Part shown: positions 1 to 64,000 of the stretch, one piece after another
Layout: the number at the start of each line of letters is the position of its first letter
Numbering within the stretch: position 1 is the first letter of the stretch
Assembly (NCBI RefSeq): GCF_022846255.1
Contig: NZ_AP025682.1
Source of the DNA: Escherichia coli
GTDB lineage: Bacteria > Pseudomonadota > Gammaproteobacteria > Enterobacterales > Enterobacteriaceae
Length of the DNA stretch: 64,000 nt
Reading direction: 5' to 3' (one strand)
Position numbers and translations under genes: made by a program
Notes under the pieces: model-generated
What the model saw: only the letters and a program-made list of their open reading frames with translations
The model's database searches: none
What the model was told of the DNA's origin: nothing

Positions 1-830
1 TTGCCGAAGACCAGATTAATCAGCAGATATCCCGCCAGCACCAGCAACGCTTCGTAGAAGCCATTAAACACCAGTACCTGAGCGATAGGGGGGATTGCCG
101 CGAGAACTGAACCAATATTCGGGATGTAATTAAGCGCAAAGGCCAGCAATCCCCAGACAAAAGCGAAGCGAACATCGAGTGCGGCGAGCATCGCCCAGGC
201 GACCAGGCCGGTGATGATGCTGATGGCTGTTTTCAGCACCAGATAATGAGACACACTGTCAATCGCACGCTGAATCGCCGCCATCCCTTCAACCGGACGC
301 GCCATCATTTGCTGAAATTTTCCGGGCAATTGTGGCACTTCGAGCAACATAAACAGCACCGTCAGCAGCAATAAAAATATTGATGACATGGCATTAGATA
401 ACTGCGTCAATAAGTTGGTGAGCAACGTCATCGCCGCGTTCGGATCAATGTAATGCGCCAGTTGGTCAACTGAGACATCAATCCCTACGCGTTGCAACAA
501 CGGTTCAATCGCTTTCAGTGGCGTCATAATAGAGTTGCGATATTGCGGTAACGTCCGCGTCAACTCATTGAGCGCGGAACCCAGATAAGCTAACAGCAAC
601 ACCATCGCCATCACGATGATGGTCATCAAAATTGACACTGCCAGTACACGCGGCACACGCCAGCGGACCATGTGTTGCACCAGCGGGTTAAGAATAACAG
701 CAATAAATAATGCGAGAATAAACGGCACGATGATCTCGGCGGCAAAACGGATACCGCAGAGAATAATGACCAGCATTCCCAACATAATGACGATTTTTAG
801 GCCATTGAGTGTGATGATCGGCTTTGCCAT
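1..830 (-). CDS. tqsA: AI-2 transporter TqsA (YdgG), partial; 3' end lies beyond window start
   Basis: Minus-strand frame open from window edge to ATG at 828-830; hand translation gives [10 protein letters not shown]... at the start and ...[12 protein letters not shown] near position 1; recognised from memory as TqsA. Confidence 0.85.
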
Positions 831-1241
831 GCTTGTCCCCGTTTTTTCTTCCTTTGCTAATAATAATGTCTTTTTCGCTCCGTCATCATAACGAAAATCA
901 AACCGCTCAGGTAAAGAAGTGAAAATATTTTGAGTTAATTCTTAAGCTATGATACAAATCAGGCGTGTTCAACTACCGAGGACAATTATCATCCGCGATG
1001 ACGAGAAGCAACACTGCGGATAATTGTAATATTATGGACAATTTGTTCAGGACGTTATTTTCTACATTTACCCATCTTCGTACCTCATCCACTATCTTGC
1101 TCGTAGGTGAGCAGCACTGGCGCAACGCGCTTTAGTCCTTTCTTCTGCCAAAGCTTGCGCCATGCGCGGAGCTTGACCACTTTACTTTGGTTTCGCTGAA
1201 TTAAGCGAAAATTAAAATAATTCTCTTGCAGGAGAAGGACA

Positions 1242-1607
1242 ATGTATATTTATTGGATTTTATTAGGTCTGGCTATTGCTACGGAAATTACCGGTACGCT
1301 GTCAATGAAATGGGCGAGCGTCAGTGAGGGAAATGGCGGCTTTATTTTAATGCTGGTGATGATTTCTCTGTCGTATATATTTCTCTCTTTCGCCGTTAAA
1401 AAGATCGCCTTAGGCGTGGCTTATGCGCTGTGGGAAGGTATCGGTATTTTATTTATTACCTTGTTTAGCGTTTTGTTATTCGACGAAAGTTTATCGCTGA
1501 TGAAAATTGCCGGGTTAACCACCCTGGTGGCCGGGATTGTATTGATCAAATCAGGTACCCGTAAAGCGCGTAAACATGAACTGGAGGTGAACCATGGCGC
1601 AGTTTGA
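1242..1607 (+). CDS. mdtJ: SMR-family spermidine exporter subunit MdtJ
   Basis: 121 aa ORF, four-TM small multidrug resistance protein; overlaps mdtI by 14 nt. Confidence 0.9.
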
Positions 1608-1923
1608 ATGGGTTCACGCCGCCTGGCTGGCATTGGCAATCGTGCTGGAAATCGTTGCTAACGTCTTTTTGAAATTTTCTGACGGCTTTCGTCGCAAAAT
1701 ATTTGGCTTGCTCTCTCTGGCGGCGGTGCTGGCTGCCTTTAGTGCGCTTTCTCAGGCCGTTAAAGGGATCGACTTGTCTGTCGCTTATGCATTGTGGGGC
1801 GGGTTTGGTATTGCCGCCACGTTAGCCGCAGGTTGGATCTTGTTTGGTCAAAGGTTAAATCGTAAAGGCTGGATTGGCCTGGTGCTGCTGTTGGCTGGAA
1901 TGATCATGGTGAAACTTGCCTGA
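1594..1923 (+). CDS. mdtI: SMR-family spermidine exporter subunit MdtI
   Basis: 109 aa ORF, SMR family, translationally coupled to mdtJ. Confidence 0.9.
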
Positions 1924-1961
1924 TGAACACGCTGCCCGCGCTGTCGGGCAGCGTTTGAACA

Positions 1962-2783
1962 TTATTTTTGCGACAGTTGATCCAGCTTGTCGCGAAAACC
2001 GGTAACAGAAATGGCCCGGTTATCGGCGCGCCAGCGATCTTTCGCGGCAGGAGCCGAGCTTTGCACCCCAATTAATTGCCAGCCGTCATCGGTATGCAAC
2101 ATCAGAGGCGAACCGCTGTCACCCGGCAAGGTATCGCACTGATGCGACATCACCGACGTTTGCGCCCAGCCAGTCACTTCACAGTTTTGATGACTGTACA
2201 ACGTATCGAGATGATCTTCAGGGTAGCCCGCCTGAGTCACTTTACGACCAGCCGCTTTTAATGCGGCGGTAAGCGCGGCTTTATCTCCCTCAAATAATGG
2301 CAACGGTGTAATGCCAGAAGGGGGATTACGTAGCACAATCAAACCGAAGTCCCAGGGCGCAGCTGCGGGAGGTACAATCCAGCCATCCCCATCTGCTTTT
2401 AACCGCTTTCCCAGTGTCGGATCAACGCGGCCTTCTATGTCGTGGATCTCATAGCGCCAAAGACCTTTATTTGACACGAAACGCAGCGCTACCGCTTTAT
2501 CGGCTTTACCCTTTGGCGGCGTCAATAAACAGTGTCCTGCCGTTAATGCCAGATTGGGTGCAATCAGCGTCGCCGTACATAAATTGCCGCTGGCCGTTTC
2601 CAGTTGGCCAACCGCATCCCACGGTGATTGGGTCGTGTCATTCACTGGCACACGATCATCATGACCAAAAAACAGGGTGCTGACCTCATCGTTTGCCGAT
2701 TTGGCAACGTCTGGTTTATCTGCAAACACAAAAGCAGACGTCAAACTAATTGCACCCAACACTACAGCAATGGTTGTACGCAT
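1962..2783 (-). CDS. ydgD: secreted trypsin-like serine protease YdgD
   Basis: 273 aa ORF with N-terminal signal peptide and TAGHC-type active-site His motif. Confidence 0.85.
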
Positions 2784-2882
2784 ATCACACTCTGGTGGGT
2801 AATTATGATTATTAAAAGCAAACCCTCATAAATACTATAGACGGGACGGGATGAAAGTGGGAGTAAAATCAGATAACTACGA

Positions 2883-2966
2883 TCAGGAAAGATAAAAACG
2901 GGTGGCAATCAGTGCGCATAAAATAAGGATGATAAGAATGAACTCAAAGCGATAACGGCCCACCAT
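2883..2966 (-). CDS. ydgU: small hydrophobic protein YdgU (27 aa)
   Basis: Hand translation of minus strand: MVGRYRFEFILIILILCALIATRFYLS, preceded by GGAGGG Shine-Dalgarno; below the ORF-track length cutoff; position between ydgD and asr matches K-12. Confidence 0.6.
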   Translation of the reverse strand: MVGRYRFEFILIILILCALIATRFYLS

Positions 2967-3058
2967 ACTACCCTCCGCTAAAGGCGGTGCTAAACGTTAC
3001 CCGCTTAGCACCGTAATTTTCAGGCGCGAGGGGGCGCGCCAGCATTACTGTTGAAAAC

Positions 3059-3367
3059 TTACGCTGCGGGTTGTGCAGCAGGTTTTGCCGGTTGCTGATG
3101 GCTGTGTTTCTTGGCGTGTTTCTTCGCTGCCTGCGCTTTTTGTTCAGGAGCTTTCTGTTCAGCTTTCGCATTTTTATGATGCTTTTTAGCCGCCTGCGCT
3201 TTCTGGGCAGGTGCTGCTTTATGCTGTTTTTTATGATGTGTAGTTTTCGCCGGCGCTGCTTTGGTGGTCGTCGCAGTCGGAGCAGGTGTGGTCACAGTTT
3301 CTGCAGCAAAGGCGGCAGAAGACAGACCCATAGCAGCGGCAACAACCAGAGCTAATACTTTTTTCAT
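3059..3367 (-). CDS. asr: acid shock protein Asr
   Basis: 102 aa from [17 protein letters not shown] signal peptide; Lys/Ala/His-rich low-complexity periplasmic protein; track ORF starts 9 codons upstream. Confidence 0.9.
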
Positions 3368-3470
3368 TGTCATACCCTCAATTTGTTTTTTCATTTAACC
3401 CCACTGCGGGGCCGTTGAAATAACTATATCCCTGGGAATGGCAGACTTCCGTGAGTGGTTGGTTTCAGCG

Positions 3471-3484
3471 TGTAACGATATGTA
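3471..3484 (-). promoter_or_regulatory. RstA-box-like site upstream of asr
   Basis: Minus-strand sequence TACATATCGTTACA matches the RstA box consensus TACATNTNGTTACA as I remember it; about 105 nt upstream of the asr start codon. Confidence 0.45.
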
Positions 3485-3751
3485 CAAACGCTGAATAAAT
3501 TACAGCGTTGATAATAACGTATTGTGACTTAAGGGAAATTTAGCTACCAATAATAGTAGTCTTGATCGGGTTAACTATTTTACTACTTACAAAGCGGTAG
3601 AATAACTGCGCATCAGTAATAAATGACACATAGCAAAATGAATCCGTTTATTTGGGTACTTATAATCCTGATGACACTAGATGCGCTGCGGGAATTGGCT
3701 GGCGCTTCGTCTATTTTAGGATGGCTATTAACGTTGGTTTGAGCAGGCAAT

Positions 3752-3792
3752 AAGTCCGGACGGGTATTTACCGCAGTCCGGACTTATTTTTT
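3752..3792. terminator. stem-loop at the 3' end of ynfM; strong T-run on + strand, weaker U-tract on - strand
   Basis: 10-bp perfect stem AAGTCCGGAC/GTCCGGACTT with 14-nt loop, followed on + strand by ATTTTTT. Confidence 0.6.
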
Positions 3793-5045
3793 CAGGCGTG
3801 CAGACGATGATGCAAACGCGTCCCGACCAGCAGAGCAATGACCAGCATCAGAGCAATAAATGCGCCGACGCCGTTCCAGCCATAGTTATGCCAGAAAACA
3901 CCACCCAGCGTCCCGGCAATACTCGACCCCAGATAGTAACTGAACAGATACAGCGAGGAGGCCTGGCCTTTAGCGCGTTTTGCTCGGGGGCCGATCCAGC
4001 TGCTGGCTACTGAGTGGGCTGCGAAGAATCCGGCTGAGAAGAGTAACATTCCGGCAAAGATCAGCCACAGCGAGCTGAATAAGGTCATCAATAAACCAAA
4101 CAGCATAACCCCCGTCGAAAACAACATCACCGGACCGCGCCCATAGCGGGTGGTCATGGTTCCGGCTTTTGGTGAGCTCCATGTACCGGTCAAATAAGCC
4201 AGCGATAATAAGCCAACCACGGCCTGGCTGACATGCCAGGGGGAGAGCATCAACCGATAGCCGACGTAATTAAACAGCGTGACGAACGACCCCATCAGCA
4301 AAAAGCCTTCTGCGAACAATAACGGTAATCCCCGGTCACGCCAGTGCAGACGAAAGTTGATGAATAACGTCTTAGGGCGCAGTGAAGTCGGGCGAAAATG
4401 GCGTGATTCAGGGAGGATTTTCCAGAACATTAACGCCGAGGCCAGCGCGAAACAACCGATTGCCGCCAGCGCAATTCGCCAGTTGAAAAAGTCCGTGAAG
4501 ACACCGCTAATTAAGCGTCCGCTCATGCCGCCAATTGAGTTGCCGCTGATATACAACCCCATCGAAAAGGCCACGAAACTGGGGTGGATTTCCTCGCTAA
4601 GATAAGTCATGCCAACAGCTGCTACGCCACTTAACGAAAGCCCAATCAAGGCGCGCATAATCAAAATGCCGTGCCAGCTGGTCATCATTGTCGAAAGTAA
4701 CGTACAAATGGAGGCCAACAGTAGCGCCGTGACCATCACTGGTTTGCGACCAATGGCATCGGATAACGGGCCAGTAAACAGCAAACCGATAGCCAACATC
4801 GCCGTAGAAATGGACAGTGAAATACTACTGTTCGCGGGCGTTAAGCCAAACTCCTGCGAAAGCACCGGAAGGATAGGTTGCACACAATAGAGAAGTGCGA
4901 AGGTTGCCAGTCCGGCAGAGAACAGCGCCAGGGTGACGCGCATAAATTGCGGCGTACCGCGTTTAATAAATTGATTTGGCTGAGAAATGCTTTGCTTGTC
5001 AGTGTCGCTTGCCGGAGCGCCATCAACAGTTGTAGTACGGCTCAC
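3792..5045 (-). CDS. ynfM: MFS transporter YnfM
   Basis: 417 aa ORF, multi-TM MFS-like. Confidence 0.9.
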   Translation of the reverse strand: MSRTTTVDGAPASDTDKQSISQPNQFIKRGTPQFMRVTLALFSAGLATFALLYCVQPILPVLSQEFGLTPANSSISLSISTAMLAIGLLFTGPLSDAIGRKPVMVTALLLASICTLLSTMMTSWHGILIMRALIGLSLSGVAAVGMTYLSEEIHPSFVAFSMGLYISGNSIGGMSGRLISGVFTDFFNWRIALAAIGCFALASALMFWKILPESRHFRPTSLRPKTLFINFRLHWRDRGLPLLFAEGFLLMGSFVTLFNYVGYRLMLSPWHVSQAVVGLLSLAYLTGTWSSPKAGTMTTRYGRGPVMLFSTGVMLFGLLMTLFSSLWLIFAGMLLFSAGFFAAHSVASSWIGPRAKRAKGQASSLYLFSYYLGSSIAGTLGGVFWHNYGWNGVGAFIALMLVIALLVGTRLHHRLHA

Positions 5046-5151
5046 TTGAAATCCTTGCTAAATATGCCTGTGGTTCAGGCTTATGAATAGATTAGGAAAA
5101 TCGAATTGTTCTGTCTAATATATTAATAATCTCAAATAAGATGTTTTAAAT

Positions 5152-6045
5152 ATGAATATTGAACTTCGTCATCTGCGTTACTTTGTTGCGGTTGCAGAAG
5201 AGCTGCATTTCGGGCGCGCCGCTGCCCGCCTGAATATTTCGCAACCACCGCTAAGTCAGCAGATTCAGGCGCTGGAGCAACAAATTGGTGCCCGACTGCT
5301 GGCACGGACCAATCGCAGTGTATTGCTGACGGAAGCAGGAAAACAGTTTCTTGTAGATAGTCGGCAAATCCTGTCTATGGTGGATGATGCTGCCGCTCGC
5401 GCTGAAAGGCTGCATCAGGGCGAAGCGGGGGAGTTGCGCATTGGTTTTACTTCGTCCGCTCCTTTTATTCGGGCGGTGTCCGATACGTTATCGCTGTTTC
5501 GCCGTGATTATCCCGATGTCCATTTACAAACCCGCGAAATGAACACTCGCGAGCAAATCGCTCCGCTCATTGAAGGAACGCTGGATATGGGATTGCTGCG
5601 TAACACAGCGTTACCGGAGACGCTTGAACACGCAGTCATCGTCCATGAACCGCTTATGGCGATGATCCCGCACGATCATCCCCTAGCAAATAACCCGAGT
5701 GTAACGCTGGCTGAACTGGCGAAAGAACCCTTTGTCTTTTTTGATCCGCACGTCGGAACAGGGCTGTATGACGATATTCTCGGGCTGATGAGACGTTACA
5801 ATTTGACGCCCGTCATCACTCAGGAGGTGGGTGAGGCAATGACCATCATCGGTCTGGTTTCCGCTGGTCTGGGTGTTTCAATTTTGCCTGCGTCATTTAA
5901 ACGTGTTCAGCTCAACGAAATGCGCTGGGTGCCGATTGCTGAAGAGGATGCGGTTTCTGAAATGTGGTTGGTCTGGCCGAAACATCATGAACAAAGTCCG
6001 GCTGCGCGTAACTTTCGTATTCATCTGCTGAATGCTCTCAGGTGA
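5152..6045 (+). CDS. ynfL: LysR-family transcriptional regulator YnfL
   Basis: 297 aa, N-terminal HTH (LRYFVAVAEELHFGRAA), divergent from ynfM. Confidence 0.9.
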   Translation: MNIELRHLRYFVAVAEELHFGRAAARLNISQPPLSQQIQALEQQIGARLLARTNRSVLLTEAGKQFLVDSRQILSMVDDAAARAERLHQGEAGELRIGFTSSAPFIRAVSDTLSLFRRDYPDVHLQTREMNTREQIAPLIEGTLDMGLLRNTALPETLEHAVIVHEPLMAMIPHDHPLANNPSVTLAELAKEPFVFFDPHVGTGLYDDILGLMRRYNLTPVITQEVGEAMTIIGLVSAGLGVSILPASFKRVQLNEMRWVPIAEEDAVSEMWLVWPKHHEQSPAARNFRIHLLNALR

Positions 6046-6179
6046 GGGAAATTTCAGCGAAAAAGCCCGAAAAATGTGCTGTTAATCACATGCCTAAGTA
6101 AAAATTTGACGACACGTATTGAAGTGCTTCACCATAGCCTACAGATTATTTCGGAGCGCGAAAATATAGGGAGTATGCG

Positions 6180-7400
6180 GTGGTTGCTGAAAATCAGCCT
6201 GGGCACATTGATCAAATAAAGCAGACCAACGCGGGCGCGGTTTATCGCCTGATTGATCAGCTTGGTCCAGTCTCGCGTATCGATCTTTCCCGTCTGGCGC
6301 AACTGGCTCCTGCCAGTATCACTAAAATTGTCCGTGAGATGCTCGAAGCACACCTGGTGCAAGAGCTGGAAATCAAAGAAGCGGGGAACCGTGGCCGTCC
6401 GGCAGTGGGGCTGGTGGTTGAAACTGAAGCCTGGCACTATCTTTCTCTGCGCATTAGTCGCGGGGAGATTTTCCTTGCTTTGCGCGATCTGAGCAGCAAA
6501 CTGGTAGTGGAGGAGTCGCAGGAACTGGCGTTAAAAGATGACTCGCCATTGCTGGAGCGTATCATTTCCCATATCGATCAGTTTTTTATCCGCCACCAGA
6601 AAAAACTTGAGCGTCTGACTTCGATTGCCATAACCTTGCCGGGAATTATTGATACGGAAAATGGTATTGTACATCGCATGCCGTTCTACGAGGATGTAAA
6701 AGAGATGCCGCTCGGCGAGGCGCTGGAGCAGCATACCGGCGTACCGGTTTATATTCAGCATGATATCAGCGCATGGACGATGGCTGAGGCCTTGTTTGGT
6801 GCCTCACGCGGGGCGCGCGATGTGATTCAGGTGGTTATCGATCACAACGTGGGGGCGGGCGTCATTACTGATGGTCATCTGCTACACGCAGGCAGCAGTA
6901 GCCTCGTGGAAATAGGCCACACACAGGTCGACCCGTATGGGAAACGCTGTTATTGCGGGAATCACGGTTGCCTTGAAACCATCGCCAGTGTGGACAGTAT
7001 TCTTGAGCTGGCACAGCTGCGTCTCAATCAATCCATGAGCTCGATGTTACATGGACAACCGTTAACCGTGGACTCATTGTGTCAGGCGGCATTGCGCGGC
7101 GATCTACTGGCAAAAGACATCATTACCGGGGTAGGCGCGCATGTCGGTCGCATTCTTGCCATCATGGTGAATTTATTTAACCCACAAAAAATACTGATTG
7201 GCTCACCGTTAAGTAAAGCGGCAGATATCCTCTTCCCAGTCATCTCGGACAGCATCCGTCAGCAGGCCCTTCCTGCGTATAGTCAGCACATTAGCGTTGA
7301 GAGTACTCAGTTTTCTAACCAGGGCACGATGGCAGGCGCTGCGCTGGTAAAAGACGCGATGTATAACGGTTCTTTGTTGATTCGTCTGTTGCAGGGTTAA
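6180..7400 (+). CDS. mlc: ROK-family global regulator Mlc (DgsA)
   Basis: 406 aa ORF with GTG start, ROK family with Cys/His zinc motif. Confidence 0.92.
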   Translation: MVAENQPGHIDQIKQTNAGAVYRLIDQLGPVSRIDLSRLAQLAPASITKIVREMLEAHLVQELEIKEAGNRGRPAVGLVVETEAWHYLSLRISRGEIFLALRDLSSKLVVEESQELALKDDSPLLERIISHIDQFFIRHQKKLERLTSIAITLPGIIDTENGIVHRMPFYEDVKEMPLGEALEQHTGVPVYIQHDISAWTMAEALFGASRGARDVIQVVIDHNVGAGVITDGHLLHAGSSSLVEIGHTQVDPYGKRCYCGNHGCLETIASVDSILELAQLRLNQSMSSMLHGQPLTVDSLCQAALRGDLLAKDIITGVGAHVGRILAIMVNLFNPQKILIGSPLSKAADILFPVISDSIRQQALPAYSQHISVESTQFSNQGTMAGAALVKDAMYNGSLLIRLLQG

Positions 7401-7524
7401 CATTTTTTAACTGTTCTACCAAAATTTGCGCTATCTCAATTTGGGCCAGGAAAGCATAACTTAGACTTTCAAGGTTAATTATTTTCCTGGTTTATATTTG
7501 TGAAGCATAACGGTGGAGTTAGTG

Positions 7525-8220
7525 ATGCTGAAGCGTTTCTTTATTACCGGTACAGACACTTCTGTAGGGAAAACGGTGGTTTCCCGCGCATTGCTACAAG
7601 CGTTAGCCTCCCAGGGAAAAACGGTTGCGGGATATAAACCCGTAGCGAAGGGGAGCAAAGAGACACCCGAAGGGCTGCGTAATAAAGATGCCCTGGTGTT
7701 GCAGAGTGTTTCAACCATCGAACTGCCTTATGAAGCAGTTAATCCTATCGCGTTAAGCGAAGAAGAAAGTAGCGTGGCGCACAGTTGCCCAATCAATTAC
7801 ACCCTCATTTCAAACGGCCTGGCAAACCTGACCGATAAAGTCGATCATGTCGTGGTAGAAGGGACTGGCGGCTGGCGCAGTCTGATGAATGATTTGCGTC
7901 CGCTCTCTGAATGGGTGGTGCAGGAACAACTGCCGGTGTTGATGGTTGTCGGTATTCAGGAAGGTTGCATTAACCATGCACTGCTAACAGCTCAGGCGAT
8001 TGCCAACGACGGGCTGCCGCTCATTGGCTGGGTGGCTAACCGAATCAACCCAGGACTGGCGCATTATGCGGAAATCATTGATGTGCTCGGTAAAAAACTT
8101 CCGGCACCGCTCATTGGTGAACTGCCTTATCTGCCGCGCGCCGAACAGCGTGAACTGGGGCAATACATCCGCTTAGCTATGCTTCGCAGTGTGCTGGCGG
8201 TAGATAGAGTCACGGTGTAA
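7525..8220 (+). CDS. ynfK: dethiobiotin synthetase paralog YnfK
   Basis: 231 aa from [17 protein letters not shown] (P-loop); track ORF begins 4 codons upstream at GTG. Confidence 0.85.
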
Positions 8221-9429
8221 CGTCCGCGAAATTACCGACGCAATTACGCAGGCAATCAATAAACCGGGGAGTAGCTGATACTCCCCGGTCATTTCACATA
8301 TCATCAACGTCGACATAATCGGCGCGTGCGTTGTTGCCGCCAACAGTGTCGCCATCCCTGTCAATCCGAGTAAAAGCGTAATTTCTTCGCCATCAGGGAA
8401 CCATAATCCCAGGCTACGACCATACAACATGCCAATGGCAAGACCGATAAATAGCGTCGGTGTAAAGACACCACCGGGCGCGCCAGAACCACTACTCGCC
8501 AGCACGGCAAACAGTTTACAGAGGAAGATCCCGGCAATGATCATTAACAGTGGCGGGGCGGTTAAAAAGGATTGTACGGTGCTATAGCCGTTGCCCCACA
8601 CTGCAGGTGTGAACAGGGAAAGCAGACCCACGATCAACCCGCCCAGTGCCAGTTGCCAGGGCGGCGCAAGTTTGAGACTTACAAATCCACGATGACAGGC
8701 GTTCATTAACGTTAACAACAGTGGTCCGCACAGACCTGCCAGCACACCTGTACTGATAATCAGCGCATAGTCACGAGCCTGAACCGTCACTGAGAGTTGT
8801 ACGCTGTAGAGTAACGCGTCGCTATGATTAATAAGATTGCTAACCAGCAACGCCACGACGGCGGAAATAATCACCGGGCCGAGAGAGGCCAACATCATAG
8901 TGCCAAACAGCACTTCGGCTATAAATAAACTGCCAGCAAGCGGGGCGCGATAGGCCGCAGCCATTCCCGCCGCAGCTCCACAGGCGATCCATAATTTCCA
9001 CTCCTGGCGTGGCGTAAGACGTTGGGCAAAACACGAGGCTGCAAGGGCAGCTAAAAGAATCATCGCACCTTCGCGACCAATTGCACTGCCGCTGGTTACT
9101 ACCAGTAGAGAGGCAAGCGATTTAACCAGGCTTGCTGCGTAATCAAACTGACCATCGGTTTGCAACGCTTCCATGTAATCGGTCGGCGCATGAGGGCGTT
9201 GCTGGGTAAATTTCTGCCAGCCCATCAGCAACAAACCCGCCGCCAGTCCGCCGAGCGCCGGGGTTAGCAGCCGTCGCCATGGGGAAAGATTTGTAGCTGC
9301 ATTGACCAGACTGCCGGAGTCATTATTGAGGAACAACCACTCCAGTAGCAGCATTGCATGACGAAACCCGGCAACGGCAAAGGCCGCGAGAATACCGACG
9401 ACTGTTGCGATAAGCAGACGGCGGAACAT
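8173..9429 (-). CDS. clcB: ClC-family voltage-gated chloride channel ClcB
   Basis: 418 aa from [11 protein letters not shown]; ClC motifs GSGIP/GREG-like; track ORF extends 20 codons upstream. Confidence 0.88.
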
Positions 9430-9625
9430 AGTGCGCAGATCCGGATAGATGTGTAGATAATGCATGAGCAGAAATGGGCAATGAAACACGGGCGACTATT
9501 TTGCGGCAAAAGAGGCCAGCCGCAAAAGCAGTGCGTGCTTTAAGAGATAAAAAAAACGTGACACTGTAACCTATTAATTGCCGAATTGCGTGTAATCGTC
9601 ACCATCCGGCAATAATACGGTGATC

Positions 9626-10240
9626 CTATCGAAACAGCGGTTTAACCGCGACAGGAATCAACAGTTGTGATTGCCATTGCGCCAGCGTTAAGCGAGCGAG
9701 TTCACCCAGTGCACGGTAGAAAGGGTGTTCTGCTTTTTCGATAAAAACGTCAAGAAAACGTGTTGACCACGGAAAAAGGTGCCATGCCAGCAATTCTTCG
9801 CATTCTGTCTGGCGACCATTCTCCGCCAACCACGCAGCCATCAGCAGCAGTGAACCAAAATGATCTTCCGGTTCGTTTTGCTTCATTTCGAACTGAATTC
9901 CTTTCTCGCGCATCCACTGACGAAGTGCCAATGTTGAATCGCCAAACAGCACAGATTCGCGATCCAGCCAGACCGATCCCCACGGCGGAGACGGCAGTGC
10001 CCACGGGCCGACAAACAAACGCTGCCAGGCCTGGGCGTGAGTCTCTTCACTCTGTGTCTGAAAAGCCGTCACCAGCGGCGCTAATGACGCTTCTGGTAGA
10101 GGCCACTGAGTTTCCCAGCCGTCACGGGTGAGTACCGCAACCAGAGGTGCGGCTTCTGCACTCTCTGGAGCGTAATAAAACAGCGCGCCCAACACGCGCG
10201 CCGCAACAGAAAAATTATCTTGCTGTGAAAAATGGGTCAT
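9626..10240 (-). CDS. dmsD: Tat proofreading chaperone DmsD
   Basis: 204 aa from MTHFSQQDNF; TorD/DmsD family. Confidence 0.9.
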   Translation of the reverse strand: MTHFSQQDNFSVAARVLGALFYYAPESAEAAPLVAVLTRDGWETQWPLPEASLAPLVTAFQTQSEETHAQAWQRLFVGPWALPSPPWGSVWLDRESVLFGDSTLALRQWMREKGIQFEMKQNEPEDHFGSLLLMAAWLAENGRQTECEELLAWHLFPWSTRFLDVFIEKAEHPFYRALGELARLTLAQWQSQLLIPVAVKPLFR

Positions 10241-10282
10241 TCCTAACATCCTGAAATGTGCGGGTTGCCCCGCACCAATTTG

Positions 10283-11137
10283 TTAACCTGCAATAGCCAT
10301 TCCTACCGTCATGTGCAGGCCATAAAAGAGCACACGCCCGATTATCTCACCGCCAAGTATGAGGATTAGCCCCAGAACAAGTCCGGCAACGTGAGGTTCA
10401 CGGCGACGAATGAGCGGACAAAGCCAGCATCCAAGACCTGCGCATAACAATACCACACGCCAGACCTGTAAGGAGGCGTAATCTGGTACCAGTGTGCTGG
10501 CTTGTTGTACGGATGAGTGAATAGACGCCAGAGACAAACCTTGCAGCACAATCAACCCGGCACAAGCGATCAGCGCCAGAATGCTAATGATGGCAAATGG
10601 TGTGGTATTAAATGTAACGCGGGCTGCACGTAGAATTGTGGCAGCAAGTATTGGACCGCTCAACAATACCGTCAGGAAGAAAGCCAGCGTAGTGTAACCG
10701 TTATGCCAGGTTGGCACAGTGTCGATTTGATACACGCAGGTCATCATCCAGACGAAAATGACGCCGAGCGCCATGCTGACAAGTAACCAGAGTTTCCCCA
10801 ACGCTTGCGGCATTTTACCGATGACCGCCACCAGCCACCATAATCCGCCAACGGCAAAAAATATGGAACCGGCAGCAATCTCGTTACTCAGACCAGAAGC
10901 TCCGATTCTATTCAGCGAGTTAAACGCCCGCAGTGGCGATCCCAGGTGCATGACAGAGGCAATAAACCCGATGCCCATCAACAGCCAGAGGAAAAACATG
11001 CCACGAATAATGTGCTGACGGTCTGCGTTATTTTTGGCGGCGAACCAGCCAATTCCGCTAACAATCAGCGCGCCTACTACGCATTGACCCAATACGGTAA
11101 AGATAACCAGTGGCCATTCATGCCATCCATTTCCCAT
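10283..11137 (-). CDS. ynfH: DmsC-like membrane anchor subunit YnfH
   Basis: 284 aa from MGNGWHEWPLVIF; the 364-aa track ORF is an upstream extension overlapping ynfG. Confidence 0.85.
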   Translation of the reverse strand: MGNGWHEWPLVIFTVLGQCVVGALIVSGIGWFAAKNNADRQHIIRGMFFLWLLMGIGFIASVMHLGSPLRAFNSLNRIGASGLSNEIAAGSIFFAVGGLWWLVAVIGKMPQALGKLWLLVSMALGVIFVWMMTCVYQIDTVPTWHNGYTTLAFFLTVLLSGPILAATILRAARVTFNTTPFAIISILALIACAGLIVLQGLSLASIHSSVQQASTLVPDYASLQVWRVVLLCAGLGCWLCPLIRRREPHVAGLVLGLILILGGEIIGRVLFYGLHMTVGMAIAG

Positions 11138-11138
11138 T

Positions 11139-11756
11139 TTACACTTCCTCCGGATTAGCCAGATAACCAGTGGTATCGCCGGTCGGGCGGCTGTTGGCGT
11201 TAGGTTTGATAACGATATTGGGTTTTGTGAAATGCGCGCGCGGTAGTGGCGCGACGGCAGCAAGAGTGCCGTGCTTCTGGCGCAGCTCTTCAATTGGACC
11301 GAACTCAAGTGCACGCAGCGGGCAGGATTCGACACATATGGGTTGTTTCCCCTCGGCGACGCGCGAATAACAACCATCGCACTTCGTCATGTGTCCTTTT
11401 TCAGCATTGTACTGTGGCGCGCCGTACGGACAAGCCATGTGGCAGTAGCGGCAGCCGATACAAACATCTTCATCAACCACCACAAAGCCATCTTCACGCT
11501 TATGCATTGCGCCGCTGGGGCAGACTTTTGTACATGCGGGGTCATCGCAATGGTTACAGGAGATGGAGAGATAATAAGCGAACACGTTCTGGTGCCAGAC
11601 GCCATTATCTTCCTGCCAGTCGCCGCCAGCATATTCATAAATACGGCGGAAACTGACTTCCGGGCCAAGATCTTTAAAATCTTTGCACGCCAGTTCGCAG
11701 GTTTTACAGCCAGTACAGCGGCTTGAATCGATAAAAAATCCATATTGTGTGGTCAT
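11139..11756 (-). CDS. ynfG: 4Fe-4S ferredoxin-type subunit YnfG (DmsB paralog)
   Basis: 205 aa with four Cys clusters (CxxCxxCxxxCP). Confidence 0.9.
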   Translation of the reverse strand: MTTQYGFFIDSSRCTGCKTCELACKDFKDLGPEVSFRRIYEYAGGDWQEDNGVWHQNVFAYYLSISCNHCDDPACTKVCPSGAMHKREDGFVVVDEDVCIGCRYCHMACPYGAPQYNAEKGHMTKCDGCYSRVAEGKQPICVESCPLRALEFGPIEELRQKHGTLAAVAPLPRAHFTKPNIVIKPNANSRPTGDTTGYLANPEEV

Positions 11757-11766
11757 GGGCTACTCC

Positions 11767-14193
11767 TTAAACCTTTTCGATCTGGACAAGATTGCTGTGC
11801 GACGGGTTTCCCTTTGCCAGCGGTGAAGGGCGGTGCGAGGTCAGAATATTGATACTGCCGCCGTGATCGACCCGGTCACCAAACATATCCGCTTTAAGCC
11901 ACGCACCTTGCCCGATGGCGGTAACGCCAGGCAGAATACGCGGAGTCACTTTCGCGGCAATCAACATTTCTCCATTATTGTTAAATACCCGCACGGTATC
12001 GCCATGACGGATACCGCGTGCCTGAGCATCAATAGGGTTGATCCACACCTCTTGTGGGCAGGCTTGCTGTAATACATCAATATTGCCGTAACTGGAGTGG
12101 GTACGCGCTTTGTAGTGGAAGCCCGTTAGCTGCAGTGGAAAGGTTTTCCGCAGGGGATCGTCCCAGCCATCAAAACCTGGCGTATAAGCTGGAAGGGGAT
12201 GAATAATTTCATCTTTTTTCAATTCCCAGGTATCCGCAATCTTCGCCAGTCGTTCAGAATAAATTTCGATTTTTCCCGAAGGTGTTTTCAATGGGTTTGC
12301 CTGTGGATCTTCACGGAATGCGCGGAAAGCGACGTAGTGTTCTTCCGGGCATTTTTTCTTAAAGATCCCGGTCGTTTTCATCTCCTCGTAGTCGGGCATC
12401 TCAGGGTTACGTTCCTTCGTTTTCGCATGGAGATATTTGATCCATTCATGCTGACTGCGACCTTCAGTAAAGGTTTGATAAACGTCTGGTCCTAAGCGTT
12501 TGGCGACTTCACTCAGCATCCAGTAGATGGGTTTGCGTTCAAATTTTGCTGAGGTTGCGGGTTGGGCGAGGATCACATAGCCCATATTCCCGGCAGACTC
12601 ATGAGAGATGAGGTCTTCTTGCTCTGTTGGCATCAGGTCGGGTAACAGGATATCGCAATACTTAGCCGAGGCAGTCATGAAGTGGTCAATGCCAACAATC
12701 ATCTCGCACTTGCTGTCATCCTGAAGCACCTCATGGGTGTGATTGATGTCGCCATGTTGATTGATCAATGTGTTACTGGCGTAGCACCATAAAAACTTGA
12801 TGGGGACATCCAGTTTTTCTTTTCCACGAACACCATCACGGGGCGCGGTCATTTCCGTACCATGGTCGATAGCATCTGTCCATGTAAAGACGGAAATCTG
12901 CGTTTTAACAGGATTCTCGAGCATCGGGAACCATTCTACCCCCAGATCCCAGCTACCTTCGCGTACACCTGAGTTGCCGCCGTTTATGCCGACGTTACCG
13001 GTGAGAACGGAAAGCATGGCAATAGCGCGGGACGTTTGCTCGCCGTTGGAATGTCGTTGTGGCCCCCACCCCTGACAAATATAAGCCGGTTTTGCTGAAC
13101 CGATCTCTCGTGCCAACTGGATAATTTTTTCTGCCGGGATGCTGGTGATTTTTGCTGCCCATTCCGGCGTTTTAGCTATGCCGTCAGGCCCTTCGCCCAG
13201 AATATAGGCTTTATAATGCGCGTTACGTGGAGCGTTAGCTGGCAGCGTTTTTTCATCGTAACCAACACAATATTTGTCGAGAAATGGCTGATCGACCATG
13301 TTTTCAGTAATCAGTACCCAGGCAATTGCACAGGCCAGTGCGCCATCAGTGCCAGGGCGAATGGGCAGCCATTCATCTTCACGCCCGGCAGCTGTGTCGT
13401 TATAACGTGGATCGATGACGATCATGCGTGCGTTTGAACGTTCGCGGGCTTGCTCGACGTAGTAAGTGACACCACCGCCGCTCATCCGTGTTTCTGCCGG
13501 GTTATTTCCGAACATAACGACCAGTTTCGTATTGGCGATATCATCCGGGCTGTTGCCATCATTGGCACCGAACATATAACTCATTGCGGCACTGATCTGT
13601 GCGGTACTGTAGCTGCCATAGCGACTGAGAAAACCACCGCAAGAGTTCATCAGACGGTACGGGACGTTTGAGTTGGTGATGTTTCCGCCATCTACGCCTG
13701 TTCCATAGAGAACATGTACAGCCTCATTGCCGTAATCTTTTAGGATCCGCCGAAGATTATCACTGATGGTATCCAGGGCTTCGTCCCAACTTATCCGTTC
13801 AAATTTACCTTCACCGCGCTTGCCGACGCGCTTCATGGGATATTTCAACCTGTCAGGATGATTCATCCGTCGGCGGATAGAGCGCCCGCGTAAACATGCC
13901 CGAACCTGATGATTACCGTAAACGTCGTCACCTGTCGTATCAGACTCCACCCAGTACACGGTGTCATCTTTCACATGCAAACGTAACAGACAGCGGCTCC
14001 CGCAGTTAACGGTGCAGGAACTCCAGACCGCTTTCTCTTCTACCGGTGCCTGTGCCGCTCGGACCATTTGGGAAAACGGCAAAGTGAAAGCACTGCTTGC
14101 CAGCGCGAGACTGCCAAGTGCGGAGGTTTTCATCAGACTTCTACGACTGATTTCAGCCGACATGAGCGCCTCTGTGTTATGGATTTTCATCAT
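11767..14193 (-). CDS. ynfF: molybdopterin oxidoreductase catalytic subunit YnfF (DmsA paralog)
   Basis: 808 aa, twin-arginine signal (RRSLMK), molybdopterin-binding domains. Confidence 0.9.
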   Translation of the reverse strand: MMKIHNTEALMSAEISRRSLMKTSALGSLALASSAFTLPFSQMVRAAQAPVEEKAVWSSCTVNCGSRCLLRLHVKDDTVYWVESDTTGDDVYGNHQVRACLRGRSIRRRMNHPDRLKYPMKRVGKRGEGKFERISWDEALDTISDNLRRILKDYGNEAVHVLYGTGVDGGNITNSNVPYRLMNSCGGFLSRYGSYSTAQISAAMSYMFGANDGNSPDDIANTKLVVMFGNNPAETRMSGGGVTYYVEQARERSNARMIVIDPRYNDTAAGREDEWLPIRPGTDGALACAIAWVLITENMVDQPFLDKYCVGYDEKTLPANAPRNAHYKAYILGEGPDGIAKTPEWAAKITSIPAEKIIQLAREIGSAKPAYICQGWGPQRHSNGEQTSRAIAMLSVLTGNVGINGGNSGVREGSWDLGVEWFPMLENPVKTQISVFTWTDAIDHGTEMTAPRDGVRGKEKLDVPIKFLWCYASNTLINQHGDINHTHEVLQDDSKCEMIVGIDHFMTASAKYCDILLPDLMPTEQEDLISHESAGNMGYVILAQPATSAKFERKPIYWMLSEVAKRLGPDVYQTFTEGRSQHEWIKYLHAKTKERNPEMPDYEEMKTTGIFKKKCPEEHYVAFRAFREDPQANPLKTPSGKIEIYSERLAKIADTWELKKDEIIHPLPAYTPGFDGWDDPLRKTFPLQLTGFHYKARTHSSYGNIDVLQQACPQEVWINPIDAQARGIRHGDTVRVFNNNGEMLIAAKVTPRILPGVTAIGQGAWLKADMFGDRVDHGGSINILTSHRPSPLAKGNPSHSNLVQIEKV

Positions 14194-14250
14194 TACTCAC
14201 TTATTGCTTTTCAAACAAAATGTCATGTCAAAATTTATGGTCGTAGTGGG

Positions 14251-16677
14251 TTATATTTTTTCGATCTCGACCAGATTAGTGTGCTGCGGGTTTCCCTTCG
14301 CCAGTGGTGAAGGGCGCAGAGTGGTTAGCGTATTCACACAGCCGCCGTGGTCGATTTTATCGCCAGACATATTGGCCTCGTGCCAGGCTCCCTGGCCCAT
14401 AGCACTAACTCCAGGGAGAATGCGTGGTGTCACTTTGGCTGGTAGCCGAACTTCGCCACGATGGTTAAACACCCGCACCATATCGCCGTTGGCAATCCCA
14501 CGTTTCTGTGCATCTATAGGGTTGATCCACACTTCCTGACGGCAGGCTGCCTTCAGGACATCAATGTTGCCGTAGGTCGAGTGCGTACGGGATTTGTAAT
14601 GGAAACCAAACAGTTGCAGTGGGAAGGCACTACGTTCAGGGGAGTCCCAGCCTTCAAAGGTTGAGGCATAAACCGGCAGTGGGCTTATCACTTCATCTTT
14701 TTCCAGTTCCCAGGTACGGGCAATTTCCGCCAGCTTGCTGGAATAAATTTCAATCTTACCGGAAGGCGTTTTAAGTGGATTTGCCTCGGGGTCGTCACGA
14801 AATGCTTTGTAGGCGACAAAATGACCATTGGGATCTTTACGCTTATAGATACCCATTTTTTTTAATTCGTCGTAAGACGGTAACGCCGGATCTTTGGCAA
14901 GCATTTTGGCGTACAGATGTTGTAACCATTGTTCCTGCGTGCGACCTTCAGTGAACTTTTGATAGACGTCAGGTCCAAGACGTTTCGCGACTTCACTCAG
15001 GATCCAGTAAATTGGTTTGCGTTCGAATTTTTCGCTGGTGACAGGCTGGAGGAAAATGAGATATCCCATGTTACCGGCGTAGTCGTTAGGAATAATATCT
15101 TCCTGCTCAACGGTCATCAGGTCTGGCAGCAGAATGTCGGCATATTTTGCCGATGAGGTCATAAAGTTTTCGATGACCACAATCATTTCGCATTTCGATT
15201 CGTCCTGCAGAATTTCATGCGTTTTGTTGATGTCAGAATGCTGATTAACCAGGGTATTTCCCGCGTAGTTCCAGATGAACTTAATGGGCACATCCAGTTT
15301 ATCTTTGCCCCGGACGCCGTCGCGGATTCCCGTCATTTGCGGGCCATGATCGATAGCATCTGTCCAACTGAAGCAGGAGATTGACGTTTTGACCGGATTA
15401 TCAAGCACCGGCAGGCGTTCTATGGTAATGGTATAGGTCGATTCACGCGCGCCACTATTTCCGCCGCTGATGCCGACATTGCCCGTCAGAATAGGCAACA
15501 TCGCAATAGCGCGTGCAGTCAGCTCGCCGTTTGCCTGGCGTTGCGGTCCCCAGCCCTGGCAGATATAAGCGGGTTTTGCTGTGCCAATTTCACGCGCCAG
15601 TTTGATGATACGGTCCACCGGGATACCGGTAATTTGCGAAGCCCACTGCGGCGTTTTCGCTGTTTTATCATCACCTTCACCAAGAATATAGGCTTTATAG
15701 TGACCATTTTTGGGTGCATCTGCGGGTAAGGTTTTTTCGTCATAGCCGACGCAGTATTTATCGAGAAAAGGTTGATCAACGAGATTTTCGTTAATCAATA
15801 CCCAGGCAATACCCGCAACCAGCGCGGCATCGGTGCCCGGGCGAATAGGAAGCCATTCATCTTCACGACCAGCAGCCGTATCGGTATATCGCGGATCGAT
15901 AACAATCATTTTGGCGTTCGATTTCTCGCGCGCTTTTTCAAGAAGATAAGTGATGCCACCGCCGCTCATGCGGGTTTCTGCCGGGTTGTTACCAAACATC
16001 ACGACCAGCTTGCTGTTTTCAATATCCGTGGTGCTGTTGCCATCATTACTGCCGTAGGTGTAGGGCATGGCACAGGAAATTTGCGCGGTGCTGTAGGAGC
16101 CATACTGGTTGAGTGAACCGCCGTAGCAGTTCATCAGGCGTTTGACCGCCGAGGCGGATGGCGAAGAGCGGGTCATATTGCCGCCAACGATCCCTGAAGA
16201 GTACTGAATATATACAGCCTCATTGCCATATTGTTCGACGGTTTTTTTCAGGCTACTGGCGATAGTATCCAGGGCTTCATCCCAGCTAATCCGTTCGAAT
16301 TTGCCTTCGCCGCGTTTGCCCACGCGTTTCATTGGGTAATTCAGGCGATCGGGATGATTAATACGCCGACGGATGGAGCGACCGCGCAAACAGGCACGTA
16401 CTTGATGATTGCCATACTCGTCGTTGCCGGTGTTGTCAGTTTCCACCCAGGTCACTTCATTATCTTTAACATGCAGACGAAGTGCACAGCGGCTACCACA
16501 GTTGACGGAACAGGCACCCCAGACCACTTTCTCGCTGGCCTGTTGTACCGCTGCCGCTGCACTGCGCAGGGTGAACGGTAAAGAAAAACCGCCTGCAGCC
16601 AGCGCCAGAGAACCTATCGCGGTAGATTTAACGAGTGTTCTGCGGCTGATGCCCACCATTTGTTCATTTTTGGACAT
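14251..16677 (-). CDS. ynfE: selenate/DMSO-reductase-family catalytic subunit YnfE (DmsA paralog)
   Basis: 808 aa, twin-arginine signal (SRRTLVK), paralogous to adjacent ynfF. Confidence 0.9.
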   Translation of the reverse strand: MSKNEQMVGISRRTLVKSTAIGSLALAAGGFSLPFTLRSAAAAVQQASEKVVWGACSVNCGSRCALRLHVKDNEVTWVETDNTGNDEYGNHQVRACLRGRSIRRRINHPDRLNYPMKRVGKRGEGKFERISWDEALDTIASSLKKTVEQYGNEAVYIQYSSGIVGGNMTRSSPSASAVKRLMNCYGGSLNQYGSYSTAQISCAMPYTYGSNDGNSTTDIENSKLVVMFGNNPAETRMSGGGITYLLEKAREKSNAKMIVIDPRYTDTAAGREDEWLPIRPGTDAALVAGIAWVLINENLVDQPFLDKYCVGYDEKTLPADAPKNGHYKAYILGEGDDKTAKTPQWASQITGIPVDRIIKLAREIGTAKPAYICQGWGPQRQANGELTARAIAMLPILTGNVGISGGNSGARESTYTITIERLPVLDNPVKTSISCFSWTDAIDHGPQMTGIRDGVRGKDKLDVPIKFIWNYAGNTLVNQHSDINKTHEILQDESKCEMIVVIENFMTSSAKYADILLPDLMTVEQEDIIPNDYAGNMGYLIFLQPVTSEKFERKPIYWILSEVAKRLGPDVYQKFTEGRTQEQWLQHLYAKMLAKDPALPSYDELKKMGIYKRKDPNGHFVAYKAFRDDPEANPLKTPSGKIEIYSSKLAEIARTWELEKDEVISPLPVYASTFEGWDSPERSAFPLQLFGFHYKSRTHSTYGNIDVLKAACRQEVWINPIDAQKRGIANGDMVRVFNHRGEVRLPAKVTPRILPGVSAMGQGAWHEANMSGDKIDHGGCVNTLTTLRPSPLAKGNPQHTNLVEIEKI

Positions 16678-16776
16678 AACTCACTCCCTGTTCTTTATCG
16701 TTATATAAAAGTTTATATATTGAATATTTAGCGCGCTAACAATAGAGGGAGTCTACCTATTTTGGGTTAATAATTA

Positions 16777-16790
16777 TTAATCCATATCAA
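16777..16790. promoter_or_regulatory. FNR-box-like site upstream of ynfE
   Basis: TTAAT-CCAT-ATCAA, one mismatch to TTGAT-N4-ATCAA, about 105 nt upstream of the ynfE ATG. Confidence 0.45.
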
Positions 16791-16875
16791 TAGAAGGGTA
16801 TGAGTAATAAGGTGGGATTATGTTGTATATTCAAATCGCCGGATGTGTCGTATCCGGCGTGCAGTCGATAATGTA

Positions 16876-17181
16876 TTACTGCGGTTCGGCAGGCGCGCCA
16901 TCCTGGGTAGACTGCGCGGGAGCAGAGACGTTACCGCTGGTGGTGCGGGTATAGAGAATTTTATGCGTATCATTAGCGCAATGCCCGACGACCTGGGAAT
17001 CAGGCTGATCAACCTGGTCATTGGGTACAATACTTAACGTGAAGCTGCTTTCGGGTACGCCATTATTGATAATGCGCTGTGATATATCGCTCTGTATGCG
17101 CTCACAGGATCCCGGCGCGGCGAGTACCGTGGGTGAGGCGAGGGCGAGCAGAAGCGCGGCACAGCAGGTTGAGAGTTTCAT
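16876..17181 (-). CDS. ynfD: small secreted protein YnfD (DUF1161)
   Basis: 101 aa from MKLSTCCAALLLALASPTVLA signal peptide; AAGGAG Shine-Dalgarno upstream. Confidence 0.8.
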   Translation of the reverse strand: MKLSTCCAALLLALASPTVLAAPGSCERIQSDISQRIINNGVPESSFTLSIVPNDQVDQPDSQVVGHCANDTHKILYTRTTSGNVSAPAQSTQDGAPAEPQ

Positions 17182-17288
17182 CATAAGCTCCTTACGCGAA
17201 GATAACTTCTTTAAGCATAGCATTTAACGTGTAAAGTACTGTATTTGCTACTATGATTGAGAATCATCTCTACTCTCAGGTGACTGTT

Positions 17289-17999
17289 GTGAAATACAAA
17301 TTACTGCCATGCTTACTCGCGATATTCCTCACAGGATGTGACCGCACAGAGGTAACACTTTCATTTACCCCTGAGATGGCCAGTTTCTCTAATGAATTCG
17401 ATTTTGATCCGCTGCGTGGTCCGGTAAAAGATTTCACTCAGACATTAATGGATGAGCAAGGTGAAGTGACGAAACGTGTTTCGGGGACTTTGTCGGAAGA
17501 AGGCTGTTTTGATTCACTCGAATTACTGGATCTGGAAAATAATACCGTGGTTGCCCTGGTACTGGACGCCAATTATTACCGTGATGCCCAGACACTGGAG
17601 AAAAGAGTTCGTTTGCAGGGAAAATGCCAGCTAGCAGAATTACCTTCTGCTGGGGTGAGTTGGGAAACCGATGATAATGGTTTCGTGATTAAAGCCAGCA
17701 GCAAACAGATGCAGATGGAATATCGCTATGATGATCAGGGGTATCCGCTGGGTAAAACCACGAAAAGTAACGATAAAACATTATCTGTCAGCGCCACGCC
17801 ATCAACGGACCCGATCAAAAAATTAGATTACACAGCGGTTACTTTACTGAATAATCAACGGGTTGGTAATGTAAAACAGAGCTGTGAATATGACAATCAC
17901 GCCAATCCGGTGGACTGTCAGCTAATCATTGTTGATGAAGGAGTAAAACCCGCCGTCGAACGGGTTTACACCATCAAAAATACGATCGATTATTATTAA
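17289..17999 (+). CDS. ynfC: lipoprotein YnfC (UPF0257)
   Basis: 236 aa from GTG start, lipobox LTGC at the signal peptide end. Confidence 0.8.
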   Translation: MKYKLLPCLLAIFLTGCDRTEVTLSFTPEMASFSNEFDFDPLRGPVKDFTQTLMDEQGEVTKRVSGTLSEEGCFDSLELLDLENNTVVALVLDANYYRDAQTLEKRVRLQGKCQLAELPSAGVSWETDDNGFVIKASSKQMQMEYRYDDQGYPLGKTTKSNDKTLSVSATPSTDPIKKLDYTAVTLLNNQRVGNVKQSCEYDNHANPVDCQLIIVDEGVKPAVERVYTIKNTIDYY

Positions 18000-18001
18000 T
18001 A

Positions 18002-18562
18002 CTATTGTGCGGTCGGCTTCAGGAGAGTCTGACCCGGTGTTTTGTGCTCTGCCAGATACTGATGCTGGAATATACACATGCGAATGGCATTACGATATTG
18101 ACCATTAATAAAGAACTCATGCATCAATTCACCTTCAACCGTAAAGCCAAGCTTGCGGTAAATGTGAATCGCTTTTTCATTCTCTTTATCAACGATCAGA
18201 TACAGCTTATAGAGATTGAGAACGGTGAAGCCATAGTCCATTGCTAATTTGGCGGCACGGGTTGCCAGACCTTTCCCCTGATACTCTGGGGAGATAATTA
18301 TCTGAAATTCTGCGCGGCGATGAACATGGTTAATTTCCACCAGCTCCACCAGACCGGCTTTTTCGCCGTCACATTCCACCACAAAGCGCCGTTCGCTCTG
18401 ATCGTGAATATGCTTATCATACAGATCAGAGAGTTCAACAAAGGCTTCGTAGGGTTCCTCAAACCAGTAACGCATCACACTGGCGTTATTGTCGAGTTGA
18501 TGTACATAGCGTAAATCTTCACGCTCCAGCGGGCGTAGCTTAACACTGTGGGCGCTTGGCAT
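18002..18562 (-). CDS. speG: spermidine N1-acetyltransferase SpeG
   Basis: 186 aa GNAT acetyltransferase; sequence recognised as SpeG. Confidence 0.95.
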
Positions 18563-18596
18563 AACGTGTCCTTACATTCCTTAAATCAATAACAGG

Positions 18597-18938
18597 TTAG
18601 GGGATAATAACGCGGCCAGTTCGACGGTCCAGGCAGCGCAAAGTATTTGGCTCCCAGTAGGCATTGATGTTGGCGCTTTGCTCACATTTATCGCGGTTAT
18701 CAAAAGCAGCGTCGGCTTTATCCCACTCTTTTTCAGTGCGTTTATTCACTTTCTGGCGCAGATTACGCGTGTCATTCCATTGCTCTTTTTCCATAGCGGC
18801 GCGCTGGCGGCTTTGTGCACTGTCGCCAGACTCAATCACCAGTTTGTTAGTTTCGGCATGAACAGTTGTGCTCAATGCCAGTGCGCAAGGCAGCAGAAAA
18901 GCGAGCAGGCCGATTCGTTTGCTGAGAGTGATTTTCAT
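18597..18938 (-). CDS. ynfB: secreted protein YnfB (UPF0482)
   Basis: 113 aa with signal peptide. Confidence 0.85.
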
Positions 18939-19072
18939 AATTCATTCCCTGTATGAATGATTAAAGCTGATTCTACACCATCCACTGCGAACGCAAAACG
19001 TTCAAGGAGGGTGTTTATATTGATGATATTATGTCGCCCTATAACTATACGTGATGTCAATAAGTGACAAAG

Positions 19073-19399
19073 ATGATTAAAACAACGTTACTATTTTTTG
19101 CTACTGCGCTGTGTGAAATTATTGGATGCTTTTTGCCCTGGCTGTGGTTGAAGCGAAACGCCAGTATCTGGCTGTTGCTTCCGGCGGGGATTTCACTGGC
19201 GCTGTTTGTCTGGTTGTTAACGTTGCATCCTGCGGCGAGTGGGCGTGTTTACGCGGCTTATGGTGGCGTTTATGTCTGCACGGCGTTGATTTGGCTGCGC
19301 GTTGTGGATGGCGTGAAACTGACTCTTTATGACTGGACGGGGGCGTTAATTGCGCTTTGCGGCATGTTGATCATTGTTGCGGGCTGGGGGCGCACGTAG
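19073..19399 (+). CDS. ynfA: inner membrane protein YnfA (UPF0060)
   Basis: 108 aa from MIKTTLLFF, four TM segments; track ORF starts 3 codons earlier. Confidence 0.85.
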
Positions 19400-19604
19400 G
19401 AACATAAATCCATTTTATCAATAAGATACGAGGAAGTGTCAGCTGACAAAAGGTATTCTATTTCATCTTTTGTCAACCATTCACGGCGCAAATATACGCC
19501 TTTTTTTGTGATCACTCCGGCTTTTTTTAATCTTCATACTTGTATGGTAGTAGCTCAGTTGCGTAGATTTCATGCATCACGACAAGCGATGCAAGGAATC
19601 GAAC

Positions 19605-20819
19605 ATGAAGATCGTAAAGGCTGAAGTTTTTGTTACCTGTCCGGGGCGTAATTTCGTCACATTAAAAATCACCACTGAGGACGGTATTACGGGCCTTGGG
19701 GATGCCACCCTAAATGGACGTGAGCTTTCCGTGGCCTCTTATTTGCAGGATCACCTTTGTCCGCAGCTTATTGGTCGCGATGCACACCGTATCGAAGATA
19801 TCTGGCAGTTTTTCTATAAAGGTGCTTACTGGCGTCGCGGTCCGGTTACGATGTCGGCCATTTCAGCGGTTGATATGGCGCTGTGGGATATTAAAGCCAA
19901 AGCTGCCAACATGCCGCTTTACCAGTTACTCGGCGGCGCGTCTCGTGAAGGGGTGATGGTTTATTGCCATACCACCGGTCACAGTATTGATGAAGCTCTG
20001 GATGATTATGCCCGTCATCAGGAGCTGGGATTCAAAGCCATCCGCGTGCAGTGCGGAATCCCTGGTATGAAAACCACCTACGGCATGTCGAAAGGTAAAG
20101 GTCTGGCTTATGAACCCGCAACCAAAGGACAGTGGCCGGAAGAGCAGCTGTGGTCGACGGAGAAATACCTCGATTTCATGCCGAAATTGTTTGACGCGGT
20201 ACGTAACAAGTTTGGTTTTGATGAACATCTGCTGCATGACATGCACCATCGCTTAACGCCTATTGAAGCGGCGCGCTTTGGTAAGAGCATTGAAGATTAT
20301 CGCATGTTCTGGATGGAAGACCCGACACCTGCGGAAAACCAGGAATGCTTCCGTCTCATTCGCCAACATACCGTCACACCCATCGCGGTGGGTGAAGTCT
20401 TCAACAGCATCTGGGACTGCAAACAACTGATTGAAGAGCAACTCATCGATTATATCCGCACTACGCTGACCCATGCAGGCGGAATTACCGGTATGCGTCG
20501 GATTGCCGATTTTGCTTCGCTGTATCAGGTACGTACTGGCTCACACGGTCCTTCCGATTTGTCACCAGTCTGCATGGCTGCGGCGCTGCACTTTGATCTG
20601 TGGGTCCCCAATTTCGGTGTCCAGGAATACATGGGTTATTCCGAACAAATGCTCGAAGTCTTCCCGCACAACTGGACTTTCGATAACGGCTATATGCATC
20701 CGGGAGAAAAACCGGGTCTTGGCATCGAATTCGATGAAAAGCTGGCGGCGAAATATCCCTATGAACCTGCTTATCTGCCAGTCGCTCGTCTGGAAGATGG
20801 CACGCTGTGGAACTGGTAA
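19605..20819 (+). CDS. rspA: starvation-sensing protein RspA (enolase superfamily, mannonate dehydratase family)
   Basis: 404 aa from [11 protein letters not shown]; AAGGA Shine-Dalgarno 8 nt upstream. Confidence 0.92.
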
Positions 20820-20830
20820 GGAGTAAGGTA

Positions 20831-21850
20831 ATGAAAAGCATTTTAATTGAAAAACCGAATCAACTGTCGATTATCGAACGTGAAATACCCACCCCGTCAG
20901 CGGGTGAAGTACGAGTAAAAGTGAAACTTGCCGGAATTTGTGGTTCAGATAGCCATATTTACCGTGGGCATAATCCTTTTGCGAAATATCCGCGCGTCAT
21001 TGGTCATGAATTCTTTGGCGTCATTGATGCAGTGGGTGAAGGCGTGGAAAGCGCCAGAGTCGGTGAACGCGTTGCTGTCGATCCGGTGGTCAGCTGTGGG
21101 CATTGCTATCCGTGCTCTATAGGTAAGCCGAACGTTTGTACGACACTTGCTGTATTAGGTGTGCACGCTGACGGTGGTTTCAGTGAATATGCCGTGGTTC
21201 CGGCAAAAAATGCGTGGAAAATTCCTGAAGCAGTGGCCGATCAATATGCGGTGATGATCGAACCTTTTACCATTGCGGCTAACGTTACCGGTCATGGTCA
21301 ACCGACTGAAAATGATACCGTTCTGGTTTACGGTGCCGGCCCAATCGGCCTGACGATCGTTCAGGTATTAAAAGGCGTCTATAACGTTAAAAATGTGATT
21401 GTTGCCGATCGCATTGATGAACGACTGGAAAAAGCGAAAGAGAGCGGGGCAGACTGGGCGATTAATAACAGCCAGACACCGCTTGGCGAGAGTTTCGCTG
21501 AAAAAGGCATCAAGCCGACTTTAATTATCGATGCCGCTTGTCATCCTTCAATCTTGAAAGAGGCCGTAACGCTGGCTTCTCCAGCGGCACGTATTGTATT
21601 GATGGGCTTCTCCAGTGAACCGTCTGAAGTGATTCAGCAAGGAATTACCGGAAAAGAACTCTCTATTTTCTCTTCACGCTTAAATGCAAATAAATTCCCG
21701 GTCGTTATCGACTGGTTAAGTAAAGGGTTAATTAAACCAGAAAAACTAATTACCCATACGTTTGATTTCCAGCATGTTGCGGATGCCATTAGTTTATTTG
21801 AACAGGATCAAAAACATTGCTGCAAAGTCTTACTCACTTTTTCTGAATAA
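20831..21850 (+). CDS. rspB: zinc-dependent alcohol dehydrogenase family protein RspB
   Basis: 339 aa from MKSILIEKPN; GHE/Cys zinc motifs; 12 nt after rspA. Confidence 0.92.
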   Translation: MKSILIEKPNQLSIIEREIPTPSAGEVRVKVKLAGICGSDSHIYRGHNPFAKYPRVIGHEFFGVIDAVGEGVESARVGERVAVDPVVSCGHCYPCSIGKPNVCTTLAVLGVHADGGFSEYAVVPAKNAWKIPEAVADQYAVMIEPFTIAANVTGHGQPTENDTVLVYGAGPIGLTIVQVLKGVYNVKNVIVADRIDERLEKAKESGADWAINNSQTPLGESFAEKGIKPTLIIDAACHPSILKEAVTLASPAARIVLMGFSSEPSEVIQQGITGKELSIFSSRLNANKFPVVIDWLSKGLIKPEKLITHTFDFQHVADAISLFEQDQKHCCKVLLTFSE

Positions 21851-21907
21851 TACCAATAACGGCGAGTAAGTAGTACGCATCTTACCTCTTTTTTAGAGAT
21901 AACCATT

Positions 21908-23275
21908 ATGACAATAGAAAAACACGAAAGAAGCACTAAGGATTTGGTGAAAGCAGCAGTATCGGGATGGCTGGGCACTGCGCTTGAATTTATGGATTTC
22001 CAGTTATATTCGCTCGGCGCAGCGTTAGTGTTTCATGAAATATTTTTTCCTGAATCATCAACGGCAATGGCGTTAATTCTGGCAATGGGGACCTATGGTG
22101 CAGGTTATGTGGCACGTATTGTCGGAGCATTTATTTTCGGCAAAATGGGCGACAGAATAGGGCGTAAAAAAGTGCTCTTTATTACCATCACCATGATGGG
22201 GATCTGTACCACCTTAATTGGTGTGTTACCGACCTATGCACAGATTGGTGTTTTTGCACCCATCTTGCTGGTGACGCTTCGTATTATTCAGGGGTTGGGT
22301 GCAGGTGCGGAAATTTCCGGTGCCGGTACGATGCTGGCGGAATATGCGCCAAAAGGTAAGCGCGGAATTATCTCCTCATTTGTGGCTATGGGAACTAACT
22401 GCGGAACCTTGAGCGCAACGGCAATCTGGGCCTTTATGTTCTTCATTCTCAGTAAAGAGGAACTGCTGGCGTGGGGATGGCGTATACCTTTCCTGGCGAG
22501 CGTTGTCGTGATGGTCTTTGCTATCTGGTTGCGTATGAATCTGAAAGAAAGCCCGGTCTTTGAGAAGGTTAACGACAGTAACCAACCGACAGCAAAACCT
22601 GCACCTGCTGGTAGCATGTTCCAGAGCAAATCCTTCTGGCTGGCAACAGGGCTGCGTTTTGGTCAGGCTGGTAACTCAGGTTTAATTCAGACTTTCCTTG
22701 CAGGCTATTTAGTGCAGACGTTATTGTTTAACAAAGCAATTCCAACAGATGCATTGATGATCAGTTCGATTCTCGGCTTTATGACCATTCCGTTCCTTGG
22801 TTGGTTATCCGATAAAATTGGTCGCCGGATCCCGTATATTATTATGAATACCTCTGCAATTGTGCTGGCATGGCCAATGCTTTCTATCATCGTAGATAAA
22901 AGCTATGCCCCGAGCACCATTATGGTTGCACTGATTGTGATTCATAACTGTGCGGTGCTTGGATTATTTGCTCTGGAAAACATTACCATGGCAGAAATGT
23001 TCGGCTGTAAAAACCGCTTTACCCGAATGGCTATTTCTAAAGAAATTGGTGGTCTTATCGCTTCCGGTTTTGGTCCTATCCTGGCGGGGATTTTCTGCAC
23101 CATGACGGAATCCTGGTATCCGATCGCCATTATGATCATGGCATATTCTGTGATTGGTTTAATCTCTGCGCTGAAAATGCCAGAAGTGAAAGACCGTGAT
23201 TTAAGTGCGCTGGAAGACGCCGCAGAAGATCAACCACATGTTGTAAGAGCTGCGCAACCGTCCAGAAGTCTGTAA
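21908..23275 (+). CDS. ydfJ: MFS transporter YdfJ, intact
   Basis: 455 aa uninterrupted 12-TM-like ORF. Confidence 0.85.
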   Translation: MTIEKHERSTKDLVKAAVSGWLGTALEFMDFQLYSLGAALVFHEIFFPESSTAMALILAMGTYGAGYVARIVGAFIFGKMGDRIGRKKVLFITITMMGICTTLIGVLPTYAQIGVFAPILLVTLRIIQGLGAGAEISGAGTMLAEYAPKGKRGIISSFVAMGTNCGTLSATAIWAFMFFILSKEELLAWGWRIPFLASVVVMVFAIWLRMNLKESPVFEKVNDSNQPTAKPAPAGSMFQSKSFWLATGLRFGQAGNSGLIQTFLAGYLVQTLLFNKAIPTDALMISSILGFMTIPFLGWLSDKIGRRIPYIIMNTSAIVLAWPMLSIIVDKSYAPSTIMVALIVIHNCAVLGLFALENITMAEMFGCKNRFTRMAISKEIGGLIASGFGPILAGIFCTMTESWYPIAIMIMAYSVIGLISALKMPEVKDRDLSALEDAAEDQPHVVRAAQPSRSL

Positions 23276-23284
23276 ATCCTCAAT

Positions 23285-23315
23285 CCCTTCTCTTACCGGA
23301 GAGGGGATTTTTATT
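23285..23315 (+). terminator. intrinsic terminator after ydfJ
   Basis: stem CCCTTCTC/GAGAGGGG followed by ATTTTTATT. Confidence 0.6.
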
Positions 23316-23363
23316 CATATAACAAAACATGTAGCTTGCTATATTTAATTTTAAGGAATTGTT

Positions 23364-24824
23364 ATGGGAAATCATTTGTTATCAGCAAAAGCGACGCTCC
23401 CTGTTTATGATCGTAATAACCTGGCCCCAAGAATTGTTCATTTAGGCTTTGGTGCATTTCACCGTGCGCATCAGGGCGTGTATGCCGATATTCTTGCTAC
23501 GGAACATTTCAGTGACTGGGGATATTATGAGGTCAACTTAATCGGCGGCGAACAGCAAATTGCCGATTTACAACAGCAAGATAATCTTTATACCGTTGCG
23601 GAAATGTCGGCTGATGCGTGGACGGCTCGCGTCGTTGGCGTCGTTAAAAAAGCCTTGCACGTACAAATAGATGGCTTAGAAACCGTGTTGGCTGTGATGT
23701 GTGAACCGCAAATCGCGATTGTCTCTCTGACAATCACCGAAAAAGGGTATTTCCACTCTCCGGCGACCGGACAGTTAATGCTCGATCACCCGATGGTCGT
23801 TGCCGACGTACAAAATCCCCACCAGCCGAAAACTGCAACAGGGGTGATTGTCGAGGCGCTGGCTCGCCGTAAAGCGGCAGGACTTCCCGCATTTACCGTC
23901 ATGTCATGTGACAACATGCCAGAAAACGGTCATGTTATGCGTGACGTTGTCACTTCCTACGCGCAAGCTGTTGATGTAAAACTGGCACAATGGATCGAAG
24001 AAAACGTGACTTTCCCATCAACAATGGTGGACCGTATTGTGCCCGCAGTGACGGAGGATACGCTGGCGAAAATCGAACAACTTACCGGTGTGCGCGATCC
24101 TGCGGGCGTTGCCTGTGAACCTTTCCGCCAGTGGGTAATAGAAGATAACTTTGTTGCCGGACGTCCGGAATGGGAAAAAGCGGGAGCCGAACTGGTTAGT
24201 GATGTGCTGCCTTATGAAGAGATGAAGTTGCGCATGCTCAACGGCAGTCATTCATTCCTGGCGTATCTGGGGTATCTTGCCGGATATCAGCACATTAATG
24301 ACTGCATGGAAGATGAACATTATCGTCATGCAGCGTATGCCTTGATGTTGCAGGAACAAGCGCCGACGTTGAAAGTGCAGGGCGTTGATTTGCAAGATTA
24401 CGCTAACCGATTAATTGAACGCTATAGCAACCCGGCGCTACGTCATCGAACCTGGCAGATTGCGATGGATGGTAGCCAGAAATTGCCACAGCGGATGTTG
24501 GATTCTGTTCGCTGGCATCTGGCGCATGACAGCAAGTTCGATCTGCTGGCGCTGGGCGTCGCAGGTTGGATGCGTTATGTCGGTGGTGTTGATGAACAGG
24601 GAAATCCGATAGAAATCAGTGACCCACTGTTACCTGTTATTCAGAAGGCTGTACAAAGTAGTGCCGAAGGGAAAGCGCGCGTCCAGTCATTGCTGGCGAT
24701 TAAGGCGATCTTTGGTGATGATTTGCCAGACAATAGCTTGTTTACTGCAAAAGTGACGGAAGCGTACTTGTCTTTATTAGCGCATGGTGCGAAAGCGACC
24801 GTGGCGAAATATTCCGTGAAGTAA
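23364..24824 (+). CDS. ydfI: mannitol-dehydrogenase-family oxidoreductase YdfI
   Basis: 486 aa, long-chain mannitol/mannonate dehydrogenase family. Confidence 0.88.
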
Positions 24825-24852
24825 AAAAAGCAATGCCGCCATCGGCGGCATT
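24823..24852. terminator. bidirectional stem-loop between convergent ydfI and ydfZ
   Basis: AATGCCGCC/GGCGGCATT perfect stem preceded by A7 on + strand (U-run on - strand). Confidence 0.55.
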
Positions 24853-24859
24853 CACACGC

Positions 24860-25063
24860 TTAGTTCATGCCGAGACGAATCAGGTCCAGAGGTGCCAGTT
24901 TCTCTTCACAACCTTCAACAACTACGGTTTTTCCGCGGCGGATTTGCTCAGCGGTCAGACCTTCAGTATCAATCGACAGGATCTTGCCAGTGTGACCGGT
25001 GCCGCTAACCATAACACGGCTGCCAGTGGTGATTGCGTTACGGTTACGATCGTAGGTCGTCAT
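24860..25063 (-). CDS. ydfZ: putative selenium-binding protein YdfZ
   Basis: 67 aa ORF, sequence recognised as YdfZ. Confidence 0.85.
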
Positions 25064-25239
25064 AGGTGTTTTCTCCTTTCTGATTTACAGTCGAAGCCCA
25101 CGTAACGGGCGCACTATAAATACTCCTGTCGAGTGAAATATTTTTTGTTTTTGATCAAGCTCACATCTTTTTTGATGCATGCATGAGCCATATGACGGAG
25201 GGAAAAACTCTCACCCCGGATGGGATGAGAGGAAATGAA

Positions 25240-25926
25240 TTACTCTTCGCTAAACCAGTCGCTGTTTTCCTGACGGATCTGGCGCACGGATTCGCTGATT
25301 TCCTGCAAATGGTGCGTCATTGCACGTTCTACCGCATCGCCATCACGTTTTTGCAGGGCAGAGAAAATCTCAAGATGCTGGCGTAACAGCATTTCTGGTG
25401 GAGAAACGTGGTCGAAACTCATATAGCGCACGCGATCAACGGTCGCTTTCAGGTTCTCAATGGTATCCCACGCCAGTTGACAGTCGGCAATCTGCGTCAG
25501 GAGTTGATGGAAGTTGTCATCAAGTTCAAAAAAATCATCCAGTTGCTTGCGCTCTATGGCAATGCGTTGCTGGTGAAGATTTTGTTCCAGTTGGTAGCAC
25601 TGGCTTTCGGTAATCATGCTCGCCGCCCGACGCGCCACCGCGCACTCAATGGCCTGACGGATAAAACTGCCGTTGCGCACCTGGGCCATGGAAATTTTGT
25701 TGACGTAGCTGCCACGCTGCGGACGAATTTGAATCAGGCCGTTTTCCGCCAGTTTAATAAAGGCTTCACGAACCGGCTGGCGTGACACATTGAAACGAAC
25801 AGAAACTTCTTTTTCCGACAACGGTGTGCCTGGTGCAATCAGGCAATGGACAATGTCGCGACGAAGAATACGATAAATCTGCTGATTGACAGGCTGTGTG
25901 GGATTAAGTTGCGTTTCGACGGTCAT
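25240..25926 (-). CDS. ydfH: GntR/FadR-family regulator YdfH (RspR)
   Basis: 228 aa, N-terminal GntR HTH and FCD domain. Confidence 0.88.
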
Positions 25927-26014
25927 TCGTTCTTGCTTGTGAGTGAGTTAACTGCATGAGTCTACCACTTTTTTGTGACAAGCAATAACCCGGCAGTTAC
26001 GCCGGGTATAAAAA

Positions 26015-26761
26015 TTACTGACGGTGGACATTCAGTCCGGCATAGCTTTGGGTAACCGGCATCATTTCCAGGGTATTGATATTGACGTGAGCAGGCAGCG
26101 TTGACACCCACCAGACGGCTTCGCTGACATCTTCCGGCGTCAATGCAACGGTATTTTGATAGGTTTTTTCCGCTTTACTGTCATCGCCTTTAAAGCGGAC
26201 ATTGGAAAACTCGGTGCCACCCACCAGACCCGGTTCGATGTCGGTGACGCGCACCGCCGTACCATGCAGGTCCGTACGCAGATTCAGGCTAAACTGACGA
26301 ACAAACGCTTTCGTCGCACCGTAAACGTTACCACCGGCATACGGCCAGCTGCCTGCCGTTGAGCCAATGTTAATAATATGACCATGATTACGTTCAACCA
26401 TACCCGGTAAGACGGCGCGCGTCATATATACCAGGCCTTTGTTGTTGGTATCAATCATCGTTTCCCAGTCTTCAACGCTGGCTTTATGCGCAGGCTCCAT
26501 GCCCAACGCCAGGCCGGCATTATTTACCAGGATATCAATATTGCACCACTCGGCAGGAAGCGATGCCAGCATCTCTTCAATAGCGGCGCGGTTGCGAACG
26601 TCCAGTTGGGCGATATACAGATTATCTCCCAGTTCGTCTTTTAACTCCTGTAACCGCTCCTGGCGACGGCCAGTGGCGATAACTTTATGCCCTTGTTGAA
26701 TAAAACGACGAGTAATGCATTCACCAAAACCTGCCGTTGCTCCAGTTACTAAAACGATCAT
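26015..26761 (-). CDS. ydfG: NADP-dependent 3-hydroxy acid dehydrogenase YdfG (SDR family)
   Basis: 248 aa from MIVLVTGATAGFG (Rossmann TGxxxGxG), YxxxK active site. Confidence 0.9.
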   Translation of the reverse strand: MIVLVTGATAGFGECITRRFIQQGHKVIATGRRQERLQELKDELGDNLYIAQLDVRNRAAIEEMLASLPAEWCNIDILVNNAGLALGMEPAHKASVEDWETMIDTNNKGLVYMTRAVLPGMVERNHGHIINIGSTAGSWPYAGGNVYGATKAFVRQFSLNLRTDLHGTAVRVTDIEPGLVGGTEFSNVRFKGDDSKAEKTYQNTVALTPEDVSEAVWWVSTLPAHVNINTLEMMPVTQSYAGLNVHRQ

Positions 26762-26897
26762 CTCACTGTTCCTCAACGCTTTTGTGTGTCAATAACATAG
26801 CACGTGATGCTTAAGAGCGGGTAATACTGGTTTGCAAGATTGCACTCCGTTATCAGTAAGCCTACGCTATGGAACACCTCGCGTTCAGGAGAAGAAA

Positions 26898-28943
26898 ATG
26901 ACAACAATGAATCCTTTCCTTGTGCAAAGCACACTGCCGTATCTGGCTCCCCATTTTGATCAAATTGCCAACCATCACTATCGCCCGGCATTCGATGAGG
27001 GAATACAGCAAAAGCGGGCAGAAATTGCTGCCATCGCGCTTAACCCGCAAACACCTGATTTTAAAAATACTATTCTGGCACTGGAACAAAGCGGAGAATT
27101 ACTTACCCGCGTTACCAGCGTCTTTTTTGCGATGACTGCGGCGCATACCAATGATGAATTACAGCGTCTTGATGAACAGTTTTCCGCTGAACTGGCGGAA
27201 CTTGCGAATGATATCTATCTGAACGGGGAATTATTCGCGCGGGTAGATGCTGTCTGGCAACGCCGTGAATCCCTGGGGCTTGATAGTGAATCCATCCGCC
27301 TGGTGGAGGTGATTCATCAACGTTTTGTCCTTGCCGGAGCCAAACTTGAGCAAGCTGATAAAGCAAAATTAAAAGTACTGAATACAGAAGCTGCGACCCT
27401 GACCAGCCAGTTTAACCAGCGGTTACTGGCAGCAAATAAATCCGGCGGTCTGGTTGTGAACGATATCGCGCAGCTGGCAGGAATGAGTGAACAAGAGATT
27501 GCGCTGGCGGCAGAGGCGGCTCGCGAGAAAGGTCTGGATAACAACTGGCTGATTCCGCTGCTGAATACCACCCAGCAACCAGCGCTTGCTGAACTGCGCG
27601 ATCGCGCGACGCGTGAAAAACTGTTTACTGCGGGCTGGACGCGAGCGGAAAAAAATGATGCCAATGATACCCGCGCTATCATTCAACGTCTGGTGGAGAT
27701 CCGCGCGCAGCAGGCGAAACTGCTTGGTTTTCCTCATTATGCCGCATGGAAAATCGCCGATCAGATGGCAAAAACGCCAGAAGCAGCGCTCAACTTTATG
27801 CGGGAAATTGTTCCAGCGGCGCGTCAACGTGCGAGCGATGAATTAACCTCCATACAGGCGGTTATCGATAAGCAGCAGGGCGGGTTTAGCGCGCAGCCGT
27901 GGGACTGGGCATTTTATGCCGAGCAGGTAAGACGTGAGAAATTCGATCTCGATGAAGCGCAGCTCAAGCCTTATTTCGAATTAAACACGGTGTTGAATGA
28001 AGGCGTATTCTGGACTGCGAATCAGCTCTTCGGTATTAAGTTTGTCGAACGTTTTGATATTCCTGTCTACCATCCTGACGTTCGTGTGTGGGAAATTTTT
28101 GATCATAATGGCGTGGGGCTGGCGTTATTTTACGGTGATTTCTTCGCCCGTGATTCAAAAAGCGGCGGCGCATGGATGGGCAATTTTGTTGAGCAATCAA
28201 CGCTGAATGAAACGCACCCGGTAATTTATAACGTCTGCAATTATCAGAAACCCGCTGCCGGTGAGCCTGCGTTGTTACTCTGGGATGATGTAATAACCTT
28301 ATTCCATGAATTTGGTCATACGCTGCACGGCCTTTTTGCCCGCCAGCGTTATGCCACGCTTTCCGGCACCAACACGCCGCGTGATTTTGTCGAATTTCCG
28401 TCGCAAATCAACGAACACTGGGCAACACATCCGCAGGTATTCGCTCGCTACGCCCGGCATTATCAGAGCGGGGCCGCAATGCCTGACGAACTTCAACAGA
28501 AAATGCGTAATGCCAGCCTGTTCAATAAAGGGTATGAGATGAGCGAACTGCTTAGCGCCGCACTTCTCGATATGCGCTGGCATTGTCTGGAAGAAAACGA
28601 AGCAATGCAGGACGTCGATGATTTCGAATTGCGGGCGCTGGTGGCGGAAAATATGGATCTTCCTGCTATACCGCCACGCTATCGCAGCAGTTATTTCGCC
28701 CATATTTTTGGTGGCGGATATGCCGCAGGTTATTACGCTTATCTGTGGACGCAAATGTTGGCCGATGATGGTTACCAGTGGTTTGTTGAGCAGGGCGGAT
28801 TAACGCGTGAAAATGGGCGGCGTTTTCGCGAGGCGATTCTTTCCAGAGGTAACAGCGAAGATCTGGAACGCCTGTATCGACAATGGCGCGGTAAGGCACC
28901 TCAGATTATGCCGATGCTGCAACATCGTGGCTTGAACGTATAA
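26898..28943 (+). CDS. dcp: dipeptidyl carboxypeptidase II Dcp (M3 family)
   Basis: 681 aa from [10 protein letters not shown] with AGGAGAAG Shine-Dalgarno; HEFGH zinc motif. Confidence 0.92.
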
Positions 28944-29449
28944 ACACCACCAATGGCTGGCCTGGATTTATCGCCAGACCAGCTTCGTTATAGCAGTAAT
29001 TGCAGCAACTGGGCGAGGGCAAACTTCACCGCTAATGCGAATGCCGTTTCGCAGTCGCCAGCAAAATTACTTTTTTTGTATACTCTTCCGTTATAATAAT
29101 TTTCAAATTCAGCCGGACCAGATGATCAACATTAGCGGCAGTCTGGATAAGAAAAGCGCGCCGGCCGTCGTTCGGGTCACTCAGTTGCAGAAATAAAAAT
29201 AAATTAGCCTGATGGCCTGAACTACTGGGCCATTAGGGTATTGGGTTATGCTATTTGTCATCCTTTTAATTGCGATAATGCAGAGTTAATTTATAGAATT
29301 AAACACTTTTTTATCTGCTGATTTTGTTTTAAATCACAATGTTATCTCAGAGATGCTCATAACTCCGGATTTCTATGAAAATATTGACGTAATTTTGCTT
29401 TTCTCTCGTTAGAATAGCGCGCACAAGGAACTGTGAAAAAGGAGTGGCA

Positions 29450-30340
29450 ATGATCAAGAAGACAACGGAAATTGATGCCATCTTGTTAAATCTCAATAAG
29501 GCTATCGATGCCCACTACCAGTGGCTGGTAAGTATGTTTCACAGCGTGGTCGCGAGAGATGCCAGTAAGCCAGAAATAACGGATAACCATTCTTATGGGC
29601 TGTGCCAGTTTGGTCGGTGGATTGATCATCTGGGGCCACTCGATAACGATGAATTACCTTACGTTCGGCTAATGGATTCTGCCCATCAACATATGCATAA
29701 CTGTGGTCGGGAATTAATGCTGGCTATTGTTGAAAATCACTGGCAGGACGCGCATTTCGACGCTTTTCAGGAAGGGTTGCTTTCTTTTACTGCGGCATTA
29801 ACCGATTACAAAATTTATTTGCTGACGATCCGTAGCAGTATGGATGTTCTGACGGGATTGCCGGGTCGTCGGGTTCTTGATGAATCCTTCGATCATCAGT
29901 TACGCAATGCTGAACCTCTGAATCTTTATTTAATGTTGTTGGATATAGACCGATTTAAATTGGTTAATGATACCTACGGGCATTTAATCGGCGATGTAGT
30001 ATTACGCACCCTCGCAACTTACTTAGCCAGTTGGACGCGCGATTACGAAACGGTTTATCGCTACGGGGGCGAAGAATTTATCATTATTGTCAAAGCGACT
30101 AATGATGAAGAAGCATGTCGTGCAGGTGTCAGAATTTGCCAGTTAGTCGATAACCATGCCATCACACATTCTGAAGGGCATATCAACATTACCGTGACTG
30201 CTGGTGTGAGTCGTGCATTTCCTGAAGAGCCTCTGGATGTGGTCATTGGAAGAGCGGACAGGGCAATGTATGAGGGTAAGCAAACCGGAAGGAATCGCTG
30301 CATGTTTATTGACGAACAAAATGTGATTAACCGAGTTTAA
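29450..30340 (+). CDS. dgcZ: zinc-sensing diguanylate cyclase DgcZ (YdeH)
   Basis: 296 aa; N-terminal CZB domain, C-terminal GGDEF with GGEEF motif. Confidence 0.9.
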   Translation: MIKKTTEIDAILLNLNKAIDAHYQWLVSMFHSVVARDASKPEITDNHSYGLCQFGRWIDHLGPLDNDELPYVRLMDSAHQHMHNCGRELMLAIVENHWQDAHFDAFQEGLLSFTAALTDYKIYLLTIRSSMDVLTGLPGRRVLDESFDHQLRNAEPLNLYLMLLDIDRFKLVNDTYGHLIGDVVLRTLATYLASWTRDYETVYRYGGEEFIIIVKATNDEEACRAGVRICQLVDNHAITHSEGHINITVTAGVSRAFPEEPLDVVIGRADRAMYEGKQTGRNRCMFIDEQNVINRV

Positions 30341-30350
30341 GCTCCGTTTA
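30334..30350 (+). promoter_or_regulatory. PhoP-box-like direct repeat upstream of candidate MgrR
   Basis: aGTTTA-agctc-cGTTTA, GTTTA cores match the (T/G)GTTTA-N5-(T/G)GTTTA pattern; overlaps the dgcZ stop codon. Confidence 0.4.
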
Positions 30351-30374
30351 ACATTCATTGAGAAAACTGATGCT

Positions 30375-30483
30375 ACTGTGTCAACGATCCGTTATCAGTG
30401 CAGGAAAATGCCTGTTAGCGTAAAAGCAAAACACAAATCTATCCATGCAAGCATTCACCGCCGGTTTACTGGCGGTTTTTTTT
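30375..30483 (+). ncRNA. mgrR: candidate MgrR small RNA (5' end approximate)
   Basis: Roughly 100-nt + strand interval between a PhoP-box-like repeat and a strong intrinsic terminator; K-12 encodes the PhoP-dependent sRNA MgrR between dgcZ and mgtS (memory); 5' end not determined. Confidence 0.45.
30458..30483 (+). terminator. intrinsic terminator, 3' end of candidate MgrR
   Basis: 7-bp GC-rich stem CCGCCGG/CTGGCGG with 4-nt loop followed by T8. Confidence 0.7.
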
Positions 30484-30490
30484 CGCCGTC

Positions 30491-30531
30491 ATAAAAATCA
30501 GGCCCCTTGTACACAACTGTAACAAGGGGCC
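30491..30531 (-). terminator. intrinsic terminator after mgtS
   Basis: 10-bp perfect stem GGCCCCTTGT/ACAAGGGGCC; on minus strand followed by TGATTTTTAT. Confidence 0.6.
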
Positions 30532-30558
30532 GGTTAGGTGAGGGATTATCTCCGTTCA

Positions 30559-30654
30559 TTAGTCATCCCATTTGTGGCTGAAATACGCGGCCAGAAACCC
30601 AGAAAATAAAATTATTCCCAGTACGGCCATAAAAACATTCATATTACCCAGCAT
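30559..30654 (-). CDS. mgtS: small membrane protein MgtS (YneM), 31 aa
   Basis: Hand translation of minus strand: MLGNMNVFMAVLGIILFSGFLAAYFSHKWDD with GGAGG 6 nt upstream of ATG; recognised as MgtS; below ORF-track cutoff. Confidence 0.8.
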   Translation of the reverse strand: MLGNMNVFMAVLGIILFSGFLAAYFSHKWDD

Positions 30655-30780
30655 TATTTGCCTCCGTTTATGGTGTGGTGTGTTTCCTCGCTTACCTTAA
30701 TTTTCATCTCAATGAGAAAGATATTAGCAGAGGTAACCTAAACGAAGGCTGAATTAAATTCTTATTGTGTTCGACTTAAA

Positions 30781-31968
30781 TCAACAAAGCGCGGGCTGCC
30801 CCCACGGTCTTGCACGAATTCCTTTTAACATCAGCACCCACGCAACAACGATCACCAACGCTAAGATGATAAACAGCGAGAAAGGCGGCAGACTGGTAAG
30901 TACTATGCCACTCACTAATGGGTTAATCGCAGCACCAAGCCAGCCTAAAGACTGGGCGGAAAAATAGCTGGCTTTCATTCCTGGCGGCGCAATATGGTCA
31001 ATCAACATATACTCGCCCGGCGCATAAATGATTTCACCGACAGTAAATACCGCAGCTGACATACCCCACAATAGCAGGCTGTTGCCGGAAAAAATAAAAC
31101 CGACCAGCCCGATGACGAAACAGAGGGTGCCTGCTGTCATCAGCGCGCGGATGTTAGCCGGGTTAAGGCGGCGGCCCACGGAATATTGCAACGTAACCAC
31201 CATGGCAGCATTCACCGGAAGAACAACCGCGACCACCTTTTCGGCAAAATCACCATCAGCAATCACCATCACATATTGTGAAATGCATGAAGCAAATGCG
31301 CCGCTAACAAAAGAAGCCAGAAAGCCAGAGCAGGTAAACCACAACAGTGCTTTATCTTGTAATAAAACTTTCGGCGACCAGACACTGCCTGTTTCCGTGG
31401 CGATGATTTTCTCGCTGCGCTTTACCCAAATTTGAATGAAAAGCATGGGGAACGCGGAACAGATAGCTGCCAGCCAGAAGGGCAGATTGATGCTCTGCAT
31501 CACCAACAGCGTGCCGAGTGGCGGACCGATGGTCCAGCCAATGTTGAGCATGGTGTAGTTGATTGAGAAAATCTTCGTTTTGCTGGTGGACGAAAGATTG
31601 TCGGCAAACCAGGCTTTCAGCACGGTAGCAAAAACGGAGTAGGCGCAGTTAATAAGGGCAAAAAAGAGCACCACCAGCGTCACGTTATTCACTAAAGGAA
31701 TGGCAATAAAACCGCTAGCGAAGGCGGTAATTGCCAGTAACATATAGCGTTTCTTGTCGAACTTATCCGCCAGGATACCAAAACCGAGGCTAAAAACGAC
31801 GCCAATAGTGAGCGCAATTGTCATCGCATAACCGATTAGATCGACACTCAGGCTGTACTGGCGACTCAAGTAAATGGTCATAAACGGCAGCGTAGCGCCG
31901 CGTCCGATGGTTAATAACAACGACGAGGCAAGAAGGGCGCTGGTAGAGCGTCGTAAGGATAAGTTCAT
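30781..31968 (-). CDS. ydeE: MFS transporter YdeE
   Basis: 395 aa multi-TM ORF. Confidence 0.9.
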   Translation of the reverse strand: MNLSLRRSTSALLASSLLLTIGRGATLPFMTIYLSRQYSLSVDLIGYAMTIALTIGVVFSLGFGILADKFDKKRYMLLAITAFASGFIAIPLVNNVTLVVLFFALINCAYSVFATVLKAWFADNLSSTSKTKIFSINYTMLNIGWTIGPPLGTLLVMQSINLPFWLAAICSAFPMLFIQIWVKRSEKIIATETGSVWSPKVLLQDKALLWFTCSGFLASFVSGAFASCISQYVMVIADGDFAEKVVAVVLPVNAAMVVTLQYSVGRRLNPANIRALMTAGTLCFVIGLVGFIFSGNSLLLWGMSAAVFTVGEIIYAPGEYMLIDHIAPPGMKASYFSAQSLGWLGAAINPLVSGIVLTSLPPFSLFIILALVIVVAWVLMLKGIRARPWGQPALC

Positions 31969-32162
31969 TTGTCTGTCCGGCAGTGCGTTTCGTTATGTTT
32001 TGTTTTAGAGATGTAAAGGAATAGCATGGCAAAAATCCGAAGTATAGCGACTTATTTGCGCATTAATGCCGTCGTAAACGGTGACCAACGAATCAACTGT
32101 TAAAGAAAAGTAAATTCAGCTAAGTTGATTGCTTACAAAAGATGAAATTCAGAGGCGGTAGA

Positions 32163-33062
32163 ATGTCGCGAAAAGATGGGGTGTTGGCGCTACTGGTAGT
32201 GGTTGTATGGGGGCTAAATTTTGTGGTCATCAAAGTGGGGCTTCATAACATGCCACCGCTGATGCTGGCCGGTTTGCGCTTTATGCTGGTCGCTTTCCCG
32301 GCCATCTTTTTTGTCGCACGACCGAAAGTACCACTGAATTTGCTGCTGGGGTATGGATTAACCATCAGTTTTGCGCAGTTTGCCTTTCTGTTCTGCGCCA
32401 TTAACTTTGGTATGCCTGCTGGACTGGCTTCGCTGGTGTTACAGGCACAGGCGTTTTTTACTATCGTGCTTGGCGCGTTTACTTTCGGTGAGCGACTGCA
32501 TGGCAAACAATTGGCGGGGATCGCCTTAGCGATTTTTGGCGTACTGGTGTTAATCGAAGATAGTCTGAACGGTCAGCATGTGGCGATGCTCGGCTTTATG
32601 TTGACCCTGGCGGCAGCATTTAGTTGGGCGTGTGGCAACATCTTCAATAAAAAGATCATGTCGCACGCAACGCGTCCGGCGGTGATGTCGCTGGTAATCT
32701 GGAGCGCATTAATCCCAATCATTCCCTTCTTTGTTGCCTCGCTGATTCTCGATGGTTCCGCAACCATGATTCACAGTCTGGTTACTATCGATATGACCAC
32801 CATCTTGTCTCTGATGTATCTGGCATTTGTGGCGACAATCGTTGGTTATGGGATCTGGGGAACACTGCTTGGACGCTATGAAACCTGGCGGGTTGCACCG
32901 TTATCGTTACTGGTGCCTGTAGTTGGACTGGCAAGTGCGGCACTATTGTTGGATGAACGCTTAACGGGTCTGCAATTTTTCGGTGCGGTGCTCATTATGA
33001 CCGGGCTGTATATCAATGTATTTGGCTTGCGGTGGCGTAAAGCGGTAAAGGTCAGAGGCTAA
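32163..33062 (+). CDS. eamA: cysteine/O-acetylserine exporter EamA (YdeD), DMT superfamily
   Basis: 299 aa from MSRKDGVLALLVVVVWGLNFV; two EamA repeats. Confidence 0.9.
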   Translation: MSRKDGVLALLVVVVWGLNFVVIKVGLHNMPPLMLAGLRFMLVAFPAIFFVARPKVPLNLLLGYGLTISFAQFAFLFCAINFGMPAGLASLVLQAQAFFTIVLGAFTFGERLHGKQLAGIALAIFGVLVLIEDSLNGQHVAMLGFMLTLAAAFSWACGNIFNKKIMSHATRPAVMSLVIWSALIPIIPFFVASLILDGSATMIHSLVTIDMTTILSLMYLAFVATIVGYGIWGTLLGRYETWRVAPLSLLVPVVGLASAALLLDERLTGLQFFGAVLIMTGLYINVFGLRWRKAVKVRG

Positions 33063-33067
33063 ACCAT

Positions 33068-33110
33068 ACGCACAGAATGTGATGCCAGCACTCTGTGCGT
33101 CTGCTTTTAT
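33068..33110 (+). terminator. stem-loop terminator after eamA; left edge of accessory island
   Basis: 9-bp stem ACGCACAGA/TCTGTGCGT followed by CTGCTTTTAT. Confidence 0.55.
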
Positions 33111-33805
33111 CGCGGGAAAAAGTACTTTACCTGGAACTCGAAAATATTGCTGTAAAGTAACGAATAATCCAGCGGAATAGAGTTACTATCCACAGCCTGG
33201 GTCTGAATTTTAAGTATGGGATCCCGTGGGCTGATCCGTAAAATACTGGCGATTTCTGGGGTAGGAAAAGTCGGGGAGAAAGTTTCAAAGGTGCCAATGA
33301 TTTTGATCCCGCATTCGTTCTCAATATACGAAAATTTGGATTTTTGCATATGCGATACGGTTAAATCAGGAAAACGTGCCACTGACATCCACGTTTCTTC
33401 TAATTGTGCTGCATTATCCTCAATGAATCGCAGTCTCTTTATGTAATAAACCTGCTCACCAGTCACTAAATTCAGCTCAGTCGCAATAGTAGGAGAAGCA
33501 TCCTGCACTTCAAATTTCATAATCTGACTTCCTGCCTCTTTGCCGCTTTTATGTGCAATTTCACTGAAACTGTTCATGTGATCAATGTGTGCAACAAAAT
33601 TCTTTTTTTGAATGTATGTTCCTGAACCATGCTTTCTGTGAATAATTCCTTCGCCTTCCAGCAGGGATAATGCCTTACGCAGGGTATTACGCGAAACATT
33701 ATAACGAACAGCGAGTTCCGCTTCTGACGGCAACAAATCACCAACATGCCATGAATTGCCATTGATCTCGGATTTAAGTAAGCGGGCAATCTTTTGAAAA
33801 ATCAC
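33107..33805 (-). CDS. GntR/HutC-family transcriptional regulator (HTH plus UTRA effector domain)
   Basis: 232 aa, GTG start; N-terminus IFQKIARLLKSEINGNSWHVGDLLPSEAELAVRYNVSRNTLRKAL is a typical GntR HTH; divergent from PTS operon. Confidence 0.8.
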   Translation of the reverse strand: MIFQKIARLLKSEINGNSWHVGDLLPSEAELAVRYNVSRNTLRKALSLLEGEGIIHRKHGSGTYIQKKNFVAHIDHMNSFSEIAHKSGKEAGSQIMKFEVQDASPTIATELNLVTGEQVYYIKRLRFIEDNAAQLEETWMSVARFPDLTVSHMQKSKFSYIENECGIKIIGTFETFSPTFPTPEIASILRISPRDPILKIQTQAVDSNSIPLDYSLLYSNIFEFQVKYFFPR

Positions 33806-34003
33806 TTTTGCACCTTTTAAGAGCCATTGAAAACAAGGAGTTGAGACCTGATTAGTTTATCGTATGGCCGAGTCGTTTAATTATCACCCTGTTGTTGAAC
33901 AACTTTATTGCTGTATTACTGTGATCAATGTACCAGGACGTGTAGCTACTGTGGGATATGATATTTACACAATGTAGTCTGTTATATACCAGTAAGGAAA
34001 AAT

Positions 34004-34315
34004 ATGAAAAAGATATTGTTAGTTTGCGCTGCGGGCATGTCAACCAGTATGCTGGTTAAACGTATGATTGATCATGCTACCGCTATTTCACTTGAAGTTA
34101 ATATTTCCGCATTGGCGATTGCAGAGGCTAAAGGGAAAATTAAAAATAACGAAGTTGACGTTGTTTTACTTGGTCCGCAAGTTCGCTTTCAGAAACCAGA
34201 GATTGAAGCCGTTGCACAGGGGAAAATGCCTGTAGCCGTTATCGAGATGAAAGACTATGGCACAATGAACGGACAGGCAGTTCTTGAATTTGCGATGAAA
34301 CTACTGCAAGAGTAA
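34004..34315 (+). CDS. PTS EIIB, lactose/cellobiose family
   Basis: 103 aa, MKKILLVCAAGMSTSM with the phosphorylatable Cys; AAGGAAA Shine-Dalgarno. Confidence 0.85.
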   Translation: MKKILLVCAAGMSTSMLVKRMIDHATAISLEVNISALAIAEAKGKIKNNEVDVVLLGPQVRFQKPEIEAVAQGKMPVAVIEMKDYGTMNGQAVLEFAMKLLQE

Positions 34316-34429
34316 GAATCTAATATTATTAAACTATTACCTGAACTAACTTTTCACACATCATAAAATGGATATGGCATACATGCTTTATTGGGATGTA
34401 TAAATATCCAGGACAACAGGTATAAAAAA

Positions 34430-35752
34430 ATGGGATTAATGGCATCATTCGAACGTGGAATGGAACGTTTTCTTGTTCCAGTTGCTATCAAGTTAAACTC
34501 ACAAAAACATGTTGCAGCGGTGAGAGATGGATTCGTTTTTACGTTTCCAATTATCATGGCAAGCTCATTAATTATATTAATTAACTTTGCCATATTATCG
34601 CCCGACGGTTTTATTGCCGGATTACTGCATCTGAACAGCATTTTCCCCAACCTTGAAAAAGCACAAGCTATTTTTACTCCGGTAATGAATGGTTCTGTAA
34701 ATATCATGTCAATTATGATTGCTTTCCTGGTCGCCAGGAATGTGGCGATTAGCTATGAGCAAGATGATCTTTTATGCGGATTAACGGCAATAGGAGCATT
34801 TTTTATTGTTTATACCCCATACCAGATGATAGATGGGCAGGCATTCCTGACGACCAAATATCTCGGCGCGCAGGGGTTGTTTGTTGCTGTTATCGTTGCA
34901 TTGATCACCAGTGAAATATTTTGTCGCTTAGCTCGAAACCCCAAAATCACCATAACGATGCCGGCAGCTGTACCTCCTGCGGTAGCGCGTTCATTTAAAG
35001 TTTTATTGCCAATATTTTTTGTCATGGTGTTCTTTTCCGCACTTAATTATTGCCTGACATTGATATCCCCGGCAGGATTAAATGATCTCATTTACACATT
35101 AATCCAGACGCCGCTCAAACATATGGGAACGAATATCTTTGCGGTAATTATCCTGGGGGCTGTGGGTAATTTCCTCTGGGTGCTGGGGATCCACGGACCT
35201 AATACAACGTCGGCAATTCGAGAAACCGTTTTTTCTGAGGCTAATCTGGAGAATCTCTCCTGGGCCGCTCAACACGGCACTACCTGGGGCGCGCCATATC
35301 CGATTACCTGGACTTCTATTAATGATGCATTCGCCAACTGCGGCGGTTCAGGTATGACGTTGGGGTTATTGTTGGCTATTTTTATCGCTTCTAAGCGTGC
35401 GGAATACCGTGATCTGGCAAAAATGTCATTTATCCCCGGTATTTTCAATATCAATGAACCGATAATGTTCGGCCTTCCTATTGTACTTAACCCCATCATG
35501 ATGGTGCCGTTTATTATGGTTCCCATTGTTAACTGTGCCATTGGTTACTTCTTTGTTTCGATGGAAATTATTCCACCGGTTGCTTATGCCGTGCCCTGGA
35601 CTACGCCCGGACCTTTAATTGCTTTCCTCGGAACCGGGGGAAACTGGCTGGCATTACTGGTTGGTTTTTTATGTTTAGGTGTGGCGACAATGATCTATTT
35701 ACCTTTTGTTATCGCCGCCAACAAAGTCAATAACATGACAACTAACGGATAA
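34430..35752 (+). CDS. PTS EIIC permease, lactose/cellobiose family
   Basis: About 440 aa multi-TM ORF; start uncertain (ATG 34430 or 34439; track ORF begins at TTG 34391). Confidence 0.85.
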   Translation: MGLMASFERGMERFLVPVAIKLNSQKHVAAVRDGFVFTFPIIMASSLIILINFAILSPDGFIAGLLHLNSIFPNLEKAQAIFTPVMNGSVNIMSIMIAFLVARNVAISYEQDDLLCGLTAIGAFFIVYTPYQMIDGQAFLTTKYLGAQGLFVAVIVALITSEIFCRLARNPKITITMPAAVPPAVARSFKVLLPIFFVMVFFSALNYCLTLISPAGLNDLIYTLIQTPLKHMGTNIFAVIILGAVGNFLWVLGIHGPNTTSAIRETVFSEANLENLSWAAQHGTTWGAPYPITWTSINDAFANCGGSGMTLGLLLAIFIASKRAEYRDLAKMSFIPGIFNINEPIMFGLPIVLNPIMMVPFIMVPIVNCAIGYFFVSMEIIPPVAYAVPWTTPGPLIAFLGTGGNWLALLVGFLCLGVATMIYLPFVIAANKVNNMTTNG

Positions 35753-35779
35753 TTCCATTTACCCAGGAAGGAGATTGTG

Positions 35780-36091
35780 ATGTTTGCAGATGAAGAACTT
35801 GTTATGGAGTTACTGATCAACGCGGGACAGGCTCGTTCTGATGCGATGGAAGCCATACGTTGTGCCGGGCAAAAAGACTGGCAGGGCGCAACTAAACTAA
35901 TGGCCAGCTCTGAATCTGCCTGTCTTCAGGCGCATAAGATTCAGACCGCGTTAATTAGTCAGGATGAAGGCTGTGGCAAAATAGAAGTTAATTTAATTCT
36001 GATACATGCACAGGATCATTTGATGAATGCAATATTATGCCAGGATTTAGCCAGGGAAATTATTTCATTAAGAAAAGAGCTCCATGCCTGA
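35780..36091 (+). CDS. PTS EIIA, lactose/cellobiose family
   Basis: 103 aa, conserved His in HAQDHLM context; AGGAAGGAG Shine-Dalgarno 7 nt upstream of ATG. Confidence 0.85.
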   Translation: MFADEELVMELLINAGQARSDAMEAIRCAGQKDWQGATKLMASSESACLQAHKIQTALISQDEGCGKIEVNLILIHAQDHLMNAILCQDLAREIISLRKELHA

Positions 36092-36142
36092 TTTTTTCTC
36101 CAGTGCGATATCTGGAGGAAATTACTACACTCTTAAGGATAA

Positions 36143-39287
<3,145 letters not shown>

Positions 39288-39312
39288 GACTTCAGGAAGA
39301 TATTACGGAAAT

Positions 39313-39338
39313 GTCAGGCTCTGTGATCAGAGCCTGAC
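39313..39338 (-). terminator. stem-loop terminator of marRAB; right edge of accessory island
   Basis: 11-bp perfect stem GTCAGGCTCTG/CAGAGCCTGAC with 4-nt loop; U-rich on the minus-strand side. Confidence 0.6.
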
Positions 39339-39343
39339 AATAA

Positions 39344-39562
39344 CTACATAGCGTGTTGATTGTAATAGGGCACGCCGAGCGCATCCGACTTATCACTGCC
39401 AGTACCCATGTGATTTAAATCAAACGGTGGTTGTTCCTGCGATGTGGGAACAACCACGACATTGCCACAGGAAGTAACAACCGGCTGCGTGGTTTGTTCC
39501 GCAACGCCCTGCGCAGAAAAGAGAATAAGCGCAGTTGCTATTGCGGATAAAAGTGGTTTCAT
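39344..39562 (-). CDS. marB: periplasmic protein MarB
   Basis: 72 aa with signal peptide, recognised as MarB; downstream of marA. Confidence 0.9.
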   Translation of the reverse strand: MKPLLSAIATALILFSAQGVAEQTTQPVVTSCGNVVVVPTSQEQPPFDLNHMGTGSDKSDALGVPYYNQHAM

Positions 39563-39593
39563 GATTGCCTCAGTGACGTTGTCACGTTATCAA

Positions 39594-39977
39594 CTAGTTG
39601 TTGTAATGATTTAATGGATGTAAAAAACGCGATTCACCTTGCATATTGGTCATCCGGTATTTATGCGGCGGAACATCAAAGTAATTTTTGAAGGTTCGGG
39701 TCAGAGTTTGTTGGGACTCGAAGCCATATCGTTCTGCCAGATAGAGTATCGGCTCGTTACTTTCCTTCAGCTTTTGCGCGATTTCCGTCATCTTACGGCT
39801 ACGGATGTATTGACCTAATGAATGACCGGTTTCTTTTTTAAACATCCGTTGCAGGTGCCATTTGGAGTAACCCGAACGCTCTGACACTTTCTCCAGTGAC
39901 AGTGGCGATTCCAGGTTGTCCTCGATCCAGTCCAAAATGCTATGAATGGTAATAGCGTCAGTATTGCGTCTGGACAT
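39594..39977 (-). CDS. marA: AraC/XylS-family multiple antibiotic resistance activator MarA
   Basis: 127 aa from [31 protein letters not shown]; track ORF has two extra N-terminal codons. Confidence 0.93.
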
Positions 39978-39997
39978 CGTCATACCTCTTTTTTCGT

Positions 39998-40432
39998 TTA
40001 CGGCAGGACTTTCTTAAGCAAATGCTCAAGTGTTGCCACTTCGTCCGCCGTCAGGTTTTTTGTTAATTCTTGATGCAGGTCCTGGCCAACTAATTGATGG
40101 CATTGTTCACATATTGCCGCGCCGCTGGTGGTAAGTTTTACCAGTACGCCGCGCTTATCATTCGGGTTCGGCAACCTTTCCACCCAGCCTTTACAGACCA
40201 GGCGATCCAGCATACGGGTCAGTGCCCCCAGGTCGACCGACAACACTTTTTTCAGTTCAACCGGAGTAATACACGCCGCGCAGCGGATAGAGCAGAGCAC
40301 CTTAAACTGTGCCGCGGTAATATCCAGCGGAGACAGATACTCGTTAAGCAGGCGATCTTTCTTCTGATTAACCATATGGATTAAGCGACCCAATGGAATA
40401 ATTTCATTGAACAGATCGCTGGTACTTTTCAC
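39998..40432 (-). CDS. marR: MarR repressor
   Basis: 144 aa, GTG start, winged-helix MarR family; sequence recognised. Confidence 0.93.
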
Positions 40433-40437
40433 ATTAG

Positions 40438-40484
40438 TTGCCCTGGCAAGTAATTAGTTGCAGGGGATAATATTGCCCAGGCAA
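40438..40484 (-). promoter_or_regulatory. marO: MarR operator sites II (40438-40449) and I (40473-40484) with -10 TATTAT and -35 TTGACT of the marRAB promoter
   Basis: Palindromes TTGCCCTGGCAA and TTGCCCAGGCAA; site I sits in the 17-nt spacer between -35 (40490-40495) and -10 (40467-40472), site II between promoter and the GTG start. Confidence 0.7.
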
Positions 40485-40510
40485 GTATAAGTCAAATGAA
40501 TGAATTGACC

Positions 40511-40530
40511 GATGCCACGTTTTGCTAAAT
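40511..40530 (-). promoter_or_regulatory. marbox (MarA/SoxS/Rob binding site) upstream of marRAB promoter
   Basis: Minus-strand ATTTAGCAAAACGTGGCATC matches the mar promoter marbox from memory. Confidence 0.65.
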
Positions 40531-40643
40531 CGGTTCAAGTTTTGGTCAATGCGATGCAAGGTTAGCTAAAGAGTGACACTTTATCCTTGTTTACCCCTTA
40601 TACTTTTCGCTGATAAACCAGATACACAGGATAACAACCACCA

Positions 40644-41309
40644 ATGTTAGATTTGTTTAAAGCAATAGGCCTGGGGCTGGTGGTGTTACTGCCGTTAGCT
40701 AACCCATTAACAACTGTCGCGTTATTTCTTGGCCTGGCAGGCAACATGAACAGTGCCGAACGTAATCGTCAGTCGTTGATGGCCTCGGTGTACGTATTTG
40801 CCATCATGATGGTGGCGTATTACGCCGGGCAACTGGTGATGGATACATTTGGCATTTCGATTCCCGGTCTGCGAATTGCAGGCGGCTTAATCGTCGCGTT
40901 TATCGGTTTTCGGATGCTCTTTCCGCAACAGAAAGCGATTGATTCACCGGAAGCGAAAAGCAAGTCGGAAGAGCTGGAAGATGAACCCAGTGCCAATATT
41001 GCTTTTGTACCACTGGCAATGCCAAGTACCGCCGGTCCGGGAACCATTGCGATGATTATTAGCTCGGCCTCCACAGTGCGTCAGAGTTCAACCTTCGCTG
41101 ATTGGGTACTGATGGTTGCGCCGCCGCTGATCTTTTTCCTGGTGGCGGTTATTTTGTGGGGAAGTCTACGCAGCTCTGGCGCAATTATGCGGCTGGTGGG
41201 CAAGGGGGGTATTGAAGCGATCTCCCGTCTGATGGGATTCCTGCTGGTATGTATGGGCGTGCAGTTTATTATTAACGGCATCCTGGAAATCATTAAAACG
41301 TATCATTAA
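40644..41309 (+). CDS. marC: inner membrane protein MarC (UPF0056)
   Basis: 221 aa multi-TM, divergent from marRAB. Confidence 0.9.
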
Positions 41310-41333
41310 AAAAGGCCCGAATGGGCCTTTCAA

Positions 41334-42524
41334 CTATTGCGTCTGTTCTTCGAGTGTCACTGGCCAGCGGCGAAAAATGATGATTGACCATATTAACGCA
41401 GCAAAAGCAGGCACCGCGCCCACATAACCAATCATCGACATTGACCAGTGCAGACTCACCTGATTACCTACCAACGCACCCGCGCCGATTCCAATATTAA
41501 ATATCCCGGAGAATAGCGCCATCGCGACGTCGGTGGCATCTGGTGCCAGCGCCAGCACTTTAACCTGCATACCAAGCCCGATGATCATCATCGCGATCCC
41601 CCAGAAAATACTCAGCACCCCGAGGTGTATTTCACTGTTCGCCGCAGGTAGCAGCAGTGCCAGGCACACCAGCAATAGCGCAATCGCTGTACTCACCAAC
41701 GCAGACGCATACTGATTACCCAGTTTACCGAAAATCACGCTGCCAATAATGCCCGCACCACCGAGTAATAACAGTAATGCCGTGGCAAAGTTGGCGCTGA
41801 ATCCCGCAATGTTTTGTACAAAAGGCTCGATATAGCTGTATGTCGTGTAATGGGCGGTGACAACCACCACAGTTAACAAATAAATGCTCATCAATGCCGG
41901 GCGGCGGAACAATAGCGGGAGGCTTTTCAATGAACCGGAATGCTCACTGGGCAGCAAGGGAAGTAACTTAATCAGGCACAAAAGGGTAATAAGCGCCCCG
42001 ATACCAATCGCGAAGAAGGTCATTCGCCAGCCAAAATACTGCCCCACAATGCGCCCGAGAGGTAAACCTAATACCATTGCCAGTGCTGTACCGGTGGCAA
42101 TTAAACTCAATGCCTGTGCTCGCTTCCCGGCCGGAGCCATACGGATCGCCAGAGACGCCGTAATCGACCAGAAAATCGCATGTGCAAAAGCCACACCAAT
42201 GCGACTGATCACCAGAACGGTAAAACTCCACGATAAAAACGACAGTACGTGGCTGGCAATAAACACCACAAACAGGCAGATCAGTAATTTGCGGCGTTCA
42301 ACCTGGCTGGTCATTAACATAAACGGCAATGACATTAGCGCCACTACCCATGCATAAATTGTCAACATGATGCCGACCTGAGCGGTTTGCATGTGAAAAC
42401 TATGCGCAATGTCAGAGAGCAGGCCAACAGGGACAAATTCGGTGGTATTGAAGATAAAGGCGGCGACTGCCAGCGTAACGACCCGTAGCCACGCTACTTT
42501 GCGGGAAACAGTGTTTGTTGTCAT
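41334..42524 (-). CDS. sotB: MFS sugar efflux transporter SotB (YdeA)
   Basis: 396 aa, 12-TM MFS. Confidence 0.88.
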
Positions 42525-42862
42525 AACAGATTATCGGGTGAGTTGCGAAAAAGTGATGAAATGATCTTAAAACGGTTAATGATGTGAATACAATGCATTT
42601 GTGATCTGGATCGCATTTCCATCTCTCTGACGGTTGTTCTGTCACGCATCAGAGAGTTGTTAACATCACATTTTAATGACGATCAGGAAGGGGGCCTGTT
42701 CTTCTTTTACTTGAGGTGCAATATTACGAACGGGAAAATCATCAGGAAGAGATATGTAATTGCTGATGCTTACTGGCGTAACCATATTTGCCCCATATAG
42801 TCATAAGTCATCGGAACATCACTATATAGAGCATATTAGCCGTATGAACTATCAAAAATAGC

Positions 42863-43744
42863 TCATTGGTAACCCTGTTTTGCCGAGTCAGGCGCATCCA
42901 GCAGTTGAATAAATGCCTCAAGCGGACGCGTTTTCGCACCACGACGCCAGACCAGCCAGGTTGTTAACCAACGCCATTGCTCAGCTAACGGCCACGCTTC
43001 AACCTGGTGATGCCCCGGCATACTTTCCAGCATTGAGCGTGGAATAAGCGCAATGCCTGCTCCTGCGACCACACAGGCCAACATCCCGTGATAAGACTCC
43101 ATCTCGTGAATAGTTCCCGGAGCGGCACCGTCAGCATGAAACCAGCTTTCGAAGTGGCGACGATACGAACAATTGGCGCGGAAGGCATAAATGTTACTGC
43201 CATTCACCTGACTGGCACGGGTTACTGGCGCATGTCCTTGTGGCGTGACGATCATCAGTTCCTCGCGGTATACCGGTATCCCGTCAATGGCAGTATGGTT
43301 AATGGGCCCATCAATAAATGCCGCATTCAGTTTTCCCTCCAGCACACCTTCCAGCATAGTGCCGGAAGGGCCGGTGGAAAGTGAAAACTGAATTTTGGGA
43401 TAACGACGGTTAAATTCCGCCAGCGTGGCCGGAATGCGCACTGCAGCGGTGCTTTCCAGCGATCCCAGAGAAAATAAACCTTGCGGCTCATCGCCAGCGA
43501 CAACGCTCCGCGCTTCATCCACTAACGTGAGAATTTGTTGGCTATAGCGTAAAAAGTTATGCCCGGCAGGCGAGAGACGTAAACGCTGATTCTCGCGAAT
43601 AAACAGATCAACCCCTAGTTCTGTTTCCAGCTGACGTAGACGGGTAGTGAGATTCGACGGCACGCGATGCACTTTTGCTGCAGCCTGGGTAATGCTGCCA
43701 GCTTCGGCAACCGCGTTGAACATCTCCAGTTGGGTCAGATCCAT
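42863..43744 (-). CDS. yneJ: LysR-family regulator YneJ
   Basis: 293 aa, N-terminal HTH; divergent from sad. Confidence 0.85.
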
Positions 43745-43844
43745 AACATTCTCGATTCGTGAATAAGTGGCTTAATATTATTCATTTTAAAGCAAGAGTA
43801 AATCTGCGTATCTTCATACCATGACTCATAAAGGAGATACCCCG

Positions 43845-45233
43845 ATGACCATTACTCCGGCAACTCATGCAATTTCGATAAATCCTGCCACCGGTGAACA
43901 ACTTTCTGTGCTGCCGTGGGCTGATGTTGACGATATCGAAAACGCGCTTCAGCTGGCGGCAGCAGGCTTTCGCGACTGGCGCGAGACAAATATAGATTAT
44001 CGTGCTGAAAAACTGCGTGATATCGGTAAGGCTCTGCGCGCCCGTAGCGAAGAAATGGCGCAAATGATCACCCGTGAAATGGGCAAACCAATCAACCAGG
44101 CGCGCGCTGAAGTGGCGAAATCGGCGAATTTGTGTGACTGGTATGCAGAACATGGTCCGGCAATGCTGAAGGCAGAACCTACGCTGGTGGAAAATCAGCA
44201 GGCGGTTATTGAGTATCGACCGTTGGGGACGATTCTGGCGATTATGCCGTGGAATTTTCCGTTATGGCAGGTGATGCGTGGCGCTGTTCCCATCATTCTT
44301 GCTGGTAACGGCTACTTACTTAAACATGCGCCGAATGTGATGGGCTGTGCACAGCTCATTGCCCAGGTGTTTAAAGATGCGGGTATCCCACAAGGCGTAT
44401 ATGGCTGGCTGAATGCCGACAACGACGGTGTCAGTCAGATGATTAAAGACTCGCGCATTGCTGCTGTCACAGTGACCGGAAGTGTTCGTGCTGGAGCGGC
44501 TATTGGCGCACAGGCTGGAGCGGCACTGAAAAAATGCGTACTGGAACTGGGTGGTTCGGATCCGTTTATTGTGCTTAACGATGCCGATCTGGAACTGGCG
44601 GTGAAAGCGGCGGTAGCCGGACGTTATCAGAATACCGGACAGGTTTGTGCAGCGGCAAAACGCTTTATCATCGAAGAGGGAATTGCTTCGGCATTTACCG
44701 AACGTTTTGTGGCAGCTGCGGCAGCCTTGAAAATGGGCGATCCCCGTGATGAAGAGAACGCTCTCGGACCAATGGCTCGTTTTGATTTACGTGATGAGCT
44801 GCATCATCAGGTGGAAAAAACACTGGCGCAGGGTGCGCGTTTGTTACTGGGAGGGGAAAAGATTGCTGGGGCAGGTAACTACTATCCGCCAACGGTTCTG
44901 GCGAATGTTACCCCAGAAATGACCGCGTTTCGGGAAGAAATGTTTGGCCCCGTTGCGGCAATCACCATTGCGAAAGATGCAGAACATGCGCTGGAACTGG
45001 CTAATGATAGTGAGTTCGGCCTTTCAGCGACCATTTTCACCACCGACGAAACACAGGCCAGACAGATGGCGGCACGTCTGGAATGCGGTGGGGTGTTTAT
45101 CAATGGTTATTGTGCCAGCGATGCGCGAGTCGCCTTTGGTGGCGTTAAGAAGAGTGGCTTTGGTCGTGAGCTTTCCCATTTCGGCTTACACGAATTCTGT
45201 AATATCCAGACGGTGTGGAAAGACCGGATCTGA
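43845..45233 (+). CDS. sad: NAD-dependent succinate-semialdehyde dehydrogenase Sad (YneI)
   Basis: 462 aa from [10 protein letters not shown] with AAGGAG Shine-Dalgarno; aldehyde dehydrogenase catalytic Cys/Glu motifs. Confidence 0.9.
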
Positions 45234-45296
45234 CGCTACATATTCAGCTCTGATATACTCGCAGGTCTTTTCAGACCTGCGGTCCAGGAGTAGAAA

Positions 45297-46223
45297 GTGG
45301 CAGTCGCCATGGATAATGCAATTTTAGAAAACATCTTGCGGCAAGTGCGGCCGCTCATTGGTCAGGGTAAAGTCGCGGATTATATTCCGGCGCTGGCTAC
45401 GGTAGACGGTTCCCGATTGGGGATTGCTATCTGTACCGTTGACGGACAGCTTTTTCAGGCCGGAGACGCGCAAGAACGCTTTTCCATTCAGTCTATTTCC
45501 AAAGTGCTGAGTCTCGTTGTCGCCATGCGTCATTACTCCGAAGAGGAAATCTGGCAACGCGTCGGCAAAGATCCGTCTGGATCACCGTTCAATTCTTTAG
45601 TGCAACTGGAAATGGAGCAGGGTATTCCGCGTAATCCGTTTATTAATGCCGGTGCGCTGGTGGTCTGCGATATGTTGCAAGGGCGATTAAGCGCTCCTCG
45701 GCAACGTATGCTGGAAGTCGTGCGCGGCTTAAGTGGTGTGTCTGATATTTCCTACGATACGGTGGTAGCGCGTTCCGAATTTGAACATTCCGCGCGAAAT
45801 GCGGCTATCGCCTGGCTGATGAAGTCGTTTGGCAATTTCCATCATGACGTGACAACCGTTCTGCAAAACTACTTTCATTACTGCGCTCTGAAAATGAGCT
45901 GTGTAGAGCTGGCCCGGACGTTTGTCTTTCTGGCGAATCAGGGGAAAGCTATTCATATTGATGAACCTGTGGTGACGCCAATGCAGGCGCGGCAAATTAA
46001 CGCGCTGATGGCGACCAGCGGTATGTACCAGAACGCGGGGGAGTTTGCCTGGCGGGTGGGACTACCGGCAAAATCTGGCGTTGGTGGCGGTATTGTGGCG
46101 ATTGTTCCGCATGAAATGGCCATCGCAGTCTGGAGTCCGGAACTGGATGATGCCGGTAACTCGCTTGCGGGCATTGCAGTCCTTGAACAATTGACGAAAC
46201 AATTAGGGCGTTCAGTTTATTAA
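45297..46223 (+). CDS. glsB: glutaminase 2 GlsB (YneH)
   Basis: 308 aa, serine-dependent glutaminase family, GTG start. Confidence 0.9.
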
Positions 46224-46582
46224 TGCAGTCTCTCGATCCACTCTTCGCGCGTTTATCCCGTTCAAAATTTCGCTCTCGCTTTCGTTTGGGTGTGAAAGAG
46301 CGTCAGTATTGTCTGGAGAAAGGCGCGCCAGTCATTGAACAACATGCGGCGGATTTTGTCGCTAAACGTCTTGCTCCGGCATTACCGGCTAACGACGGTA
46401 AGCAAACCCCCATGCGCGGGCATCCGGTTTTTATCGCTCAACACGCCACCGCGACCTGTTGTCGCGGTTGTCTGGCTAAGTGGCATAACATTCCTCAGGG
46501 GGAAGCGTTAAGTGAGGAGCAACAACGTTATATTGTGACGGTAATCTACCACTGGCTGGTTATACAGATGAATCAGCCATGA
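46223..46582 (+). CDS. yneG: DUF4186 protein YneG
   Basis: 119 aa ORF overlapping the glsB stop by 1 nt. Confidence 0.8.
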   Translation: MQSLDPLFARLSRSKFRSRFRLGVKERQYCLEKGAPVIEQHAADFVAKRLAPALPANDGKQTPMRGHPVFIAQHATATCCRGCLAKWHNIPQGEALSEEQQRYIVTVIYHWLVIQMNQP

Positions 46583-46720
46583 TAATTACGGAAATCGATA
46601 AAATGGCATTCATTAGGTATCTTTAGTTGCCGCCGTTGTCAGCGAACATGCTATCCTTTCTAAGAATTTACTTATTGCGTTGAGATAATTGCCACCCGCA
46701 ATTGTATGGACAGATAATTA

Positions 46721-48139
46721 ATGCATGTACAGCCCATTTCAACTTTCCGTTTGTTCCAGGAAGGTCATCTGCTACGTAATAGCATCGCTATTTTTGTGCT
46801 AACCACGCTGTTCTATTTTATTGGTGCAGAGTTACGGCTGGTTCACGAACTTTCTCTTTTCTGGCCGCTGAATGGCGTAATGGCGGGGGTGTTTGCCCGC
46901 TATGTCTGGCTTAATCGACTGCATTACTATGCGATCAGTTATGTGGCGATGCTGGTTTATGATGCCATAACCACCGAATGGGGGCTGGTTTCACTGGCTA
47001 TCAATTTCTCCAATATGATGTTTATTGTTACCGTCGCCTTACTGGTCGCGCGGGATAAGCGTCTGGGGAAAAATAAGTATGAGCCAGTAAGTGCCTTACG
47101 GCTATTTAATTACTGTCTGATTGCCGCATTATTATGCGCTATTGTCGGGGCGATTGGTTCGGTCAGTATTGATAGTCTGGATTTCTGGCCTTTGCTTGCG
47201 GACTGGTTCAGTGAGCAATTCTCAACGGGCGTGTTGATCGTGCCTTGTATGCTGACGTTGGCAATTCCTGGAGTGCTGCCGCGCTTTAAAGCAGAACAGA
47301 TGATGCCCGCTATCGCGCTTATTGTGTCGGTTATTGCCTCGGTAGTCATTGGCGGAGCGGGGAGTCTGGCGTTCCCGCTGCCTGCATTAATCTGGTGTGC
47401 AGTGCGCTATACGCCGCAGGTAACATGTCTGTTGACCTTTGTCACCGGTGCGGTGGAAATCGTACTGGTGGCAAATTCGGTGATTGATATCTCGGTCGGT
47501 TCGCCGTTCTCCATTCCGCAAATGTTCTCCGCACGTCTCGGTATTGCCACGATGGCGATATGCCCAATTATGGTTTCTTTTAGCGTGGCAGCGATCAATT
47601 CGCTAATGAAGCAAGTTGCGCTGCGAGCCGACTTTGATTTTCTGACCCAGGTTTACTCACGGTCCGGTCTTTATGAGGCGCTGAAAAGTCCATCGCTGAA
47701 ACAGACACAACATCTGACGGTCATGCTGCTTGATATCGACTATTTCAAAAGCATTAACGATAACTATGGACATGAATGTGGCGATAAAGTGTTAAGCGTG
47801 TTTGCCCAGCATATTCAGAAGATTGTCGGTGATAAGGGGCTGGTGGCGCGAATGGGCGGCGAAGAATTTGCTGTTGCAGTGCCATCGGTGAATCCTGTCG
47901 ATGGTCTGCTAATGGCGGAAAAAATCCGTAAAGGCGTTGAACTGCAACCGTTCACCTGGCAACAAAAAACGCTTTATCTCACGGTAAGTATTGGCGTCGG
48001 TAGTGGTTGCGCATCGTACCGAACGCTGACCGATGACTTTAATAAATTGATGGTTGAAGCCGATACATGTCTGTATCGCTCGAAGAAAGATGGGCGCAAC
48101 CGTACCAGCACTATGCGTTACGGTGAGGAAGTTGTCTGA
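46721..48139 (+). CDS. dgcF: membrane-bound diguanylate cyclase DgcF (YneF)
   Basis: 472 aa, N-terminal multi-TM domain plus C-terminal GGDEF (GGEEF); exact start uncertain. Confidence 0.8.
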   Translation: MHVQPISTFRLFQEGHLLRNSIAIFVLTTLFYFIGAELRLVHELSLFWPLNGVMAGVFARYVWLNRLHYYAISYVAMLVYDAITTEWGLVSLAINFSNMMFIVTVALLVARDKRLGKNKYEPVSALRLFNYCLIAALLCAIVGAIGSVSIDSLDFWPLLADWFSEQFSTGVLIVPCMLTLAIPGVLPRFKAEQMMPAIALIVSVIASVVIGGAGSLAFPLPALIWCAVRYTPQVTCLLTFVTGAVEIVLVANSVIDISVGSPFSIPQMFSARLGIATMAICPIMVSFSVAAINSLMKQVALRADFDFLTQVYSRSGLYEALKSPSLKQTQHLTVMLLDIDYFKSINDNYGHECGDKVLSVFAQHIQKIVGDKGLVARMGGEEFAVAVPSVNPVDGLLMAEKIRKGVELQPFTWQQKTLYLTVSIGVGSGCASYRTLTDDFNKLMVEADTCLYRSKKDGRNRTSTMRYGEEVV

Positions 48140-48366
48140 CATCTTTATTCATTCACAGCGATTTAAATGGAATGTGTTCTACCACTTTATTGAGCGAATA
48201 AAAGGCGTAGTTCCTCGATTAAACCATGATCCGCGCCACACTTTTCTCATAAAACTGCTCATTAATCATCAGGAGTTGATCAAAACAGGGGTTCGGCGTA
48301 TTAAAGTTTGCTAACCTGTCGTACCAATTCAAACAGGTTGTATGACTAATCAGAAGGGAACCCATT

Positions 48367-49818
48367 GTGAAAACACTAAATCGTCGCGATTTTCCCGGTG
48401 CACAGTATCCAGAACGTATCATTCAGTTTGGTGAAGGTAACTTCCTGCGCGCCTTTGTTGACTGGCAAATTGATCTCCTGAATGAGCACACCGATCTGAA
48501 TTCTGGCGTGGTCGTTGTTCGTCCGATTGAAACTTCATTCCCACCGTCACTGAGCACACAGGATGGTCTGTACACCACCATTATCCGTGGCCTGAATGAG
48601 AAGGGTGAAGCGGTCAGCGATGCGCGTCTGATTCGCTCGGTTAATCGTGAAATCAGCGTCTACAGTGAATACGATGAATTCCTGAAACTGGCGCACAACC
48701 CGGAAATGCGCTTTGTTTTCTCTAACACCACCGAAGCGGGTATCAGCTACCATGCGGGCGATAAATTCGATGACGCGCCGGCGGTAAGTTATCCGGCAAA
48801 ACTGACCCGTCTGCTGTTCGAACGTTTTAGCCATTTCAACGGTGCGCTGGATAAAGGTTGGATCATCATCCCGTGTGAGTTGATCGACTACAATGGCGAC
48901 GCGTTGCGTGAACTGGTGCTGCGCTATGCGCAAGAGTGGGCACTGCCAGAAGCATTTATTCAATGGCTGGATCAGGCTAACAGCTTCTGTTCTACGCTGG
49001 TGGACCGTATCGTTACCGGTTATCCGCGCGATGAAGTGGCTAAACTGGAAGAAGAACTGGGTTATCACGATGGTTTCCTCGACACCGCTGAACACTTTTA
49101 CCTGTTTGTGATTCAGGGGCCGAAATCCTTAGCGACTGAGCTGCGCCTGGACAAATATCCACTCAACGTGCTGATTGTTGACGATATTAAACCGTATAAA
49201 GAGCGCAAAGTGGCAATCCTCAACGGTGCGCACACCGCGCTGGTGCCGGTGGCGTTCCAGGCAGGGCTGGATACCGTAGGTGAAGCGATGAACGATGCTG
49301 AAATTTGCGCATTCGTTGAAAAAGCCATCTACGAAGAAATTATTCCGGTACTGGATTTGCCACGCGATGAGCTGGAGTCTTTCGCCAGTGCAGTCACCGG
49401 ACGTTTCCGTAACCCGTACATCAAGCATCAACTGCTGTCTATCGCGCTCAACGGTATGACCAAGTTCCGCACACGCATCCTGCCGCAGCTGCTGGCAGGG
49501 CAGAAGGCAAACGGCACACTTCCGGCGCGCCTGACTTTCGCATTAGCGGCATTGATTGCGTTCTATCGCGGTGAGCGTAATGGAGAAACATATCCGGTAC
49601 AGGACGATGCACACTGGCTGGAACGTTATCAGCAACTCTGGAGCCAGTATCGTGACCGTGTTATCGGGACCCAGGAACTGGTAGCGATTGTGTTGGCAGA
49701 AAAAGACCACTGGGAGCAGGACCTGACGCAAGTGCCTGGTCTGGTCGAGCAGGTTGCTAATGACCTGGATGCGATTCTCGAAAAAGGGATGCGCGAAGCT
49801 GTACGCCCGTTGTGCTAA
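48367..49818 (+). CDS. uxaB: altronate oxidoreductase (tagaturonate reductase) UxaB
   Basis: 483 aa, GTG start, mannitol dehydrogenase family; sequence recognised. Confidence 0.92.
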
Positions 49819-49825
49819 TACTCTG

Positions 49826-49854
49826 AACCCGGTTTCGACCGGGTTTCTTATTTC
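49826..49854 (+). terminator. intrinsic terminator after uxaB
   Basis: stem AACCCGGT/ACCGGGTT with TTCG loop followed by TCTTATTTC. Confidence 0.65.
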
Positions 49855-49864
49855 ACTATATTAG

Positions 49865-49928
49865 TTACAACATTCTATGCGTCTTTATCATTAACAGGTG
49901 CCACATGCAGCACCTGTTAATGTTGTAA
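49865..49928. repeat. interrupted long inverted repeat between uxaB and yneE
   Basis: 13-bp perfect IR CATTAACAGGTGC/GCACCTGTTAATG (49889-49901 and 49910-49922) nested in outer IR TTACAACATT/AATGTTGTAA (49865-49874 and 49919-49928). Confidence 0.5.
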
Positions 49929-50014
49929 GCTTGTAGGTAATTTGTAAGTAGTGTCTTGAGAATGTGATCGTAATCACGTTTAATAGGGCGACTTTTCCAC
50001 GCCTGAAGATAACC

Positions 50015-50929
50015 ATGATTGTTCGTCCACAACAACACTGGCTGCGCCGTATTTTTGTCTGGCACGGTTCAGTATTATCCAAGATATCCTCGCGCTTACT
50101 ACTCAATTTTCTCTTTTCTATCGCTGTTATTTTCATGCTGCCCTGGTACACGCATTTGGGCATTAAATTCACCCTCGCACCGTTCAGCATTCTCGGTGTC
50201 GCCATCGCCATTTTTCTTGGTTTTCGTAATAATGCCGGTTACGCCCGTTACGTTGAAGCGCGAAAACTTTGGGGGCAGTTGATGATTGCCTCGCGGTCGT
50301 TACTGCGCGAGGTAAAAACGACATTGCCGGATTCGGCAAGTGTAAGGGAGTTTGCCCGGCTGCAAATCGCCTTCGCCCACTGTTTACGCATGACATTACG
50401 CAAACAGCCACAGGCGGAAGTGCTGGCTCATTATCTCAAGACTGAAGATCTTCAGCGTGTACTGGCTTCTAACTCTCCAGCTAACCGCATCTTGTTAATA
50501 ATGGGGGAGTGGTTGGCGGTTCATCGACGCAATGGACAACTTTCAGATATCCTGTTTATTAGCCTCAACGATCGGCTTAATGATATTTCAGCGGTCCTGG
50601 CAGGATGCGAGCGCATTGCCTATACGCCAATTCCCTTTGCCTACACCCTGATTTTGCATCGCACCGTGTATCTGTTTTGTATCATGCTGCCGTTTGCGCT
50701 GGTCGTGGACCTGCATTACATGACGCCTTTTATCTCTGTGCTGATTTCCTACACTTTTATTTCGCTGGATTGTCTGGCGGAAGAACTGGAAGATCCCTTC
50801 GGTACTGAAAACAATGATTTACCGCTGGATGCCATCTGCAACGCTATTGAAATTGACCTGTTACAGATGAATGATGAAGCAGAAATTCCAGCGAAAATTC
50901 TTCCCGATCGCCATTACCAGCTGACGTGA
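50015..50929 (+). CDS. yneE: bestrophin-like membrane protein YneE (UPF0187)
   Basis: 304 aa from MIVRPQQHWLRRIF; track ORF starts 17 codons upstream at GTG. Confidence 0.85.
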   Translation: MIVRPQQHWLRRIFVWHGSVLSKISSRLLLNFLFSIAVIFMLPWYTHLGIKFTLAPFSILGVAIAIFLGFRNNAGYARYVEARKLWGQLMIASRSLLREVKTTLPDSASVREFARLQIAFAHCLRMTLRKQPQAEVLAHYLKTEDLQRVLASNSPANRILLIMGEWLAVHRRNGQLSDILFISLNDRLNDISAVLAGCERIAYTPIPFAYTLILHRTVYLFCIMLPFALVVDLHYMTPFISVLISYTFISLDCLAEELEDPFGTENNDLPLDAICNAIEIDLLQMNDEAEIPAKILPDRHYQLT

Positions 50930-50932
50930 TAA

Positions 50933-51691
50933 TTACTCCGTACGGCGGGCAACAATAAACAGACGCGGAAATGCCAGCAATATCTGTCCGTTCTCCTGGA
51001 GGGGATATTGCTCTTCCAGCATCTGATGGTAGCGCGTAAGAAAATGCTGCTGTTCGCTCTCGGTCAGATCCTGTAACCACGGACGTAATCCAGTGGCGGT
51101 CACCCAATCGATAATCGCCTGGTGCGACGGCATCTGGTGATAGTAAGTGGTTCGCCAGATATCGACCTCACATCCGGCTTCACTCAGAATATCGTAGTAA
51201 GCATGAACGCCAGCCAGCGGCTCACGCCCGCGATCCGGGTAGTTTTGTTCCCAGGCAACTTCGCGCATGAGCACATGGGTCGGCTCCAGCCAGTTATCTG
51301 GCATCTGTACTGCCAGCACGCCCAGCGGACTGAGTAACGAAACCAGATGAGGAAACAATTCGTAGTGGTCGGGCAGCCATTGCAGCGAGGCATTAGCAAA
51401 AATCAGATCGAGTGCCTGTTCCGGTTGCCAGTTGCGGATATCTGCTTCCACAAACAGGCAGTCTGGCAAAGCACTGCGCGCTTCAGCAATCATCGCCGGA
51501 GATGAGTCGATGCCCGTTATCCTGGCAGCAGGCCAACGTTGGTGTAGAAGGGCGGTGCTGTTACCTGGGCCACAGCCAAGATCGGCAATGTATTCGATAT
51601 TCTCCAGCGGCACTCTGGCAAGCAGCTCCACCGCCGGACGCGATCGTTCAGCAGCGAAGTGCAGATATAAAGAGGGGTTCCAGTCAGACAT
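50933..51691 (-). CDS. tam: trans-aconitate 2-methyltransferase Tam
   Basis: 252 aa, SAM-dependent methyltransferase motif LGCGPGN. Confidence 0.88.
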
Positions 51692-51747
51692 ATTTTTACT
51701 CCCGTCAGCGCGTTACCCCAAGTGTAGATAAAACTGATAAATTCGCC

Positions 51748-52038
51748 TCACGGCATCAACCCATTGAACAGACGTTTTTTACGCGGCCCGGTCATTAAAG
51801 ATTCCAGTTTTGCGACACAGGTTTTGTAGTGGGGCGTGGTTTTATGGAATGCCACTGCGTCTTCATCTTTATAGGCTTCGTAGATATAAAAGCGCGAATT
51901 CACTTCCGGGTCCTGTAAGACATCGAAGCGCAAATTGCCTTCTTCCTGTACAGAGCCCAGGTGGTTCTGGCGAAAAACTTCGATAAACTCGTCAACCTTG
52001 TCTTCATGAACGTTAATTTCAACCAGTGTGACGTGCAT
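51748..52038 (-). CDS. lsrG: AI-2 degradation enzyme LsrG
   Basis: 96 aa from [18 protein letters not shown]; AAGGAGAAG Shine-Dalgarno upstream. Confidence 0.9.
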
Positions 52039-52060
52039 GTTTCTTCTCCTTAATCCGCAG

Positions 52061-52936
52061 TTACTGTTTTTCACTCAGATAGAGTTCATATGCCCGATCA
52101 GCCGTTTCGTTATGGTGTACCACCGCCTGTACGGCTTTCATCATCGCCACCGGATGGTCAGACTGGAAAATATTACGCCCCATATCCACACCAGAAGCGC
52201 CCTGATCGATAGCCTGCCAGCACATTTCCAGCGCCTCGCGCTCCGGTAATTTTTTACCGCCAGCAATGACAATGGGTACCGGACATCCGGCAACAATCCG
52301 TTCAAAACCTTTATCGACATAATAAGTTTTGATAATCTGCGCCCCCATTTCAGCGGCGATTCGAGTCGCGAGCGAGAAATAACGTTGGTCGCGCACCATA
52401 TCTTTGCCCACGCCAGTGACGGCCATGGTCGGCATTCCCGCTTTCATTCCGGCATCGACCAGCTGAATAATATTTTTGATCGACTGATGTTCATATTCGC
52501 TGCCGATATAAACCTGCGCCGCCACCGCGCAACTGTTCAGGCGCACGGCATCATCCATCGATAACGCCACGGCTTCATTACTTAATTCCGCCAGAATAGA
52601 GTTCGCACCTGACGCCCGCAGTACCACCGGCTTATTGGTCGCAGGGGGGACTACGCTGCGCAAAATACCGCGCGTACACATTAATACATCGGCATGTTCA
52701 AACAGCGGGGCGATATTTATATCAATGCGTTCAAGTCCGGTAGTCGGCCCCTGAAAATAACCATGATCAAAGGCCAGCATCACGGTTTTACCCGTTTTCG
52801 GATTAAATATCCGCGATAAGCGTGACTGCATTCCCCAATCCAGTGCACCGCAACCTTTCAGGGTAAAAGGGATATTTTTTTGCGGTTGATCGGTACGAAA
52901 ATCTTTACCATCTTTAATATCGTCTAAATCTGCCAT
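52061..52936 (-). CDS. lsrF: phospho-AI-2 thiolase/aldolase-family enzyme LsrF
   Basis: 291 aa, DeoC/class I aldolase family. Confidence 0.9.
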
Positions 52937-52962
52937 AACGTACTCCGGTTAAGTAATGCACA

Positions 52963-53985
52963 TCAGAAATCGTATTTGCCGATATTCTCTTTGTTGAATA
53001 TCACGCGCTCCGGTAACAGTACGATGCCATTACCATCCGCTTCGTAGTCATAGCCCTGAACGCTGTTTGGCGAGACTTCCACCTGACCTACGCCCTGAAT
53101 ATCCAGCTTGTCGCCCGTTTTCATTGATCCTTTTTTCAATAATGCATCCGCGACATAAACTGATATTTTGCCTTGCTGAACCACATCCCACAGGCCAAAT
53201 TCTTTCACCGTGCCGCGTTCCACATATGGACGCATCACGTTTGGCGTACTGAATCCGACAATCGCAACTTTGTCATTTTTCAGGTTTTCTGCGGCTTGTG
53301 CGGCAGCGGGCAGGGCATTGGCATCGGGGGCGATAATGGCGTCGAGATCGCTATAGGCTTTTAATATTCCTTCTGCGGTTTGTAACGATTTAGTGGCATC
53401 GTTATAGCCAAACTGCGTAGTGACAATTTCCCAGCCTGGATGCTCTTTGGCGATTTTCGCTTTCGCTTCTTTCACCCACTGGTTTTGGTCCGTAACGGTG
53501 GGGCTTGAGTAGAAAAACGCGACTTTGGCTTTGTCTTTATTCACCTGACGCGCCGCCATATCCACCAACATACCTCCCAACTGGGCGGGCGTTCCCTGAT
53601 TAATGTAGTAAGAGCGGCACTCCGGTTTAGTATCAGAGTCCCAGGTCAGCACTCTCACACCACGTTGCATGGCGCGTTTCAGTGCCGGACACAAGCCATC
53701 AGGCGAAACCGCAGAAACGATAATGGCGTTATACCCCTGATTGACGAAGTTATTAATCAACTGTACCTGACCAGAAACACTGGGTTCTGTCGGCCCGTCG
53801 TAGGTCACATCAACGCCCAACTCTTTACCCGCTTGTTGTGCGCCGTTGCCACCGCTGGTAAAAAATCCCACGCCAACCAGTTTGGGAATAAATGCAATAC
53901 GCTCTGCCGCCTGCACATTCATAGAGATTACGGCAATGCCAAGCGCGCTAAGTAAGGCGATTTTCTTAAAGCGATGAAGTGTCAT
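52963..53985 (-). CDS. lsrB: AI-2 periplasmic binding protein LsrB
   Basis: 340 aa with signal peptide. Confidence 0.92.
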
Positions 53986-53996
53986 GAAGATATCCT

Positions 53997-54989
53997 TTAT
54001 GGCAATGGGTTATTGGCCCGACGCGCCAGCCACTCTTTAATTTGCTGGCGATGCAGGCTAACGGAACGACCTACGACAACGACGATAAGTAGCGCACCGG
54101 AAAGGGCGCTGGACACCTGATTTGGCACTCCTGCCATTTGCAAACCTTGTTGCAAATATCCCACTAATAAAACCGCTATGGCGGTGCCGATAATGGAACC
54201 AGAACCACCATAAATATTGGCACCGCCGAGCACTACGGCGGTGATGGCGGGCATCAGAAACGACGCACCGAGATCGGAACGTGCTGAACCAAAATACGAT
54301 ACCAGCAGCACAGCGGCGACCGCAGACGCCAGCCCCGTCATGGCATAGAGCGCACACAAGGTGCGGTTAACTGGAATCGCGCTATAAACCGCCACACGCG
54401 GGCTTTGCCCAATTAAAAACACGTTACGTCCGGCATGGGTTTTATGCAGCCAGAGCCAGAAAACGAGGAGACATATCAGGAAGATAATCAGCGGAACGGG
54501 GAGCCCCAGCACATCCAGGTTAGCGAAATCTGTAAACGCCATCGGGAATCCACCAATACCTTCGTACCCCGTCGCTCCGGCCATCCCGGAAAGCAGCAGG
54601 GCGCTTCCGGCAAACAGATACAGCGTGCCAAGCGTAATCACCAGCGGGTTAACTTTGGTATAGATAATTAATCCGGCGTTGATCAGCCCGCACAATGCGC
54701 CGAGCAGTAAGGTCAGAAGAATCGCCAGCGGCATCGGCACACCACTTTGAAACAGTACGCCCAATGCAATGGCGCAGAGGCCGATGGTCGAACCAAACGA
54801 AATATCGATCCCACCACTGACAATCACCATCGTCAGCGGTAGGGCGACAATGCCAATGCAGATAAAGTCACTGGTGCTGAACAGCAACATATTGAGATCT
54901 AACATCCGCGGGTTAATTGCACCAAATGCGACAATCTCAATAACGAGCAGTGCGGCAAGAGCCAGTTCCCAACCGTAGCGAATACGCAT
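53997..54989 (-). CDS. lsrD: AI-2 ABC transporter permease LsrD
   Basis: 330 aa multi-TM permease. Confidence 0.9.
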
Positions 54990-56017
54990 TATGCAGCCTC
55001 CCGTTTTTTACCTGACGAAGCGGGTTTAACGGATGGCGGAGGCGTCATAAAGCGGGCATATTTTTGCCGCCGCAGATTACGTTCCAGCGCACAACGCAGG
55101 CGTCCATCAAACACCAGCACCGCCAGCAGAACCAGGCCCGCGATAAAATCGTTCCACCATGCCGGAATGCGCAACAGCACCAGTACACTATCGATCTGCG
55201 TCAGGAACCATGCGCCGAGTACCGCACCGATGATCGCACCGGAACCGCCGAGCAAACTAATGCCGCCCAGCACGCAGGCTGCAATTGCTTTCATCTCCAG
55301 CCCGGTACCGGTCTGGTTGGGGATAAAACCAATCTGCGAAGCAAACACAATTCCCGCCACTGCCGCCATGCAGCCGTTCAACGAAAATGCCACAATGCGA
55401 ATGGCTTCCGTACGAACGCCCAGTTGACGAGCGCCCTGTAAATTATCGCCCGTGGCATAAAAACTGCGTCCAAACGCCGTCTTCGCCAGCAGCCAGGCCA
55501 TAAATGCCACCAGAATTATCGTCAACCAACCAATCGCGGAAACGCCAAACAGCAGCGGGGCAGAGAGTTGTTTCAGTTCGGCGGGTAATCCCTCAATCCA
55601 TTTACCGCCAGTCCACAGCAACATGATGCCTCTGTACAACCCTAACGAGCCAAGGGTGGCGACAATGGCAGGGATCTTTAGCCACGCGACCAGGACACCG
55701 TTGAAAAATCCCGCGAGCAAACCAAGCAGTAGAGTCGCGACACAAGCAACAGGTAGTGAATACCCCGCGTTCAGTAACATCCCCAACAGCACCGCGCACA
55801 TTCCGGTAATCGAACCCACTGAAACATCAATATTGCGCGTAAGCATTACCAGCGTCGCGCCCATTGCCAGCAGGATCAGGATTTGCGCGCTGCTATAAAC
55901 CATGGTCAGCGTTTGCACACTTAAATACTGACGGTCGAGAAAACCGGGTAATACAAACAGCAGCACCACCGCCAGCAGTGCCGTGATTTCACGGTTGTTC
56001 TGGATAAACTTCAGCAT
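54989..56017 (-). CDS. lsrC: AI-2 ABC transporter permease LsrC
   Basis: 342 aa multi-TM permease. Confidence 0.9.
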
Positions 56018-57546
56018 GACGCCTCCTGACGCTGACTATCTCCGAAGGCAACGCGCATAATGGTCTCGACATTAATATCGCGCCCGGTCAGTGCAGAGTG
56101 GGCAATTTCGCCCTGATGCATCACATACACGCGATCTGCCATCAGTTCGATCTCTTCGAGATCAGAGGAGATAAGCAGCACAGCCACATTCTGTGCGGCG
56201 ATGCTGCGCAACAGTTGGTAGATATCATTACGCGCCGAGACATCCACGCCGCGCGTCGGCTCATCGACAATCAATACTTGCGGCGAAGCTTCCAGGCATT
56301 TGGCAATCAGGATTTTTTGCTGGTTGCCACCGGATAATGTCCGTGCAGCTTGTTCCGGTTGGTTAAATTTAATATTCAGCGCCCGACGATATCGTTCCAG
56401 GGTGGCATTATCTTTCGCGGTTTTCGCCCAGAATCCACGAAGGTTATGAGTAAGGGCGCAGACGTTCCAGGCCAGCGAAGCATCGAGATTCAGTCCGGAT
56501 GACTGGCGATCTTCCGGCAGATAAACCAGACCGCGCAGTAAACGTTCTCCGGTGGATAATCTATTGATATCTTTACCATTCAGCATAATGCGTCCGCCAC
56601 GCAAAGTACGCAGACCATAGAGCGTCTCGGCCAGTTCTGTGCGTCCGGCTCCCACCAGTCCAGCCAGGCCCAGAATTTCTCCGGCATTGAGCGTCAGGCT
56701 GACATTCCTGAAACCTTCGCCGGTCAGATTTTCCAGTGTCAGCACCGGCGTTCCGGCGGCATGTTGTGGGCGGTTGCCAGGTAATTCCAGCCATAATTTT
56801 TGGCTGGCAGAGAGCGATTTTTCCCGTAGCGCTGGCGTGATGGCCTGAATAATGTCGTCGGTAGACAGTTCGCTGGTTTTGCCGCTTAAGGCGATGGTTC
56901 CGTCGCGCATCACGCTAATCCGATCGGCAATCTGGCGAATTTCCGGCAGCTTATGCGAGATAAAAACAATACCCACGCCAGTAGCAAGCAGCTCTTGCAA
57001 GCGACTAAACAAGCGTTCGGTTTCCGCAGGGGTAAGCGAGGCGGTAGGTTCATCGAGGATCAGAATCTGCGAGTCGCGCATCAGCCCACGGAGGATTTCC
57101 ACCATTTGGCGATCGGCGACATCCAGCGATCCTGCCAGACTATGCAGATCAAACTGGCAGCCCAGCGCCACCAGCAAGTTATTCATTTTCTGTATGGAGA
57201 GTTGTTTTTTTGCCAGACCAAACAGGATGTTTTCTTTTATCGACAGGCTTGGAAAAAGCAGCGGTTCCTGGGGAACGAGATAAATGCCCAGCTGATGAGC
57301 ATGAACTGGCGTTAATCTGGTGTAGTTGTTGCCCCCAATCTCCAGCGTACCGCTATCAGCAGGGGTAATACCGGCAATAATCTTCATTAACGTCGATTTA
57401 CCGGCACCATTGCCGCCGAGCAGTGCGTGGACCTCCCCCTGATGCAACGTAAAATCGATGCCTTTCAGGACATTAACCCCTGAATACTGTTTATAAACCG
57501 AGCGGGCGCAAAGTAGCGGTAACGCGCGGGTATCACTCGTTTGCAT
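56011..57546 (-). CDS. lsrA: AI-2 ABC transporter ATP-binding protein LsrA
   Basis: 511 aa with two ABC cassettes (Walker [10 protein letters not shown] and GLVGAGRTE). Confidence 0.92.
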
Positions 57547-57710
57547 ATTTCCCCCGTTCAGTTTTGCAGGTGAGTTTTGAACAAATGTATTTCTGCTTTT
57601 AATTTGTTCATAACCTTAGGTGGACATTGCACATATTTCCGACGAATAGATCACAATTTATGCTATTTTGATTTTCACGGTTGCGTTTGTTCATGCTCGT
57701 AGAGTCAAAC

Positions 57711-57726
57711 TGTGGTTGCTATCACA
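57711..57726. promoter_or_regulatory. CRP-site-like sequence in the lsrA/lsrR divergent intergenic region
   Basis: TGTGG-ttgcta-TCACA, near match to TGTGA-N6-TCACA. Confidence 0.45.
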
Positions 57727-57794
57727 GATATAAATGCGCAAGAACTGAACAATTGCATTAAAGATTTAAATATGTTCAAAGTGAAGAATGAATT

Positions 57795-58748
57795 ATGACA
57801 ATCAACGATTCGGTAATTTCAGAACAGGGAATGTGTGAAGAAGAACAGGTCGCGCGGATTGCGTGGTTTTACTACCACGACGGGCTGACCCAGAGTGAGA
57901 TCAGCGATCGTCTCGGCCTGACCCGTTTGAAAGTGTCGCGATTACTGGAGAAAGGGCATCAATCCGGCATTATTCGCGTACAGATTAATTCACGCTTTGA
58001 AGGCTGTCTGGAATATGAAACACAATTACGTCGTCAGTTTTCGCTGCAACATGTCCGGGTGATCCCAGGGCTTGCGGATGCTGATGTCGGCGGGCGACTA
58101 GGGATAGGCGCGGCGCATATGTTGATGAGTTTACTTCAACCACAACAGATGCTGGCGATTGGTTTTGGCGAGGCAACCATGAATACGCTGCAACGCTTAA
58201 GTGGTTTTATTTCGTCACAGCAAATTCGCCTGGTCACGCTCTCCGGTGGAGTCGGTTCTTATATGACGGGTATCGGGCAGCTTAACGCGGCGTGCAGTGT
58301 GAATATTATTCCGGCTCCGTTGCGGGCATCCTCCGCTGACATTGCCCGTACGCTAAAAAATGAAAATTGCGTCAAAGATGTTCTGCTAGCCGCGCAAGCA
58401 GCGGATGTGGCGATTGTCGGCATTGGGGCTGTGAGTCAACAAGACGACGCAACAATCATTCGCTCCGGCTATATCAGCCAGGGCGAACAGTTAATGATTG
58501 GTCGAAAAGGGGCGGTTGGCGACATTTTAGGCTACTTTTTTGATGCAAAAGGTGACGTTGTCACGGATATCAAAATACATAACGAACTGATTGGCTTACC
58601 TTTAAGCGCGCTGAAGACCATACCCGTCCGGGTTGGCGTGGCAGGGGGAGAAAATAAAGCCGAAGCAATTGCCGCTGCAATGAAAGGCGGTTATATCAAC
58701 GCACTGGTTACCGATCAGGACACAGCAGCGGCGATTTTACGTAGTTAA
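57795..58748 (+). CDS. lsrR: lsr operon repressor LsrR (SorC family)
   Basis: 317 aa, N-terminal HTH. Confidence 0.92.
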
Positions 58749-58826
58749 ATTTGCATGACCTTGTTACCGGGAATGATGGAGAACGTATAGAGGAACAGAC
58801 AGAACGCATAAGCCGAGGATAATCTA

Positions 58827-60419
58827 ATGGCTCGACTCTTTACCCCTTCAGAATCAAAGTACTACCTGATGGCGCTGGATGCAGGCACCGGAAGTATTAG
58901 GGCTGTGATATTCGACCTGGAAGGCAATCAAATAGCCGTGGGACAGGCGGAGTGGCGGCACCTGGCAGTACCGGACGTTCCTGGTTCTATGGAATTTGAT
59001 CTCAACAAAAACTGGCAACTGGCGTGTGAGTGTATGCGCCAGGCGCTGCACAACGCCGGCATAGCCCCGGAGTATATCGCTGCCGTTTCGGCATGTTCGA
59101 TGCGCGAAGGCATTGTTTTATATAACAATGAAGGAACACCGATCTGGGCCTGCGCCAATGTGGATGCCAGAGCGGCACGCGAAGTTAGCGAACTTAAAGA
59201 ACTGCACAACAATACCTTTGAAAACGAAGTTTATCGAGCGACCGGGCAAACGCTGGCTTTAAGCGCCATCCCCAGATTACTTTGGCTGGCGCACCATCGT
59301 TCCGATATTTACCGTCAGGCATCAACCATCACCATGATCAGCGACTGGCTGGCCTATATGCTCAGCGGCGAACTTGCGGTGGATCCCTCTAACGCTGGCA
59401 CCACGGGACTTCTTGATCTAACCACCCGTGACTGGAAACCTGCATTGCTGGATATGGCTGGCCTGCGTGCCGATATTCTTTCTCCTGTCAAAGAAACCGG
59501 CACATTGCTGGGTGTGGTAAGTTCACAAGCGGCGGAACTCTGCGGTCTGAAGGCGGGCACTCCGGTGGTCGTTGGAGGAGGTGACGTGCAGCTTGGTTGC
59601 CTGGGGTTAGGCGTTGTACGTCCGGCACAAACCGCGGTTCTTGGCGGCACATTCTGGCAGCAAGTTGTAAACTTAGCCGCGCCGGTGACAGACCCAGAAA
59701 TGAACGTGCGCGTTAATCCCCATGTTATTCCTGGCATGGTACAAGCTGAATCTATAAGCTTTTTTACCGGACTCACCATGCGCTGGTTCCGCGATGCTTT
59801 CTGTGCCGAAGAAAAACTGATTGCCGAACGTTTAGGCATCGACACCTATACGCTGCTGGAAGAGATGGCCAGTCGGGTGCCGCCTGGGTCGTGGGGCGTA
59901 ATGCCGATATTCTCCGACAGAATGCGCTTTAAAACCTGGTATCACGCTGCGCCTTCCTTTATTAACTTGTCCATTGACCCGGATAAATGTAACAAAGCGA
60001 CATTGTTCCGTGCGCTGGAAGAAAATGCGGCGATTGTATCAGCGTGTAACTTACAGCAAATTGCTGATTTCTCGAATATTCATCCCACCTCGCTGGTTTT
60101 TGCTGGCGGAGGTTCAAAAGGGAAATTATGGAGTCAAATTCTCGCTGATGTCTCGGGATTACCCGTCAATATTCCGGTGGTCAAAGAAGCCACTGCATTA
60201 GGATGTGCCATTGCAGCTGGCGTCGGTGCCGGAATTTTTTCATCAATGGCAGAAACCGGAGAACGCCTGGTTCGCTGGGAACGGACGCACACACCAGACC
60301 CGGAAAAGCATGAACTTTATCAGGATTCACGCGATAAGTGGCAGGCAGTTTATCAGGATCAGCTGGGGCTGGTTGATCATGGACTGACGACGTCGTTATG
60401 GAAAGCGCCAGGGTTATAG
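58827..60419 (+). CDS. lsrK: autoinducer-2 kinase LsrK (FGGY family)
   Basis: 530 aa, FGGY carbohydrate kinase family. Confidence 0.92.
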
Positions 60420-60502
60420 TTTCATTGACAGCCACACCATGATGACCGTGGCTGTTAGTTTTTGAGTATTGGTATTCTCATTTCCCTTCTTTTAGAGCTG
60501 GC

Positions 60503-62800
60503 TTGTTAAATGCCAGCTTGCAGATTCATCGTTCCATCACCAGTACTATATTCAAGGGGAAATTGCTATTCACGCTGATCAATGCGCTCAAAGGCGATGG
60601 CTTGATGCGAGTGCAGCTGTCATCCTCCGACAAAATGTTTGGCTTTACCCATGCAGCAGGGACTGAATTCGCCGGTGTTGCCCAACTGAAAGCCAGTACC
60701 TTCGCACTGGAACGCGACAACACCGCTGCGCTTACTTACGCGATGCTGCAGTCTGACAGTGAAAATACCACATTGGTAAAAGTGGGAGAGCAATCCATTG
60801 GTGGACTAGCCATGAATGGCGGTACGCTCACGTTCGATACGGATATACCTGCTGCGACGCTTGCGGAGGGATATATCAGCGTCGATACGCTGGTTGTCGG
60901 CGCGGGTGACTACACCTGGAAAGGCCGTAACTATCAGGTAAACGGGACGGGCGACGTGCTTATCGACGTGCCTAAACCGTGGAATGATCCCATGGCGAAT
61001 AACCCTCTGACGACGCTCAATTTTATGGAACACGACGATAGCCATGTCGGCGTTCAACTGGTGAAGGCGCAAACGGTTATTGGATCGGGTGGTTCATTAA
61101 CGTTACGTGATTTACAGGGCGACGAGGTGGAAGCGGACAAAACGTTACATATTGCGCAAAACGGAACGGTGGTCGCCGAGGGTGATTATGGATTCCGACT
61201 CACGACCGCACCTGGTGATGGTTTGTATGTTAACTATGGGCTGAAAGCGCTGAACATCCATGGTGGGCAAAGCTGACGTTAGCCGAACATGGCGGAGCCT
61301 ATGGCGCAACGGCCGATATGTCGGCAAAAATCGGTGGCGAAGGGGATCTGGCAATCAATACGGTACGACAGGTTTCGCTTTCCAACGGTCAGAACGACTA
61401 TCAGGGGGCAACCTACGTTCAGATGGGGACATTACGTACCGATGCGGATGGCGCGCTGGGCAACACCCGGGAACTGAACATCAGCAACGCGGCCATCGTC
61501 GATCTTAATGGATCGACCCAGACGGTAGAGACATTCACCGGGCAAATGGGTTCGACTGTTTTGTTTAAAGAGGGGTCGCTGACGGTGAATAAAGGTGGGA
61601 TCAGTCAGGGCGAACTGACAGGTGGCGGAAACCTGAATGTTACAGGGGGAACACTGGCTATCGAGGGGCTTAATGCACGCTACAATGCGTTAACCAGCAT
61701 TAGCCCAAATGCGGAAGTCAGCCTCGATAATACGCAGGGGTTAGGCAGAGGAAATATTGCCAATGACGGTCTGTTAACGCTAAAAAATGTGACCGGCGAA
61801 CTGCGTAATAGCATAAGCGGGAAGGGTATCGTGAGCGCAACCGCCAGGACAGACGTAGAGCTGGATGGCGATAATAGCCGCTTTGTGGGGCAATTCAACA
61901 TATACCGGAAACAATGGCCTGATGACGTTCAACGCGACGCTGGGCGGCGATAATTCACCCACGGATAAAATGAACGTGAAAGGCGATACCCAAGGGAACA
62001 CTCGCGTTCGGGTTGATAACATTGGCGGCGTCGGTGCACAAACGGTCAACGGTATTGAACTCATTGAGGTTGGCGGTAATTCTGCAGGTAACTTCGCGCT
62101 GACCACCGGAACTGTCGAAGCTGGGGCTTACGTCTACACGCTGGCTAAAGGGAAGGGGAATGACGAGAAAAACTGGTATCTGACCAGTAAATGGGACGGC
62201 GTAACGCCACCGGATACACCAGATCCCATCAATAATCCTCCTCAGCTGGGCGCTGTATAACTGGTTTGATAACAGCGTCAGTTCCGATAACCGTTCTGCT
62301 GACGACTATGATTCTCGCGGTGTGACGGCCTCTGTTGAGGGTGGGTATACCTTTGACGGGGAACATTTAGTGGCAGCGAAGGGACGCTGAATACCTGGTA
62401 CGTCCAGCCACAGGTGCAAATCACCTGGATGGCTGTGAAAGATTCTGACCATACCCGGAAAGACGGAACACGCATTGAAACGGAAGGTGACGGAAACGTG
62501 CAAACGCGACTTGGGGTGAAAACCTACCTGAACAGTCATCACCAGCGTGACAATGGTAAACAGCGTGAGTTCCAGCCTTACATTGAAGCGAACTGGATCA
62601 ACAACAGCAAAGTCTACGCCGTGAAGATGAATGGTCAAACTGTAAGCCGTGATGGTGCGCGTAATCTCGGTGAAGTACGTACCGGGGTTGAGGCGAAAGT
62701 AAATCACAACCTTAGCCTGTGGGGGAATGTCGGTGTGCAACTAGGTGATAAAGGCTGTAGCGATACTCAGGGCATGCTGGGTGTGAAATATAGCTGGTAA
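60503..62800 (+). pseudogene. yneO: autotransporter adhesin remnant (yneO/ydeK-like), 5'-truncated and multiply frameshifted
   Basis: Four + strand track ORFs in different frames (60503..61276, 61318..61953, 61865..62260, 62414..62800); Gly/Asn-rich passenger-like repeats; last fragment ends ...LGVKYSW typical of autotransporter beta-barrels; no signal peptide at 5' end. Confidence 0.7.
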
Positions 62801-62808
62801 ACCGTATA

Positions 62809-62842
62809 AGCCGCATGTCGAAGATGCATGCGGCTTAATATT
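62809..62842 (+). terminator. stem-loop after the autotransporter remnant
   Basis: 9-bp stem AGCCGCATG/CATGCGGCT followed by TAATATT. Confidence 0.5.
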
Positions 62843-62875
62843 GCCGACTTCAAACGACTTTTAAATCCTCCTTTT

Positions 62876-62921
62876 TATCCGCGATCGCGGATATCACAGT
62901 GTTTATCCCGTAGAGCGGATA
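62876..62921. promoter_or_regulatory. two HipB operator palindromes (TATCC-N8-GGATA) upstream of hipB
   Basis: TATCCgcgatcgcGGATA (62876-62893) and TATCCcgtagagcGGATA (62904-62921), exact matches to the HipB operator consensus. Confidence 0.65.
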
Positions 62922-62942
62922 AATATGCTGTGGACGTATGAC

Positions 62943-63209
62943 ATGATGAGCTTTCAGAAGATCTATAGCCCAACGCAATTAGCGAATGCAATGAAACTGG
63001 TTCGTCAGCAAAATGGCTGGACGCAGAGCGAGCTGGCGAAAAAAATCGGTATTAAGCAGGCGACAATTTCCAATTTCGAAAACAACCCTGACAATACCAC
63101 GCTCACGACATTTTTTAAGATTTTACAGTCGCTTGAACTCTCAATGACGCTATGCGACACGAAAAATGCCTCGCCAGAATCAACAGAACAGCAAGATCTG
63201 GAGTGGTAA
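62943..63209 (+). CDS. hipB: antitoxin HipB (Xre-family HTH)
   Basis: 88 aa from MMSFQKIYSPTQLANAMKLV; track ORF starts 6 codons earlier. Confidence 0.9.
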   Translation: MMSFQKIYSPTQLANAMKLVRQQNGWTQSELAKKIGIKQATISNFENNPDNTTLTTFFKILQSLELSMTLCDTKNASPESTEQQDLEW

Positions 63210-64000
63210 TGCCTAAACTTGTCACTTGGATGAACAACCAGCGGGTAGGCGAGTTAACGAAGTTAGCCAATGGCGCGCACACCTTTAAGTATGCACCGGA
63301 GTGGTTAGCCAGCCGTTATGCCAGACCGTTGTCACTTTCGCTGCCATTGCAGAGGGGGAATATCACCTCTGATGCCGTATTTAACTTCTTCGATAACCTG
63401 TTACCCGATAGCCCGATTGTACGTGATCGGATCGTTAAACGTTATCATGCTAAATCCAGACAACCGTTTGATTTATTGTCAGAAATAGGGCGAGACAGCG
63501 TTGGTGCCGTAACGTTATTACCCGAAAATGAAACCATAACGCGCCCGATAATGGCATGGGAACAGCTCACTGAAGCCAGGCTTGAAGAAGTATTAACGGC
63601 TTATAAAGCAGATATCCCTCTGGGCATGATTAGAGAAGAAAATGACTTTCGCATCTCGGTTGCTGGCGCGCAGGAGAAGACAGCGCTGCTCAGAATAGGC
63701 AATGACTGGTGCATTCCGAAAGGAATAACGCCGACGACGCACATCATTAAATTACCGATTGGCGAAATCAGGCAGCCCAATGCGACGCTCGATCTCAGCC
63801 AAAGCGTTGATAATGAGTATTACTGTCTGCTGCTGGCGAAAGAACTTGGGTTGAATGTGCCGGACGCAGAAATCATTAAAGCGGGAAATGTGCGCGCGTT
63901 AGCGGTCGAACGTTTTGACAGGCGTTGGAATGCTGAGCGAACGGTTTTACTTCGCTTGCCACAGGAGGATATGTGTCAGACATTCGGTTTATATTCATCG
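63209..64000 (+). CDS. hipA: toxin kinase HipA, partial (3' end beyond window)
   Basis: ATG overlaps the hipB stop by 1 nt (TAATG); hand translation MPKLVTWMNNQRVGELTKLANGAHTFKYAPEWL recognised as HipA; open to window end. Confidence 0.9.
   Translation, partial: MPKLVTWMNNQRVGELTKLANGAHTFKYAPEWLASRYARPLSLSLPLQRGNITSDAVFNFFDNLLPDSPIVRDRIVKRYHAKSRQPFDLLSEIGRDSVGAVTLLPENETITRPIMAWEQLTEARLEEVLTAYKADIPLGMIREENDFRISVAGAQEKTALLRIGNDWCIPKGITPTTHIIKLPIGEIRQPNATLDLSQSVDNEYYCLLLAKELGLNVPDAEIIKAGNVRALAVERFDRRWNAERTVLLRLPQEDMCQTFGLYSS

Follow-up and report, generated by a model that had tools for sequence, protein, structure and literature searches.

Background

The leaders of glgC, pgaA and cstA, which are repressed by CsrA, share with that of dgcZ (ydeH) an A(N)GGA motif over the Shine-Dalgarno sequence together with further motifs upstream, and in these cases, as with dgcZ, the ribosome is blocked and the mRNA is destabilised. 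The pgaA mRNA has six CsrA sites and the glgC mRNA has four. The dgcZ leader belongs with these multi-site CsrA-repressed leaders and is unusually compact, being far shorter than the other three (29 nt) and carrying only two leader sites, both of which are the optimal AAGGA. Another close comparison is ycdT (dgcT), which like dgcZ encodes a GGDEF diguanylate cyclase, is directly repressed by CsrA at its leader and was described in the same original study; ycdT is reported to have a single site near the Shine-Dalgarno sequence, whereas dgcZ has two. The primary study of dgcZ, by Jonas in 2008, reportedly saw ydeH mRNA rise more than 10-fold when csrA was mutated and observed specific gel shifts with the ydeH leader; it is not known to include a footprint. 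The high-affinity CsrA ligand reportedly selected by SELEX by Dubey in 2005 is RUACARGGAUGU, with the GGA in a hairpin loop. In E. coli, the dgcZ leader is one direct link from the Csr carbon-storage and lifestyle regulator to c-di-GMP signalling, and it sets the timing of DgcZ synthesis and thereby of PGA-dependent biofilm versus motility.

The view that dgcZ is a CsrA-repressed mRNA with sites around the Shine-Dalgarno sequence, which was also that of the preliminary description of this locus, is supported by published work (PMC4066749, PMC10294631, PMC5694010, PMC6028588). The ydeH transcript is listed among experimentally validated CsrA-repressed mRNAs as one with multiple sites around the Shine-Dalgarno sequence, set against the single-site ycdT, in a study that counts ACGGA as a primary CsrA site type (PMC4066749). 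CsrA directly represses the translation of two diguanylate cyclase mRNAs, dgcZ among them (PMC10294631), and both the translation efficiency and the mRNA stability of dgcZ are altered in a csrA mutant (PMC5694010). That CsrA binds the ydeH leader directly is cited in PMC4066749, PMC10294631 and PMC13131220, and the last of these attributes two CsrA sites on dgcZ mRNA to RegulonDB. The two GGA motifs of the dgcZ leader match the two CsrA sites already recorded for this gene in the literature, and we claim no novelty for them. Leaving aside the primary study of Jonas 2008, a nucleotide-level footprint, toeprint or GGA mutagenesis of the dgcZ leader was not found in the accessible literature. An entry for dgcZ or ydeH is absent from the text of the Potts 2017 CLIP-seq supplement in the form available, which is uninformative because that text is possibly incomplete.

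Results

Identity and genomic setting of the gene

The window, i.e. the whole stretch of 64,000 nucleotides of E. coli DNA that was analysed, contains the following gene.

29450..30340 including the stop codon, plus strand: dgcZ (ydeH) coding sequence, zinc-sensing CZB-GGDEF diguanylate cyclase (RefSeq, Pfam, NCBIfam)

The gene at this position is dgcZ. Its product scores 521 bits against the NCBIfam equivalog NF007380 (cutoff 256) and contains the Pfam domains CZB (residues 22-89, 31 bits) and GGDEF (residues 130-283, 154 bits). RefSeq gives the identical sequence of strain CFT073 the name dgcZ and starts its coding sequence at the equivalent of window position 29450. Positions 29200-29600 match E. 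coli CFT073, Nissle 1917, ABU 83972 and other B2-type strains at 100% identity; of 5426 complete E. coli genomes, 5383 contain the segment, annotated there as dgcZ. The window strain is likewise a B2-type E. coli. Since the whole window is 99.1% identical to CFT073 over positions 1-51810 and diverges beyond, the strain is a close relative of CFT073 and not CFT073 itself.

Compared with E. coli K-12 ydeH/dgcZ, the sequence is identical from approximately 75 nt upstream of the transcription start site (TSS) through the start codon. The two AAGGA motifs, the 29-nt leader and the gene are all as in K-12, the leaders agree base for base with zero differences, and further upstream there are a 1-nt indel and a few SNPs. 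Intact ydeI and ydeJ are absent upstream of dgcZ in the window strain, unlike in K-12. That the leader is intact and identical in a B2-type (uropathogen- or probiotic-like) strain indicates conservation of the known circuit and nothing beyond it.

The dgcZ transcript

29421..29449, plus strand: dgcZ 5' untranslated leader of 29 nt, GCACAAGGAACUGUGAAAAAGGAGUGGCA (PMC6028588 supplement, exact match to the window)

The ydeH/dgcZ mRNA modelled by Leistra et al. 2018 (5' UTR plus 100 nt of coding sequence; PMC6028588 supplement) begins with GCACAAGGAACTGTGAAAAAGGAGTGGCAATG and has a 'Position Transl. Start' of 30. Through this secondary source, the published mRNA start GCACAAGGAAC places the dgcZ TSS at 29421, which is NC_000913.3 position 1623879 in K-12. 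When the published sequence was compared by script with the window from 29421 onward, a single difference was found, a synonymous one at 29530. The preliminary description had named a TSS lying 3' of the first GGA as the result that would speak against it, and this is not what the literature gives. With its 29-nt leader, the published mRNA starts at 29421, 6 nt before the first GGA, which occupies +7..+9 of the mRNA, so that with a TSS taken from this secondary source both AAGGA motifs lie on the transcript. The reverse primer 'dgcZcsrARev', used for fusions in enteropathogenic E. coli (EPEC) that were meant to leave out the CsrA sites, ends at 29422 (+2), consistent with the same start, as are the TAGAAT and TTGACG hexamers described below.

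Sequence and position of the GGA motifs

29425-29429, plus strand: putative CsrA site 1, AAGGA (mRNA +5..+9, -25 relative to the ATG; sequence and PMC6028588 model)
29439-29444, plus strand: putative CsrA site 2 and Shine-Dalgarno sequence, AAGGAG (AAGGA at 29439-29443, -11 relative to the ATG; sequence and PMC6028588 model)
29465-29469, plus strand: candidate third ANGGA motif, ACGGA (codons 6-7, +16 relative to the ATG; script)

Direct reading of positions 29400-29459 gave tttctctcgt tagaatagcg cgcacaagga actgtgaaaa aggagtggca atgatcaaga, i.e. a dgcZ start region of ...cgcgc ACAAGGAACTGTGAAAAAGGAGTGGCA ATG. The ATG itself is at 29450-29452, the annotated start in the 100%-identical CFT073 record. 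Direct reading and a script both located the first GGA at 29427-29429 in AAGGAAC and the second at 29441-29443 in the Shine-Dalgarno AAGGAG, exactly where the preliminary description had put them. By script, they lie at -23 and -9 with the ATG as reference and at +7 and +21 when counted from the literature TSS, and a third GGA was located at 29467-29469, within the ACGGA of codons 6-7.

An A(N)GGA motif overlaps the Shine-Dalgarno sequence in dgcZ, as AAGGAG at 29439-29444, 6 nt before the ATG. The distance from GGA to GGA is 14 nt, which falls within the 10-63 nt published for bridging by one CsrA dimer; if the distance is taken instead as the gap between the AAGGA pentamers, its 9 nt would be marginal.

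In the biophysical model of Leistra et al. 2018, CsrA is placed on dgcZ at -25 and -11 (PMC6028588), which are the AAGGA at 29425-29429 and 29439-29443 of the window. Repression of dgcZ is predicted by this model in 15 of the 15 lowest-energy conformations, and it groups dgcZ with six other mRNAs whose two high-affinity sites lie close together and require minimal unfolding. The model prefers the -25/-11 pair, with strong cooperativity, and an alternative site at position 16, equivalent to the ACGGA at 29465-29469, occurs among its dgcZ conformations. The assignment of these exact pentamers as putative CsrA sites rests on database curation and this model. Judged by sequence, the motif pattern is a good match to that of a CsrA target, short of proof.

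Folding of the leader and reporter fusions

29422..29435, plus strand: weak 5'-proximal hairpin with a CACA/UGUG stem and a 6-nt loop, AGGAAC, that contains the first GGA (MFE folding)

Structure prediction, which the preliminary description had proposed as a check, placed the first GGA in a hairpin loop, which resembles the presentation favoured by CsrA; the hairpin itself proved no more stable than shuffled sequences. It consists of 4 bp with an MFE of -2.8 kcal/mol (z-score -0.1 against shuffles, not significant), and it was kept in folds of 32, 50, 80, 100 and 200 nt and lost in the 129-nt MFE fold. In E. albertii a U-to-G change breaks the closing A-U pair, in E. whittamii a U-to-A change does so, and the E. 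whittamii hairpin additionally has one C-G to U-G change. The ACAAGGA of site 1 fits the ACARGGA of the SELEX ligand, and its flanking ACA...UGU can pair with the GGA in the loop. Compared with that ligand, the dgcZ loop is 2 nt longer, and its 4-bp stem is not significantly stable.

Both leader motifs are accessible in the predicted folds. Site 1 has a mean P(unpaired) of 0.82-0.92, site 2 with the Shine-Dalgarno sequence has 0.41-0.99, varying with the length of sequence folded, and the candidate ACGGA has approximately 0.9. The unfolding cost of freeing both sites is 1.3-5 kcal/mol. The first GGA lies in the loop of a weak 4-bp hairpin whose closing pair is not conserved, and the second is mostly unpaired.

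A structured riboregulator in the dgcZ leader was considered and rejected, as no fold was more stable than those of shuffled controls (z-scores from -0.55 to +0.8). In Rfam, no cis-regulatory family was found over the leader; the matches were the downstream MgrR/STnc560 sRNA and one at chance level (E = 0.28).

In EPEC, cat fusions that carry the leader are nearly silent and those that lack it are active, in an experiment that had no csrA mutant control (PMC13131220). EPEC is a B2 strain and the primers of that study match the window perfectly; by primer mapping, the silent fusions include 29423-29448 and the active ones end at 29422. Such leader-dependent silencing could in principle have a cause other than CsrA, such as pairing with an sRNA, an RNase site or masking of the Shine-Dalgarno sequence by the early coding sequence, with the GGA motifs being incidental. 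The last of these would fit the folds of 80-200 nt, in which GGAGUGGCA pairs with UGCCAUCUU of the coding region and the P(unpaired) of the Shine-Dalgarno sequence drops to approximately 0.4, and the missing csrA control leaves room for all three. However, the EPEC fusions end at 29448 and are silent without the coding partner, the dgcZ folds are no more stable than shuffles, and no report of an sRNA regulating dgcZ was found in the literature searched. We regard a cause of this kind as very improbable, and CsrA as the agent to be preferred.

Conservation

Positions 29416-29455 are identical in 5196 of 5382 E. coli records, and the remainder differ by one base; one of these variants alters only the base immediately 3' of the first GGA. 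Among the matches listed, the full-length relatives of DgcZ were from E. coli, E. albertii and E. whittamii, and the other matches were GGDEF proteins of approximately 30-40% identity. The leader alignment accordingly comprised six Escherichia sequences from three species. Both AAGGA pentamers and the ACGGA are invariant in these six sequences, the ACGGA being under coding constraint. Four other leader positions are variable among the three species, including the closing pair of the hairpin; the chance that all four would miss the pentamers, calculated from the alignment, is approximately 0.16. Because the leader is nearly invariant throughout, conservation of the pentamers is weak or uninformative evidence, and with only three species and so invariant a leader neither covariation analysis nor phylogenetic footprinting is possible.

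Motif frequencies

At window frequencies, the Poisson probability of at least two GGA in 29 nt is 0.044. At least two GGA in the 30 nt before the start were found in 12 of 63 annotated genes (19%) of the homologous CFT073 stretch, and two upstream GGA are common among these neighbours because Shine-Dalgarno sequences contain GGA. Two AAGGA/ANGGA pentamers upstream were found for dgcZ and speG only among the 63 genes. The probability of a second AAGGA, given that the Shine-Dalgarno sequence is AAGGA, is approximately 0.014. A single AAGGA-N9-AAGGA is present in the window, where 0.11 would be expected, and AAGGA pairs 3-30 nt apart number 2 window-wide against 2.4 expected, i.e. without enrichment. 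The bare GGA pair in the dgcZ leader is therefore not beyond chance, and the pentamer pair is rarer. Motif enrichment was rejected as a proof of function, given AAGGA pairs at the chance rate and GGA pairs in 12 of the 63 genes. As sequence statistics do not establish function, the functional case rests on published experiments.

These frequencies bear on two other accounts of the leader. The first holds that the Shine-Dalgarno motif is the sole functional CsrA site and that the AAGGA at +5..+9 is fortuitous or minor. Single-site CsrA targets are known (ycdT, hfq), site 1 is separated from the 5' end by only 4 nt and lies in a weak hairpin, and site-specific mutagenesis of the dgcZ leader was not found in the accessible literature. 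Nevertheless, a second exact AAGGA is expected in the leader by chance with the low probability given above, and this upstream motif is invariant in three Escherichia species and in the 5196 records. The grouping of ydeH with the multi-site targets, unlike ycdT (PMC4066749), the two sites attributed to RegulonDB in PMC13131220 and the preference of the model for a cooperative -25/-11 pair over a single site (PMC6028588) likewise point to two sites. We consider one functional site unlikely and favour control through both.

The second account sees an ordinary Shine-Dalgarno sequence with a GGA present by chance, and CsrA control that is mainly indirect, through transcription, e.g. via CpxR or other regulators. 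It can draw on the 19% of neighbouring genes with at least two upstream GGA, on the chance rate of AAGGA pairs across the window and on the csrA51 mutant, in which ydeH mRNA is raised and a promoter-only ydeH-lacZ fusion is raised as well (PMC4844966), so that CsrA acts in part indirectly, at the level of transcription. Set against this are several papers in which CsrA is reported to bind the ydeH leader directly and specifically and to repress translation (PMC4066749, PMC10294631, PMC5694010), the altered translation efficiency of dgcZ, and not of mRNA level alone, in a csrA mutant (PMC5694010), and the silencing of the EPEC reporter fusions by inclusion of the leader (PMC13131220). That control is mainly indirect therefore seems highly improbable to us, and direct control at the leader is retained in what follows.

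Proposed mechanism

We are confident that this is the known CsrA-controlled initiation region of dgcZ, in which a CsrA dimer on the two leader AAGGA motifs would occlude the ribosome binding site and hasten decay. Transcription from 29421 would yield a 29-nt leader in which two optimal AAGGA motifs are spaced by 14 nt, with site 1 in the loop of the weak hairpin very near the 5' end and site 2 being the Shine-Dalgarno sequence itself. A CsrA homodimer would bind both motifs, and we infer that a single dimer probably bridges exactly these two pentamers. Binding would then occlude the ribosome binding site, presumably as the primary event, and block initiation, and the untranslated dgcZ mRNA would decay faster. 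The literature cited above supports the steps in which CsrA binds the leader directly, represses dgcZ and destabilises its mRNA. Titration of CsrA by CsrB/CsrC (or McaS) would allow DgcZ to be made and c-di-GMP to rise, which would favour PGA-dependent biofilm over motility.

A speculative extension, which we hold to be unlikely, is that CsrA at the 5'-terminal site 1 gates RppH/RNase E decay and that the ACGGA at 29465-29469 is a third site. If site 1 did gate 5'-end-dependent decay, this would explain the strong destabilisation of dgcZ mRNA and also the silencing of cat fusions that have their own ribosome binding site. A third site at the ACGGA would offer alternative bridging between the Shine-Dalgarno sequence and the coding region.

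Promoter region

29410..29415, plus strand: probable -10 hexamer of the dgcZ promoter, TAGAAT (reading of the sequence)
29384..29398, minus strand: CpxR-box-like sequence GCAAAATTACGTCAA, GTAAA-N5-GTAAA with 2 mismatches (pattern search)
29384-29389, plus strand: TTGACG hexamer overlapping the CpxR-box-like sequence, 20 nt from the -10 hexamer

A consensus promoter scan did not call the dgcZ promoter, since the TTGACG lies 20 nt from the TAGAAT, beyond the standard -35 spacing. The sole candidate offered by the scan was an upstream TTGCGA-18-TAGAAT at 29270-29299, for which no support was found, and it was set aside. The TAGAAT at 29410-29415 ends 5 nt before the literature TSS and is invariant in E. 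coli, E. albertii and E. whittamii; it is the probable -10 element of dgcZ.

A CpxR site for dgcZ is attributed to RegulonDB in PMC13131220. At 2 mismatches, the CpxR-box pattern gave 81 matches against 59 expected, and because such matches are frequent the sequence at 29384-29398 is only consistent with that site. The overlap of the TTGACG with the CpxR-box-like sequence is consistent with an activator-dependent dgcZ promoter, although matches of this kind are common.

Variation at the dgcZ translation start

A natural disruption of the dgcZ start was found in the bovine isolate E. coli ERL06-2503 (NZ_CP032795.1; positions 2501-2540 of record L084). This single isolate carries a 9-bp deletion, GTGGCAATG, equivalent to window positions 29444-29452, which removes both the spacer between the Shine-Dalgarno sequence and the start codon and the dgcZ ATG itself. 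The annotated CDS start is an ATC following the deletion. Judged from its sequence, this dgcZ is probably a natural expression-null or hypomorphic allele. A single mismatch in the 40-nt leader segment (29416-29455) was found in 186 E. coli records; in one example, E. coli MDP9-27 (record L085), AAGGAA is changed to AAGGAT at the equivalent of window position 29430, directly 3' of the first GGA, which is left intact.

ANGGA motifs in dgcZ and other genes

The following features were located near gene starts:
29465-29469, + strand: ACGGA, a third ANGGA motif, in dgcZ codons 6-7
18560-18592, - strand: speG translation initiation region
46721 onward, + strand: second GGDEF gene, annotated in CFT073 as 'sensor domain-containing diguanylate cyclase'

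ACGGA follows the AAGGA of the Shine-Dalgarno sequence at a distance of 26 nt and is predicted to be unpaired (about 0.9). The motif is invariant, although coding constraint acts on the same bases. The published CsrA model for dgcZ includes it as an alternative site (PMC6028588). The preliminary description did not list this motif.

Among the 63 annotated genes of the homologous CFT073 stretch, only speG, besides dgcZ, carries a pair of AAGGA motifs immediately before the start (AAGGAATGTAAGGA, 18569-18582). These are spaced 9 nt start-to-start, below the 10-nt minimum reported for dimer bridging, and speG is absent from the 236-mRNA list in the supplement of the CsrA binding model (PMC6028588). 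The second GGDEF gene, flanked by uxaB and yneG, has one AUGGA in the 30 nt upstream, and no AAGGA pair was found in that region.

Genomic surroundings of dgcZ

The following features flank dgcZ:
28988-29068, - strand: ydeJ/ydeI relic, 81 bp, pseudogene fragment per CFT073 annotation
29107-29196, + strand: ydeJ/ydeI relic, 90 bp, pseudogene fragment per CFT073 annotation
29270-29299, + strand: candidate promoter TTGCGA-18-TAGAAT, consensus-like, from sequence match
30352-30565, + strand: MgrR, an Hfq-dependent sRNA (Rfam STnc560, 281.9 bits), with MgrR proper at 30386-30483
30457-30476: terminator at the MgrR end

Intact ydeJ and ydeI sit between dcp and dgcZ in K-12 and O157, whereas the B2-type window sequence has just short relics of them, and the dgcZ promoter therefore adjoins a deletion scar. 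Despite this scar, identity with K-12 is unbroken from about -75 through the dgcZ ATG. The candidate promoter precedes the accepted dgcZ TSS by ~120 nt and, if active, would give rise to a longer dgcZ leader.

MgrR lies on the same strand as dgcZ, ~46 nt past its stop codon, and is 100% identical to K-12 mgrR over the 94 nt compared. Beyond it, mgtS and a frameshifted mgtT occupy the opposite strand.

The window is collinear with CFT073 to 51810 at 99.1% identity. For the following ~11 kb (51811-62858) the matching part of CFT073 gives no alignment, which points to a strain-specific insertion or replacement.

Follow-up and report, generated by a model that had tools for sequence, protein, structure and literature searches.

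The mgrR and mgtS-mgtT low-magnesium locus between dgcZ and ydeE of Escherichia coli, with candidate PhoP boxes defined by comparison across species

The locus between dgcZ and ydeE of Escherichia coli belongs to textbook PhoQ/PhoP biology, which takes in Mg2+ homeostasis, LPS modification and antimicrobial-peptide sensitivity. In promoters activated by PhoP, a box with the consensus (T/G)GTTTA-N5-(T/G)GTTTA reportedly replaces the -35 hexamer and is said to lie about 12 bp from the -10 element. One RNA governed by this system, MgrR, depends on PhoP/PhoQ and acts via Hfq to repress eptB and ygdQ (PMC6239178), and pitA has been added as a further MgrR target by RIL-seq in Salmonella. Probing of the 98-nt MgrR revealed a central A-rich (ARN)5 motif, a pairing region spanning U55-A68, and a U8 stretch at the 3′ end (PMC6239178).

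The protein-coding side of the locus has been studied as well. In the literature, MgtS is described as binding both MgtA and PitA and as raising intracellular Mg2+; it is said to stabilise MgtA and reportedly inhibits PitA. Transcription of mgtS-mgtT has been reported to be PhoQP-dependent (PMC11429745). Ribosome profiling revealed the small ORF mgtT, which epitope tagging then confirmed (Weaver et al., 10.1101/511675), and its translation has also been reported by PIRT-seq (PMC12350097). It is co-transcribed with mgtS under PhoQP control, and neither its deletion nor its overexpression produced a phenotype (PMC11429745). The PIRT-seq study additionally detected, weakly and by tag, a short upstream ORF termed CDS58 (PMC12350097).

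In the E. coli DNA analysed here, a stretch of 64,000 nucleotides referred to as the window, the stop codons of dgcZ (30338-30340) and ydeE (from 30781, 30781-30783) leave a gap of exactly the 440 bp given in the initial annotation. This gap is almost certainly the mgrR / mgtS-mgtT low-magnesium locus already known from E. coli. Many complete E. coli chromosomes match the interval 30300-30800 at 100% identity, the locus finds a match in 5416 of 5426 complete E. coli genomes, and its surroundings are collinear with the E. coli type strain ATCC 11775 at about 99.2% identity. Alignment to K-12 over 402 positions (30300-30701) contains no gaps and two substitutions, one at 30389 (nt 4 of mgrR) and one at 30598 (synonymous, in mgtS). 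The curated gene order in K-12 is ydeE, mgtS (b4599), mgtT (b4775), mgrR (b4698, an ncRNA on the opposite strand) and dgcZ, and this annotation transfers without gaps to the window, where it places mgrR at 30386-30483 on the + strand, and mgtT and mgtS at 30455-30559 and 30559-30654, respectively, on the - strand.

An Rfam scan of the whole window returned a single match at the gathering threshold, namely a full-length match to the model RF01407 (STnc560) with 281.9 bits against a gathering score of 55 (E = 1.8e-64). We take STnc560 to be the Salmonella name for MgrR. The earlier proposal of MgrR, made from the letters of the sequence, is therefore borne out by a covariance-model match far above the gathering score as well as by the gap-free alignment of K-12 b4698, in which 97 of 98 nucleotides are identical. 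The reading frame of mgtS is unbroken, and nothing found contradicts the identification of either mgrR or mgtS.

The identification rests on database identity and on conservation across species, because motif counts within the window are not above chance. The exact pattern GTTTA-N6-GTTTA occurs once in 64 kb; set against an expectation of 0.15 and its occurrence in 14 of 100 shuffled sequences, this is not significant. The relaxed PhoP consensus is not enriched in the window either (15 found vs 16.9 expected). With neither pattern enriched over shuffles, window motif statistics were rejected as support for a PhoP box. ORFs of at least 20 codons are abundant, numbering 57 in 3.5 kb.

The small inner-membrane protein MgtS (YneM) is encoded on the - strand at 30559-30654. 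The 31 codons translate as MLGNMNVFMAVLGIILFSGFLAAYFSHKWDD in an intact frame, and a Shine-Dalgarno GGAGG lies at 30661-30665 on the same strand, 6 nt before the ATG. The product scores 80.6 bits against the NCBIfam equivalog NF033842 (cutoff 35), with residues 1-31 aligned to profile positions 1-31, and RefSeq records with identical DNA annotate this ORF as mgtS. The exact MgtS peptide and the strong GGAGG recognised in the initial annotation are both present. K-12 MgtS (b4599) has the same 31-aa sequence, Shine-Dalgarno, promoter and position, and the synonymous change at 30598 is the one difference. Across 36 species, the mean column entropy of mgtS by codon position is 0.23/0.11/0.88; this is a clear protein-coding signature, and points to purifying selection on mgtS.

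The two units of the locus converge, each on its own predicted intrinsic terminator. On the + strand, a strong terminator was recognised both by terminator scan and by folding, with a stem at 30457-30476 (nt 72-91 of mgrR) and a T8 run, the U8 tail of the RNA, at 30476-30483, as had been described from the sequence. The pairs of this stem are kept across mgrR homologues; at one position the pair is A-U in some and G-C in others. The mgtS terminator on the - strand (30491-30531) has its stem at 30501-30531, where GGCCCCTTG/CAAGGGGCC form the two arms, 30531-30523 pairing with 30509-30501, followed by TGATTTTTAT. The consensus terminator scan missed it because its loop measures 11 nt. All nine stem pairs are kept in 36 of 36 species, and for six of the nine, at least one species carries changes in both partners. 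Both terminators thus combine conservation with compensatory changes. The back-to-back arrangement of the convergent mgrR and mgtS units, which had been deduced beforehand, is present; the spacing of 8 nt proposed for it is in fact 9 nt (30484-30492, from T8 to A5), a trivial difference.

Two further small ORFs, mgtT and CDS58, did not figure in the initial account of the mgtS operon. The 34-aa ORF mgtT (MNGDNPSPNRPLVTVVYKGPDFYDGEKKPPVNRR; 30455-30559 on the - strand), which corresponds to K-12 b4775 and is annotated in RefSeq, begins within the mgtS stop codon, the two sharing 1 nt in the sequence TAATG. Its frame continues across the mgtS terminator as far as 30455, where it ends within the MgrR terminator. 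Since mgtT spans the mgtS terminator, the latter lies within an annotated coding sequence, and since mgtT ends only at 30455, the final 29 nt of MgrR (30455-30483) would be covered in antisense by a full-length mgtT message. Upstream of mgtS, the 17-codon CDS58 (MKIKVSEETHHTINGGK; 30654-30707 on the - strand) is identical to the sequence in the supplement of the PIRT-seq study (PMC12350097), and its stop overlaps the mgtS ATG by 1 nt, again as TAATG. Compared with MgtT of K-12 (b4775) and the published CDS58 (PMC12350097), the peptides and the TAATG overlaps are the same, and no difference is seen within E. coli.

Outside Escherichia, neither mgtT nor CDS58 appears from these comparisons to be conserved as a protein. 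The CDS58 start codon is already absent in E. albertii and E. whittamii. For mgtT, we lean towards the view that it is not a selected protein at all, and that it is translated in E. coli only through reinitiation at TAATG on read-through transcripts. Depending on the species, the ORF is as short as 14 codons or as long as more than 50, and its entropy by codon position is 0.63/0.63/0.87 over the first 14 codons and 1.13/1.05/1.08 thereafter, so that the three-base periodicity seen in mgtS is missing. The stretch of mgtT that is conserved coincides with the terminator stem, NCBIfam holds no model for MgtT, and the lack of a phenotype upon deletion or overexpression (PMC11429745) points the same way. 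However, MgtT has been detected by epitope tag and in two independent translation screens, and its ATG and opening codons, MN(G/D)D, are widely retained, both of which would fit a selected product.

The leader of the mgtS transcript contains a further conserved element, AAGGTAAGnGAGG (also written AAGGUAAGnGAGG), at 30686-30698 on the - strand. In the alignment of 35 species, most columns of this block are conserved at 83-100%, vs 40-77% for the flanking leader columns. The block falls inside CDS58 and was considered as coding sequence of that ORF, a candidate that was rejected in view of its conservation in genera that have no CDS58 start codon.

The promoters of the two units were defined by comparison. 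Homologues of mgrR were collected from a one-genome-per-species collection by an exact 19-mer over the seed (30435-30453), which was found in 84 stretches (L003-L086), almost all of them from Enterobacteriaceae and covering about 20 genera. Five matches from beyond the family (Atopobium, two Moraxella, a Mycoplasmataceae MAG and a Gammaproteobacteria MAG) were left out, as was a contig resembling E. coli within a Caldithrix MAG. The mgrR promoter alignment comprises 75 distinct upstream sequences, again almost all from Enterobacteriaceae, and its columns are not biased by selection, since the sequences were chosen by the seed 19-mer only. For mgtS, the alignment covers the 35 species in which mgtS adjoins mgrR.

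Conservation among the 75 sequences outlines a candidate PhoP box, CGTTTA-ACATT-CATTGA, at 30345-30361 on the + strand, and an extended -10 element, TGcTACTGT, at 30371-30379. Within the box, GTTTA at 30346-30350 is 97-100% conserved, TT at 30354-30355 88-89%, TT at 30358-30359 99-100%, and the final A at 30361 83%. Within the -10 element, the TG at 30371-30372 is conserved at 93% and 100%, and the TA at 30374-30375 and the T at 30379 are invariant (100%). Box and extended -10 are 12 nt apart, the box ends at -25, and the annotated 5′ end of mgrR (30386) lies 7 nt 3′ of the -10. There is no -35 hexamer, and a scan with the sigma-70 consensus found nothing, which fits activator-dependent promoters given that the -35 hexamer is absent. 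Comparative conservation and the annotated 5′ end together place the candidate mgrR PhoP box at 30345-30361; two papers in which mgrR and a PhoP box are both named do not give coordinates for it.

The promoter of mgtS follows a similar plan on the - strand. Its candidate PhoP box, AATTCA-GCCTT-CGTTTA, occupies 30755-30739 and is delineated by conservation across the 35 species (TT 30753-30752 100%, A 30750 97%, GTTTA 30743-30739 97-100%), and its extended -10, TGcTAATAT, occupies 30729-30721 (G30728 91%, T30726 94%, A30725 100%, T30721 100%). Box and -10 are once more 12 nt apart. From this spacing, with 25 nt counted from the end of the box, transcription would be predicted to start at about 30713-30714. 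The initial annotation had noted a CGTTTA half-site (30744-30739) 12 nt upstream of TAATAT (30726-30721), and the half-site and the distance are as it stated; what it treated as a half-site alone is the downstream half of a full box at 30755-30739.

Both candidate boxes therefore show the features reported for PhoP-activated promoters, that is, a repeat, a distance of about 12 bp to the -10, and no -35 hexamer. With promoters of the mgtA, phoP and mgrB type they share the direct repeat, the 11-bp register, and the end of the box at -25, and like them, mgrR and mgtS both lack a -35 hexamer. Near-invariant half-sites together with TGnTAnnnT at canonical spacing are found at mgrR (n = 75) and at mgtS (n = 35) alike. 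Unlike the PhoP consensus, each box combines one strong half-site with one degenerate half-site, and the strong one is upstream in the mgrR box but downstream in the mgtS box. The conserved TG of the extended -10 in both promoters is a further departure from the canon of PhoP-activated promoters.

A different box had been suggested for mgrR by the initial annotation, namely the repeat GTTTA-N6-GTTTA at the dgcZ stop codon. This repeat is present at 30335-30350 and overlaps the TAA, and its downstream GTTTA (30346-30350) is indeed the upstream half of the candidate box described above. Its upstream GTTTA (30335-30339) fares less well, as it is formed by the final dgcZ codon, GTT (Val), and the TAA stop codon, and its columns are conserved at 20-43%, compared with 97-100% for the downstream GTTTA (n = 75). 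It is replaced by GTTTT in two other lineages of Escherichia, L018 (whose dgcZ stop codon reads TAG) and E. albertii, with the box at 30345-30361 and the rest of the promoter unchanged. It is unlikely that this repeat is the functional mgrR box, or that three in-phase half-sites, AGTTTA, CGTTTA and CATTGA, act together in Escherichia. The hexamer AGTTTA (30334-30339) does agree with the half-site consensus at five of six positions and sits exactly 11 bp upstream of CGTTTA, and weak in-phase matches occur in Citrobacter and Salmonella (TAGTTA, GGTTAC). However, a box ending at 30350 would be 23 nt from the -10 instead of the canonical 12 nt, and nothing supports a contribution of a third in-phase half-site to the E. 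coli mgrR promoter. The box at 30345-30361 is thus retained as the candidate for mgrR.

The RNA expressed from this promoter is, according to the K-12 mapping of b4698 and the match to RF01407, the 98-nt sRNA MgrR (30386-30483 on the + strand). In the predicted fold of this interval, a 5′ hairpin (30390-30420, nt 5-35) is followed by an unpaired centre, and then by the terminator and the U-rich tail (z = -2.89), in line with what probing of the 98-nt RNA showed (PMC6239178). Features mapped from the same study place the A-rich ARN region at 30419-30439 and the seed (nt 55-68) at 30440-30453. In comparison with K-12 MgrR (b4698), the seed, ARN region, terminator, U8 tail, synteny and promoter are shared, and the sole difference is a C in place of T at nt 4 (30389). 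The C of the window is the majority base at this position across Enterobacteriaceae. A reading of the RNA as the unit of about 214 nt modelled by Rfam (30352-30565), instead of the 98-nt sRNA, can be set aside as highly improbable: although the model aligns end to end over that interval, its first 34 nt take in the conserved PhoP half-site and -10 element, the strong terminator with U8 ends at 30483, the curated K-12 gene and the RNA probed in vitro are both 98 nt long, and in Enterobacter and Leclercia, which have no adjacent mgtS, the match to RF01407 barely exceeds the gathering score, as the model's 3′ portion represents sequence from the mgtS side.

The architecture of the 98-nt MgrR extends beyond E. 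coli. Matches to RF01407 are also found at the loci of Salmonella, Citrobacter, Kosakonia, Yokenella, Siccibacter, Leclercia and Enterobacter. When 76 mgrR homologues were aligned with MAFFT and analysed with RNAalifold, the terminator alone was recovered. The 5′ hairpin was misaligned in that analysis, and each sequence was therefore folded separately; by this approach the 5′ hairpin is predicted in 76 of 76 distinct homologues, despite very different stem sequences. Escherichia, Citrobacter, Salmonella, Kosakonia, Phytobacter, Pluralibacter and Yokenella carry the convergent pair of mgrR and mgtS. Within 3 kb of mgrR there is no mgtS in the four genera Enterobacter, Kluyvera, Lelliottia and Leclercia, so that the pairing is to be regarded as common but not obligatory.

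Whether the convergence does more than bring two genes together can be considered from the overlap of their transcripts. A transcript long enough to include mgtT reads through and is antisense to the terminator and U-tail of MgrR, so that the two RNAs could influence each other. By eye, no complementarity was seen between MgrR and the mgtS mRNA beyond this antisense overlap on read-through transcripts. That the convergent layout is itself functional, through collision of transcription or through duplex formation and RNase III cleavage, is a doubtful proposition, and it is a separate and similarly tentative one that the leader block at 30686-30698 serves as a site of post-transcriptional control of mgtS. 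Neither antisense coupling nor a control role for the leader block was found in the literature searched.

The result mainly validates what had been recognised from the raw sequence, namely a genuine sRNA gene and a gene of 31 codons, the former of which is omitted from standard ORF tracks and from PGAP RefSeq records. Small additions to the published picture are that both candidate PhoP boxes, with their extended -10 elements, are defined by comparison, and that mgtT and CDS58 are probably not conserved as proteins beyond Escherichia. Taken together with the literature, the arrangement suggests that when Mg2+ is low, PhoQ/PhoP would become active and switch on both convergent units. On the + strand, the PhoP box (30345-30361) and the extended -10, with no -35 hexamer, would drive mgrR (30386-30483), whose single-stranded seed (nt 55-68) would pair with mRNAs such as those of eptB, ygdQ and pitA and repress them, as reported. 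On the - strand, the same architecture (box 30755-30739, -10 30729-30721) would drive a CDS58-mgtS-mgtT operon, from which MgtS would stabilise the Mg2+ importer MgtA and, as reported in the literature, inhibit the PitA phosphate/cation symporter, so that intracellular Mg2+ would rise. Each unit would end at its own intrinsic terminator, the two being 9 nt apart. Convergent promoters that share one design of box and extended -10, each paired with a conserved terminator, would thus provide a sequence basis for the co-regulation of mgrR and mgtS.

Upstream of mgtS, a 17-codon ORF, MKIKVSEETHHTINGGK (30654-30707, minus strand), ends in a stop codon that overlaps the mgtS ATG (TAATG); its sequence exactly matches CDS58, already described in PMC12350097. 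In the species comparison, E. albertii and E. whittamii lack the start codon of this ORF. Downstream, mgtT (30455-30559, minus strand) encodes 34 aa in a frame that crosses the mgtS terminator hairpin and stops within the MgrR terminator, so that it overlaps the 3′ end of mgrR in antisense by 29 nt. Depending on the species, the mgtT ORF can be as short as 14 codons or exceed 50, and the comparison detected no codon-position signature in it.

Within the mgtS 5′ leader lies a conserved block, AAGGTAAGnGAGG (30686-30698, minus strand), in which most columns are 83-100% conserved among 35 species, with the neighboring leader much less so. This block is also kept in genera that have no upstream ORF CDS58. 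Directly 5′ of the mgtS promoter, and on the same strand, the final codons of ydeE contain a hairpin resembling a terminator (CGTGGGGGCAGCCCGCG, then CTTTGTTGAT; 30790-30806, minus strand), which may limit read-through from ydeE into mgtS.

The gap between dcp and dgcZ (28943-29449) is about 0.5 kb in the window, as opposed to about 1.5 kb in K-12, and lacks the K-12 genes ydeI and ydeJ. In the type strain, a close relative, the annotation of this interval lists nothing beyond short pseudogene remnants.

The Rfam match to mgrR, RF01407, extends over 30352-30565 (plus strand); besides the 98-nt mgrR RNA itself, the model spans its promoter together with the mgtS terminator and the 3′-terminal part of mgtS. 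Because it includes sequence from the mgtS side, its score barely exceeds the gathering score in genera that have no adjacent mgtS. RefSeq records produced by PGAP annotate mgtS and mgtT, with mgrR absent.

Among the loci matched by the mgrR seed, a contig from a metagenome-assembled genome labeled Caldithrix sp. (L008) carries an mgtS and mgrR region identical to that of E. coli, and is most likely a contaminant or misbinned. Enterobacteriaceae bacterium RIT691 (L014) carries mgrR twice, at an interval of about 1.6 kb (1408-1516 and 3001-3110 of that locus, minus strand), each copy scoring above the Rfam gathering score, and mgtS adjoins only one of them. In Enterobacter, Kluyvera, Lelliottia, and Leclercia (L005, L010, L011, L066, and L069, among other loci compared), an mgrR gene is preceded by the same PhoP box and -10 element, and no mgtS-like ORF was found within 3 kb of it. 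The lack of a nearby mgtS in these four genera indicates that the convergent pairing of mgrR with mgtS is limited to certain lineages.

What the first reader, a model, noticed from the sequence alone, without database searches (positions are those of the whole stretch)
40433..40540. Complete marO control region is intact
MarR sites I and II, the -35/-10 hexamers with 17-nt spacing, and the upstream marbox are all readable and positioned as described for K-12, so the accessory island next door has not disturbed mar regulation.
Basis: partly seen in the sequence, partly recalled or inferred. Interest (0 to 1): 0.2.

Follow-up and report, generated by a model that had tools for sequence, protein, structure and literature searches.

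The report
Ordinary wild-type marRAB promoter-operator (marO)
This stretch is the normal, unmutated control region of the E. coli multiple-antibiotic-resistance operon marRAB, identical to the laboratory strain K-12 and to most sequenced E. coli, so it is correct but ordinary.

Summary
Confirmed and ordinary. Window 40433-40540 is the core of marO, read on the minus strand. It lies between marR (40432..39998, GTG start) and the divergent marC (40644..41309).

It matches K-12 MG1655 at 108 of 108 bases, with no indel. All claimed elements are present:
- marbox, 40531..40512
- -35 TTGACT, 17-nt spacer, -10 TATTAT
- MarR palindromes TTGCCTGGGCAA (site I) and TTGCCAGGGCAA (site II)

The palindrome pattern occurs only at these two places in 64 kb (0.14 expected).

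No known derepressing lesion is present. The recurrent 20-bp site II duplication is absent, and marR is full length. MarR carries only G103S and Y137H, and MarA only S127N. These are common lineage polymorphisms.

Caveats:
- The span is not quite the "complete" marO. It cuts the Fis accessory site (40547..40533), which holds one of three intergenic SNPs against K-12. That SNP is at a non-consensus position and is the majority allele.
- The 6.3-kb PTS/porin/glucosidase island lies at the 3' end of the operon. Its junction is 2 bp after the marB stop, where it replaces K-12's hairpin. About 47% of E. coli genomes carry the same junction.

Already known; low interest.

The parts
40433..40455 (-). 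MarR site II region. The palindrome TTGCCAGGGCAA is at 40449..40438. The region lies between the transcription start and the marR GTG and covers an AGGG Shine-Dalgarno-like motif at 40446..40443.
   Evidence: Sequence; pattern hit; identical to K-12. Only one copy of TACTTGCCAGGGCAACTAAT is present, so the derepressing 20-bp duplication reported in PMC8757474 and PMC3920692 is absent. The footprint limits are recalled from Martin & Rosner 1995, which is not held in the library.
40459..40460 (-). Inferred marRAB transcription start
   Evidence: Inferred from the -10 position, 7-8 nt upstream. It is also consistent with the recalled statement that the marbox is centred at -61.5 (Martin & Rosner 1997), which places +1 at 40460. 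Not measured here.
40467..40472 (-). -10 hexamer TATTAT
   Evidence: Promoter scan. TAnTAT sits at the same position in 32 of 32 enterobacterial marO sequences.
40473..40484 (-). MarR site I palindrome TTGCCTGGGCAA, inside the 17-nt spacer. The footprint is about 40489..40469.
   Evidence: PMC3920692 places site I between -35 and -10 and reports that its deletion gives an MDR phenotype.
40490..40495 (-). -35 hexamer TTGACT
   Evidence: The hexamer is TTGACT or TTGACA with a 17-nt spacer in 32 of 32 enterobacterial sequences.
40512..40531 (-). marbox GATTTAGCAAAACGTGGCAT, the binding site for the activators MarA, SoxS and Rob. It lies 16 bp upstream of -35.
   Evidence: 1 mismatch to the consensus. 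It is an exact match to the mar DNA used in MarA studies (PMC11633057, PMC8279559). The core TTTAGC-N5-GTG is conserved across genera at 16 bp from -35 in 25 of 31 sequences.
40533..40547 (-). Fis accessory site candidate GACCAAAACTTGAAC. K-12 has GAACAAAACTTGAAC. Half of it lies outside the finding's span.
   Evidence: It matches GNNYRNNWNNYRNNC. PMC7355843 describes a Fis site within marO upstream of the marbox. The SNP at 40545 is at an N position. The C allele is in 6 of 8 E. coli sequences aligned, including the window. The exact 15-mer assignment is my inference.
40545..40545 (-). SNP against K-12 (A to C on the mar sense strand), within the Fis 15-mer
40562..40562 (-). SNP against K-12 (G to A), in the marC-proximal half of the intergenic region
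   Evidence: The allele is in 4 of 8 E. coli sequences aligned, including the window.
40617..40617 (-). SNP against K-12 (G to T), 27 bp upstream of the marC ATG
   Evidence: In the 8-sequence panel only the window has it. The exact 211-bp allele is nevertheless common in the collection.
39998..40432 (-). marR, 144 aa, GTG start, carrying G103S and Y137H against K-12
   Evidence: NCBIfam MarR equivalog, 320 bits against a cutoff of 240. The DNA is identical to strain 95-3322, whose MarR is WP_000843419.1; O157:H7, O145 and other strains carry the same protein.
39594..39977 (-). marA, 127 aa, S127N
   Evidence: PMC7082582 reports S127N as the most common MarA substitution.
39344..39562 (-). marB, 72 aa, five substitutions against K-12
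40644..41309 (+). marC, divergent neighbour, with a protein identical to K-12
33053..39341 (.). The 'accessory island': GntR regulator, PTS IIB/IIC/IIA, carbohydrate porin and 6-phospho-beta-glucosidase. It lies between eamA and marB and is absent from K-12.
   Evidence: BLAST against K-12, annotation of strain 95-3322, and the junction found in 2555 of 5426 genomes
39313..39338 (-). Hairpin GTCAGGCTCTG-ATCA-CAGAGCCTGAC, just downstream of the marB stop. It takes the place of K-12's GCCCCGA-CATC-TCGGGGC.
   Evidence: It is not called a terminator by the T-run scan.

Best explanation
This is the wild-type operator-promoter (marO) of the marRAB operon of an E. coli strain whose mar locus matches the uropathogenic/B2-type allele.

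The mechanism below comes from the K-12 literature and is inferred to apply here because the sequence is identical.

1. RNA polymerase with sigma-70 uses the -35 TTGACT and -10 TATTAT hexamers, separated by 17 nt.
2. MarR dimers bind two near-identical palindromes. Site I lies in the spacer and blocks polymerase. Site II lies between the start site and the GTG, over the ribosome-binding site. Together they keep the operon repressed.
3. Salicylate and other ligands release MarR.
4. MarA, or SoxS or Rob, then binds the marbox 16 bp upstream of -35 and activates transcription. Fis bound just upstream gives a further boost.

Nothing in the sequence suggests derepression. The neighbouring island lies at the other end of the operon.
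For: - 108/108 identity to K-12 with no indel.
- The promoter was found independently by the consensus scan.
- The MarR palindrome occurs only at these two sites in 64 kb, against 0.14 expected.
- The marbox is an exact match to published mar DNA (PMC11633057, PMC8279559).
- marR, marA, marB and marC are full length and pass the NCBIfam equivalog cutoffs. MarR matches PDB MarR entries end to end.
- The only MarR changes are G103S and Y137H, and the only MarA change is S127N. G103S/Y137H show no association with resistance (PMC4317672). All three are the commonest substitutions in field isolates (PMC7082582).
- The 20-bp site II duplication is absent (against PMC8757474).
- The 108-bp core is 100% identical in 28 of 40 evenly sampled genomes and at least 99% identical in 5279 of 5418 records.
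- Across about 15 enterobacterial genera, -35, -10, the 17-nt spacer, the marbox core and its 16-bp offset are all conserved.
Against: - Function was not measured. The original footprinting papers (Martin & Rosner 1995, 1997; Martin et al. 1996) are not held, so exact footprint edges, the start site and the Fis-site assignment rest on my recollection plus secondary sources.
- Three SNPs against K-12 lie in the intergenic region outside the span, one of them in the presumed Fis site.
- The 3' flank of the operon differs from K-12.
- In the cross-genus set the two palindromes were the search pattern, so their conservation there is by construction.
Confidence: 0.95

Rival explanations
1. The core is intact, but the regulatory set-point differs measurably from K-12. 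The candidate causes are lineage-specific differences outside the core: the Fis-site SNP at 40545, the SNPs at 40562 and 40617, MarR G103S/Y137H, MarA S127N, a 1-bp insertion in the marR-marA spacer at 39995, and the different hairpin after marB.
For: All these differences are real. Fis is reported to give about a two-fold boost to activated mar transcription (PMC7355843), so a change in its site could matter in principle.
Against: - The 40545 change is at a non-consensus position, and C is the majority allele, with K-12 the minority.
- MarR G103S/Y137H occur in fully susceptible isolates and show no association with resistance (PMC4317672).
- The 1-bp insertion lies upstream of the marA Shine-Dalgarno sequence and does not change its spacing to the ATG.
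- The whole allele is shared by roughly a fifth of sequenced E. coli.
Confidence: 0.1
2. The match is a chance resemblance, or a relic that no longer functions as a control region.
For: The degenerate marbox and Fis consensus patterns are individually no more frequent than chance.
Against: Identity to K-12 is 100% over 108 bp. The region sits between intact marC and marR. The sequence is nearly invariant across 5,400 genomes. The architecture is conserved across genera.
Confidence: 0.01

Closest known systems
E. coli K-12 MG1655 marO (marRp promoter-operator, NC_000913.3 about 1618909-1619119)
   Same: The 108-bp core is identical base for base. This covers the marbox, -35, the 17-nt spacer with MarR site I, -10, site II and the GTG start. 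Gene order is the same: marC divergent, then marR-marA-marB.
   Different: There are three SNPs in the rest of the 211-bp intergenic region (40545, 40562, 40617). MarR has G103S/Y137H, MarA has S127N and MarB has 5 substitutions. There is a 1-bp insertion between marR and marA. K-12 has eamA directly after marB, whereas here a 6.3-kb island intervenes and the post-marB hairpin differs.
marO of B2/ExPEC-type E. coli (for example strain 95-3322, NZ_CP027461.1)
   Same: 99.9% identity over 1401 bp. The single difference is a synonymous change in marB at 39362. The island is the same and the MarR protein is the same, WP_000843419.1.
   Different: None in marO. Within the island, this window has a frameshifted porin, while 95-3322 has a frameshifted glucosidase.
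marO of other Enterobacteriaceae (Salmonella, Citrobacter, Enterobacter, Raoultella, Atlantibacter and others)
   Same: Two TTGCCNGGGCAA palindromes separated by 23-24 nt, -35 TTGACW, a 17-nt spacer, -10 TAnTAT, a marbox core TTTAGC-N5-GTG 15-16 bp upstream of -35, and a GTG/TTG start immediately after site II.
   Different: Sequence upstream of the marbox, including the Fis-site region, is conserved only within Escherichia. Two genomes have an extra 10 bp between the marbox and -35.

Membership tests
E. coli marO (marRAB promoter-operator) | Located in the intergenic region between divergent marC and marR, upstream of marR-marA-marB | tested here: met
   ORFs, NCBIfam equivalog hits above cutoff for all four proteins, and RefSeq annotation of near-identical genomes
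E. coli marO (marRAB promoter-operator) | Sigma-70 promoter with -35 TTGACT, a 17-nt spacer and -10 TATTAT | tested here: met
   (10 of 12 matches, spacer 17); identical to K-12
E. coli marO (marRAB promoter-operator) | Two MarR operator sites. Site I lies between -35 and -10. Site II lies next to the marR start codon. | tested here: met
   Palindromes at 40484..40473 and 40449..40438. Positions agree with PMC3920692 and PMC8614764.
E. coli marO (marRAB promoter-operator) | 20-bp marbox for MarA/SoxS/Rob upstream of -35 | tested here: met
   40531..40512, an exact match to published mar marbox DNA (PMC11633057, PMC8279559), 16 bp from -35
E. coli marO (marRAB promoter-operator) | Fis accessory site adjacent to and upstream of the marbox | tested here: met
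   The 15-mer at 40547..40533 keeps every consensus position, with one SNP against K-12 at an N position. The existence of the site is from PMC7355843. The exact 15-mer is my assignment, and the consensus alone is not above chance.
E. coli marO (marRAB promoter-operator) | Absence of known derepressing lesions: site I deletion, 20-bp site II duplication, marR truncation or inactivating substitutions | tested here: met
   No indel in marO. marR is full length with only G103S/Y137H, judged neutral in PMC4317672.
E. coli marO (marRAB promoter-operator) | Actual binding by MarR, MarA and Fis, and salicylate-inducible repression in this strain | not testable with these tools
   Needs EMSA or footprinting and reporter or qRT-PCR assays

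The most novel reading that the evidence does not exclude
The variants around an invariant core might give B2-type E. coli a slightly different basal or induced mar expression level than K-12. The candidates are the Fis-site A/C polymorphism at -85, the two marC-proximal SNPs, and the hairpin after marB that was swapped at the island junction. If so, presence or absence of the island would mark two regulatory states of the operon's 3' end.
Probability: 0.08. Interest if true: 0.15.

Novelty: already known. Interest (0 to 1): 0.04.

Why it matters
It matters little beyond annotation quality. The result shows that this strain carries the standard, repressed-by-default mar control region and no chromosomal Mar-type derepression mutation. 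Any multidrug phenotype would therefore need another explanation.

It also shows that MarR G103S/Y137H and MarA S127N, often listed as 'resistance mutations' by automated pipelines, travel here with a fully wild-type operator as a common lineage allele.

Tried and rejected
- I tried to read the primary footprinting papers and reviews: PMC41713, PMC177928, PMC179692, PMC134658, PMC164072 and PMC8779632. None is held. Footprint edges, the -61.5 and -81 centres and the transcription start are therefore from memory plus secondary sources.
- Full-text searches for papers giving site I/II detail returned only one usable secondary source.
- A search for the CpxR footprint on marO found nothing usable.
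- PMC11672702 was listed as containing 'marO', but the held part does not.
- The Fis and marbox consensus scans are not significant on their own.
- The terminator scan found no canonical intrinsic terminator after marB.
- Rfam found no RNA family in 33000-43000.
- I considered whether the single difference from the best database match might be a private mutation in marR or marO. It is a synonymous change in marB.
- I considered whether the plus-strand promoter-like hit CTGGCA-17-GATAAT (40443-40471) is the marC promoter. The number of hits in the region is at chance level, so I did not pursue it.

Full report
**What is there**

The window is E. coli chromosome. The finding sits in the 211-bp gap between marC (plus strand, 40644..41309) and marR (minus strand, 40432..39998, GTG start). 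marA (39977..39594) and marB (39562..39344) follow on the minus strand. All four proteins are full length and score above NCBI's equivalog cutoffs for MarR, MarA, MarB and MarC. MarR aligns end to end with the PDB MarR entries.

The finding gave no strand. Every element it names reads on the minus strand.

**Checking the observation**

Reading the minus strand gives, from upstream to downstream:

| Element | Sequence | Coordinates |
|---|---|---|
| marbox | GATTTAGCAAAACGTGGCAT | 40531..40512 |
| gap | 16 bp | 40511..40496 |
| -35 | TTGACT | 40495..40490 |
| spacer | 17 nt | 40489..40473 |
| MarR site I palindrome | TTGCCTGGGCAA | 40484..40473 |
| -10 | TATTAT | 40472..40467 |
| MarR site II palindrome | TTGCCAGGGCAA | 40449..40438 |
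| marR start | GTG | 40432 |

- The generic promoter scan picked out the same hexamers with a 17-nt spacer, scoring 10 of 12.
- The pattern TTGCCNNGGCAA occurs twice in the 64-kb window, both times here, against 0.14 expected.
- The degenerate marbox consensus gives one hit in the window, at this position. One hit is what chance would give (1.66 expected), so that pattern is not evidence by itself.

**Comparison with K-12**

A global alignment of marC..marB against MG1655 (NC_000913.3) gives 43 differences. None lies in 40433-40540, and there is no indel in the intergenic region. The span is therefore 108/108 identical to K-12, and all spacings are the K-12 spacings.

The 30-bp mar DNA used in MarA structural and biophysical work (GAACCGATTTAGCAAAACGTGGCATCGGTC; PMC11633057, PMC8279559) is present exactly at 40536..40507. 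Reporter constructs for PmarR described as having two MarR sites span the same interval (PMC8614764). Secondary literature places site I between -35 and -10 and site II at the translation start (PMC3920692).

The original footprinting papers are not in the library. The following are therefore my recollection and an inference from the -10 position, not tool results:
- the exact footprint edges (about 40489..40469 and about 40455..40433)
- the marbox centre at -61.5
- the Fis centre near -81
- the start site at 40459/40460

**Derepressing mutations**

The recurrent 20-bp duplication of site II (TACTTGCCAGGGCAACTAAT; PMC8757474, PMC3920692) is absent, and no site I deletion is present.

- MarR differs from K-12 only by G103S and Y137H.
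- MarA differs only by S127N.
- MarB has five substitutions.
- MarC is identical.

G103S/Y137H occur in fully susceptible isolates and show no association with resistance (PMC4317672). G103S+Y137H and S127N are the commonest MarR and MarA substitutions in field isolates and travel together (PMC7082582).

The marR DNA is identical to that of strain 95-3322, whose MarR is WP_000843419.1. The same protein accession is annotated in O157:H7, O145, VCSW5 and RM9387. This is a widespread natural allele, not a mutant.

A 1-bp insertion between marR and marA (39995) lies upstream of the marA Shine-Dalgarno sequence. It is shared with 95-3322.

**How ordinary it is**

- The 108-bp core is 100% identical in 28 of 40 evenly sampled records and at least 99% identical in 5279 of 5418.
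- The whole 211-bp allele is exactly shared by about a fifth of genomes (6 of 30 evenly sampled).
- The 1401-bp marB-marO stretch is at least 99% identical in 1038 records.
- In an 8-sequence alignment (the window, K-12 and six other E. coli strains), everything from the marbox to the GTG is invariant. The one exception is a single base between the marbox and -35 in an O145 strain.

One scan of species-representative genomes for the two palindromes returned 76 stretches. I took 31 from Enterobacteriaceae, covering about 15 genera, and compared them together with the window. The two palindromes were the search pattern, so their conservation is by construction. The following features were not selected for:
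- -35 is TTGACT or TTGACA in 32 of 32 sequences.
- The spacer is 17 nt in 32 of 32.
- -10 is TAnTAT in 32 of 32.
- A GTG or TTG start follows directly after site II.
- The marbox core TTTAGC-N5-GTG lies 16 bp from -35 in 25 of 31, 15 bp in 4, and 26 bp in 2.

This is the expected phylogenetic footprint of a well-known control region.

First, 'complete'. Fis is described as binding within marO, upstream of the marbox (PMC7355843). The only Fis-consensus 15-mer abutting the marbox is 40547..40533 (the consensus alone is below chance). The finding's end at 40540 cuts through it.

One of the three intergenic SNPs against K-12 falls in it. At 40545, K-12 has A and the window has C. The position is unconstrained in the consensus, and C is the majority allele (6 of 8 sequences); K-12 carries the minority base. 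The other two SNPs (40562 and 40617) lie in the marC-proximal half.

Second, the island. Comparison with K-12 places it at 33053..39341. It encodes a GntR regulator, PTS IIB/IIC/IIA, a carbohydrate porin and a 6-phospho-beta-glucosidase. It lies between eamA and the 3' end of marB, about 1.1 kb from marO, so it was never likely to touch the 5' control region.

Homology to K-12 stops 2 bp after the marB stop codon. K-12's hairpin GCCCCGA-CATC-TCGGGGC is replaced by GTCAGGCTCTG-ATCA-CAGAGCCTGAC at 39338..39313. The same junction is present in 2555 of 5426 complete genomes, and the rest break at the same point. This is a common two-state polymorphism. Whether the 3' end of the transcript differs is untested.

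**Mechanism**

The sequence shows that the sites are present and are identical to K-12. The mechanism is established for K-12 and inferred to apply here.

1. MarR dimers on site I (in the spacer) and site II (over the ribosome-binding region) repress the sigma-70 promoter.
2. Ligands such as salicylate release MarR.
3. MarA, SoxS or Rob at the marbox then activates transcription, with Fis as an accessory factor.

**Verdict**

The feature is already known and matches the modal E. coli sequence, so interest is low.

The only reading with any novelty is that the flanking polymorphisms and the swapped 3' hairpin shift the expression set-point slightly. I give this about 8%.

Noticed in passing
window 36680-36700 (porin gene 36146..37824): The island's carbohydrate porin gene carries a 5-bp insertion at 36691-36695. 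A GACCT/CTGAC unit is present three times instead of twice (ttgacctgacctgaccttaa), which shifts the frame after about 182 codons. None of the 2515 E. coli genomes that carry this gene shows the insertion (best match 97.4% over 191 bp, which equals the 5-bp gap). It is a private pseudogenisation or a sequence error.
   Followed up: yes
window 37843-39287; L002 18544-19988: The island's 6-phospho-beta-glucosidase is intact in the window. In the closest genome (strain 95-3322) it is frameshifted by a different 5-bp insertion. The island is therefore decaying independently in different strains.
   Followed up: partly
window 39313-39343: Homology to K-12 ends 2 bp after the marB stop. A perfect 11-bp-stem hairpin (GTCAGGCTCTG-ATCA-CAGAGCCTGAC) replaces K-12's GC hairpin between marB and the convergent gene. 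Neither is followed by a clear T-run.
   Followed up: partly
window 40516-40570: Three marbox-like 14-mers lie 20 and 21 bp apart: CACGTTTTGCTAAA (the true marbox), CAAGTTTTGGTCAA (overlapping the Fis 15-mer) and CAAGGTTAGCTAAA. The 40562 SNP makes the third copy more marbox-like than it is in K-12. Significance is unknown.
   Followed up: no
window 40580-40594 (minus strand): GTAAACAAGGATAAA resembles the CpxR box GTAAA-N5-GTAAA. I recall a report that CpxR activates marRAB but could not find the paper in the library. The sequence is invariant in 6 of 8 E. coli sequences aligned.
   Followed up: no
L017 (Enterobacter sp. R1) and L059 (Buttiauxella MAG), marO regions: These two genomes have exactly 10 extra bp, one helical turn, between the marbox and -35 (26 bp instead of 16). 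The marbox therefore stays on the same face of the helix.
   Followed up: partly
window 51500-64000: The right end of the window (lsr autoinducer-2 operon and an autotransporter) has no match of 99% or better in 5426 complete E. coli genomes. The best is 98.2%, in 5 pieces spanning 16.1 kb of subject for 12.5 kb of query. By contrast, 29-52 kb is 99.4% identical to strain 95-3322, which has different genes at that point. This suggests a mosaic or an under-sampled lineage.
   Followed up: partly
window 42691-42701: About 1 kb holding K-12's yneK is missing between ydeA and ptrR. The closest genome annotates only a 102-bp yneK remnant there.
   Followed up: no
window 40443-40471 (plus strand): A weak promoter-like match, CTGGCA-17-GATAAT, points toward marC and overlaps the MarR sites on the opposite strand. 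The number of such hits in the region is at chance level.
   Followed up: no

Follow-up and report, generated by a model that had tools for sequence, protein, structure and literature searches.

In Escherichia coli K-12 MG1655, three genes follow one another in the order ptrR (b1526), yneK (b1527, 1116 bp, 371 aa) and ydeA (b1528). According to published work, the middle gene occurs only in E. coli, Shigella and their close relatives (PMC12757027), and it is weakly expressed in K-12, with a base mean of 14 (PMC9068703). It also appears as an accessory gene, with an adherence signal, in a pangenome association study (PMC11540155), and genomic SELEX placed an NtrC peak in the spacer between yneJ (ptrR) and yneK of K-12 (PMC8743547). 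The K-12 YneK sequence returned no match in Pfam, PADLOC or the PDB, and an AlphaFold2 model of YneK, built on an alignment of six sequences, reached a mean pLDDT of 42, which is too poor for use. Among the database sequences, a 31-kb contig labelled "MAG: Caldithrix sp." (SMXE01000224.1) encodes a YneK that is 100% identical to that of K-12; this contig is almost certainly E. coli contamination.

A shortened form of the gene is already known, as RefSeq annotates a partial yneK in ~1100 complete genomes. In strains 536 (ECP_RS26850), A37 (AOY90_RS11635) and HCM-28C-2 (ACZ5UV_RS03230), for example, PGAP calls a 102 bp partial pseudogene of 34 codons, worded as "yneK, putative protein YneK, incomplete, missing C-terminus". 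No publication on its deletion emerged from our searches of the literature on yneK. Here we describe the equivalent locus in a 64-kb stretch of E. coli DNA (hereafter, the window), which agrees with the three annotated strains in the position of the partial gene, in the junction sequence and in the 338-bp spacer. Whereas PGAP marks 102 bp, our analysis extends the scar to a 39-codon ORF, a 9-nt junction and a 19-nt 3' remnant.

Both flanking genes are intact in the window and lie on the minus strand. The ydeA gene (sotB; 41334-42524), which encodes an L-arabinose/sugar efflux MFS transporter, is a 396-aa ORF matching the NF002921 equivalog with 665.8 bits, while ptrR (yneJ; 42863-43744), encoding a LysR-type putrescine utilisation regulator, is a 293-aa ORF matching the NF047711 equivalog with 490.4 bits. 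The name ydeA is the annotation in both 536 and K-12. Around these genes the window has the usual order, with marC, marRAB, sad, glsB and yneG, and over a 2.5-kb region it shares 99.8% identity with 536. The published PtrR operator, TTCTCGATTCGTGAA (PMC9068703), has an exact copy at 43749-43763, in the ptrR-sad spacer; our search found the box only there, and none inside the interval 42525-42862. For sad itself, an upstream ATG at 43821 would give an ORF of 470 aa, but relatives are annotated with a start equivalent to 43845 (462 aa).

In K-12, ptrR and ydeA are 1342 bp apart; in the window they are separated by 338 bp (42525-42862). A preliminary description of this DNA had stated that yneK lies between yneJ and sotB in K-12 and had put the present distance at about 340 bp. 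Both statements hold: b1527 does occupy that position, and the contrary case, a K-12 with no gene there, does not arise. The same description had concluded that yneK is apparently absent, which is right in the main, and that the interval contains no ORF; here two corrections are needed. Nucleotides 86-1097 of the gene are indeed gone, but yneK is not cleanly absent, as both of its ends were left behind as a scar; and the interval does hold an ORF of 39 codons, starting with ATG on the minus strand (42666-42785) at yneK's own start codon. Read from its sequence, the interval 42525-42862 is a deletion scar of yneK, not an empty site. We consider it highly probable that this is the scar of an old deletion of ~1 kb between ptrR and ydeA, which would have removed codons 29 to about 366 of the 371.

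The breakpoints were established using blastn and a by-eye alignment with K-12 and two other intact alleles; a three-way MAFFT alignment misplaced the gap. With blastn, two blocks of homology were obtained. The first extends from the end of ptrR through yneK nt 85 and ends at window position 42701, while the second starts at yneK nt 1098 (window position 42691) takes in the stop codon, a stem-loop and the region upstream of ydeA, and extends into ydeA. In the pairwise alignment with K-12, yneK nt 86-1097 are missing and 9 nt are present instead, a net loss of 1004 bp. The K-12 gene (b1527; NF033404; UniProt P76150) and the window sequence thus represent an orthologous locus. Common to both are the upstream spacer, the start codon, the first 28 codons, the last 19 nt, the stem-loop and the ydeA promoter region; the difference is that K-12 carries the full 371-codon gene.

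Following the minus strand in the direction of yneK, the first retained element is the 77-bp ptrR-yneK spacer (42786-42862), recognised by its alignment with K-12. In it, a promoter scan picked out TTCATA-16-TATAGT (42848-42821) as promoter-like, and a GGGG run resembling a Shine-Dalgarno sequence lies upstream of the yneK ATG. The 5' remnant (42701-42785, minus strand) comprises the start codon and nt 1-85, that is, codons 1-28, with 96.5% identity to the same nucleotides of K-12 yneK. Next comes the deletion junction of 9 nt (42692-42700, minus strand), which reads AACAGGCCC in the yneK sense; with these bases separating the two homology blocks, it is not a clean two-ended join. The 3' remnant (42673-42691, minus strand), assigned by blastn and manual alignment to K-12, consists of the last 19 nt of the gene (nt 1098-1116) and includes the ancestral TAA stop codon (42675-42673), which is out of frame with the 5' remnant. 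Its sequence, CCTTCCTGATCGTCATTAA, exactly matches the 3' end of the intact, divergent yneK of strain 2017-02-2CC, and it is therefore genuine yneK sequence, not filler.

Strain 2017-02-2CC deserves a comment of its own. Over the ptrR-yneK-ydeA region it has only 92-95% identity with K-12, and likewise with the window; at the protein level, it shares 84% identity with K-12 YneK. This is unusually divergent for a strain labelled E. coli, and 2017-02-2CC may be a member of a cryptic Escherichia clade.

The protein-level search gave the same picture. When K-12 YneK was compared with the whole 64-kb window using TBLASTN, residues 1-34 alone matched, at 42785-42684 (E = 1.8e-12), and no second YneK-like copy was found in the 64 kb. 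Since the search recovers only this fragment, the gene has not moved elsewhere in the window.

A short ptrR-ydeA interval would also be expected if the window represented the ancestral empty site, with yneK being a later insertion in K-12-like lineages. The G+C content of yneK, 32-45% versus 50-54% in the flanks, hints at a horizontally acquired gene, and its confinement to Escherichia (PMC12757027) fits the same idea. However, an empty site would not contain yneK nt 1-85 with the start codon, nor nt 1098-1116 with the stop codon, and the window has both, which refutes an insertion into the K-12-like lineages. The outgroup agrees: Escherichia albertii NBRC 107761 has the order sad-ptrR-yneK-ydeA-marC-marRA, with a YneK of 68% identity at the same locus. 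Because E. albertii keeps ptrR-yneK-ydeA, any acquisition of yneK is older than the divergence of E. albertii from E. coli, and the window represents the derived state, a loss. We consequently regard the insertion scenario as very unlikely, and return to the deletion of an ancestral gene.

Other lesions have affected this gene. The yneK orthologue of E. albertii NBRC 107761 (L004 3001-4116) carries an in-frame stop at codon 86, which may be either an independent inactivation or a sequencing error in that draft. In E. coli BUCT2930 (NZ_CP059723.1), yneK is split by an insertion of the IS1B family, an independent disruption. Taken at face value, this repeated inactivation, by the scar deletion, the E. 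albertii stop and the IS1 insertion, suggests that yneK is dispensable and readily lost.

How was the deletion generated? Eight of the nine junction bases equal yneK nt 1042-1049, which suggests either a multi-step deletion, with two to three losses in succession, or one complex deletion. Our model starts from an ancestor with the order sad-ptrR-yneK-ydeA, which is still seen in K-12 and E. albertii. Then yneK nt 85 would have been joined to nt 1098 via the nine bases by illegitimate recombination, which probably took more than a single step; gene order, breakpoints, population frequency and direction of change are observed, the mechanism and the number of steps inferred. The yneK promoter region, the ribosome-binding site, the start codon and the first 28 codons would have been left in place, and the 5' part of the gene would have become fused out of frame to the last 19 nt, producing a 39-codon pseudogene, with the stem-loop and the ydeA upstream region remaining behind it. 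The resulting allele would since have passed by descent, and perhaps by homologous recombination as well, through a large E. coli lineage to which well-known phylogroup B2 strains belong.

To place the allele in the population, 5426 complete RefSeq E. coli genomes were used as the sample. At least 80% of yneK is present in 4263 of them, and about 1150 show a match covering less than 80% of the gene; those that were sampled from the latter match nt 1-85 alone. When the junction was probed with 130 nt spanning it, an uninterrupted match was obtained in 1115 of the 5426 genomes, about one in five, with 100% identity in Nissle 1917, ATCC 25922 and others. In roughly 39 genomes, yneK falls below the 80% threshold and this junction is missing too. 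Across the complete junction, GTAAAAGAAG-AACAGGCCC-CCTTCCTGATCGTCATTAA, the window is identical to 536, Nissle 1917 and others. These numbers also bear on the trivial explanation that an error of assembly or sequencing produced the short interval. Collapses are possible in draft assemblies, and nothing more specific speaks for such an error here. Against it, the junction recurs base for base in 1115 independently assembled complete genomes, 536 and Nissle 1917 among them, so that an artefact is hardly credible and the short interval is better explained by the deletion.

Among the strains with the junction are 536, F11, Nissle 1917, ATCC 25922 and one APEC O2:K1:H4 strain, all of which we take to belong to phylogroup B2. 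Whether the deletion allele is restricted to B2 is uncertain, because the flanks in HCM-28C-2 are ~2.5% diverged from the window. In this strain, ptrR and ydeA show ~97.5% identity to the window, about the distance that separates K-12 from the window, yet its junction is identical, as is that of 536. An identical junction on a haplotype of ~97.5% identity points to one old event rather than to recurrent deletions. The HCM-28C-2 allele would then be either older than that clade or moved by homologous recombination. In population terms, the yneK scar is an ordinary lineage-specific strain difference.

We also analyzed what the scar still encodes. The 39-codon remnant ORF, MVTPVSISNYISLPDDFPVRNIAPQVKEEQAPFLIVIKM (42666-42785, minus strand), was present in the ORF list and is a pseudogene that starts in the 5' remnant, crosses the junction and reads on through the 3' remnant in a shifted frame. 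It lies between ptrR and ydeA, on the same strand as both, and runs from the original yneK ATG (42785) to a TGA at 42668-42666. Residues 1-28 are identical to YneK, and beyond them the ORF reads the junction and the 3' remnant out of frame. The ORF scores 48.3 bits (cutoff 40) against the NCBIfam YneK profile NF033404, a match that is not full-length and covers positions 1-33 alone of the 371 in the profile.

Downstream of the remnant TAA lies a conserved stem-loop (42623-42656, minus strand), recognised by RNA folding and conservation. It contains the 8-bp inverted repeat that had been reported earlier at about 42623-42656, and these positions are exact, with CTCTCTGA at 42623-42630 and TCAGAGAG at 42649-42656. 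In the yneK sense the stem is ~10 bp long, one G-U pair included, and it begins 16 nt after the remnant TAA in the window and 17 nt after the yneK TAA in K-12. The predicted fold of the window hairpin has an energy of -18.6 kcal/mol (z = -3.5 versus shuffles), and that of its K-12 counterpart -24.2 kcal/mol (z = -4.8). A perfect 8-bp inverted repeat with a 3-40 nt loop arises in 17% of shuffles of the interval and is by itself unremarkable; we take the stem-loop as a real element because it is conserved, not because of the repeat statistics. Its stem core, TCTCTGA...TCAGAGA, is invariant in four lineages, represented by the window, K-12, strain LCP30S3_I5 and E. albertii. Among these four there is conservation alone, with no compensatory double changes in the hairpin, so covariation cannot support a structural role and that role is not proven.

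The hairpin was compared with known classes of elements. The pattern TCTCTGA-N10-30-TCAGAGA has a single occurrence in the 64 kb, and the many dispersed palindrome copies typical of REP/BIME-type elements are not seen within the window. Rfam gave no match at E <= 1 in 42300-43000, and a terminator scan of 42400-43000 found no site. The hairpin resembles an intrinsic terminator in being a stable, G+C-rich stem-loop placed directly after a stop codon. It differs in having no U-tract: no U/T-run lies 3' of the stem, the bases next to it being ATGGAAATGCG in the yneK sense and TTGTTAACATC on the opposite strand. Most likely, the transcript of the former yneK ended in this stem-loop, which would have served as an RNA-stabilising or weak terminating hairpin. 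It would have been kept because the deletion stopped short of it on the upstream side, and our prediction assumes that it is now carried along passively.

The last part of the interval is the ydeA upstream region (42525-42622, minus strand), with the promoter and 5' leader. These 98 bp were untouched by the deletion; no base differs from K-12 over ~42525-42611, and E. albertii shows good conservation too. A sigma-70-like TTCACA-16-GATCAT was found at 42588-42561 by the promoter scan. GATC (Dam) sites occur in the interval at 42563, 42603, 42609 and 42681, the first three in the ydeA upstream region; four sites compare with ~1.3 expected from the window-wide density, a marginal excess. Nothing in the sequence points to ydeA regulation being altered by the scar, with a small possibility of read-through.

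This possibility belongs to a broader alternative, in which the scar would be functional, either by encoding a small protein of 39 codons or by allowing read-through from the yneK promoter into ydeA that alters sugar-efflux regulation. The promoter-like element, the Shine-Dalgarno-like run and the ATG have all been kept, and the ORF is intact in both haplotypes examined. The deletion has also shortened the distance from the yneK promoter region to ydeA from about 1.3 kb to about 0.3 kb, and the hairpin, having no U-tract, is not a strong terminator. However, the low divergence within the lineage explains the intact ORF, and the last 11 residues, which are read out of frame, have no homologue. 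In addition, activity of the yneK promoter is very low in K-12 (PMC9068703), and the ydeA upstream region is unchanged. We therefore judge a functional scar to be very unlikely. Its boldest form, in which strains with the scar would express the ydeA exporter under a nitrogen/putrescine-linked signal that K-12 lacks, or would make a new 39-residue peptide, is likewise improbable; the suggestion of nitrogen-linked ydeA expression stems from the NtrC SELEX peak in the K-12 counterpart of the promoter spacer, together with the distance of ~0.3 kb. Returning to the scar as a mere remnant of deletion, we infer that it is selectively neutral.

Other presence/absence differences were observed nearby. 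A 3.9-kb segment of the window (33600-37527) is absent from 536, where truncated GntR-regulator and porin pseudogenes are left. The A37 counterpart of this segment encodes a GntR regulator, PTS IIB/IIC/IIA and a carbohydrate porin, and lies upstream of a 6-phospho-beta-glucosidase gene, between eamA and marB. Further along, about 11 kb beyond tam (51808-62858) has no counterpart in 536, in which tam is followed by hipBA. In A37, the tam-proximal part of this region corresponds to the lsr (autoinducer-2 uptake) genes lsrG, lsrF, lsrB and lsrD.

In summary of its relationships, the window derives from the yneK-loss lineage of E. coli, in which 536, Nissle 1917 and ATCC 25922 also fall. The scar could be used as a PCR length marker, as the distance between ptrR and ydeA is 0.34 kb with the deletion versus 1.34 kb with the intact gene. 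More generally, the loss of yneK explains the accessory status of this gene in pangenome studies, and the adherence signal attached to it (PMC11540155) probably reflects lineage structure.

Follow-up and report, generated by a model that had tools for sequence, protein, structure and literature searches.

A heavily eroded allele of the ECSE_1600/yneO autotransporter gene between lsrK and hipB in Escherichia coli

The ECSE_1600/yneO gene in other E. coli genomes

Escherichia coli SE11 carries ECSE_1600 as an intact gene of 5,421 bp. Its product (WP_001443608.1, 1806 aa) contains an ESPR (residues 1-47), a PATR repeat (1253-1281), matches to AC_1 (1332-1438) and Pertactin (1335-1452), and an Autotransporter beta-domain (1525-1784). 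The gene, listed with 1806 aa and a pertactin motif, was described as intact in commensal strains (SE11 and HS), as disrupted in MG1655, E24377A and O157 Sakai, and as absent from the B2 strains CFT073, UTI89 and 536 (Oshima et al. 2008, PMC2608844). Further intact copies, called at 1806 aa, were found in three of the sequences compared here (L004-L006). The allele of K-12 MG1655, yneO (b4696; formerly ydeK/ydeU), is a pseudogene of 5,422 bp between hipB and lsrK. Relative to the SE11 gene, it has 61 substitutions and a single inserted base near nt 3962, as a result of which the reading frame first meets a stop at codon 1326. E. coli O139:H1 W13-16 has a frameshifted ECSE_1600-family pseudogene of 4,793 bp, also between lsrK and hipB. 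The intact 1806-aa protein combines an ESPR and a long beta-helical passenger with an autochaperone/pertactin domain and a 12-strand outer-membrane barrel, and presumably acts as a surface adhesin. The adhesin role is one that we infer from family membership, since the literature on yneO, ydeK, ydeU and ECSE_1600 yielded no paper that had examined how the intact protein functions.

Damaged copies of this gene are common. The SE11 gene was matched in 4,363 of 5,426 complete RefSeq E. coli genomes and covered to at least 80% in 3,953 of them, which leaves about 410 genomes with shorter remnants and about 1,060 with nothing. Copies broken by IS1, IS2, IS3 or IS5 also occur in this set. The locus described below is thus an additional, heavily eroded allele of a known and often pseudogenised gene, and its decay is of an ordinary, already recognised kind. 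Beyond correct annotation it carries little weight, and RefSeq already flags remnants with the same 5' junction as incomplete pseudogenes. What the analysis yields is an exact map of the lesions and evidence that the gene was eroded in nested steps.

Identity and lesion map of the remnant

The window that we analysed is a stretch of 64,000 nucleotides from E. coli (assembly GCF_022846255.1, contig NZ_AP025682.1). Its list of open reading frames places lsrR at 57795-58748, lsrK at 58827-60419 and hipB at 62943-63209 (62925 is the start in the longest ORF), followed by the beginning of hipA, all within the window. Between lsrK and hipB lie about 2.4 kb without a long ORF, and no obvious insertion-sequence interruptions were seen in the ORF list of the window. 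Four mechanically called ORFs in the gap (60503-61276, 61318-61953, 61865-62260 and 62414-62800, of 257, 211, 131 and 128 aa) all match the NCBIfam profile NF011422, the ECSE_1600 family autotransporter, with 519, 420, 256 and 280 bits (E = 2e-155, 2e-125, 7e-76 and 3e-83). The matched profile positions are collinear (764-997, 1014-1208, 1354-1472 and 1680-1806 of 1806). In addition, the third ORF matches the autochaperone/pertactin domain (Pfam AC_1, E=1e-23; Pertactin, E=4e-11), and the fourth matches the distal half of the Autotransporter beta-domain PF03797, at profile positions 141-254 of 255 only.

These matches are far beyond chance, and autotransporter-derived sequence is present. The decayed autotransporter-like content that a preliminary description had noticed here is therefore real, on the evidence of NF011422 in four of four ORFs, Pfam and tblastn. 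It does not amount to an intact family member: the curated cut-off of NF011422 is 2335 bits for the whole protein in one polypeptide, against 519 bits for the best single ORF and about 1,475 for the four summed. The autochaperone and barrel parts also resemble those of the type Va adhesins AIDA-I, MisL and ShdA (last ORF, E=1e-38 to MisL and 2e-30 to AIDA-I). However, these are distant paralogues only, which score far under NF011422, and for the passenger pieces NF011422 is the sole match.

The position of the remnant (60569-62800, + strand), flanked by lsrK and hipB, is the usual place of the ECSE_1600/yneO locus. The site is chromosomal, the flanks are collinear, and the same placement is found in SE11, K-12 and W13-16, as expected for an orthologue of ECSE_1600. 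The correspondence with the K-12 yneO/ydeK pseudogene that had been proposed from position thus holds. Both alleles are non-functional copies of the same gene, but yneO is full length with one 1-bp insertion, whereas the window allele lacks 3,570 bp of the locus and keeps 2,230 coding bases; the view that it is the more truncated of the two was correct. Amino acid identity of the kept pieces to SE11 is 94.5-99.5%, their DNA identity about 96-98%, and together they represent 41% of the codons of the intact gene, out of frame with one another. In our view the locus is almost certainly a dead gene, namely what erosion has left of the chromosomal type Va (AIDA-I-like) autotransporter gene ECSE_1600/YneO.

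To map frameshifts and deletions, as had been proposed, the SE11 protein was compared with the window by tblastn. Five collinear pieces in three reading frames were recovered, covering 2,230 of the 5,421 coding bases. The earlier reading of a gene broken into at least four frames was right about the broken frame, but the count has to be replaced by five pieces with four frame switches among three frames. Three large deletions (D1-D3) account for 3,568 bp (2,670 + 449 + 449), to which two 1-bp deletions are added. When the SE11 sequence is edited to carry D1-D3, it aligns end to end with 60571-62800 of the window, with 64 mismatches and 2 single-base gaps. None of the five pieces contains an in-frame stop codon when each is read in its own frame.

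The first 151 bp of intergenic DNA 3' of lsrK are kept (60420-60570, + strand), collinear as far as 60570 with SE11, K-12 and L001. They contain a terminator-like hairpin of lsrK followed by a T-run (about 60425-60458, + strand; -15.2 kcal/mol, z = -4.0; terminator-like site at 60437-60451). The junction J1 of D1 follows at 60568-60571 (+ strand), with 2,670 bp missing relative to SE11 and a 3-nt ATT microhomology. D1 extends over 379 bp 5' of the start codon and coding nt 1-2291, which takes away the promoter region and aa 1-763 with the ESPR signal peptide. The lack of an N-terminal signal peptide was thus rightly noted, as the ESPR, residues 1-47 in SE11, has been deleted. The limits first given for the feature, 60503-62800, stand at the 3' end, while at the 5' end the remnant really begins at the deletion junction: 60503-60568 is lsrK-downstream intergenic DNA that is open in frame by chance, and the NF011422 match begins only at residue 23 of the ORF.

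Piece 1 (60569-61270, + strand, window frame 2) holds passenger codons 764-997 at 95.3% amino acid identity to SE11 by tblastn. It ends in a frameshift at 61269 (+ strand), where base-level comparison with SE11 revealed that an A-run has lost one base (GGGCAAAAGC to GGGCAAAGC). Piece 2 (61270-61900, by tblastn to 61902; + strand, window frame 1) continues with passenger codons 998-1208 at 99.5% amino acid identity and runs up to the junction J2 of D2 at 61900/61901 (+ strand). Exactly 449 bp, SE11 nt 3624-4072, are missing at J2, which removes aa 1209-1354; the PATR repeat and about 23 residues at the start of the autochaperone domain fall within this stretch. J2 shows an exact microhomology of 1 nt and an imperfect CAAC.T..ATAC repeat. 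Piece 3 (61901-62242, by tblastn 61892-62242; + strand, window frame 2) is 341-342 bp long and codes for most of the AC_1/Pertactin autochaperone domain (codons about 1355-1471).

The junction J3 of D3 lies at 62242/62243 (+ strand) and has no microhomology. The loss is again exactly 449 bp (SE11 nt 4414-4862) and takes aa 1472-1621 with it, namely the linker and about the first 97 residues of the barrel domain (aa 1525-1621). Piece 4 (62244-62357, + strand, window frame 0) was delimited by tblastn and carries beta-barrel codons 1622-1659. A second 1-bp deletion, at 62359 (+ strand, base-level comparison with SE11), shifts the frame within the barrel-coding part. Piece 5 (62360-62800, by tblastn to 62797; + strand, window frame 2) contains beta-barrel codons 1661-1806 and the stop codon. 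The beta-barrel-type C-terminus that had been read as ...KYSW was found to be ...GVKYSW, identical to SE11. Just 3' of the stop codon, a hairpin with a weak T tail (62807-62837, + strand; -18.9 kcal/mol, z = -3.8), conserved in SE11, represents the old terminator-like stem-loop of the gene.

D2 and D3 have the same length and lie on both sides of the kept 341-bp block. The two deleted 449-bp segments share no long repeats or meaningful similarity, exact microhomology at the junctions is 0-1 nt, and alleles with D2 alone or D3 alone were not found in the complete genomes and the draft/Logan assemblies sampled. That both are the footprint of one concerted rearrangement, e.g. a double template switch of fixed stride, instead of two independent illegitimate deletions, appears improbable to us.

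Recurrence of the lesions and alternative readings

The sequence of the remnant is reproduced in independent public data. Over 5,683 bp, the Logan assembly of DRR102846 matches the window at 99.98% identity, every lesion included; DRR727809 and a contig of an ENA metagenome are 100% identical, and DRR322658 agrees as well. Both 1-bp deletions are found in all four. The NCBI assemblies GCA_022391245.1 and GCA_902849005.1 contain D1, D2 and D3 and show just 7 substitutions relative to the window within the remnant. The lesions were also reproduced in L016-L022, and D1-D3 recur in several SRR and many Logan assemblies. The 112-aa ORF that runs through J3 was found in 69 index blocks, and D2 was also carried in seven of seven distinct contexts listed.

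The frameshift at 61269 is lacking in the two NCBI assemblies and in L010 but is there in the four independent assemblies above and in L021, so this 1-bp deletion is specific to the sub-lineage of the window. Because GCA_022391245.1 and GCA_902849005.1 do not have it, they keep an ORF of 449 aa.

If the gene were intact in the organism, the frame breaks would have to be sequencing or assembly errors. Two of the lesions are indeed single-base changes, one of them in the A-run at 61269, a typical error site. Correcting errors cannot restore a single intact frame, though, as the three large deletions took away 3,568 bp and independent assemblies show the same lesions. Since four public assemblies agree on the sequence and D1-D3 were also recovered from the two NCBI and several SRR assemblies, the lesions are not sequencing errors, and we consider an error-based explanation to have practically no chance of being correct. 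About as implausible is a phase-variable gene that reversible slippage in homopolymer tracts has turned off. Both the K-12 lesion, in a G-run, and the window lesion at 61269, in an A-run, affect homopolymers, but the runs are short (3-8 bases) and the large deletions in the window make reversion impossible. With an intact orthologue elsewhere and lesions that are reproduced in independent sequences, the locus has the properties of a pseudogene.

A remnant that has lost its original function might still be expressed in a new role, for example as a passenger fragment or as a C-terminal barrel fragment of the type that PGAP calls "autotransporter barrel domain-containing lipoprotein". In line with this idea, the ORFs of 257, 211, 131 and 128 aa are still open, gene callers predict ORFs of 223, 211, 112 and 123 aa in relatives, the allele persists in dozens of isolates (the 69 index blocks), and a related allele retains 449 codons in one frame. 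Against it, the signal peptide and the native upstream region are deleted, a terminator-like hairpin separates lsrK from the remnant, and the barrel is frameshifted and lacks about a third of its domain. The 449-aa ORF has been split again in the lineage of the window with no apparent consequence, other lineages have deleted more, and RefSeq flags the feature as an incomplete pseudogene. We therefore rate a new role as very unlikely, if slightly less so than the two explanations above, and prefer to read the locus as a dead remnant.

What is left of the protein is consistent with this reading. Compared with SE11, the window allele is without the promoter region, the signal peptide, and parts of the autochaperone domain and the barrel. 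Of the features of a type Va autotransporter, the N-terminal Sec/ESPR signal peptide is gone with coding nt 1-2291, and no frame continues from passenger to barrel. The autochaperone domain (PF18883) is reduced to profile positions 30-114 of 114, and the 12-strand beta-barrel (PF03797) is incomplete due to the deletion of aa 1525-1621 and the frameshift at 62359. Only the aromatic outer-membrane signature at the C-terminus is preserved as in SE11. We infer that no product that can be secreted or inserted into the membrane would be made from the remaining pieces. Judging from the deleted upstream region, the terminator-like hairpin after lsrK and promoter-like sites at chance level, the remnant is probably not expressed, although some low-level transcription of fragments may occur. 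Three promoter-like sites were predicted in the region against 3.0 expected from shuffles; as the scan misses the known hipBA promoter of K-12, this count cannot settle promoter loss. A search of 60300-63300 against Rfam gave no match at E<=1.

Substitution patterns were evaluated as pN/pS by Nei-Gojobori counts over the retained codons. Intact or near-intact alleles gave values of 0.09-0.14, and the comparison of the window with SE11 gave 0.15. These low values indicate that the gene is constrained where it is intact and that most of the divergence of the window allele is older than its inactivation. Relative to GCA_022391245.1, the nearest D1-D3 allele, there are 2 synonymous and 5 non-synonymous differences; the resulting pN/pS of 0.78, based on few sites, is compatible with neutrality. 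The remnant of strain 13P477T, which shares D1, differs from that of the window with a pN/pS of 0.12. We did not accept this value as evidence that the remnant is under constraint, because the differences cluster at 61024-61198 in the manner of a recombination patch, which suggests that this segment was imported from a functional allele.

Stepwise erosion and neighbouring DNA

The three junctions differ in their distribution. Of the 5,426 complete E. coli genomes, 74 contain J1 at 100% identity, and J2 and J3 were found in none of them with 50-nt probes that seed only across the junction. Due to this absence, J2 and J3 are usable as lineage markers. In 13P477T, one of the phylogenetically related genomes that share it, J1 is identical to that of the window, and the remnant (BWI89_RS06620, "autotransporter barrel domain-containing lipoprotein", incomplete) is flagged as a pseudogene by RefSeq. 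Unlike the window, this strain keeps the 449 bp of D2 and has another 3' deletion, which joins window position 61998 to 62809 and thereby leads from piece 3 into intergenic DNA past the stop codon. The erosion is thus nested and stepwise, with a shared 5' junction and later deletions that are lineage-specific.

The most plausible order of events would begin with an illegitimate deletion of 2.67 kb, taking with it the promoter region and the first 763 codons, among them the start codon and those for the signal peptide. In a second step, the two 449-bp deletions would have taken the front of the autochaperone domain with the linker and the first third of the barrel, and the two 1-bp deletions would then have added further frameshifts. 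The remaining DNA would be drifting and be lost piecemeal.

Additional losses were observed in two sequences with the same remnant. In L017 (2161-4032), the N-terminal part of lsrK has become fused with the remnant by a further deletion, which creates an ORF of 623 aa; in L019, a further deletion takes out lsrK and lsrR altogether. In these sequences, erosion is spreading into the lsr operon.

The relationship of the window to other genomes was also recorded. Among the 5,426 complete RefSeq E. coli genomes, the best identity to the window is 98.8-99.1% over 20 kb (1-20000 and 40000-60400 were compared), from which it appears that the lineage is absent from this set. The nearest relatives of the window come from draft or Logan assemblies (DRR102846, DRR322657/8). 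When the window is aligned with GCA_022391245.1, the lsr operon (54500-60000) shows about 7-15 substitutions per 500 bp, against just 7 in the 2.4 kb of the pseudogene stretch (60400-62900). This difference points to recombination with a boundary close to the 3' end of lsrK.

A side observation concerns the DNA upstream of hipB. HipB operators have the consensus TATCCN8GGATA and number four in K-12 (PMC3376134, PMC3920265). At 62860-62945, the window contains two of them (62876-62893 and 62904-62921), compared with four in K-12 and SE11. Through a 68-bp deletion between O2 and O4, a hybrid operator has arisen and O3 has been lost together with a TTGACT hexamer; this hexamer may be the -35 element of hipBA, whose promoter would then be missing as well. 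None of the top-ranked matches listed from the 5,426 complete E. coli genomes has the deletion, and all of them still span the extra 68 bp. The deletion is lineage-specific and recurs in DRR102846, DRR322658 and L021, where hipB is intact and hipA encodes an intact protein of 440 aa.

Follow-up and report, generated by a model that had tools for sequence, protein, structure and literature searches.

The window, that is, the whole stretch of Escherichia coli DNA that was analysed (64,000 nucleotides), ends within a hipBA operon on the plus strand. The antitoxin and repressor gene hipB occupies 62943-63209 (+) as an intact open reading frame of 88 codons. It is followed at 63209-64000 (+) by the 5' part of hipA, the gene for the Ser/Thr kinase toxin, of which 264 of the 440 codons lie in the window, with no stop before the edge. 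HipB scored 184.5 bits against the NCBIfam HipB equivalog model NF007271 (cut-off 79) and 55.7 bits against Pfam HTH_3, a helix-turn-helix of the Cro/C1 type. The 264 residues of HipA in the window scored 97.5 bits with PF13657 (Couple_hipA) and 83.8 bits with PF07804 (HipA_C), and they aligned end to end with the solved structures of E. coli HipA (PDB 3DNT/3FBR, E = 9e-174). These matches bear out the sequence-only reading, which had placed a hipBA module at the edge of the window. The overlap TAATG that it had described between the two genes was also found: the hipB stop TAA (63207-63209) and the hipA ATG (63209-63211) share the single base 63209 within TAATG (63207-63211). The same one-base overlap is annotated in K-12 and has been described for E. 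coli (PMC3376134, PMC4150777). The order, with the antitoxin first and the two genes overlapping in one operon, is that of E. coli-type HipBA, a kind of module in which HipA arrests growth and is neutralised by HipB, and the operon is at its usual E. coli site, 3' of lsrK and of a remnant of the ECSE_1600/yneO autotransporter gene. The locus is the known chromosomal type II toxin-antitoxin operon hipBA of E. coli and not a new member or kind.

HipB differed from that of K-12 at two of its 88 residues (A73T and N85D), and exactly this protein is very common among public E. coli assemblies. Another ATG in the same frame lies 18 nt further 5', at 62925, and opens an alternative HipB of 94 codons. 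This ATG is created by a T>A variant (AAATTTG to AAATATG; 62925-62927) common to many strains, and gene callers have accordingly annotated tens of thousands of assemblies with a HipB of 94 aa.

The autotransporter gene between lsrK and hipB (60503-62800, ECSE_1600 family, yneO-like) is broken into at least four open reading frames. Intact copies of the gene in other strains encode 1806 aa, and the remnant falls short of them by about 3 kb. Both this remnant and the AAATATG variant accompany what we call the parent-type allele of hipBA, carried by strain 2014C-3075 and by the nearest structural relatives, the genomes L016 (GCA_022391245.1) and L020 (GCA_902849005.1). Just 3' of the autotransporter stop (62800), a terminator-like hairpin with 11-nt perfect inverted arms lies at 62807-62837 (+). 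Its RNA fold had an energy of -18.9 kcal/mol (z = -4.26), and it was present in all compared strains. The hairpin was not called by a simple terminator scan because its tail, UUAAUAUU, is a poor U-tract. An Rfam search of 60000-64000 returned nothing.

The window as a whole is of mosaic ancestry. Among complete genomes, B2-like strains came closest for 1-24000, at 99.1% identity, and for 40000-64000 the best identity was 98.0%. Genomes without any lsr operon had a tam allele identical to that of the window. At about 60.3 kb, the divergence from L016 dropped from 1-4% to almost zero. A recombination patchwork appears to make up the lsr-hipBA area. In two genomes with the same Tam protein as the window (L037 and L042), an inovirus-like prophage (Zot, secretin, G2P/Phage_CRI, G5P) was found beside hipBA, and no hipA gene was called beside hipB in L037. 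This prophage probably integrated at the nearby dif site, which we take to lie just beyond hipA in K-12.

Operators and a 68-bp deletion upstream of hipB

The operator consensus TATCC-N8-GGATA was matched exactly only twice in the 64-kb window, where 0.03 matches are expected by chance, and none of 100 shuffled windows contained two or more. Both sites lie immediately 5' of hipB and have no strand assigned. The first, TATCCGCGATCGCGGATA at 62876-62893, is a perfect consensus site and corresponds to O4, which was base for base the same in K-12 and in all other examined hipBA loci except L028 (one spacer base). The second, at 62904-62921, was shown by alignment to K-12, XJ6.1, and L016 to have the O3 sequence TATCCCGTAGAGCGGATA joined to the downstream flank of O1. 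A gap of 10 bp separates the two operators, and 21 bp lie between the second and the hipB ATG (62943). The two perfect palindromes recognized in the sequence-only reading were thus confirmed, and the figure of four operators that it gave for K-12 was correct according to both the K-12 alignment and the literature (PMC4150777).

That reading had cautioned that further operators might have been missed, and we ran the relaxed scan that it proposed. With up to three mismatches allowed, 62700-63000 yielded nothing beyond the two perfect sites and, where the autotransporter reading frame stops, one chance match with three mismatches; no additional isolated TATCC or GGATA half-sites were found from the autotransporter stop to hipB. 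Two overlooked degenerate operators, for which nothing spoke but the caveat itself, can be dismissed given these scans, the K-12 alignment, and an intergenic region of only 143 bp as against 211 bp in the parent allele.

K-12 MG1655 and strain XJ6.1 each carried four operators, which in the downstream direction are O4 TATCCGCGATCGCGGATA, O3 TATCCCGTAGAGCGGATA, O2 TATCCTCACTAAAGGATA, and O1 TATCCCCTT(A/G)AGCGGATA; their names are fixed by a published O1O2 oligonucleotide (PMC3376134). The four sites of E. coli hipBA, to which HipB binds cooperatively, are spaced by 10, 21, and 10 bp (PMC4150777), whereas the window has two sites, recognized by sequence alone, with the single 10-bp spacing. In the alignment with K-12 and XJ6.1, the window showed a gap of 68 bp from O3 to O1. 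Among the other loci that include the hipB start (K-12 and 39 from many lineages), 40 of 40 had four perfect operators and the hexamer TTGACT. Their operators start at -135/-134, -107/-106, -67, and -39 relative to the hipB ATG; in the deletion lineage only -67 and -39 are occupied. When the region was compared with 5,426 complete E. coli genomes by megablast, the match was always split in two, and the subject exceeded the query by 68-80 bp. Of these genomes, 4,798 had at least 80% of the 166-bp region with the four operators.

Relative to the parent allele, the missing 68 bp are GATGTGTTTCCTGATTGACTTTATCCCCACTAAAGGATAAAACTGATAATATCCCCTTGAGCGGATAA. They contain TTGACT, O2, TAAAAC, GATAAT, and one O3/O1 copy. 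Both breakpoints are within GAGCGGATAA, 10 bp that are directly and exactly repeated in the right halves of O3 and O1, and comparison with the parent allele places the single remaining copy, and thereby the deletion junction, at 62913-62922 (no strand assigned). Together with one flanking base, O3 and O1 match at 17 of 19 positions. Indeed, when the 68 bp (GATGTG...TTGACT...O2...TAAAAC...GAGCGGATAA) were taken out of the L016 allele, whose control region (166 bp) has a 100% identical counterpart in strain 2014C-3075, the window sequence from 61500 to 64000 was obtained save for four SNPs in 2.5 kb. The parent control region is in effect one operator-pair unit repeated in tandem, with copies spaced by 28, 40, and 28 bp, and one 68-bp period of it is gone. 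Because exactly one period was lost, the survivors occupy the places of O2 and O1 in other strains: O4 starts 67 bp and the O3-sequence operator 39 bp upstream of the hipB start codon. That there are two operators, as against four in K-12, is caused by this 68-bp deletion between the O3 and O1 repeats. We infer that the segment was lost by replication slippage or by short-homology recombination between the GAGCGGATAA copies.

We considered whether the gap could be an assembly or sequencing artefact, with four operators in the true genome. The full-length junction was found in none of the 5,426 complete E. coli genomes, in which the best matches were the O1 region with two mismatches, and neither JGI metagenome contigs nor the GTDB species, with one genome each, contained the exact junction pattern. 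The window is also mosaic relative to its nearest relatives. Look-ups with HipB (88 and 94 aa), LsrK, and Tam gave only four-operator relatives or B2-type genomes without any lsr. The lineage was found when a small autotransporter open reading frame with a private SNP (62757) was used as the probe. The identical junction was then present in five separately assembled records: the Logan assemblies DRR322657 (L043; 100.000% identical to 56429-64000 of the window, 7,572 nt), DRR102846 (L045; one base differs), and DRR322658 (L044; two one-base homopolymer contractions), NCBI GCA_005387665.1 (L049), and the ENA metagenome ERZ929318 (L046). Furthermore, a 10-bp repeat is too short to be collapsed in k-mer assembly, and the remainder of the region was base-perfect against the parent allele. 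An artefact is accordingly highly improbable. Since the same junction recurs in separately assembled records, the 68-bp deletion is a genuine allele of a rare lineage.

Two of these records have peculiarities of their own. The contractions in L044 (G5>G4 in lsrR, window position 58644, and A7>A6 in hipB, 63039) would both cause frameshifts. We rejected the hipB frameshift as a sign of silence, as homopolymer contractions in hipB and lsrR are typical of sequencing error. L046 has the deletion and the private upstream SNP but changes to another hipA allele 3' of 63427, with 31 mismatches to the window in 574 nt; this metagenome contig either is chimeric or reflects natural recombination.

HipA of the deletion lineage

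The full hipA is an open reading frame of 440 codons in L043, the record with 100% identity to the window, and residues beyond 264 were read from there. The product (WP_137501530.1 / BDH33487.1, named HipA of E. coli) is also encoded on a 4.94-Mb contig. It differed from K-12 HipA at 14 of 440 residues (104, 107, 110, 112, 119, 262, 286, 343, 344, 382, 385, 424, 431, and 439), six of them among the 264 in the window. Compared with the parent allele, the lineage hipA has P262Y, S286C, and G344E as well as three synonymous changes. P262Y is a lineage-specific tandem CC>TA at 63992-63993 (+) and is the sole coding difference from the parent allele in the window. A guessed full-length HipA, made from the L016 sequence with P262Y, had matched no record because the lineage also has S286C, G344E, and a normal C-terminus; HipA of L016 has 438 aa owing to a 2-nt deletion at the very end of the gene. 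The last 101 nt of the window had a best match of 98% among complete E. coli genomes.

None of the replaced residues is in an invariant or near-invariant column among 71 diverse homologues, and all residues in such columns are kept. The three changes P262Y, S286C, and G344E are all in variable columns. Column 262 contained P in 34 homologues, S in 13, A in 10, and G in 5, with no Y, and in view of this variability P262Y is unsupported as a toxin-inactivating change. The kinase residues K157, K181, D309, H311, N314, and D332 were retained. The lineage is wild type at G22, P86, and D291, which we take to be the known high-persister positions (hipA7 and related alleles). Three of the changes in hipA (6781-8103 of L043) fall within 6 nt (G342 synonymous, A343 synonymous, and G344E). 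Several bases changed together, here and in the tandem CC>TA, suggest either multi-nucleotide mutation or gene conversion in small patches.

Transcription signals and the expected expression of hipBA

Shimada et al. (2014; PMC3946193) listed an RpoD promoter for hipBA, TTGACT-16-TAAAAC, in the spacer between hipB and yneO. We located the promoter by this listing together with a sigma-70 matrix scan. In K-12, L016, and XJ6.1, the top site of the scan was built on the TTGACT -35 element (7.7-9.3 bits). The top-ranked -10 element was AAAACT, one base downstream of TAAAAC, which ranked second or third, and an alternative -10 element, (T/G)ATAAT, adjoins TAAAAC. In other E. coli, the operators form the pairs O4-O3 and O2-O1, and the promoter is wrapped around O2. 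TTGACT, TAAAAC, and (T/G)ATAAT are all inside the deleted 68 bp. The TTGACT-based site is absent from the window, and no sigma-70 promoter of the form TTGACT-16/17-TAAAAC is embedded between O3 and O1 there. A scan for consensus promoters on the plus strand of 62600-63300 called none. The best site left over was a weak promoter-like sequence, TTTATC-16-TATGCT at 62902-62929 (+), which scored 6.2 bits. The window has one site of at least this quality per 248 bp, which is the chance level. Upstream, the hairpin at 62807-62837 is predicted to form and would limit read-through into hipBA.

IHF has been reported to act upstream of the hipBA promoter (PMC7167474). It cannot substitute for core promoter elements that are absent. 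At the place corresponding to 62855-62860 of the window, K-12 (L001, about 1655-1670) and L010 have an insertion of 12-13 bp upstream of O4 (GCGCATCAACGCC in K-12). The K-12 insertion creates a near-consensus IHF site, CATCAACGCCTTA, when compared with WATCAANNNNTTR, which we presume to be the IHF consensus. Because the window and most other strains do not have the 13-bp insertion of K-12, what has been described of IHF input in K-12 may not apply generally.

From these signals, we think it probable that hipBA has been silenced or strongly weakened by a recent regulatory lesion in an otherwise ordinary locus. Recombination or replication slippage between the GAGCGGATAA copies in O3 and O1 would have removed one 68-bp unit, and with it the -35 element, O2, the -10 element, and one operator copy. 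The operon would then have no promoter and would follow a strong hairpin at the end of the upstream pseudogene, so that little or no transcription would be expected. Autoregulation by HipB and HipA would be moot, the surviving operators having nothing to regulate, and the module would be a recently silenced toxin-antitoxin pair that has not yet decayed. Toxin and antitoxin would be lost together because they share one transcript, and this joint loss would be tolerated because deletion of hipBA has no phenotype in K-12 (PMC8725577). In all clean assemblies of the lineage, both open reading frames and both remaining operators were still perfect. This intactness fits recency and fits continued function equally well.

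Indeed, low-level transcription from TTTATC-16-TATGCT or by read-through of the hairpin could occur, as weak promoters can use poor hexamers. It is conceivable, if rather unlikely, that hipBA is still expressed at a low level and autoregulated by way of a weak promoter at the junction or of read-through from the pseudogene. The O4-O3 pair stands exactly where O2 and O1 stand elsewhere (-67 and -39), with the same 10-bp spacing as O2-O1, and could give two-operator repression. The promoter-like site matches at 7 of 12 positions, spans the junction, and is overlapped by the remaining proximal operator. In addition, hipB and hipA are intact, HipA keeps all of its invariant and near-invariant residues, and the hairpin has no good U-tract. 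Against this, the candidate promoter is at the chance level with its 6.2 bits, whereas the native sites reach 7.7-9.3 bits, and a transcript started there would have a leader of only about 6-8 nt before the hipB ATG. As for read-through, the upstream autotransporter gene is a fragmented pseudogene, and its promoter was marked as H-NS associated by Shimada et al. (PMC3946193).

It is more doubtful still that the deletion has rewired hipBA to a minimal two-operator circuit on the weak junction promoter. If this were true, HipB and HipA levels would be lower, repression less cooperative, and expression noisier, and together with P262Y, S286C, and G344E this could alter the frequency of HipA-induced persisters in the lineage.

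Comparison with other hipBA loci and implications

The locus has the chromosomal position, the neighbours, the TAATG overlap, and the O4 and O3 sequences of K-12 hipBA. Unlike K-12, it has neither O2 nor the TTGACT-16-TAAAAC promoter and only one O3/O1 copy, it does not carry the 13-bp insertion upstream of O4, in which it agrees with most strains, and its lineage has its own HipA changes (P262Y, S286C, and G344E). It differs from its parent-type relatives 2014C-3075, L016, and L020 in that these keep four operators and the promoter.

Independent lesions were found at the same locus in O157:H7 and O145 strains. O157:H7 strain 2-6-2 (L033, 1672-1720) has a deletion of its own of about 615 bp, which starts inside O3 (TATCCCGTACAG|TTTG) and takes O2, O1, hipB, and about 85 codons of hipA. 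O145 strain RM8988-C1 (L034, 2130-2552) keeps hipB and has an internally deleted hipA pseudogene. These lesions have produced coding-region pseudogenes, whereas the lineage of the window was hit in the control region only. The hipBA operon of Shewanella oneidensis likewise encodes HipB and HipA and is preceded by several palindromic operators (PMC4150777), and its HipA is homologous to that of the window (E = 1.4e-20). Its four operators, however, have the form GTGTA-N6-TACAC with an even spacing of 34 bp and no cooperativity, and its genes are 3 bp apart and do not overlap (PMC4150777). In a literature search of incomplete coverage, we found no description of a natural operator or promoter deletion of hipBA.

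As the O157:H7 deletion also begins in O3, two independent deletions end in this operator, which suggests that the repeated operators are fragile sites for the decay of hipBA. The hipBA system itself is textbook knowledge, and the value of the finding is practical. In the output of annotation pipelines, this locus passes for an intact hipBA, yet the promoter and the best-studied operator pair, O1O2, are gone, so that gene presence or absence overstates function. Furthermore, the isolates with the deletion are a natural control for the contribution of hipBA to persistence outside K-12.
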